The translations under genes and the position numbers were made by a program. This document shows, piece after piece, positions 1 to 27,388 of a stretch of 27,388 nucleotides of DNA (the first letter of the stretch is position 1; the number at the start of each line of letters is the position of its first letter). A model generated the notes under the pieces. That model was not told where the DNA came from, did not search any database, and saw nothing but the letters and a program-made list of their open reading frames with translations. Source of the DNA: Thermoplasmatota archaeon (GTDB taxonomy: Archaea > Thermoplasmatota > Penumbrarchaeia > Penumbrarchaeales > Penumbrarchaeaceae); assembly GCA_965234725.1 (NCBI GenBank), contig CBDDUX010000113.1:1-27388 (forward strand), given 5' to 3'.

Positions 1-10
1 CGGTGGGCCA

Positions 11-1942
11 GTGTACCTTACATCGATTCAAAAAGTTAGTGAAGTACTGAATCTATATCATTATTTTGGTTACTCAACCCTGGATATAGATAACACTACT
101 TCACTAAACGGACTGCCTATCGCATATCTTGAAAAACAGCATGATACTGTTCTGGACCAGGAATACGGCCAGGTGATTATAGCTAACTGTAGAGATATTT
201 ACGTCAGGAACATCTCACTTGATGTGAGCCCATATTCATTGATGGTATTCGATTCTGAACGGATAATAGTTGAAAATTGTGATCTTAACAATATTATAAC
301 CATGGGAGTGGAGTATTCATGGATCATTGGTAATAATATAACTGGAAGGATAACAGGGGGAAATTGTCAATACAGACTTGAAAGAAATAATTTCAAAGGA
401 TATCCGTTGGATTATTTCGGCTCCTGGGAATATTGTGAGAGAATAGACCTTGATTTCAATGATAATTACTATGAAAATTACAGGTGGAGTGAGACTTCTA
501 CCTCGGACGGGATCCATTGGAAAACTCCTTACAATATAATCAATTCTATGGTGGACAAATATCCCAGAGTATTTCCATTTGGTTACAATGGCCCAAGAGA
601 ACCCCAATTCCAAAAAGACATGACTCCTTCAGTTGTTTCCGAGGGGAAGAATCTTACTTTTTCTGTGGAGATAACAGATTTCCATGGGATCAGAAGTGCA
701 GGAGTCAATTATTCGATCAGTGGAGATAGATCCTATTTAGACCTGGAGAGAGTTGGAGATACCTTGTGGAAAGCAAATATCTCAATCCCATTTGATGTCA
801 GAAACCTCACTTATAAGTTCAATGCAGAATCGGTGGCGAGCATTAAATCTGAGTCTATAATAAAAGAGGTGGAAGTTACCGATAAAACACCTCCAACCAT
901 CATCGACAGGAGCGAAGTGATCGCAACGACCGGAGATCCATACCAATTCCAGGTGGAGGTGAACGATAACAGGAAAGTGGAGAACGTAAGGGTCACCTAT
1001 GCTTTCGGCAATTACCCCAAGGAAGAGATCCGTCTGACCGAGGGATCAATGTTCTCAGGTTGTATCGACATTCCCCTGAACAGTATAGACCCACTGGATT
1101 ATTCTATCATGGCAGTAGATAGTTACGGGAACATTGTATACACCCATAAAAGAACAGTAACTGTCCTAGATAATGATCGACCCAAGATAGATTTCCCTTC
1201 GGTATTGAACACTACAACAGAGGTTATCACTGTATTCGATGCAAGCAAATGCAAAGATAATATCGGCATCGTTGATTACTGGTGGAAATTCGGGGAGGGG
1301 TTTAAAGGATATGACCTGAAGGGAATGGTCGATCACCATATCTTCTCGATAGCTGGATTATATAACGCATCACTTACCGTGAAAGATGCACGTGGAAATA
1401 CCGAAACGGTCCTTTTCAAGATCAATGTATCCAGGAAGATCGTGAATAGATCTATTCCTTTGTTCCAGATAGAGATCGGACCGATCCGTGATAATACAAC
1501 AGGGGCTCCCATAGGGGGAGCAAAAGTAATTCTTTTTATCGATGATGGGCTCATAATCAATATCAGTAAAGAAAATGGATTGGTAGGATTTACTCTTTTC
1601 AGTTCAATTGATGAAAGGACAATAAGGATGGATATTTCAAAAAATGGTTATATACCAATAAAAAATGACAATATCCTATATCATGATGGAAGATTGATGT
1701 ATGGTCTGCCGGGAATGGAAAAGATCGGTCCAGATCCTGATGATTTAGAAGTAACAGATGATGATATTGAGGAAGAAGGGGATATTCCGGAAGAGGAAGG
1801 CCATGGAGAGGATGGATCCTCCATGAAGGCATCGATTATCGTAGTGGTCCTGACACTTCTGGTATTGACCATTATCTCGACAGCGCTCGGGTATTATGTC
1901 ATCAGAAAGAGGAAAGATGGAAATGAACGGGAATATCAGTAG
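11..1942 (+). CDS. Membrane-anchored multidomain cell-surface protein (NosD/CASH-like beta-helix end, two Ig-like repeats, PKD domain, carboxypeptidase-regulatory-like domain, acidic linker, C-terminal TM); probably 5'-truncated by the window edge
   Basis: Frame is open upstream of GTG at 11 (ggt ggg cca) and there is no signal peptide. NGLPIAYL...GQVIIANC and DGI..PYNI..DKYP are typical of archaeal beta-helix surface proteins. PKD-like VFDASKCKDNIGIVDYWWKFG...GLYNASLTVKD. Ends in a D/E-rich linker, hydrophobic IIVVVLTLLVLTIISTALGYYVI and basic RKRK. Confidence 0.75.
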   Translation: MYLTSIQKVSEVLNLYHYFGYSTLDIDNTTSLNGLPIAYLEKQHDTVLDQEYGQVIIANCRDIYVRNISLDVSPYSLMVFDSERIIVENCDLNNIITMGVEYSWIIGNNITGRITGGNCQYRLERNNFKGYPLDYFGSWEYCERIDLDFNDNYYENYRWSETSTSDGIHWKTPYNIINSMVDKYPRVFPFGYNGPREPQFQKDMTPSVVSEGKNLTFSVEITDFHGIRSAGVNYSISGDRSYLDLERVGDTLWKANISIPFDVRNLTYKFNAESVASIKSESIIKEVEVTDKTPPTIIDRSEVIATTGDPYQFQVEVNDNRKVENVRVTYAFGNYPKEEIRLTEGSMFSGCIDIPLNSIDPLDYSIMAVDSYGNIVYTHKRTVTVLDNDRPKIDFPSVLNTTTEVITVFDASKCKDNIGIVDYWWKFGEGFKGYDLKGMVDHHIFSIAGLYNASLTVKDARGNTETVLFKINVSRKIVNRSIPLFQIEIGPIRDNTTGAPIGGAKVILFIDDGLIINISKENGLVGFTLFSSIDERTIRMDISKNGYIPIKNDNILYHDGRLMYGLPGMEKIGPDPDDLEVTDDDIEEEGDIPEEEGHGEDGSSMKASIIVVVLTLLVLTIISTALGYYVIRKRKDGNEREYQ

Positions 1943-1952
1943 CTCATCCTCT

Positions 1953-1980
1953 TCTTCAGATCCTCTGAAGATCCTCTTTT
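1953..1980 (+). terminator. Possible terminator hairpin after the surface-protein gene
   Basis: TCTTCAGA-tcc-TCTGAAGA perfect 8-bp inverted repeat 10 nt after the stop, followed by a pyrimidine/T tract. Confidence 0.35.
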
Positions 1981-2070
1981 CTGATCAACTCCCAATCCAT
2001 CTTTCTATGAATTATCTCGAATTTAAACTATATAATTATTGTTGATAATAATATTAAGGACCAAGGGATT

Positions 2071-2604
2071 GTGAATTCCATGAACTCCATTGTTGTATAC
2101 AGTTCCAAAACCGGTTTCGTTGAAAAATATGCAAAATGGATTGCGGAAGAACTATCAGAGAAGGCTGTTCCGGTTGAGGATGTGGATATCGATACCCTGT
2201 TGAAATATGATACTATTATCTTCGGAGGGGGCCTTTACGCTGGGGGTATAAACGGGATTAAATTGATCAAGAAGAATCTTGATCAATTGCAGGGGAAGAG
2301 GATCGCAGTATTCGCATCAGGGGCCTCGCCTCCGAGAGAAGAAACCATCACGGAGGTAAGGGACAAGAACTTCACTGCGGAAGAACAGAAGAATATCAGA
2401 TTCTTCTATCTCCGAGGAGGCTTCGATTATGAAAAGCTGAACATGAAGGACAAGGTCCTAATGACGCTATTGAAGAAGAAGCTCCAGAGTAAGAAGGACC
2501 TTACTGAGGATGAGGAAGGAATGCTTTCAGCATATGATCATCCTGTGGATTTTACAGATAGGAAGAATATCTTGGACCTGATCGAATTCATCAGAAGCAA
2601 CTAG
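2071..2604 (+). CDS. Flavodoxin domain protein (Flavodoxin_5/HemG-like); start may be ATG 2080
   Basis: N-terminal IVVYSSKTGFVEKYAKWIAEEL FMN-binding loop; YDTIIFGGGLYAGGI; FFYLRGGFDY; C-terminal DFTDRKNI. Confidence 0.85.
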   Translation: MNSMNSIVVYSSKTGFVEKYAKWIAEELSEKAVPVEDVDIDTLLKYDTIIFGGGLYAGGINGIKLIKKNLDQLQGKRIAVFASGASPPREETITEVRDKNFTAEEQKNIRFFYLRGGFDYEKLNMKDKVLMTLLKKKLQSKKDLTEDEEGMLSAYDHPVDFTDRKNILDLIEFIRSN

Positions 2605-2686
2605 ACTGTATTAAGAATGGGTTGATTTCAATGGAAAATGATATCTATCCTTTTTAATAATCGTTTAGAGACCGGAAGAAGGACCT

Positions 2687-3373
2687 TTGGATGGCGAATT
2701 CAATGGATTCCATGAAGAGACGCTGAAATTCCTGGTAGAACTCAAATTGAACAACAACAAGGAATGGTTCGATGAGAACAGGGAAAGATATTCTGAATTC
2801 ATATTGGAACCTTCGAAGGCTTTCGTGTTTGCCATGGGCAAGAAGCTCAATGGTATCGCACCCGGCATCATAGCGGATCCAAGAGTGAACGGATCGCTGT
2901 TCCGGTTGAACAGGGATGTAAGGTTCTCCCCGGATAAGACCCCATATAAAACTCACCTGGGAATTTTCCTCTGGGAAGGACCTCGAAAACGAATGGAATC
3001 ACCAGGATTCTACATGCAGATCGATCCTGATTCCCTCATGTTTGCTGGGGGGGTGCATATGCTTCCAAAGGACCTGCTTGATCCTTTCAGAAAAGTGGTT
3101 GCGAAGAAAGGGCCAGCCGGTGAACTGGCAGGGATCGTGAAGAATGTGGAAGAGGCAGGTATCGAAGTGAAAGGATCTCATTACAAGAAGAACCCAAGGG
3201 ATTATTCCGATGATCATCCGAATTCGTATTTCCTGAAATACAACGGAGCCTATGGAATGGACACAATACCCATTCCAGATGAGTTCTTTAGACCTGAACT
3301 TGTTGATATGGCTTTCAACAAGTTCAAGGTCATGGACCCGATGAACAGGTGGTTCCTTAAATATCTCTACTGA
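2687..3373 (+). CDS. DUF2461 / TIGR02453 family protein
   Basis: Signature FLVELKLNNNKEWFDENRERY and FRLNRDVRFSPDKTPYKTH; TTG start preceded by GAAGAAGGA. Confidence 0.88.
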   Translation: MDGEFNGFHEETLKFLVELKLNNNKEWFDENRERYSEFILEPSKAFVFAMGKKLNGIAPGIIADPRVNGSLFRLNRDVRFSPDKTPYKTHLGIFLWEGPRKRMESPGFYMQIDPDSLMFAGGVHMLPKDLLDPFRKVVAKKGPAGELAGIVKNVEEAGIEVKGSHYKKNPRDYSDDHPNSYFLKYNGAYGMDTIPIPDEFFRPELVDMAFNKFKVMDPMNRWFLKYLY

Positions 3374-3458
3374 TGATGTAATGGATAAGGTCCTTCGGTA
3401 TTACCTGTGTTTTGGGGATCGGATTAATAGCAGTCATTCCATTGTATCAACGGATACA

Positions 3459-4013
3459 ATGGGTTTGAAAAGGTTCCTTTACAGGTTCTGGAGATCTGAT
3501 TCTAAAAGGAAGGTCTCATGGATCAGGATCTATCTTCATATAACAGATAAGGTCCTGGACCTGGGAGCAGGCCCATGCTGGGTTACATCCTTACTCAGAG
3601 AAGAACAATTCAATGTCATCCCTCTGGACATCGAGGACCGATCGATCATCGGTGGTATAGGATCCATCGTCTACGATGGGAGGAATATACCTTACAGTGA
3701 CAATGAATTCGATGTCGCATTGGTATTGACAGTCCTTCATCATGTAAAGGACCCGATATCCTTAATGAAAGAAGTGAAAAGGGTCTCGAAGAGGATCATA
3801 GTGATCGAGGATATCTATTCCAACAATACCCAGAGGGGTCTTGTGAAATTCCTTGATTCAATGATCAATTTGGAATTCAAGGGTCACCCCCACAATAATA
3901 AGAACGATAACCAATGGAAGACCCTCTTCAAAGATATGGGGTTCACTCTCAAAGACACACAGTATCACAAGATGATGGGAATATTCACACAATCGGTCTA
4001 TCTACTGGAATGA
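3459..4013 (+). CDS. Class I SAM-dependent methyltransferase (Methyltransf_11-like); ORF is open from 3381, ATG 3459 preferred
   Basis: Motif I VLDLGAGPC; YDGRNIPYSDNEFDVAL; TVLHHVKDP..LMKEVKRV; IIVIED. Confidence 0.85.
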   Translation: MGLKRFLYRFWRSDSKRKVSWIRIYLHITDKVLDLGAGPCWVTSLLREEQFNVIPLDIEDRSIIGGIGSIVYDGRNIPYSDNEFDVALVLTVLHHVKDPISLMKEVKRVSKRIIVIEDIYSNNTQRGLVKFLDSMINLEFKGHPHNNKNDNQWKTLFKDMGFTLKDTQYHKMMGIFTQSVYLLE

Positions 4014-4026
4014 TCTTACCATCAAA

Positions 4027-4722
4027 TCAATCTCCGTAATATATCCTTGCCAATCTTTCATTATCCACTCCAAGATGGAAGAGAAAAATCAGAAATATAT
4101 TGATCAGCACAGTTTTAAAAGGACCGTTCTTCAAGAACCTTCTGCTGGAAGTCCTCACCTTCTCTTTCAATATCTTCACTTTCAAACCGGACCGTTTCAT
4201 CCTTCTCATAAGATCCAGGTCCTCCATGATCCTGTAATCATTGTAGCCTCCAATTCCTTCAAAGGTCCTTTTCTTCATGAAGATCGCTTGATCCCCGTAT
4301 GGGACCCTTGTCATTCTTCCTCGTAGGTTGTTGATTGGGACCATCAGTCTGAGATATAGTGGCCCTTCATCGAGGGCTATGGTGAAAGCTCCTGCTGATA
4401 GACTTACATCCGAAAAGGTTTCCTCGATCAGATCGAAAGCTTTGGGTGGAAGCCTTGTATCAGCATGAAGGAAGACCATGATCTCTCCCTTTGCTTTCTT
4501 CGCTCCCATATTCATTTGAGTTCCTCTTCCTACCTCTGAGATCAGTTTGATCACATCAGGATCGTTGATGATCTCAATGGTATCATGGTCGTCCGATCCA
4601 TCAACAACAAGGATCTCGATCTTCTTCCCCTCTTCAATAGACCTCAAATGCAAGACCAGATCGTTGATGATCTCACTTTCGTGTAGTACAGGGACAATGA
4701 CCGATATCTTTCTACTTTTCAA
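4027..4722 (-). CDS. GT2-family glycosyltransferase, TIGR04283-like (rSAM/selenodomain-associated transferase 2; arsenosugar-cluster type)
   Basis: ISVIVPVLHE, VVDGS, GRGTQMNMGA, FLHADTRLP, PYGDQAIF, GGY..IMEDLDL, TSSRRF. Start reassigned to TTG at 4722 because GAGGAGG lies just upstream and the start overlaps the previous gene's end (stop at 4712-4714). Confidence 0.88.
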   Translation of the reverse strand: MKSRKISVIVPVLHESEIINDLVLHLRSIEEGKKIEILVVDGSDDHDTIEIINDPDVIKLISEVGRGTQMNMGAKKAKGEIMVFLHADTRLPPKAFDLIEETFSDVSLSAGAFTIALDEGPLYLRLMVPINNLRGRMTRVPYGDQAIFMKKRTFEGIGGYNDYRIMEDLDLMRRMKRSGLKVKILKEKVRTSSRRFLKNGPFKTVLINIFLIFLFHLGVDNERLARIYYGD

Positions 4723-5404
4723 ATATCGGTTCCTCCTCAGGAAATTCTGGAATGATCTCCATGGTCCTTCTAGCCCTGGAACTATCGGACGACCTGATCT
4801 CCAGTCTCTGAAGGTCCTTCCTGGTATCAACATCATACCAGAGGGGTAGTTCGAATAGTGTTATCCCCAATCTTCTAGAGTTGGACCTAATCGATCCTAA
4901 AACACTTTCAGTTCCCCACTCCACTCCATCAAATATATGGGGGTTAAGGGTATCCTTCTTCATTCCAAGAAGGTAGTAACCTCCATCTTCACAAGGTCCG
5001 ATCACTGCATCGCCATGGTCTAACGATACGATAGCACCCAGTATGAAATCCGATTCGATATCCGGGCAGTCTGCAACCATTACAATAGCTTTCTCATATC
5101 CCATATTGATAGCTTCATTGAGACTATTGAACTGCCTCTCACCCAGGTCGCTGCCGGTCTGCTTGAAGATCAAATAATTATCCTTAAGAAGGCTATCTAA
5201 GACCTCCGGATCACCGTCAGAGTGTAACGATATGATTATATCAATGTCCAGAATGGAGAGTAGATCCAGTGTATCCAGAATAAATGCTTTGTATAATTCA
5301 AGAGCAATTTCTTCTCCGACTCCTTCCGCAAGTCTGGTCTTCACTTTTCCCCTCTCCGGGGACCTGATCATCAGGACCGCACATGCTTTCTTCTCACCAT
5401 CCAT
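4712..5404 (-). CDS. TIGR04282 / DUF2064-like transferase (rSAM/selenodomain-associated transferase 1, CofC-like fold)
   Basis: PERGKVKTRLA, QTGSDLGER, ADCPD, AVIGPCEDGGYYLLG, WGTESVL, DVDTRKDL. ATG at 5404 follows GGAGGA, 1 nt past the upstream TAA. Confidence 0.88.
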   Translation of the reverse strand: MDGEKKACAVLMIRSPERGKVKTRLAEGVGEEIALELYKAFILDTLDLLSILDIDIIISLHSDGDPEVLDSLLKDNYLIFKQTGSDLGERQFNSLNEAINMGYEKAIVMVADCPDIESDFILGAIVSLDHGDAVIGPCEDGGYYLLGMKKDTLNPHIFDGVEWGTESVLGSIRSNSRRLGITLFELPLWYDVDTRKDLQRLEIRSSDSSRARRTMEIIPEFPEEEPIFEK

Positions 5405-5405
5405 T

Positions 5406-6377
5406 TTAATCCTCCAAAAGAGCCCCCCCACAGGAGGAACCAGCTCCAGCAGTGCATCCAAAACAATGGGTTCCGGTGTTGATGATCCTCTTATCCAACA
5501 CTCCTGATCCCATTATATGAGAAGTATGATATGAAACGACTCCAAGACCCAAGGCCTGGTTGAAGTCACAATCGTATATCTTACCATCCCATCCGACATT
5601 GATCTGATAACGACACATCAAACCACCAATGGTTGAAGGATTGAAATTATTCTTCAGGAGGTTGATATATGCCTCATCCTTGCCGTTCTTCTTCAGATCC
5701 TCAATGAACCTGCCCAGAGGCATATTGGTTATTGTGAACAGTTCTGTGAAATCAATGTCGAAATCCTTCTTCAATATCTCCTTGTATTCCGCCTTCAGTG
5801 CCATCTGAGGCGGGGGGAGGAAATCAGCCATCGGATTGAAAACAAGGTCAATTTTGAGATCCTCCGATCTTCCATATCCAAGTGAGTTGAGAAATTTCAA
5901 TCCCTCGATCGATTTTTCGAAGACCCCATCACCTCTGACACAATCGACCTCAGCTTTCTCGTAACAGGGAAGGGAAGCAATGATCTCCAACGAATTGTCA
6001 GCATAGAATTTTGCCAAATGGATGTGCTCATCCGATATGAGGTTCGTTAGATTGGTCCTGACCATGATATGTTTCCCTTCTCTCTTGAGAGCAGTGATGA
6101 ACTTCTCAAGAAATGGGTGTTCCTCAGGTGCACCACCCGTGATATCAATGGTCTTGACATCTCCATCCTTGGCAAGATCGATTATCCTCTCCATTGTCTC
6201 CCAGGACATCATCTCTTCCCTTTGAGGACCTGCTCTGTGATGGCAATGGGTGCACTCCTGGTTGCACTTCAATGTGATATTGGCCTGGATAGTATGGATC
6301 TCCTTGGTGTCAACATCAGGACCCGTATTTTCCATTACAATTTCCCTGAAATCATCCATAAAGGCTACTTTCGGCAT
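5406..6377 (-). CDS. arsS: ArsS-like radical SAM / Cys-rich domain protein (TIGR04167, DUF3641 C-terminus)
   Basis: CNQECTHC radical-SAM triad; IDITGGAPE; VRTNLT; ASLPCY; LVFNP; ITNMPLGRF; LMCR..I.VGWDG.IYDCDFNQ; C-terminal HCFGCTAGAGSSCGG. Confidence 0.88.
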   Translation of the reverse strand: MPKVAFMDDFREIVMENTGPDVDTKEIHTIQANITLKCNQECTHCHHRAGPQREEMMSWETMERIIDLAKDGDVKTIDITGGAPEEHPFLEKFITALKREGKHIMVRTNLTNLISDEHIHLAKFYADNSLEIIASLPCYEKAEVDCVRGDGVFEKSIEGLKFLNSLGYGRSEDLKIDLVFNPMADFLPPPQMALKAEYKEILKKDFDIDFTELFTITNMPLGRFIEDLKKNGKDEAYINLLKNNFNPSTIGGLMCRYQINVGWDGKIYDCDFNQALGLGVVSYHTSHIMGSGVLDKRIINTGTHCFGCTAGAGSSCGGALLED

Positions 6378-6439
6378 GGATATTTACCTGTTTTGGTTGG
6401 GGGCTATCCCATACGGTTTTTCTTAACCTTAGATTATCA

Positions 6440-9400
6440 TCACTCCTCCAGGTCATCCTTTCGGTTGAGTTTGATGAAAACGACCACTCCAATTATTATT
6501 ACGATCAGGATGAGGATCAGTATTGGGATTATCCACCATACAGACCCTCCCGAATCGTTGTCTCCATCATTGCCATCATCGTCATCTTTGGCATCGATCT
6601 GTTCCGGATTTGTGCCTCCTTTGAATTCGTCCACATTGCTGATGCCATCCCCATCCAGATCCAAAGTAGCATCAGATGGATCGGTCTTGTTCAGCCCATG
6701 GAGGTCCTCCCATGCATCGGGCATTCCATCCCCATCTGAATCAACAGGTGGAGGGTCATCATCATCAACTATCCCTTCTTTTGCTACAAAGGTCCAGTTG
6801 TGATCCGTTTCAAGTTCCCTTCCTGAAAAATCCCCTGCAGCATGGAATATCGATATCTTGTAGGTCTCATCAGCGGTCCAACCATCTGTGGGAATGAAAT
6901 ATAATGTCGAATTGACCCATGTGAAGGAGCCATCTACCTTAGGTTCTATAGAGAAAGCGGACCTTGTTGCTGCGTCATCCATCGGATTGCTGAATTCTAT
7001 GGAGATCGATGATTCCACACCCACTTCACCATCATCCATTGATGTCTTGACAACAACAGGAGCATCGGGGTAGTATTCAATGGTTGAACTGTAAACCTCT
7101 GATTCCAAACCTGCGATATCCTTGAATTTTGCATATACGGTTCTTTCTACTCCGGAATCACCTGTAGTCCTTGTGATACCTTCCAGATACCATGAAACAT
7201 AATCCAGCAATTCCTTCCAATCTGACCATGTGGAGTTATCATTGGAAAGTGAGTAGTGAGTAACCTCATTTGCAGATTCCGAATTGAAGGAGATGAAGAT
7301 CCTTGTCTCTCCAGTGTATGGGTCCCCTTCATTTATCGAGATCGTTCCGACCGGAGGTTCCATGACAACGACGTTCAATCTCATGAATGCTATGTTGTTA
7401 TCCTCAATAAGCTCATTCACAAGACCGGCTTCATCAACCACAACATAGATCCGTGTGGTATATCGCGTTGCATTCCATTTCATTATAACTGTAACGCTTT
7501 CATGAGAACCTATCGCTTTCACAGTCTGTTCTCCTATCAATCTGGAAGCATTCCCAGGTTCTTGTTCATAGAACCTCACATTGATACCGGTAGCACTGAT
7601 ACCTCCCTGGTTCCTGATGGTTGCTGAAATATCGACAACATCATCAACCTCGGGCAACCTATCTGAAAGTGAGATATCATTGGCATAGATGGCCGGGTCC
7701 TCTGTCAACCAGTGGTCTGACATGTTCTCCCTGAGATACATATCTGCAGTATACTGGTCAGGTGCTGAAAGATATGTATCATCATAGGTATAGTGCCATG
7801 TCAACTTCCAGTTGGCCGCTACAACATAGTGTCCTGGATTCATATGTTTGGATTTCAATTTCAGCTTGCCCTCTTTCATTTGATATGCCGCAGCAGACAA
7901 TACATCCAACGGGATCTCAAAAATGTATTTCCCTTCGGGTACCTCATTCTTAATTGAACCAAGAAGGATATCGTCCAGATAGAGATAAAGATCATGAGGT
8001 TTGACATCACCTTCATCTCCGTCAGGTGTCAATTGTATCTCGAAAAAGAGACTGTCAATTGTTGGAATTCCTGAGGGCATTCTCTTCATCAGCGACCATT
8101 CATCCGATGAAGAATTGTATGTCTTGAAATATCTCAGGTCAAGATTTGTTCTGTCATCATGCCACAGGAGTATGAGGTTCTCATCGTAATAATTCAGCTC
8201 CGGTAATTCTGAATAGGAATCATCATCGGTTATCCTGACCTCATCTTCCCAGGAATCACCAAGATCGAAACTCTTACTGTAATAGATCTCAGTCTCATCA
8301 TGTCTGTGATCACTCCATGCTACATGGATTGTACCTAACCTTGTTAGGACCATGGTCGGTTCACTTGCCCTTGTACCTGAACTAGATATGACCTCTATGG
8401 AACCCCATGAATTTCCTCGATCATTGCTCCTAACATGATAGATCTCCCTGGACATACCATCCGAATCTGACCAGACGATATGGGACCTATCTGATGCATC
8501 CACAACAATAGCAGGTTGTAGAGAGTGACCATCCGTATTTGTGATCCTCTCGGGAAGATGGAAACTGTACATGTAGGATATAGTATATGTGTGCATTATC
8601 TCGTAGTTCCCGTATCTGCTATCCGACCAAACGACATGGAACAGACCATCATTATCCCTGTCATACCTCGGTTCATGGACCATGCCGGTTGAAGTTGCTA
8701 CAGAATATGGTTTTCCCCAGGTGCCATCGGATTCCATCTGCCTTATGAGGACCTCGCTGGAAGAAGGACCGTTCTCTGCATAGACCAGGAACATACCACC
8801 ATTGGAATGGAGATAAGGGTCCACGGAATCAATTGACGAATTTGTGACCATTACCTCCTCTTTGGGATTCTTGATTGGAGAATCGCTTTGAGCATAGAAT
8901 ATCTGTGAAACTCCATTCACCTTCTCCTGCCAAACATAGTGCACCCCTTTCGAATTGATAACAGTGAGAGGATTCCCCCTTGTGGTTTCGGGTGTCACAT
9001 CACGATATCTGTAGGCATCTTCCGGCCCCCTGGTTGAGCCCATTATATCATTGTCAGACCCCCTGCTAAAAGTATTAATTGCCCACCTTGCAGCACCCAC
9101 CTTCATATCATGCGTGGAAAAACCGAAGAAATTCTCAGCTGCTGACGAGGCTGCACCTATTGCTGCATCCTTGATGAATCCTCCAACGATTCCCAACAAA
9201 CCCCACATGCAAGCAGCTGTTGCGCCGGCTGCAGCGATCCCTGTGATCAATCCGACGAATATCAATCCAAGTTCCACCAGGAATACCAGGAGTTCCGCCA
9301 GATCTAGCTCCGGTTTGTTGGTGCAATACCAATCATCCCCTCCAGCAGAATCCGATCCACCACCACCACCGAAATTACCGGGAGATCCGCCGGGTGCTGG

Positions 9401-12400
9401 ATTCGGATTCCATGTGTTGGATTTTGGATCCGCCTTGCTTCCATCCTTCCAATCACTGTCATCAGCATCGGGAGTACCGTCATTGTCCTCGTCATACGGG
9501 TATGTATCAACAGAGTCTTCGATGCCATCATTATCATCATCATTGTCCTGACCATCGTTCTCTCCATCATTATCATGGTCCTGAGGATGATAATCATCCC
9601 CGTCCTTTATTTTGTCATTGTCATCGTCGATGTCAGGACCGTTCGGGATTCCATCGTTATCGAGATCATCGGGATATGTGTCGTTCTCGTTCTCTATTCC
9701 GTCACCATCCCTGTCTGGATCTACATGGTTTGGATACCAGTCGTTGTCGAAATCTATCCTCCATGGATCGCTCGAATCCGGGTTTCCGTCACCGTCATCA
9801 TCATATTCAATGGAATTGGCATATCCATCATTGTCGGTATCCAACATGAAGAGTGGCTCCTCCTTGTTGGGTATTCCGTCTCCGTCTATATCGTCATCAA
9901 CATCGTCCTTGAATCCATCAATATCCATGTCATCGGGTGGAATTTCCACGAAGGGATTTCCCCCCCAGTTCGGAAATATTGAAGCGGAGAATATTTCCCA
10001 TTCAGGAGGAGGTGAGAAATCAAGGTCGATATGGAAGACCTTATCGTATCCAGAGATGAATACCCTGCAAGTGAAGGGTGTGAAACTGAAAAACAGCTGA
10101 GGGGATATTCCTATCTCAAGAACATCACCTCCATACAGTAGACCGTGATTCACAACAGGATCATTGTTAAGATAAGAAGCGTATTTATCCTCTGGATAAA
10201 CCTTCAGGTCTGTTATGGTATCATCAATGTTCTCAATTCTTATCCTCTTCTCCAGAGTATAAGGATCCATTGAAACCTCTGTCACTGTAAGATTAACGAA
10301 AACGTGATCAAGATTGACCCTCATGATCGAATAATCCTTCAGAGGTTCCTCTCCATCTTCAGGAATTGTTGTAAGGTTCAGAACGAGATTGTGGTCGATA
10401 TCTTTTGCATCCTGTGCATGGATTGCAAGTTTGAGGTAATATGAATTTCCCGGAAGTGTTGACATCACCTTATCGTTAGATCCTGTCCCGATGAATCCTA
10501 CTATGAGATCATCGTGAGGATTATCAACAGTAACCTTGATCTGATGAACCTTATCATCGATATTCTCCACATAGATCAGAACCTCCTGATCATAATCCCT
10601 ATCGATCCTCTGGTGGTGGATCCTGTGTTTGAATATCACTCCCGTGCCGATGGTGATCTCCCTAACCTCACTCTGAGATGAGCCATACGGTGAAGTAGAT
10701 TCAACATAGAATTCGTAAGTTGTATCCCTATCAAGATCTGTGATATTCACAATATGCTCCCTATCATCTGTTCCGTTGAATATATCATATTCAGATTCAC
10801 CTTCTTCTCTGATATGGACCAGACTCGTGGTTTCAATTGCAGTTCTCCATGTGAACATCATATTTGTGGTTCCAAAATTGTCCCCATTATTCGGTCTGAG
10901 ATCCAAAATGACAGGGTCGGTCGTTATTGAAATGTACGCGGATATAATCTGGTTGATATCATTTAACTCAGAATATATGAGCAGATCAATTTGTACTGTT
11001 CCACTATCAGCATCGAGAGGGATGATAATTGACACATCGATGTACTCATATTCTCCAGGGCCTATGTAGAGTTCATCCTTTCCGAATATGACCCAGGATG
11101 AATATGGATCTTCAGCAGAAAGGTCGAACCAGTCCTCGATGAAAGCATCATTTCTCAATTTCAGACCCAGGACTATCTCCTCTCCAACAGTAGCATCGAC
11201 CTCATAGGGGTAGAGGGATAACATTGTGGTGATGGAGGGAGAACCTCCTTCCACATCGGTAAAAGACCCCATTCCACCATCGGACCTTATGTAGGAGACC
11301 TGATAGAAATAATGCTTACCAGTTTCAAGATCGGAATCCCTGAAATTGGATGAAGAGGAAGTTCCTATCAATTCCATATCAGTCAAATTGAAATTGAACA
11401 GCTGGGAAGATGGAATTGTCATCCTAGGTTCACCTGGACTATCAATCTCAAGAGAAACTACGGCACTCAGGGAGTGTTCAAAATAATCTAACCTGATCTG
11501 ATGATACCCTTTGATAAGTGTTTTTATCCCCCTGTTTTCAGTCACCCCGTGGTTTCGCCAATCATCTATTATCAGGTCGCCATCCAACCATAATCTTACA
11601 CCATCATCTGACTGAGTGAATATCTCATGATCGCCATCTCTGTCGATCTTCAAATAACCGTTCCAGCTGACAGAGAAGGAGTTGATATCAACTCCAAGCA
11701 ATGGTGAACCTACCTCCCAATCGAAATCTATCTCTTCATCATTCCTGTAACCGACCAGATCGGTCAGATTCTCATTATTATAGTAAGCACCCAGAAGACC
11801 ATTGTTCACTTTCGAACTGTCTACTCCGTACACGTTGTAATGATCGAGGTCAGGATCATTAACATCATCCCATGAGAGATCAAGGAAACCACTTCCGGAT
11901 GTGATCTCAAATCCAGTTATTGGGAGTTGATAATTGTTATACAATTCCCCAATATTAGAGCTGTTAAGGTAGGTTTCCAGTATCAGGACCTCATCTAATG
12001 AACCGACAAAACCTTGTCCTGATTCGAATCCCCCACCAACGCTATCCTGCTCATAACCCAGAACAAGGGATCCACCTTGCTCGATGGATTCTCCTGTTGA
12101 AACCGTCCCTGAATCTTCCTCCACTCCATCAACATAAAGGACAATGTTTCCATCAGAACTTCTCCATGTAAATGCAAGATGATGCCAATCTCCATCTCTA
12201 ATATCCTTCACCACGGTGAAATCTTGGGGCCAATCCACCTCAATTGTGATATACCCATCAATGTAGATAAGGACCTCATTATCCTCACCGGGGACAGCAT
12301 AGGACAGAACATGATTTCTGAAATCATCATCTGCTATCTTTATCCAAAAGGCGATGGTAAATTCACTATCGGGCATATCGAAGGGGTTGCAGATAATGAG

Positions 12401-12706
12401 GTCCTCCACCCCATCGAAATCCAAACAGGTCCCATTAACTCCCTGTCCCCATCTTGGATCCCTCTCATCCTCTTGTTCATCTAAACCCATCCTTGCATCC
12501 CAACCGTTTCCACTTGAATCCGCTAGGACCTGGCCTGAACCTTCATTGAATCGATAATGAACAACCATGTCTCCAAGATCAACTGATCCAGCATCCTCGA
12601 ATGAAATAAGGATGAAAAATGATGTGAGGACCATCATTATAGCCACACTTAAAGACCTTGCTTTCAAGAATAGTGGAAGACCGTTCCTTTTCTCCATTCC
12701 TAACAT
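6440..12706 (-). CDS. Giant modular cell-surface protein: signal peptide, LamG/pentraxin-like, FN3 with nested PA14, Ig-like domains, TSP3-like Ca-binding repeats, internal hydrophobic segment, six-blade propeller-like region, CARDB, Big_5-like, C-terminal TM
   Basis: ORF open from 12757; ATG 12706 follows GGGGGA and precedes a signal-like segment. LamG-like HYRFNEGSG..DGDWHHLAFTW..FVGSLDEV; PA14 GLLGAYY..IDFDW..FSVSWNG..SDDGVRLWLDG; DxDxDG repeats; Asp-boxes SNDRGNSW and SFDLGDSW; CARDB ATIRNQG..VVVDE..E..EDNN; TM WWIIPILILILIVIIIGVVVFI followed by KLNRK. Confidence 0.85.
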   Translation of the reverse strand: MLGMEKRNGLPLFLKARSLSVAIMMVLTSFFILISFEDAGSVDLGDMVVHYRFNEGSGQVLADSSGNGWDARMGLDEQEDERDPRWGQGVNGTCLDFDGVEDLIICNPFDMPDSEFTIAFWIKIADDDFRNHVLSYAVPGEDNEVLIYIDGYITIEVDWPQDFTVVKDIRDGDWHHLAFTWRSSDGNIVLYVDGVEEDSGTVSTGESIEQGGSLVLGYEQDSVGGGFESGQGFVGSLDEVLILETYLNSSNIGELYNNYQLPITGFEITSGSGFLDLSWDDVNDPDLDHYNVYGVDSSKVNNGLLGAYYNNENLTDLVGYRNDEEIDFDWEVGSPLLGVDINSFSVSWNGYLKIDRDGDHEIFTQSDDGVRLWLDGDLIIDDWRNHGVTENRGIKTLIKGYHQIRLDYFEHSLSAVVSLEIDSPGEPRMTIPSSQLFNFNLTDMELIGTSSSSNFRDSDLETGKHYFYQVSYIRSDGGMGSFTDVEGGSPSITTMLSLYPYEVDATVGEEIVLGLKLRNDAFIEDWFDLSAEDPYSSWVIFGKDELYIGPGEYEYIDVSIIIPLDADSGTVQIDLLIYSELNDINQIISAYISITTDPVILDLRPNNGDNFGTTNMMFTWRTAIETTSLVHIREEGESEYDIFNGTDDREHIVNITDLDRDTTYEFYVESTSPYGSSQSEVREITIGTGVIFKHRIHHQRIDRDYDQEVLIYVENIDDKVHQIKVTVDNPHDDLIVGFIGTGSNDKVMSTLPGNSYYLKLAIHAQDAKDIDHNLVLNLTTIPEDGEEPLKDYSIMRVNLDHVFVNLTVTEVSMDPYTLEKRIRIENIDDTITDLKVYPEDKYASYLNNDPVVNHGLLYGGDVLEIGISPQLFFSFTPFTCRVFISGYDKVFHIDLDFSPPPEWEIFSASIFPNWGGNPFVEIPPDDMDIDGFKDDVDDDIDGDGIPNKEEPLFMLDTDNDGYANSIEYDDDGDGNPDSSDPWRIDFDNDWYPNHVDPDRDGDGIENENDTYPDDLDNDGIPNGPDIDDDNDKIKDGDDYHPQDHDNDGENDGQDNDDDNDGIEDSVDTYPYDEDNDGTPDADDSDWKDGSKADPKSNTWNPNPAPGGSPGNFGGGGGSDSAGGDDWYCTNKPELDLAELLVFLVELGLIFVGLITGIAAAGATAACMWGLLGIVGGFIKDAAIGAASSAAENFFGFSTHDMKVGAARWAINTFSRGSDNDIMGSTRGPEDAYRYRDVTPETTRGNPLTVINSKGVHYVWQEKVNGVSQIFYAQSDSPIKNPKEEVMVTNSSIDSVDPYLHSNGGMFLVYAENGPSSSEVLIRQMESDGTWGKPYSVATSTGMVHEPRYDRDNDGLFHVVWSDSRYGNYEIMHTYTISYMYSFHLPERITNTDGHSLQPAIVVDASDRSHIVWSDSDGMSREIYHVRSNDRGNSWGSIEVISSSGTRASEPTMVLTRLGTIHVAWSDHRHDETEIYYSKSFDLGDSWEDEVRITDDDSYSELPELNYYDENLILLWHDDRTNLDLRYFKTYNSSSDEWSLMKRMPSGIPTIDSLFFEIQLTPDGDEGDVKPHDLYLYLDDILLGSIKNEVPEGKYIFEIPLDVLSAAAYQMKEGKLKLKSKHMNPGHYVVAANWKLTWHYTYDDTYLSAPDQYTADMYLRENMSDHWLTEDPAIYANDISLSDRLPEVDDVVDISATIRNQGGISATGINVRFYEQEPGNASRLIGEQTVKAIGSHESVTVIMKWNATRYTTRIYVVVDEAGLVNELIEDNNIAFMRLNVVVMEPPVGTISINEGDPYTGETRIFISFNSESANEVTHYSLSNDNSTWSDWKELLDYVSWYLEGITRTTGDSGVERTVYAKFKDIAGLESEVYSSTIEYYPDAPVVVKTSMDDGEVGVESSISIEFSNPMDDAATRSAFSIEPKVDGSFTWVNSTLYFIPTDGWTADETYKISIFHAAGDFSGRELETDHNWTFVAKEGIVDDDDPPPVDSDGDGMPDAWEDLHGLNKTDPSDATLDLDGDGISNVDEFKGGTNPEQIDAKDDDDGNDGDNDSGGSVWWIIPILILILIVIIIGVVVFIKLNRKDDLEE
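9455..9935 (-). repeat. Tandem ~29-aa Asp-rich thrombospondin type-3-like repeats (about five units) inside the giant protein
   Basis: Recurrent DxDNDGxxNxxDxDxDGDGIxDxxDxYP pattern, e.g. DLDNDGIPNGPDIDDDNDKIKDGDDYHP and DHDNDGENDGQDNDDDNDGIEDSVDTYP. Confidence 0.8.
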
Positions 12707-12975
12707 AAAAATCCCCCAAAGATCATAAAAAATTGGATTTCCCAACCGATGATACATACATCTTGACTGATATATTTTTTTCCAATGTATTTGGAAATGA
12801 ACCTTCGATAAAAATTAGATTGGTTTATAACTTGATTTTCAATTAAATATTTGCCATAGATATCAATTTGCGAACTTTAAAAAGAACCATTAAATAATAC
12901 TGTCTGGATTGAATCTTACGTATCATTATCCTCATTTTTTACTATAATGCAGGTTGAAGATGAAATGGTGAAAAA

Positions 12976-13338
12976 ATGACAAAAGAACCTCACTGTATTG
13001 AAGCAATAGGTTTGGAATCTCGGAATATCTTCATGGGACTTGTAAAAGCAAGAAGAGGTTTGAAAACCGGTCAAATCATCAGAAATGAACTTCTAGACCT
13101 AGTACTCGAAGCAAGGTCATCCGGTTCTATTGATAAGATGGAAAAAGTAGCGATAATCTCAAGGGACCTATCCAGATCAGAGAAAATTGCATTCCTGGAG
13201 GACCTTGCAAAAGATCTTGAAATTGCCATTGAGAGCTTTGATATAGAAAAGATGGATAATATATTGAATGAATTCATAGACCTTTCAGATCCATACAATA
13301 ACGAGGAGAAGGATGAGGGTGGAGATAATGTTTGTTGA
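12976..13338 (+). CDS. Small helical hypothetical protein resembling the C-terminal tail of hybrid sensor kinases
   Basis: 120-aa ORF whose 3' end overlaps the kinase start; ends LEDLAKDLEIAIESFDIEKMDNILNEF; preceded by an AT-rich intergenic region. Confidence 0.6.
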   Translation: MTKEPHCIEAIGLESRNIFMGLVKARRGLKTGQIIRNELLDLVLEARSSGSIDKMEKVAIISRDLSRSEKIAFLEDLAKDLEIAIESFDIEKMDNILNEFIDLSDPYNNEEKDEGGDNVC

Positions 13339-14503
13339 AGAAAGCCAGGTCAACGTTCTTATCGTAGATGACGTTTCAAAGAACATCCAGGTACTGGGAT
13401 CGATACTCAGAGAGAAAGGGTACCATATCTCTTATGCGACGAACGGAAAGGATGCACTGGCGAAAGTAAAGAATTCAAAATTCGATATTATCCTTTTAGA
13501 TGTGATGATGCCGGAAATGGATGGTTTTGAGACATGCAGGAGATTGAGATTGGAAAGGACATCTCAGGATATCCCTGTGATCTTCCTTACCGCTAAGACA
13601 GATGAGGATTCGAAGATGAAGGGATTCGATGTCGGGGCACAGGATTATGTTACAAAACCGTTCAATACTCCAGAACTGATAGCAAGGGTGGACACCCATG
13701 TTCAACTGAAAAAGGCCAGAGATGAAATGGTCTTCATGAACAAGCAGTTAGAACAGGTTAACATTCTCAGGGAATCAATACTTAAACAGCTGGAGGAGAC
13801 CAACAGGAAATTGAAGGATTCAGACAGTATCAAGAACGAGTTCATATCCATACTTTCACACGATATGGGAACACCGATCACCGTCATCAAAGCAAACCTG
13901 GAGATGATACAGGAGATCTATCTGGGATCCCTGGACGATAATCTGAAGAGGATCATGAAGACCATGGAAAGGGCCTCTGAGGCCCTTGAAAGGCTCCGGA
14001 TGGATACCCTTGACCTCTCAAGGATGGACCTGGGAACAATGGAGTTGAATATGGATGAGTTCGATCTTTCACAGTTGATCGAAGAGGCAGCGGATAGCAT
14101 TAGAGGTCCCGCATCAAAGAAATTGCAGTCTGTTAATGTGGATACGGAAAGACCCCTAATGGTGAAAGGTGATATGTTCAAATTGCGTAGGGTTCTCAAT
14201 AATTATATCTCAAATGCACACAGGTATTCCCCCGATGGAAAAGGTTTCAGTATTACTGCATCACGAAAAGGCAATGATGTTCAGGTAGAGGTCAAGGACA
14301 CAGGCAGGGGAATAAAAAAGGAAGAACTGGAAAAAGTGTTCGAGAGATTCTACAGGACAGGCAAGAGGGTCGAGGGAAGCACGGGCCTGGGTCTGGCTAT
14401 TGTCAAGGGGATCATCAAGGCCCACGGCGGTAGATCCTGGGCCGAAAGCGAGGGAGAAGGAAAGGGTTCCAGCTTCTTTTTCACCATTCCGTTGTTATCT
14501 TGA
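13328..14503 (+). CDS. Hybrid response regulator / histidine kinase (REC-coiled coil-HisKA-HATPase_c), cytoplasmic
   Basis: REC: VLIVDD, IILLDVMMPEMDG, IFLTA, DYVTKPF. H-box SILSHDMGTPI; N-box NNYISNAHRY; G1 VKDTGRGI; F-box VFERFYR; G2 GLGLAIV. ATG 13328 follows GAGGGTGGAG. No TM segment. Confidence 0.93.
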   Translation: MFVEESQVNVLIVDDVSKNIQVLGSILREKGYHISYATNGKDALAKVKNSKFDIILLDVMMPEMDGFETCRRLRLERTSQDIPVIFLTAKTDEDSKMKGFDVGAQDYVTKPFNTPELIARVDTHVQLKKARDEMVFMNKQLEQVNILRESILKQLEETNRKLKDSDSIKNEFISILSHDMGTPITVIKANLEMIQEIYLGSLDDNLKRIMKTMERASEALERLRMDTLDLSRMDLGTMELNMDEFDLSQLIEEAADSIRGPASKKLQSVNVDTERPLMVKGDMFKLRRVLNNYISNAHRYSPDGKGFSITASRKGNDVQVEVKDTGRGIKKEELEKVFERFYRTGKRVEGSTGLGLAIVKGIIKAHGGRSWAESEGEGKGSSFFFTIPLLS

Positions 14504-14535
14504 AATGAAGAGTGACTTATCTATTTTCCCAAGTT

Positions 14536-16002
14536 TTAGGAAATCGATCCCTTTTTATCTGATCTCTCACTGTCCTTCTTTTTAATCAGTTTCCTTAAGA
14601 AGATCCTGAGCCAGGTATATCCGATAATTGCACCCAACCCATTTCCAAGAAGGATACCGAACCAGACACCAACGAGTCCCCAGCCAAAGACGATACCAAA
14701 GAGAATGGAAAACGTCAAGGCAAGGACTATTGTTCGGATCAAGGTCACAAAAAGTGAATTGAAACCTTTTCCAATGGCCTGGAATGTTGCACTCGAGAGC
14801 ATGCCGAAACCAACCATGAAGTTCATCAGAACGAAGACCCTCAGGAAGATCACAAGGTCCCCTCTGAGATGGACCGAAGTGCTGGACCATGTGAAAGCAA
14901 GGACTATGAAATCAGCAAGTGCAAAGACGATTATCGAGATCGGTATCTCTATCATTAGACCTAACTTGATCGCATACCTGTGAACAAACCGTAACTTCCG
15001 GTATTTTCCAGCCCCGAATGCAGCACCGGCAACCGATACGACTGCCGTGGCGATTCCCATCATGGGAAGTGTCGCCATGGATACCACCCTCCATCCGGTA
15101 GAGAATATGGCGACCCCGTCGGTACCTCCAACGGTTACCACAACCACATTAAGGACCATCATGTTGATGGCCATCGACATCTGCATAAGAGATGCTGGAA
15201 CACCTACCCTCATGATATCCTTTAGAATATTCAAACTGGGTTTGAACTTACCAAGTCCGAACGTTACAAAGGTATCCTTTCTGAAGAAAAGCCAGTAGAA
15301 GAGGAGAAGTCCTGTCACACCGAAGGATAACATTGTGGCCCAAGCAGCGCCTGAGATACCCATACCTAACAGAGGCAGAGATAGACCCTTTGAAACAGGA
15401 AGACCCATACCCGATAATACACGGCCGAACATGAAGTCGTCATAGATGAAGAGGGGATCAAGTACAATGTTCAGGGCAGAACCGAGAACCATTGCATACA
15501 TGGCCCTTTTTGTATCACCTTCGGCCCTGAGTATGGCATTTGCAATGTTCGTGAAGAAGATTATCAGAGAGAAACCGACTATTACCCTTCCGTAGCTCAC
15601 TGCCAATGGGGCAACCTCTCCGGCTTGGAACAGGTCGAAGATCTCGGGAAGGAAAATGAAGACCGGGATTGAAAACAAGACTGCGATCACAAACATCAAA
15701 ATAATCATATGGTCTGCAACATTGTCAGCTCCCTCCTTGTCACGACCCCCGATCCTTCTCGAAATTGCCGCACCGCCACCTACACCGATTCCCGTTGCAA
15801 GGGCCATTATTAGAAAGAAGAAGGGAAATACAAATCCAACGGCGGATAGGGAATCCGCTCCAAGCCCTGAAACCCATATCGCATCAGCGAGATTGTATAC
15901 AGTCTGCACCGACATCGCGATTATCATCGGGATCGATAGTTTGATGATGGCCTTCCTGGGATTTCCCAGAAGGGTCTTTACACCCTGGGTCTGGCCTTTC
16001 AT
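14536..16002 (-). CDS. MATE family efflux transporter
   Basis: IIKLSIPMIIAMSVQTVYNLADAIWVS; AILRAEGDTKRAM; LNIVLDPLFI; GMGISGAAWAT; FQAIGK; about 12 hydrophobic segments; 4-nt overlap with the upstream MarR gene. Confidence 0.93.
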   Translation of the reverse strand: MKGQTQGVKTLLGNPRKAIIKLSIPMIIAMSVQTVYNLADAIWVSGLGADSLSAVGFVFPFFFLIMALATGIGVGGGAAISRRIGGRDKEGADNVADHMIILMFVIAVLFSIPVFIFLPEIFDLFQAGEVAPLAVSYGRVIVGFSLIIFFTNIANAILRAEGDTKRAMYAMVLGSALNIVLDPLFIYDDFMFGRVLSGMGLPVSKGLSLPLLGMGISGAAWATMLSFGVTGLLLFYWLFFRKDTFVTFGLGKFKPSLNILKDIMRVGVPASLMQMSMAINMMVLNVVVVTVGGTDGVAIFSTGWRVVSMATLPMMGIATAVVSVAGAAFGAGKYRKLRFVHRYAIKLGLMIEIPISIIVFALADFIVLAFTWSSTSVHLRGDLVIFLRVFVLMNFMVGFGMLSSATFQAIGKGFNSLFVTLIRTIVLALTFSILFGIVFGWGLVGVWFGILLGNGLGAIIGYTWLRIFLRKLIKKKDSERSDKKGSIS

Positions 16003-16439
16003 GCCATTCCCTCCGCATTCCTTTCAAGTTTTGATAGTAGATCCAGCAAATACTCCTTTTCATCTTCAGGAAGTCCCCTGGTCAATCCTGAGGTCCATTC
16101 ATCAAGGATGGTCTTCAATATTGGTTTGAACTTGAGACCCTTATCAGTGACATGGAGATGGTGGACCCTTCGGTCCTCCTCATCCCTGGTCCTTGTGACA
16201 TAACCCTCGGTCTCCAATTTTTTCATTGCCCGGGCAGTTGTCGCTTTATCCACCATCAACTTCTCGGTGATCTCATCTTGGGAGGCTCCTTCCATCCTAT
16301 AAAGAAAAAGCAGGAAGATATACTGTCCTGAACCCAGACCATAAGGTTCCAGAGCACGGCTGAGATATATGTTCTTGTAAACGTTCAAGCGTGATATATA
16401 ACGCCCGAAAGACTTCGCCGGAGCAGGTTCGGACACCAT
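15999..16439 (-). CDS. MarR family transcriptional regulator (ATG 16439 preferred over 16487)
   Basis: LEPYGLGSGQYIFL; SQDEI..VDKATTARAMKKLETEGYVTR..DRRVHHLHVTDKG winged helix. A minus-strand TTATATAT lies 26-33 nt upstream of ATG 16439. Confidence 0.92.
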   Translation of the reverse strand: MVSEPAPAKSFGRYISRLNVYKNIYLSRALEPYGLGSGQYIFLLFLYRMEGASQDEITEKLMVDKATTARAMKKLETEGYVTRTRDEEDRRVHHLHVTDKGLKFKPILKTILDEWTSGLTRGLPEDEKEYLLDLLSKLERNAEGMA

Positions 16440-16464
16440 GAGGTATAAAGTGTATACCTGGTCC

Positions 16465-16516
16465 ATATATAATGGTTGCGTGCGCAACTATTTTCTCTGG
16501 ATGTTGTTCGCGCAAA
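16465..16516 (-). promoter_or_regulatory. TATA box plus palindromic operator(s) upstream of marR-MATE
   Basis: AATGGTTGCG-TG-CGCAACTATT (16471-16492; one mismatch in 10-bp arms) abuts the minus-strand TATA (16465-16472); a degenerate second copy GTTGTTCGCGCAAA is at 16503-16516. Confidence 0.65.
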
Positions 16517-16581
16517 TGTTTTTTACGTATAATGACATTGACCCATTTGAAAAATGGGAATTCTCTGTGGGGTGACAGTCT

Positions 16582-17043
16582 TTGGCTTCCGTCGGTAAAG
16601 AGGAGAATATAGAAGAGGTGCTCGCTCCCCCTCATGAGGTATATTCTGTACTGACAGAAATGGACATGGCCCAAATTTGGGGTCAGACAACCATTGGGAC
16701 CCTAACATTTCCCAGTGACCCCAGGATGAGATTGGGCCAAACTGTAGATCTCTATCCAAAGGGAATGAAGGATCCCCTCAAACTCAAGATAAAGATCATG
16801 CATCATGGCGAATTCATAGAACTTGAGGTCGTGGACGGGCCGATGTTCGGGATACTGAAGTTCTCCGTGGAGACCAGACCTTACGGGACCCTGGTCACTT
16901 CCTCCTTCGAATACAGGATAGAATCCATGGGATTCAATCTCAAATGGAAGATGACCGAAAGGAAAAGATACAGGCAGATGATGGATGCGATCCTTGTCAA
17001 CATCAAGAACCTAACAGAACAGAGAAAGGCACAGTCTGTTTAG
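16582..17043 (+). CDS. SRPBCC / START-like (polyketide cyclase-like) family protein
   Basis: E.V.APPHEVYSVLTEM..MAQIWG opening, beta-rich middle (GTLVTSSFEY) and a long C-terminal helix (MMDAILVNIKNLTE). Confidence 0.65.
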   Translation: MASVGKEENIEEVLAPPHEVYSVLTEMDMAQIWGQTTIGTLTFPSDPRMRLGQTVDLYPKGMKDPLKLKIKIMHHGEFIELEVVDGPMFGILKFSVETRPYGTLVTSSFEYRIESMGFNLKWKMTERKRYRQMMDAILVNIKNLTEQRKAQSV

Positions 17044-18416
17044 TTATCCATTCTTTCGATCGCCTCTCCTATCAACTTTGAATACCTATCGACTATCCGA
17101 TTTAATGAATCGGCAGATCGGGCCTCAACTGTCATTCTTATTACAGGAGATGTATTAGAACATCTTACAAGGACCCAGCCCTCTTCCATGTCCACTCTGA
17201 CACCATCCATTACATTGACCCTCTCTTCACTCTTCAGCAGTTCCTGCTTTAAACCCTCTACGACCTCGAACTTCCTATCATCAGAACACTTGAACGTTTT
17301 TGAATCCGATTGATACTGAGGTATTTCAGAGACCATCTCTGAGAGCTTTCTGCCCTTTGAAGCAAGTATTCTCATCAATTCCAAGGGTGCTACTATCGCA
17401 TCGTCAAAAAGAACATGTTCCGGAACGATGAGGTGACCGGATTTCTCAACTCCGAACACTGCCCCATCCTGCTTTGCTTCCAGGGTCAGGAACGTATGAC
17501 CTACCTTGATCCTCTTTACCCTGGCCCCCATTGGTATGAGGACATCCTCAACGGCCATGGATGATTCCACATTGGCCAGTACCAATCCTCCACCGTCCCT
17601 TTCAATGAGAGAGGAGGCTATGAGTATTCCCAATCTGTCCGTTGAAAGGAAGGTCCCCTTATCATCAACTACCACTGCTCGGTCGCCATCCCCATCAAAT
17701 GCCACACCGAAATCCAATCCCAGATCAAGGACACGGTCCTTTAACTCTCCCAGATTCTTTGGTTTAGGTTCGGATGGCCTTCCGCTGAAGAAAGGATCCG
17801 TTTCACCATTGACTAGCTCCACCTCGGCACCGACCGAACTCAGAACGAATGGAGCACTCAGCGTCATCGCCCCTCCACCACAATCAACGGCTATCCTTGG
17901 CTTCCTGTCGAGGAAATGACCGGAGTACCTCGAGGTCCAGAAATCAACATATCTCTCAAGATAATCCTCTTCAGTGTAACTACCCATATTCCTCCAGTCC
18001 ACATCAACGAACCTCCGATCAAGGACCCTGTCCCTTACCGCCATTATATGTTCTTCCGGGAAACCGACACCATCACCGAAGTAGGCCTTGAGACCGTTCC
18101 ATTCAGGTTCCAGATGTGAAGCGGTGATGAACAATGATGCATCTGCCCCGGAATGGGATCCAGCGTACATTGCGACCCCGAAACCGCATCTGCCCACAGA
18201 TCTGACATCGATCCCCGATGAGAGCAGACCTGACACCAAAGCTCCGTGGAATGAGGCAGAGGTGGTCCTGACATCATAACCCAATACCACCTTTCCAAAA
18301 TGGAGGTCCTCTTTGAGGAAAGCCCCCATTCCTCTTCCAATGTCAATACAGCCCTGTGGATCGAGGTCCGATCCCCAGATCCCACGAATATCATATGCCC
18401 TGAATATGTTCCTCAT
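17040..18416 (-). CDS. Phosphomannomutase/phosphoglucomutase (alpha-D-phosphohexomutase)
   Basis: IFRAYDIRG; phosphoserine loop ITASHLEPEWNGLK; metal loop FDGDGDR; sugar loop GVEKSGH; DGVRV..GWVLVRCSNTSP. Confidence 0.94.
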   Translation of the reverse strand: MRNIFRAYDIRGIWGSDLDPQGCIDIGRGMGAFLKEDLHFGKVVLGYDVRTTSASFHGALVSGLLSSGIDVRSVGRCGFGVAMYAGSHSGADASLFITASHLEPEWNGLKAYFGDGVGFPEEHIMAVRDRVLDRRFVDVDWRNMGSYTEEDYLERYVDFWTSRYSGHFLDRKPRIAVDCGGGAMTLSAPFVLSSVGAEVELVNGETDPFFSGRPSEPKPKNLGELKDRVLDLGLDFGVAFDGDGDRAVVVDDKGTFLSTDRLGILIASSLIERDGGGLVLANVESSMAVEDVLIPMGARVKRIKVGHTFLTLEAKQDGAVFGVEKSGHLIVPEHVLFDDAIVAPLELMRILASKGRKLSEMVSEIPQYQSDSKTFKCSDDRKFEVVEGLKQELLKSEERVNVMDGVRVDMEEGWVLVRCSNTSPVIRMTVEARSADSLNRIVDRYSKLIGEAIERMDN

Positions 18417-18508
18417 TCCATCGACCTCTTTTCCACTATGCGGAGGTACATTTTAACTGATTCCCCCATCAGATGGTTTGAAATAGTCTGGTTTTCCATT
18501 CAGGCTCC

Positions 18509-19810
18509 ATGGATCCGGAATTCCCAGTGCTCCAGGTAGCTCTTGATCTCATCCAGGGGGGTAGATCAATTCAGATCGCCAGAGAAGCAGTAGAAGGAGG
18601 AACTGACTGGATAGAGGCGGGCACGCCATTGATCAAGAGCGAGGGGATGGAGATCATCAGGAAGCTAAGGTCCGAATTCCCTGGAAGGACCATTATTGCG
18701 GATATGAAGACCATGGACACAGGTGGTTTCGAGACGGAGATGGTTGCAAGGGCCGGAGCAACTATGAACACCATAATGGGAGTTACGGACAACGGCACCA
18801 TTCTGGAAGCTGTGAGGTCTGGCAGCAAATATGGTTGCAGGATCATGGTCGACCTTATGGGAGTTGAGGACAAAGTATCAAGGGCCAAAGAGCTGGAGAA
18901 GATGGGAGTGGATTTTCTCTGCCTGCATGTTTCCATTGATGACCAGATGTTGGGAATGACATTCACTGAAGAATTGAAGAAACTCTCTTCTCATACATCT
19001 CTACCCATTGCAGTAGCGGGAGGGATCACATCCGAATCGGCTGCAGACATGATCAAAGCTGGTGCTTCGATAATTATTGTGGGAGGTGCGATCACAAAAA
19101 GCCCTGATGTCAAGGAAGCCTCTTCCACCATCAAACGGGCCATGGAGACAGGTGAGAAGATCGAGACAAGCAGATACAAGCGTTACACTGATGAAGAGGG
19201 CATAAGGAAAGCTCTCCTGGAGGTCTCCGCTCCCAACGTGGCCGATGCAATGCACAAGAAGGGGGCAATGAGGGGTATCAGACCGGTGAAACCCGGGATG
19301 AAATGCGTTGGCCCTGCTTATACATGCAGGACGATCGACGGAGATTGGGCAAAGACCGTGGAGGCCATCGAAAAGGCCAGACCGGGAGATGTTCTGGTAA
19401 TTGATGCAGGATCGAGGCATATCAGTCCCTGGGGGGAACTTGCCACATGGTCCTGCAAGATGAGAGGTATCTCAGGGGTGATCCTTGATGGTGCTGCAAG
19501 AGATGTTGACGATATCATGAAGATGGATGTTCCAGTATTCTCCAGGACCTTGGCCCCCAACGCAGGGGAACCAAAAGGGTTCGGTGAACTTCAGGTTGAC
19601 ATCGAATGCGGGGGTATCGAGGTGAGGCCGGGGGACTGGATAATCGCAGACGACTCAGGGATCATGGTGATACCCAAAGAAAGGGCCGTTGAGATATCTA
19701 ACAGGGCTCTTGATGTAAAGGAGAGGGAGAGCAGGATCAGAGAAGAGATACAGAGAGGATCCACCCTATCCGAGGTCCTGGAACTGGAGAAATGGGAGAA
19801 AAAACAGTGA
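18509..19810 (+). CDS. hxlA: 3-hexulose-6-phosphate synthase fused to an RraA/MenG-like (HMG aldolase-like) domain
   Basis: N-terminal LQVALD, WIEAGTPLIKSEG, ADMKTMDTG, AVAGGI, IVGGAIT. C-terminal PNVADAM, GPAYT, PGDVLVID, WGELA, DGAARD, GDWIIADDSG. Confidence 0.9.
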   Translation: MDPEFPVLQVALDLIQGGRSIQIAREAVEGGTDWIEAGTPLIKSEGMEIIRKLRSEFPGRTIIADMKTMDTGGFETEMVARAGATMNTIMGVTDNGTILEAVRSGSKYGCRIMVDLMGVEDKVSRAKELEKMGVDFLCLHVSIDDQMLGMTFTEELKKLSSHTSLPIAVAGGITSESAADMIKAGASIIIVGGAITKSPDVKEASSTIKRAMETGEKIETSRYKRYTDEEGIRKALLEVSAPNVADAMHKKGAMRGIRPVKPGMKCVGPAYTCRTIDGDWAKTVEAIEKARPGDVLVIDAGSRHISPWGELATWSCKMRGISGVILDGAARDVDDIMKMDVPVFSRTLAPNAGEPKGFGELQVDIECGGIEVRPGDWIIADDSGIMVIPKERAVEISNRALDVKERESRIREEIQRGSTLSEVLELEKWEKKQ

Positions 19811-20956
19811 TCATTCCTTTCTAAGGACATCTTCCAGGACAGGAAGCATCCCATCAATGGCATCCCTTGTAACGTGAGGCATTACAACGAATCTGAGAGC
19901 CGAGGGTTCCTTGACCCTGGAAATATAATATCCCCTTTTCTGCATCATCTTTTGGACCCATTCGGGATCATGATGATGGACCGCAATGATGTTCATCAAA
20001 GGTTCCATTACGATCTCCAATCCCATTTTCTTCAATCCATCTCTCATATGGTATGTATTCTCCATGCATGACCGGACCCTTTCCCTGTAACCGGACCTGC
20101 CAAGGAGTTCCATTACCGCATAGGCCCCGCAAACCGCCCCGGAGTCCCTTGTCCCTGCCAACGTATAAGCCTTGGAACTGGTGAGATATGGTGAACTTAC
20201 TGCAAGGTACTTCAGGGGATACTCTTCCCTGAAAAGAAGACACCCGGCTGGGATCGTGGATCCGCCCATCTTGTGTGGGTCCAGGGAAAGAGTCGTTACA
20301 CCATTCACACGGAAATCCCATTGTAGAAGTTCATCCGGAAGCTTTCCCATCTCTTCCAGGAAGGGGATCACGAATCCACCGAAAGCGGCATCGACATGGA
20401 GAGGAACATCACCAATTATCTCGGACACCTTCTTGATACGGTCCAAGGATCCGAGCTCTGTGGAACCAGCAACAGTGAGTACACAGGCAATATCATCTGT
20501 TAGAGAGGACTCCAGATGGTCAAGTGATATCGAGAAATCCTCCTGGAGGTCGATTGGAACGGGTTCCAGGTCCAGAAGTTTCAAGGCTTTCAGGACTGAA
20601 AAGTGTACTGACCTTGGGAAAAGGACCTTCTTCCCTCCTGTCATGCTCTTCGCTCTATAAAGAGCGGTAATATTTGCCTCAGTCCCTCCTGAAAGGACGT
20701 GACCGAAAGAGTTTTCCAAATGAAGGAGGGAACCAAGGTTTTCCACAACCCTCTTCTCCATCTCAAGGGTTCCCGGATACAGACCTGGATTACCCAGATT
20801 CGCTTCGCTCATCATCGCGTTTACCCTTACCGCTAGAGGATGCGGTGTCGTGCACATGGACCCGAAGATACGTCCTGAAGAAAAAGGTACATCAAGAGTT
20901 TTTAGGCCATTGACGACCTTAATTATTTCCGCCTCGGTTTTCCCTTTTTCATCCAT
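19811..20956 (-). CDS. mfnA: MfnA-family PLP-dependent L-tyrosine/L-aspartate decarboxylase
   Basis: GRIFGSMCTTPHP; NLGNPGLYPGT; SGGTEANI; LHVDAAFGGF; PLP-lysine SLDPHKMG; LAGTR; LRFVVMPHV. Confidence 0.92.
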   Translation of the reverse strand: MDEKGKTEAEIIKVVNGLKTLDVPFSSGRIFGSMCTTPHPLAVRVNAMMSEANLGNPGLYPGTLEMEKRVVENLGSLLHLENSFGHVLSGGTEANITALYRAKSMTGGKKVLFPRSVHFSVLKALKLLDLEPVPIDLQEDFSISLDHLESSLTDDIACVLTVAGSTELGSLDRIKKVSEIIGDVPLHVDAAFGGFVIPFLEEMGKLPDELLQWDFRVNGVTTLSLDPHKMGGSTIPAGCLLFREEYPLKYLAVSSPYLTSSKAYTLAGTRDSGAVCGAYAVMELLGRSGYRERVRSCMENTYHMRDGLKKMGLEIVMEPLMNIIAVHHHDPEWVQKMMQKRGYYISRVKEPSALRFVVMPHVTRDAIDGMLPVLEDVLRKE

Positions 20957-21037
20957 CTGAACCTTCTTGGAATATAATGATGGCTATTAATCTATACGGT
21001 CCGTAAAAGTTCTCTATTGATAAATATCACAAAACTG

Positions 21038-21087
21038 TTTTATATGTTGGGCTGGGCTAGTTGACCATAGGACTATTCGATGGTCAA
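21038..21087 (+). promoter_or_regulatory. TATA box and 8-bp inverted repeat upstream of the wHTH-KaiC-like operon
   Basis: TTTTATAT at 21038-21045 preceded by purine-rich CAAAA; TTGACCAT-N11-ATGGTCAA at 21061-21087. Confidence 0.5.
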
Positions 21088-21096
21088 GGTGTGGAG

Positions 21097-21576
21097 ATGA
21101 AAAGGCCTAAAAGGAGAAGCATGAAGGAGTCCAAAACGGACATGATAGCCTCTATCTTCACCTCCAGGCCCCTTGACCTTGTTTCTCCCAAGGATGTCTC
21201 CTCTGAGCTGAAAATGGACCTTCAACTGGTCACTTCCATCATGAGCAGGCTCCGTTCGGAAGGTCTCATAGAAAGGGTTGGCTGGGGCCAATACAAGTTG
21301 AAGATGGAATCCAATATCGAGAATAGATATCTGGAGGACATCAACAGGGAACTGAGGGACATGGCATCCATGATCCTGGGCAGGACGGCGATTCTCGACG
21401 GCATCCAGAGCAACGGTGATCCCTTCAAGGAATTGATAGGATTATACAGTTCCCTTAGAAAGATCGGAGGAGAAGCAATGGCCTCCAATCTATTGAGATT
21501 ATGCGCTAAGAAGATCCTCCTTGCTGATAAAGTGGATGTCCTGATCGAAAGTGTTGGTGAGGTGATGGAGGAATGA
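21097..21576 (+). CDS. Winged-helix DNA-binding domain protein with C-terminal helical domain (ATG 21097 preferred over TTG 21061)
   Basis: VSPKDVSSELKMDLQLVTSIMSRLRSEGLIERVGWGQYKL is a wHTH with wing; ATG follows AGGTGTGGAG; ATGA overlap with the next gene. Confidence 0.75.
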   Translation: MKRPKRRSMKESKTDMIASIFTSRPLDLVSPKDVSSELKMDLQLVTSIMSRLRSEGLIERVGWGQYKLKMESNIENRYLEDINRELRDMASMILGRTAILDGIQSNGDPFKELIGLYSSLRKIGGEAMASNLLRLCAKKILLADKVDVLIESVGEVMEE

Positions 21577-21884
21577 GCGTAATTGCTCACACTTTCGGAC
21601 TAGATACTTATGGAGAGGCATTACCTCCTCTGCTGGTCAAATTCGAGGAAGGTCTGGCAACCTATATCGGTGTACTGTCAAAGTTCATAGTCAAACGACA
21701 GTTCGAACTTGTGGTTCCAGGTGGAAATAATAATTTAACAGCTGAAACTGCCAAAATGGTATCCGACTCGATCCTTGAGGAGGCATCCCTTCTCATTGGA
21801 AGCGGCAGGACCGAGGAACTTAGATCCAAATTCAGATTTCTTATTGACTATCAATTCAAGGAGGTAAATTCCCATGGAAGATAG
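21573..21884 (+). CDS. Small helical hypothetical protein
   Basis: ATG follows GGAGGA; overlaps both neighbours; LATYIG..SKFIVKRQ and ASLLIG helical motifs. Confidence 0.75.
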   Translation: MSVIAHTFGLDTYGEALPPLLVKFEEGLATYIGVLSKFIVKRQFELVVPGGNNNLTAETAKMVSDSILEEASLLIGSGRTEELRSKFRFLIDYQFKEVNSHGR

Positions 21885-22596
21885 GAAGGCAACACACATT
21901 CCGGGTCTGGACGAACTCATAGGCGAAGGTTTCCCGGATGGCACTATAAATTTGATTACTGGACCAGCGGGCAGCGCAAAGTCGCTTTTCGGAATCCACT
22001 ATGTTTACAATGGTGCAAAGATAGATGACGAAACGAGCATATATCTGACACTCGAGGAGAGCAGGGAATCCATTCTCAGGGCCGCCAGATCATACGGAAT
22101 GGACCTGGAAAGCCTCGAGAAAGATGGTAAGGCCTACCTTATCGACCTGGGAAAAATGAGGATCGAATGCTCATCTTCCGAGGAATTGGAATGGGGCCTA
22201 GCTAGTTTCGAGACCCTGCAGGACTTCCTGAAGAACCATATTACATTCAGCGGTGCTACAAGACTGGTCCTGGATTCTGTGACAGCGGTGGGCGTATATT
22301 ACAAATCGAATGAATTGCTCCGAAGAGAGCTCTTTAAATTCTCAAGGTTCTTAAAGGAATCCGGGATCACATCGATCATTATCTCTGAAGTGACTGGTGA
22401 AAGCGATACCAGGTATGGTATAGAGGAGTTCATTGCGGACTCTCTGATCAAGATGGATTATGAATCCACCGCCGGGGAATACAGAAGGACCTTGACCGTG
22501 AAGAAGATGAGGTTCACCAAGCACGACCCCCTCAAACATCCTTTTCTGATAATGGACAATGGGATCGAGGTATCTCCAGACGAAGTGATCGGATAA
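21874..22596 (+). CDS. KaiC/RAD55-like RecA-superfamily ATPase, single domain
   Basis: THIPGLDELIGEGFP; Walker A GPAGSAKS; YLTLEE; Walker B RLVLDS; YGIEEFIAD; RTLTVKKMR; SD GGAGGT. Confidence 0.9.
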   Translation: MEDRKATHIPGLDELIGEGFPDGTINLITGPAGSAKSLFGIHYVYNGAKIDDETSIYLTLEESRESILRAARSYGMDLESLEKDGKAYLIDLGKMRIECSSSEELEWGLASFETLQDFLKNHITFSGATRLVLDSVTAVGVYYKSNELLRRELFKFSRFLKESGITSIIISEVTGESDTRYGIEEFIADSLIKMDYESTAGEYRRTLTVKKMRFTKHDPLKHPFLIMDNGIEVSPDEVIG

Positions 22597-22615
22597 GAAC
22601 GATTGGTGAGAACAG

Positions 22616-24649
22616 ATGACCGACCTGCTGACCTATGGAAAGCTCATTTCGAGCTTCATCCGAAAGATGACATCTCCAGAGATAGGTCAGTTCAGACTTG
22701 AAATATCCACATTCAGGATAATACTGGAAAGGGCCAGGATCGAGAATCCAAAGCTTGTCAAGTTCTCAATAACCGATAGTGGAGAGATCGTCAACAACCT
22801 AAAGGATGAGGAATCTTCCTTGAAGGTCCTCTCCTCCTTCTTGCAGAAATCCCTGGATTTCATATCCTCATTGATCGGTGAGGAGCTGGCAAGGGACATC
22901 ATATCCTCAGCGATGAAGGATGAGATATCGGATCTGTCGACCGAGGTGAGGGGAAGAGAGATCCTACTTGAACATATACCCGAACCCTTCAAAACAGCCC
23001 TGATAGATGCTATGGAGAAGAGAGAAGGTACTTCCGATCATGAGGAGATCATCAACCTGTTCCAGGAGGTCATCCAGGCCTACCTCAAGGACCTATCCAC
23101 CCATACTGATCTATCTGCGTTCAAGCTAAAACTCTCAATAATGAGAGAGAAGTTCACCCTTTTGAAATATGTAGAACTTTCCAAGGATAATTCCATTAAG
23201 ATCGACAAGGAGAGATGGGCATCCGCCGAACAGGAAGATGTCAGGATGGCACTTGCAGCTCTTTTCAACTCCATGGTAGGTCTTTCCACATTCCTCCTTG
23301 GTAAAGAGGAAGCAGTAAAAAAGGCCTCAAGGGTCTTCCAGTACTATTTCGATGGCAAGGATGAACTTCTGGAAAAATATCACCTCCAGGAGGATATCTT
23401 AGACGGTGCCCTCAACATGAAGGTCTCCACCGGAGTAGAGGTCCTTGACATGAGAATGGGGGGAGGAATACCAAAAGGAGCATCGATCCTGCTAATATCT
23501 CCATCGGGTATCGAGAGGGACATATTCATCTCCAATCTCCTTAACAAAGGTTTGAACAATGGTTCCTCGGCCTTGATGGTTCTTTCCAAGGAACCACCCA
23601 GATCGATAAGGATGCTTCTCAGATCCAACGGACTGGATCCGGATGAGCTCGAAGAAGAGGGAAGGTTCAGGATCGTAGATTGGTTCAGCTGGAGGGGGGA
23701 GAGGATAATAGGGGTCGAAAGGGACGGTCATGCCCTGAAATCATCAAAGATCCTTTCCAATCTTGGAATAGCGATCAACAAAGGTCTGAGGGAGCTGACT
23801 TATTCCACTACTAAGGTCGGGATAATCCACATAATAGGTCCTGCTACCAACATCTTCGAGTTCAACCAGGTATACAACTTCATCCAGAGGCTCAGGGCTA
23901 AGTTCAAGGATGACGAGATGGCGTCCATCTTCCTGCTGGAGAAGGATTCCCTCTCAAAGGACCTGGAATCCAGGATCCAGGAGATTTTCGATGGAACTCT
24001 TGAGATAAACAAGGAGATGGTAAAGGGTAAGTTCCAGAGGGAAATGGTCATCAGGTCGCTTTCGGGTGTGGACTTCGATGCCAATCCGCTTCCTTTCCAG
24101 ATCAGGGACAATATGATAATTCCCGAAGGATCGGAGATCGAAGATCTCCAAGTCCCGAAACCTCCCAAGAAACCCACCCCCATTCAACAACCGCGGGTTG
24201 AGGTCGAGGAAACCCCCATATCGAAAGATGACAATGATATCAGGTTAGAGGAAGATCTGGTTCCAGAGTTACCCGAGCTGGAGGAGATGGAAGAGATAAA
24301 AGAGGAGATCCCTGAAACAAAGCTAAAAGTTAAGAGAATGATCAAGAGAAGGATCAAGGAGCAACCGAAGGGTAATGATCTGATTGACCAAATCAAGACA
24401 TCTCCGAATGAAAAGAAGGTTACACCTCAGAAGAAGGTCCGTCTGCTAAAAAGGAAAATTATCAGGAAGGGTCCCAAGAATAGTGAAGACAGGGTTACTA
24501 TCGACCCCGATCTTGAGGGGATGGACCTGGGATTCAAAAAGAACGATCCCAAAGAAGTTCTCTACGAAGCCCTGGAGAACATAGATGAACTTCTGGAAAA
24601 TGAAGATATCTTCTCTTCCTCCGAGAAAAAGAAGAAAACCTTAAATTAA
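22616..24649 (+). CDS. Fusion protein: two N-terminal helical repeats, degenerate KaiC/RAD55-like ATPase domain, charged low-complexity tail
   Basis: KVSTGVEVLDMRMGGGIPKG KaiC-like start; Walker A position SPSGIERD has no Lys; RIVDWFS; Walker B position GIIHII has no Asp; EIFDGTLEI; Pro/Glu/Lys-rich C-terminal ~170 aa. Confidence 0.82.
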   Translation: MTDLLTYGKLISSFIRKMTSPEIGQFRLEISTFRIILERARIENPKLVKFSITDSGEIVNNLKDEESSLKVLSSFLQKSLDFISSLIGEELARDIISSAMKDEISDLSTEVRGREILLEHIPEPFKTALIDAMEKREGTSDHEEIINLFQEVIQAYLKDLSTHTDLSAFKLKLSIMREKFTLLKYVELSKDNSIKIDKERWASAEQEDVRMALAALFNSMVGLSTFLLGKEEAVKKASRVFQYYFDGKDELLEKYHLQEDILDGALNMKVSTGVEVLDMRMGGGIPKGASILLISPSGIERDIFISNLLNKGLNNGSSALMVLSKEPPRSIRMLLRSNGLDPDELEEEGRFRIVDWFSWRGERIIGVERDGHALKSSKILSNLGIAINKGLRELTYSTTKVGIIHIIGPATNIFEFNQVYNFIQRLRAKFKDDEMASIFLLEKDSLSKDLESRIQEIFDGTLEINKEMVKGKFQREMVIRSLSGVDFDANPLPFQIRDNMIIPEGSEIEDLQVPKPPKKPTPIQQPRVEVEETPISKDDNDIRLEEDLVPELPELEEMEEIKEEIPETKLKVKRMIKRRIKEQPKGNDLIDQIKTSPNEKKVTPQKKVRLLKRKIIRKGPKNSEDRVTIDPDLEGMDLGFKKNDPKEVLYEALENIDELLENEDIFSSSEKKKKTLN

Positions 24650-24682
24650 AGTATCTGGCACTCCAACATAGAGGGTTAGTGC

Positions 24683-25189
24683 TTGTTAGAGATCTTCAAG
24701 ATAAAATCAAGGGATAACGGAGACTGTATTGGTTCGGTGATCTATCGTGAAGGTACCCTTCTCGTTGATTGTTCTACCTGCAGTGGACCTTGTTCCCTTT
24801 CAGAGATCAGATGTTTCAAAGGTCTATCCGGGAGGATCGTACCCGGTTTTTCTGGAGAGATAATCCTTTCAAGGATCGAGCAAAGGGGTTATTCCGGTCC
24901 CATTGTGGAGGTGCTTGATTCCTATACAGAGATACTGTCACTATTCAAGGGGTCAGGAACAGAAGCCAGAACAGATATATTGAAGATAATTAAGCGATCG
25001 GAAGAATGTTTCAAAGAGGACCCTTCTCAGTTTATTAAGATGTCAAAAATGTATAAAAAAGAGCTTGCAAGGTCCAAGGCTGGTGATGATCTGATACCTC
25101 ATTTTGATGATATCATTGAGAGGTGCGACATACTGATGAGGAAATTGAACATGACAGCCGAAGGACAGTCGATTTTAATACCCAAATAA
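24683..25189 (+). CDS. Hypothetical protein with CxxCxxxCx6C motif
   Basis: LLVDCSTCSGPCSLSEIRCF..IILSRIEQRGYSG; TTG start after GAGGG; same strand, 33 nt after the previous stop. Confidence 0.7.
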   Translation: MLEIFKIKSRDNGDCIGSVIYREGTLLVDCSTCSGPCSLSEIRCFKGLSGRIVPGFSGEIILSRIEQRGYSGPIVEVLDSYTEILSLFKGSGTEARTDILKIIKRSEECFKEDPSQFIKMSKMYKKELARSKAGDDLIPHFDDIIERCDILMRKLNMTAEGQSILIPK

Positions 25190-25203
25190 CCATAGGACAG
25201 AAC

Positions 25204-26199
25204 ATGGAAGCCCCTCTTGAAAGGGAAGGAATGAACGTCCTTGAAGAGATCAAAGAGGATCCGAGGTATGGAGTGTCCCCATGGGATCGGAGCATTGAGG
25301 ACCTCCTGAAGAAGGGTATGGTGGTCATAGACAAGCCTAGAGGACCTACCAGCCATCAGGTGGTCTCATGGATCAAAGGTATTCTGGGAATTGAGAAGGC
25401 CGGTCATCACGGGACACTCGATCCGAATACCACAGGTGTCCTTCCCGTAGCGCTGGGAGACTCGGCAAAGCTTCTGGATACTACCCTGAGCGGAGGGAAG
25501 GAATACATTACGATCATGCACCTTCACTCACCGGTCAGCAAGGAAAGCCTACATGGTGTTCTTTCGGATTTTACGGGTGAGATATATCAGATGGTCCCGG
25601 TCAGATCAGCTGTAAAGAGAGGTCTCAGGACAAGGACCATGGAATACATCAAGCTCCTTGAGACCGAAGGTAACGATCATCTTATTCTGATCGGTTGCGA
25701 GTCAGGCACCTATATCAGGACCTTACTTCACGATATGGGAGAAGTTCTTGGAGTAGGAGCAAATATGACAGAACTGAGAAGGACCCGCTCCGGGAAGATC
25801 CGAGAGGACCGGTCCGTTACCCTGCAGGAATTGAGGGATGCATGGGAATTATGCAAGGAAGGGGATGAGACGCTCTTCAGAAAGGTCGTCAGGCCTGCCG
25901 AGGAACTGGTGTCCCATTTAAAGTCAATTGTGATCAAGGATTCAGCTGTTGACGCGGTATGTCATGGGGCTCCTGTGGGGTTACCCGGTCTTGCCGGTGT
26001 CGAGAACGGTATCAAGCAGGGAGATACCATTTCCATCCTCACACAGAAAGGGGAGCTTGTCGCGCTCGGCACCGCAGATATGGACACTGTTAAGATGATG
26101 AGATCTGGCAAGGGTCAGGCTGCATCACCATCCAGGGTCCTGATGGAGACTGGCACATATCCCAGAGCGTGGAAAACCAGAAGTAAAAGCGGGCAGTGA
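25204..26199 (+). CDS. cbf5: Archaeal Cbf5 / TruB-family pseudouridine synthase with PUA domain (ATG 25204 preferred)
   Basis: YG..P.DRSIEDLLKKG; IDKPRGPTSHQV; GHHGTLDP catalytic Asp; KEY; GEIYQ.VPVRSAVKR; CESGTYIRTL; ELRRTRSG; PUA IKDSAVDAVCHGA; YPRAWK. TTTTAATA at 25173-25180 suggests a leaderless start at 25204. Confidence 0.95.
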   Translation: MEAPLEREGMNVLEEIKEDPRYGVSPWDRSIEDLLKKGMVVIDKPRGPTSHQVVSWIKGILGIEKAGHHGTLDPNTTGVLPVALGDSAKLLDTTLSGGKEYITIMHLHSPVSKESLHGVLSDFTGEIYQMVPVRSAVKRGLRTRTMEYIKLLETEGNDHLILIGCESGTYIRTLLHDMGEVLGVGANMTELRRTRSGKIREDRSVTLQELRDAWELCKEGDETLFRKVVRPAEELVSHLKSIVIKDSAVDAVCHGAPVGLPGLAGVENGIKQGDTISILTQKGELVALGTADMDTVKMMRSGKGQAASPSRVLMETGTYPRAWKTRSKSGQ

Positions 26200-26256
26200 T
26201 TTTCACGGTGTCAACAGATATAGTTATATATCGGCGTCATCTTAGTTCAGCTTACC

Positions 26257-26346
26257 TTTTATATCCCAGAACGGAATATAAGGCCCGTTGGGAACAAAGT
26301 CCAGTGAAGTGTTGCTCACTGTACCTGGACATGCCCCACGGAGGTG
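26257..26346 (+). promoter_or_regulatory. TATA box, structured 5' leader and strong SD of the downstream surface-protein gene
   Basis: TTTTATAT 26257-26264; CCGTTGGG (26285-26292) pairs with CCCCACGG (26334-26341); GTCCAG (26299-26304) pairs with CTGGAC (26325-26330); SD GGAGGTG 26340-26346. Confidence 0.5.
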
Positions 26347-26353
26347 GAACCAA

Positions 26354-27280
26354 ATGATCGGAAAAAATGCTTTCAGAGTAAGCATCTTCCTGGTAATGGT
26401 CCTGATGCTTGGGTCGCTATTCGTATATCTTCCCAAGGAGAAGGATGAGGCCGATGCGGTAGGTGCTCCTGCCGTCAGGATAGAACTTGCACAGACCAAA
26501 CAGACAGCTTACGTTGCTCCCGGACAGGATGGAATCGTCACGTTTACCGGACAGGTGACAGCCACAATTCCATGGTCCCCGAATATCCAGTACCTTGTGG
26601 TCACCTTGATGGCTGATGCTGGCGGCTGGGCGGTTTCAGTTCCTCCCTCATTGATCTTCAGCAAAGCCCAGAAGCAGCAGAGCTTCACCCTCTCGGTGCA
26701 GGTCCCGGTAGAGACCTCACAGAAGACCCAGGGTCAGCTCTCTGTATCAGGGAAATGGAGATACAGCCCAGGATCACTCGGAGGGTCCATCGACCCTGCC
26801 ACTGCCATTATCGTGGTCAAGCAGTACTACCAGTTCTCAATAGGATGTGAGAAGCCCTACGTTCAGGTAGGTCCTGGGTCCTCGCTTGGATTCCAGATAA
26901 GGCTTATCAATGAGGGGAATTCCGCAGACAGGCTAAGAGTGGAGATCACCAACCTGGACAAACTTGCTGACATGGGTTGGACCATTCAGCTCTCTCAGGA
27001 TAAGTTCTCTGTCCCTGAGAAGCAGGAGAAGGTCCTCACAGTGTCGGTTACCACTCCGGTGGAGTGGAATGTCTGGAAGAACAAAGTGGACACCATCAGG
27101 TTGAGGATCGTATCCGCACAGGCAGAAAGCCTGGGGGATATATCGGACATCGCGGATTATTCTCTATACATACGTCAACGTGGTTTCTCGATACCGGGCT
27201 TTGAACCGGTACTTGCCATGATGTCCCTGATCATCATTGCGGTCCTACTTGTGGGATTCGCAAAGAGGAAGAGGGCCTGA
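26354..27280 (+). CDS. Secreted Ig-like surface protein with PGF-CTERM-type anchor (choice-of-anchor T-like)
   Basis: ATG 26354 after GGAGGTG; N-terminal signal (KNAFRVSIFLVMVLMLGSLFVYL); beta-rich body with NEGNSAD Ig motif; C-terminal IPGFE + hydrophobic helix + KRKR, the tripartite archaeosortase-type signal. Confidence 0.8.
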   Translation: MIGKNAFRVSIFLVMVLMLGSLFVYLPKEKDEADAVGAPAVRIELAQTKQTAYVAPGQDGIVTFTGQVTATIPWSPNIQYLVVTLMADAGGWAVSVPPSLIFSKAQKQQSFTLSVQVPVETSQKTQGQLSVSGKWRYSPGSLGGSIDPATAIIVVKQYYQFSIGCEKPYVQVGPGSSLGFQIRLINEGNSADRLRVEITNLDKLADMGWTIQLSQDKFSVPEKQEKVLTVSVTTPVEWNVWKNKVDTIRLRIVSAQAESLGDISDIADYSLYIRQRGFSIPGFEPVLAMMSLIIIAVLLVGFAKRKRA

Positions 27281-27306
27281 TAAGGATAAGGTTCCACCAG
27301 ACCAAT

Positions 27307-27337
27307 GGGGGCTGTGTTTTCACAGCCCCCTTTTTTT
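27307..27337 (+). terminator. Hairpin + oligo-T intrinsic terminator
   Basis: GGGGGCTGTG-TTTT-CACAGCCCCC perfect 10-bp stem followed by T7, 26 nt after the stop codon. Confidence 0.85.
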
Positions 27338-27388
27338 ATCACCGATTTTCGCGAGCCTTTTAATAACGACAATTCGACCTTGTTCAGA

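Follow-up and report, generated by a model that had tools for sequence, protein, structure and literature searches.

The window analysed here, a 27,388-nt stretch of DNA from an uncultured Thermoplasmatota archaeon, carries five co-oriented ORFs (g1 to g5, 21097..25189) between a conserved promoter/operator element and cbf5. An ORF and coordinate check placed all five ORFs, the junctions between them and the TATA box exactly where a sequence-only reading had first put them; the guess of Thermoplasmatota also proved right. The features are as follows:

21019..21046, + strand: conserved promoter/operator element GATAAATATCACAAAACTGTTTTATATG, an imperfect dyad overlapping the TATA box
21097..21576, + strand: g1, 159 aa; basic N-terminus, wHTH (~residues 25-68) and C-terminal helical domain
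21573..21884, + strand: g2, 103 aa; conserved LIGVLSRFIV and EEAS.LIGP.R..EL
21874..22596, + strand: g3, 240 aa; single-domain KaiC-like ATPase (PF06745, E 2.6e-62)
21961-21984, + strand: g3 P-loop GPAGSAKS
22045-22062, + strand: g3 catalytic EE in LTLEES
22264-22278, + strand: g3 Walker B in LVLDS
22616-24649, + strand: g4, 677 aa; N-domain, iKaiC domain and tail with conserved C-terminal helix
22616..23410, + strand: g4 N-terminal domain (residues 1-265); tandem helical units, each with a beta-hairpin
23417..24130, + strand: g4 iKaiC domain (PF06745, E 1.7e-20 over residues 270-501)
23498-23521, + strand: g4 SPSGIERD in place of Walker A (17-sequence alignment)
23585-23599, + strand: g4 SKEPP in place of the catalytic EE (17-sequence alignment)
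23678-23692, + strand: g4 invariant DWFSW signature (17-sequence alignment)
23822-23842, + strand: g4 IIHIIGP in place of Walker B (17-sequence alignment)
24131..24649, + strand: g4 tail, variable and K/E/P-rich (E20 K20 P15 in 135 residues)
24557-24601, + strand: g4 conserved amphipathic helix VLYEALENIDELLEN, ending the tail
24683..25189, + strand: g5, 168 aa, TTG start; Cys-containing beta domain (18-70) and four-helix bundle (73-159)
25204..26199, + strand: cbf5, H/ACA pseudouridine synthase (Pfam DKCLD, TruB_N, TruB_C_2, PUA)

The g1/g2 junction is an ATGA overlap and the g2/g3 junction an overlap of 11 nt; 19 nt separate g3 from g4. At 21039, 58 nt 5′ of g1, there is a TATA-like TTTATAT. 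The g1 ORF also opens at TTG 21061, but ATG 21097 has a Shine-Dalgarno-like AAGGTG in front of it. Since g5 follows g4 on the same strand after a gap of only 33 nt with no recognisable terminator, it is probably co-transcribed with g4 here and may be tied to it in function. We searched for T-runs of at least five from g1 to the end of cbf5 and found a single one, within g5. The start of cbf5 is 14 nt past the g5 stop; judging from the sequence, the transcription unit may run past g5 into cbf5, a probable co-transcribed neighbour of g5 lying outside the cassette. A hint of expression comes from one study, in which assembled contigs of two sediment RNA libraries match 22278-22681 and 22507-22734 and span the g3/g4 junction with 0-2 differences; such libraries can contain DNA, and a contig is not proof of a single transcript.

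A wHTH protein does head the unit, as had been proposed, with weak MarR-type matches. Pfam wHTH matches of g1 were sub-threshold only (MarR_2, 16.1 bits with the cut-off at 27), while a profile of 13 orthologues matched the MarR-family structure 6jbx (E 0.0022) and some g1-matching proteins carry the NCBI name MarR family. Among 5.8 billion proteins 46 g1 clusters were matched, and all named organisms were Thermoplasmatota MAGs. The orthologue alignment showed an invariant GG..(M)A.NLLRL in the C-terminal helical domain. The g2 product, probably helical, had no family match in Pfam, NCBIfam or PDB, and just 16 clusters were matched among the 5.8 billion proteins. We found g2 in 14/17 orthologous loci; in the other three (L020, L027 and L029) it was not picked up by a six-frame HMM search, which speaks against its earlier description as an adaptor.

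PF06745 matched both g3 and g4 and Walker A is destroyed in g4, so that the proposed pairing of a KaiC-like ATPase with an inactivated copy, for which the term iKaiC (inactivated KaiC) is in use (PMC5847659), was borne out. In the PDB, g3 is matched best by the cyanobacterial KaiC CI half (residues 22-248, E ~1e-55), and it remained under every curated NCBIfam cut-off, ArlH included. Its description as an intact ATPase needs correcting at the P-loop: this is deviant (GPxGSAKS), with Ala replacing the canonical Gly before Lys in 17/18 family members. Because of this Ala it is uncertain whether g3 is catalytically competent, and ATP turnover is not assured. Orthologues of g3 are 69-97% identical among genera, compared with 37-92% for g1, 42-75% for g4 and 25-77% for g2, and g3 is under strong purifying constraint.

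For the N-domain of g4, an AlphaFold2 model (pLDDT 86.4, pTM 0.52) gave no match at E <=0.001 with Foldseek against PDB and a best Z of 6.5 (VIA-align wide); the modelled fold is thus a novel one, none being recognised. The domain was found in only 22/401 Thermoplasmatota genomes. The g4 tail, presumably disordered, is conserved neither in length nor in sequence, and ILxEAIxTIDxLLE is kept in 15 same-family sequences. The tail is missing in two distant g4 homologues that were aligned (L031 and L032, 513-516 aa), and those of L049 and L050 (537-550 aa) stop soon past the iKaiC domain.

We then consider the distribution of these genes. The arrangement was expected to be syntenic in related genomes, and it recurs in 17: g1, g3 and g4 are present in 17/17 orthologous loci, at one site and in one orientation across six genera, and 17/23 same-family genomes have the g4 N-domain, the identical 17 having close g3 orthologues. 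By contrast, searches for g1, g3 and g4 found none of them in G005, G011, G015 and G019 (one genus) or in G024 (sister family). The cassette-less loci L119 (G015), L115 (G019) and L118 (G024) read Hps, MfnA, g5, cbf5, PGF; a fourth, L114 (G011), stops within cbf5. Within the family, collinearity is no less complete for the housekeeping genes on either side of the cassette, and within-family synteny alone therefore carries little weight. The presence/absence pattern comes down to one or two events in the evolution of related genomes, and a three-protein tree does not tell gain of the cassette from loss (support 0.13). Outside this collinear family the g3-g4 link is seen again: in L050, from a Halobacteriota MAG, a g4-like gene has a g3 orthologue (E 6.6e-88) 1 kb 5′ of it, and in G029 the gene after a KaiC gene encodes two g4-like dead domains in tandem. 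In G026 g3-like and g4-like genes lie on separate short contigs, and no g3 was found within 3 kb 5′ of the g4-like one.

The element upstream of g1 follows the cassette. Its dyad is ATATCACA-N4-TGTTTTAT here and TGTTATAT in relatives. The core TATCACAaAA.TGTTaTATA precedes g1 in 17/17 loci with 0-1 mismatch, and the 25-nt motif has its sole site in the 3.5-Mb genome here at <=1 mismatch. It is missing from the four cassette-less loci even when 4 mismatches are allowed. This dyad is not a perfect one and lies over core promoter signals; its conservation could come from promoter function alone. On these comparisons g1-g4 behave as a lineage-specific unit with its own promoter, and the arrangement is no accident of a single genome. 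Of the proposed co-occurring unit there thus remain g1, g3 and g4 in 17 loci under a common promoter/operator, with g2 in 14/17; g5 falls outside it.

The g5 product (AlphaFold2 model, pLDDT 83.7) had no known-family match in Pfam. Its description as a Cys4 protein is not upheld, only C30, C33 and C44 being invariant in 14 sequences; C15 is common and C37 is not conserved. In the cassette-bearing family g5 is without two further CxxC pairs present in its relatives. A g5 profile search of 1.84 billion representatives gave 59 matches; three of these are T2SSE ATPases (701-783 aa) with the g5 domain at their N-terminus. The family is Cys-rich and phylum-wide (153/401 Thermoplasmatota genomes), and in 16/16 loci outside the source order the next gene 3′ of it encodes a T2SSE (pilus-type) ATPase. 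By its matches and neighbours, g5 is assigned to an accessory/N-terminal domain family of T2SSE ATPases. Since the family accompanies, or is fused to, a T4P-like secretion ATPase elsewhere, g5 does not appear to be the dedicated metal/redox partner of the KaiC pair that it had been taken for.

The explanation we favour, with modest confidence, is that the locus has two parts of different origin: a KaiC/iKaiC regulatory cassette, g1-g4, with its own promoter, and g5, which is not an integral part of it. In this source order g5 would have been split from its ATPase, now on contig C4, and sits upstream of cbf5; the cassette would lie, or have been inserted, just 5′ of g5.

A different account, in which the cassette and g5 together control a T4P-like secretion machine, g5 being a detached module that acts in trans on the C4 ATPase under KaiC/iKaiC control, seems to us unlikely. 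It would fit the family membership of g5 and its usual place in front of the ATPase, as well as the position of the cassette immediately 5′ of g5 in the same orientation. The window's g5 is the sole g5-like gene in the source genome, and the orthologous ATPase-TadC pair on C4 is without its usual upstream partner, no g5-like gene lying alongside. An association of KaiC-family genes with archaeal T4P loci has also been reported (PMC4858521). However, a C4-type T2SSE ATPase was found in 5/5 cassette-less genomes tested; g5 and the ATPase coexist there, and so g5 needs no cassette. Moreover, with up to 2 mismatches allowed, no copy of the promoter motif was found close to the C4 ATPase.

Still harder to sustain is the original proposal that the five genes together make up a self-contained ATP-dependent switch with g5 as dedicated metal/redox sensor. 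The co-orientation, the short g4/g5 gap without a terminator-like T-run and the three invariant Cys agree with it, g5 is directly 3′ of g4 in 15/15 loci reaching that far, and the loss of two CxxC pairs could mark a change of function. Against this, g5 and cbf5 are adjacent not only in 15/15 loci long enough but also in L115, L118 and L119, which lack g1-g4; the g5 family is tied to T2SSE ATPases, by neighbourhood or fusion, elsewhere; and the g4-like genes of L030-L032, L049 and L050 have no g5-like neighbour.

A reading of g1-g4 as a mobile or defence-type island that came in between mfnA and g5 and takes no part in host signalling is very improbable. The cassette does act as an insertion/deletion unit, its GC (0.46-0.47) is slightly below that of the flanks (0.49-0.51) and g1 has weak AbiEi-type wHTH matches, but its single site and orientation in 17/17 loci of six genera and the strong constraint on g3 argue otherwise; no integrase- or transposase-matching ORF was noted in the loci, g2-g5 had no PADLOC match and g1 gave sub-threshold wHTH cross-hits only. 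Least credible of all is an Elp4/5/6-type RNA-handling RecA-fold ring working with Cbf5, suggested by the closeness of cbf5, maybe on one transcript, and by weak PAXNEB (Elp4) matches of g4 and the L032 homologue (E 0.0013 and 0.00048), since these score 18-20 bits against a cut-off of 28, as expected between RecA-fold domains, cbf5 keeps its position in cassette-less genomes and distant g4-like genes are not beside it.

Returning to the two-part explanation, g3 would be the nucleotide-binding KaiC-type subunit and g4 a soluble scaffold, whose dead KaiC domain probably pairs with g3 and whose novel N-domain and tail with terminal helix would offer docking surfaces. The DNA-binding output would be g1, probably a dimer on the conserved dyad; as this overlaps the cassette's own TATA box, at least autoregulation would be expected. 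The nucleotide or phosphorylation state of g3 probably alters what the g3-g4 complex sequesters or releases, with g1 as the candidate; g2 would be a small, dispensable accessory protein. The data show the anatomy of the locus, its conservation, where it is present and absent, the promoter element and the family to which g5 belongs; every contact between proteins or with DNA, and which way the signal runs, is what we infer.

The locus was rightly judged not to be a canonical clock: the genome, 97.65% complete, gave no match to KaiB (PF07689), and the sole KaiA signal was marginal, broken by stop codons and on another contig. By its genes g1-g4 would be of the archaeal KaiC/iKaiC signalling kind, with a mechanism that we infer. 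The combination of KaiC, inactivated KaiC and wHTH output is a theme already described in general terms. A DWFSW-type domain also stands at the head of giant proteins (1090-2283 aa) of soil Thermoplasmata (E 1e-42 to 1e-51), and in 4/7 giant-protein loci listed a wHTH gene (206 aa) abuts the gene of the iKaiC giant protein.

The source genome (3.5 Mb, 97.65% complete) carries five co-oriented open reading frames on one contig, and all five genes proposed by the sequence-only reading were recovered at these positions:

21097-21576, + strand: g1, open reading frame for a winged helix-turn-helix (wHTH) protein
21573-21884, + strand: g2, open reading frame for a 103-aa protein
21874-22596, + strand: g3, open reading frame for a KaiC-like ATPase (Pfam KaiC, E 2.6e-62)
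22616-24649, + strand: g4, open reading frame for a 677-aa carrier of an inactivated KaiC (iKaiC) domain (Pfam KaiC on residues 270-501, E 1.7e-20)
24683-25189, + strand: g5, open reading frame for a Cys-rich protein

The junctions described in that reading, an ATGA overlap, an 11-nt overlap and gaps of 19 and 33 nt, were borne out, as was a TATA box before g1 (TTTATAT at 21039). Clear GGTG/GGAGG-like Shine-Dalgarno motifs precede each of g1 to g4 and a weaker GAGGG precedes g5. The H/ACA pseudouridine synthase gene cbf5 (25204-26199, + strand) starts 14 nt past g5, and from g1 to the end of cbf5 no T-run terminator was seen except one within g5. Assembled RNA contigs from two sediment metatranscriptome runs of one study cover small parts of the window. 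Two of them (22278-22681 and 22507-22734) bridge the g3/g4 junction with 0-2 differences and a further one lies inside g4, which is consistent with, though no proof of, a common transcript of g3 and g4.

The genes g1 to g4 behave as one cassette. Full-length g4 orthologues were found in 17 of the 23 genomes of the same family, with one further g4 present as a fragment at a contig end (G017); relatives of g4 in public genomes stand in records titled, for example, ‘Thermoplasmatota archaeon’ or ‘Thermoplasmatales archaeon’ MAG. The order Hps-RraA, MfnA, g1, g2, g3, g4, g5, cbf5, PGF-CTERM protein is kept in 17 loci as far as the contigs reach: g1, g3 and g4 are present in 17/17, g2 in 14/17 (six-frame HMM searching of loci L020, L027 and L029 gave no g2 match), and g5 and cbf5 in all 15 loci long enough to include both. 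The housekeeping flanks are just as collinear, and synteny alone is therefore weak functional evidence. Of 401 genomes sampled from the phylum, 22 hold the g4 N-terminal domain and 25 hold close g3 orthologues (E 1e-45 or better), and within the family both occur in the identical 17 genomes. With these queries, g1, g3 and g4 were not found in four genomes of one genus (G005, G011, G015 and G019; 76-90% complete), nor in G024 of the sister family (94% complete). Cassette-less loci L115, L118 and L119 show the order Hps, MfnA, g5, cbf5, PGF; in a fourth, L114, the contig ends within cbf5. A FastTree phylogeny of concatenated Hps, MfnA and Cbf5 placed the cassette-less genus with a support of 0.13, a value that does not separate gain from loss of the cassette.

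We observed a second common property of the cassette loci at the promoter. The sequence gA.AA.TATCACAaAA.TGTTaTATAt lies upstream of g1 in 17/17 loci, and the remaining intergenic sequence could not be aligned. The element, with a conserved motif of 25 nt, is placed at 21019-21046 and carries an imperfect dyad, ATATCACA-N4-TGTTATAT, overlapping the TATA box. It is absent from the cassette-less loci. Within the genome the cassette's own site is the sole match at 1 mismatch or fewer. Two extra sites appear at 2 mismatches, where our estimate for an AT-rich 17-mer is that chance alone gives at least about 0.5; a wider regulon of the motif was dismissed, as these sites are about as many as chance predicts.

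The g3 protein matches PF06745 over profile positions 3-230 of 231 (210.7 bits, cut-off 26.6) and aligns throughout with the cyanobacterial KaiC CI half (E about 1e-55), and it scores below all curated NCBIfam cut-offs, those of ArlH and of the archaeal KaiC subfamilies included. No other product of the locus comes near it in constraint (69-97% identity). The description of g3 as an intact ATPase holds for its LTLEES and LVLDS motifs, invariant in 14 sequences, which, from the KaiC literature, we take to be the catalytic Glu pair and the Walker B Asp, respectively. It does not hold for the P-loop, which reads GPAGSAKS and departs from the canonical Walker A motif GxxxxGK[ST]. Ala precedes the Lys in 17 of 18 family members, with Lys-Ser retained; one member of the family carries GPPGSGKS, and the orthologue in the Halobacteriota MAG locus L050 carries APSGGGKT.

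Similar GxxGx[LMY]KS loops were noticed elsewhere in the source genome, which has 19 PF06745 matches. Several paralogues, on contigs C10, C27, C48 and C60, keep Lys-Ser and the EE pair with no Gly before the Lys (GTPGTYKS, GPPGSLKS, GYTGTLKS and GPPGSMKS). This lineage has a whole set of such KaiC proteins with non-canonical P-loops.

The g4 protein is built of four parts: a 265-residue N-domain, a dead KaiC domain, a K/E/P-rich tail of variable length, presumably disordered, and a terminal helix (residues 648-662) with the conserved motif ILxEAIxTIDxLLE. Its iKaiC domain (residues 268-505; PF06745, 73.8 bits) is inactivated as had been proposed, all three catalytic motifs being replaced in the 17-sequence alignment: Walker A reads SPSGIERD, the EE pair has become SKEPP, and IIHIIGP occupies the place of Walker B. 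The same domain carries an invariant DWFSW signature and a sub-threshold MEDS match (16.4 bits, cut-off 29.8), and the Pfam scan gave no DUF835 match in it. We considered a ‘split KaiC’, with g3 as CI and the g4 domain as CII; the dead domain scored 27.6 and 31.5 bits against CI and CII, resembling both halves about equally, and this idea was abandoned. An AlphaFold2 model of the N-domain (pLDDT 86) shows a tandem of two helical units that each contain a hairpin. Foldseek returned no PDB match for it at E 0.001 or better. By VIA-align wide the best Z was 6.5, with death-fold rows at Z 4.5-5.2 within noise, and the best protein-atlas score, 0.76, was below the level that the tool treats as more than a lead.

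Three genomes of the class and two Halobacteriota MAGs encode shorter g4-like proteins (513-626 aa), which have the N-domain and the iKaiC domain but no tail. In one of these MAGs (L050), the g3 orthologue with a canonical P-loop (E 6.6e-88) lies 1 kb upstream of the g4-like gene, with a receiver-domain gene between them; no g3 was adjacent to the g4-like gene in the other Halobacteriota MAG (L049) or in L030-L032. About 0.7 kb downstream of the L050 pair we also noticed a gene (8027-8380) whose 117-aa wHTH product bears a cluster of Cys at its C-terminus, separated from the pair by genes that look glutaredoxin-like and Sm-like. In L052 (genome G035), the segment 1349-6559 holds a g4-like gene of the short form (516 aa, N-domain and dead KaiC without the tail). 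Behind it, on the same strand, lie genes for 789-aa and 421-aa proteins, which have terminal hydrophobic segments and no Pfam match and look like surface proteins. Genome G029 (contig C25, 4315-6408) carries a 242-aa KaiC gene, 46% identical to g3, followed by a 633-aa open reading frame with two tandem domains resembling the dead domain of g4, which is another variant of the active/dead pairing. A second, unrelated family of proteins of some 710 aa with a central dead KaiC-like domain is represented in the source genome at C28:17706-18350 and by orthologues of 703-720 aa in relatives; its P-loop position reads GPAYSGRRT, and many genomes across the family and the class have conserved members of it.

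Without the g4 N-domain, the DWFSW-type iKaiC domain stands at the N-terminus of giant proteins, 1090-2283 aa long in their complete versions, at twelve loci of soil Thermoplasmata. These proteins share with g4 the iKaiC subfamily and its DW[FY]SW and S[NK]L..I[NE]K signatures, and in both settings a wHTH gene heads the unit, a 206-aa wHTH gene abutting the giant gene in four of the seven loci listed. They differ in that the carrier g4 is a soluble protein of 677 aa rather than 1090-2283 aa, and the wHTH proteins of the two settings have just a generic helix in common: hhalign aligned g1 with the 206-aa protein over 32 recognition-helix columns only (probability 23%), so kinship was not retained, and g2 gave no alignment with it. 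No separate KaiC gene was found beside the giant genes in the loci fetched. With one iKaiC subfamily present both in g4 and at the head of giant surface proteins, cytoplasmic and membrane forms of one module are linked.

The g1 product, a probable wHTH protein, has a conserved C-terminal helical domain. Its Pfam wHTH matches are all sub-threshold (MarR_2, 16.1 bits, cut-off 27), a profile of 13 orthologues matched a MarR-family structure (E 0.0022), and some orthologues carry precomputed PF12802 or PF13412 matches and the NCBI name ‘MarR family’. The g2 product is probably a small helical protein without known family; its best protein-atlas score (0.85, bacterial DUF8082) was again below the level treated as more than a lead, and the Pfam scan gave no family match for g2 or g5. 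Domains common to g4 and any of g2, g1 and g5, or to g2 and g1, were rejected at hhalign probabilities below 1%. Prediction of a complex of g3, g1 and g2, with g2 as partner, gave 0.56, 0.00 and 0.00 in runs without control folds, scores that speak neither for nor against binding. The g1 family comprises 46 clusters and the g2 family 16 among 5.8 billion proteins, and both are restricted to this lineage.

The fifth gene has a different origin. A profile of 14 g5 orthologues matched 59 proteins among 1.84 billion representatives, and a g5-like N-terminus was detected on three T2SSE ATPases (P0036, P0042 and P0050; 701-783 aa; E 1.3e-5 to 5.9e-4) that carry PF00437 in their C-terminal half. A broader profile of the family found it in 153/401 genomes of the phylum, where it makes up either a protein of about 170-240 aa by itself or the head of a long open reading frame of about 700-860 aa (many of 696-862 aa). 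Outside this order, stand-alone g5-like genes lie directly upstream of a T2SSE ATPase gene on the same strand in 16/16 fetched loci, with a spacing of -153 to +92 nt, and a TadC-like gene comes next after the ATPase in 15 of them. In the window and in L114, L115, L118 and L119, g5 precedes cbf5 and not a T2SSE ATPase. From these profiles and neighbourhoods, g5 can be assigned to a family of accessory or N-terminal Cys-rich domains of T2SSE secretion ATPases. A survey of archaeal type IV pilus loci (PMC4858521) mentions a variable N-terminal Cys-rich domain in archaeal secretion ATPases; the N-domain of g5 (C-x2-C ... C), which matches the N-terminus of the 701-783-aa ATPases, may be of that kind. 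In contrast to that domain, g5 is a separate gene that no longer stands beside the ATPase in this order. Its designation as a ‘Cys4’ protein was not upheld, Cys being invariant at three positions only: C30, C33 and C44 are retained in this family and two further CxxC pairs of the wider family are lost. The g5 model had no PDB match by Foldseek at E 0.001 or better, and the best VIA-align wide hit (Z 8.3), on the helical bundle, was set aside as generic for four-helix bundles; these searches bore on the bundle and hardly on the beta domain.

No T2SSE gene was found in the window, the four of the genome being on other contigs. Contig C4 carries orthologous ATPase (L120, 6478-8190) and TadC-like genes (35-43% identity, E down to 1e-120). 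This pair lacks a g5-like neighbour, and the source genome has one g5-like gene in all. The orthologous ATPase is also present in 5/5 cassette-less relatives tested. By family and phyletic pattern, g5 would thus be a partner of the C4 secretion ATPase. As g5 is a displaced member of a secretion-ATPase-associated family, the view of a self-contained five-gene operon had to be corrected. The gene is read from the cassette's strand and is probably on the same transcript. The adjacency of g5 and cbf5 itself extends across the whole order, cassette-less genomes included, with gaps of 14-51 nt where measured (L115, L118, L119 and the window); a secretion-ATPase accessory homologue may therefore share a transcript with the essential H/ACA pseudouridine synthase gene. 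We also noticed that eight of the 16 g5-like/T2SSE/TadC operons (L100, L102, L105, L106, L107, L108, L110 and L117) are flanked by a divergently oriented gene of the peptidase U32 family (about 630-645 aa), Pfam-confirmed in the five tested and BLAST-matched in the other three.

How does the cassette compare with described systems? KaiC, inactivated KaiC and wHTH together were reportedly proposed as an archaeal signalling theme by Makarova, Galperin & Koonin in 2017 (mBio). The present locus resembles such neighbourhoods in having a single-domain KaiC beside a dead-KaiC protein and a wHTH protein, and in both cases the proposed role is signal transduction and not a clock. It differs by the lineage-confined g1 and g2 families and by g4, with its unmatched helical tandem N-domain, presumably disordered tail and conserved terminal helix. 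The term iKaiC and iKaiC fusions appear in PMC5847659. Judged by title and beginning of the abstract, no paper listed in a search on iKaiC and KaiC-like ATPases, Makarova et al. 2017 not being among them, concerned this cassette. At this scope, the new elements are the g4 architecture, two lineage-restricted families (g1 and g2), the operator conserved with the unit, the tie to giant-protein iKaiC domains and the identification of g5.

Compared with cyanobacterial KaiABC, g3 is like CI from end to end and keeps the catalytic EE and Walker B Asp, but it is a single domain and not a CI-CII tandem, its P-loop is GPxGSAKS, and its partner is a dead KaiC domain. KaiB (PF07689) had no match in the source genome, whereas the positive control in Synechococcus was detected. 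One KaiA match (PF07688; C2:33400-33594, 22.5 bits, cut-off 22.2) contains two internal stop codons and a 60-aa open frame and is probably spurious. Because there is neither a CI-CII tandem nor KaiB, the system is not a Kai clock, in agreement with the sequence-only reading, which had excluded a canonical clock.

KaiC-family genes are associated with archaeal type IV pilus loci, as indicated by Makarova, Koonin & Albers 2016 (PMC4858521). The locus is like ArlH (FlaH)-ArlI in that a KaiC-fold gene lies near a T2SSE-ATPase-related component. By its profile score, g3 is not ArlH (43.6 bits against NCBIfam ArlH, cut-off 215), and the genome's ArlH-like gene adjoins a T2SSE gene on contig C35. The GvpD-GvpE pair of haloarchaeal gas vesicles couples a P-loop protein of the KaiC/RecA fold to a transcription factor, which it controls by direct protein-protein contact. 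The likeness lies in the KaiC/RecA-fold protein with a transcription factor, the type of which differs, and the Pfam scan gave no GvpD family match at E 0.1 or better. Regulation of gas-vesicle expression by KaiC-family ATPases is noted in PMC4858521. The cassette is not a listed defence system: PADLOC models returned nothing for g2 to g5 and just weak wHTH cross-matches for g1 (E 2e-4 to 2e-3).

We infer the following as the most likely mechanism, its contacts included. The g3 protein would form a nucleotide-binding KaiC-type oligomer with which the dead KaiC domain of g4 would pair, and through this pairing the state of g3 would set how accessible the two docking surfaces of g4, its N-domain and its tail helix, are. 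The output would be g1, bound at the dyad that overlaps its TATA box, and the complex would either release or recruit it; g2 would be an accessory protein, lost in a sub-lineage. Archaeal KaiC-like ATPases are numerous, and to our knowledge an input, output or partner has been defined for very few of them. The cassette, being compact, is a convenient biochemical entry point to KaiC/iKaiC signalling, and its directly testable assets are the unique 25-nt promoter/operator, a candidate DNA-binding output and a soluble pseudo-ATPase scaffold with separable domains. The g5 identification also gives a context to a widespread and unnamed family.

An extension of this mechanism, which we regard as improbable, is that the KaiC-type switch captured g5, a regulatory head split off from a secretion ATPase of the pilus type and now expressed from the cassette promoter. 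The g4 scaffold may then hold g5, for example with the C-terminal helix of g4 docked on the four-helix bundle of g5, and the nucleotide state of g3 would decide the arming of the distant C4 ATPase-TadC machine. If true, such a capture would connect archaeal KaiC hubs with type IV pilus-like machines through a concrete circuit that can be tested.

Other genes of the window were inspected as well. The PGF-CTERM surface protein gene past cbf5 (26288-27280) encodes an Ig-like FixG_C domain and has its own TTTATAT box at 26258; RNA-library contig depth was 13-17 over its start compared with 2-6 over the cassette. The hybrid REC-HisKA-HATPase_c protein (13313-14503) and the canonical MarR regulator (15999-16487) beside a MatE efflux gene are ordinary signalling and efflux functions, unrelated to the cassette. 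Finally, a 2105-aa open reading frame on the minus strand (6440-12757), with Pentaxin/Laminin_G_3, PA14, CARDB and Big_5 domains, probably encodes a giant surface adhesin.
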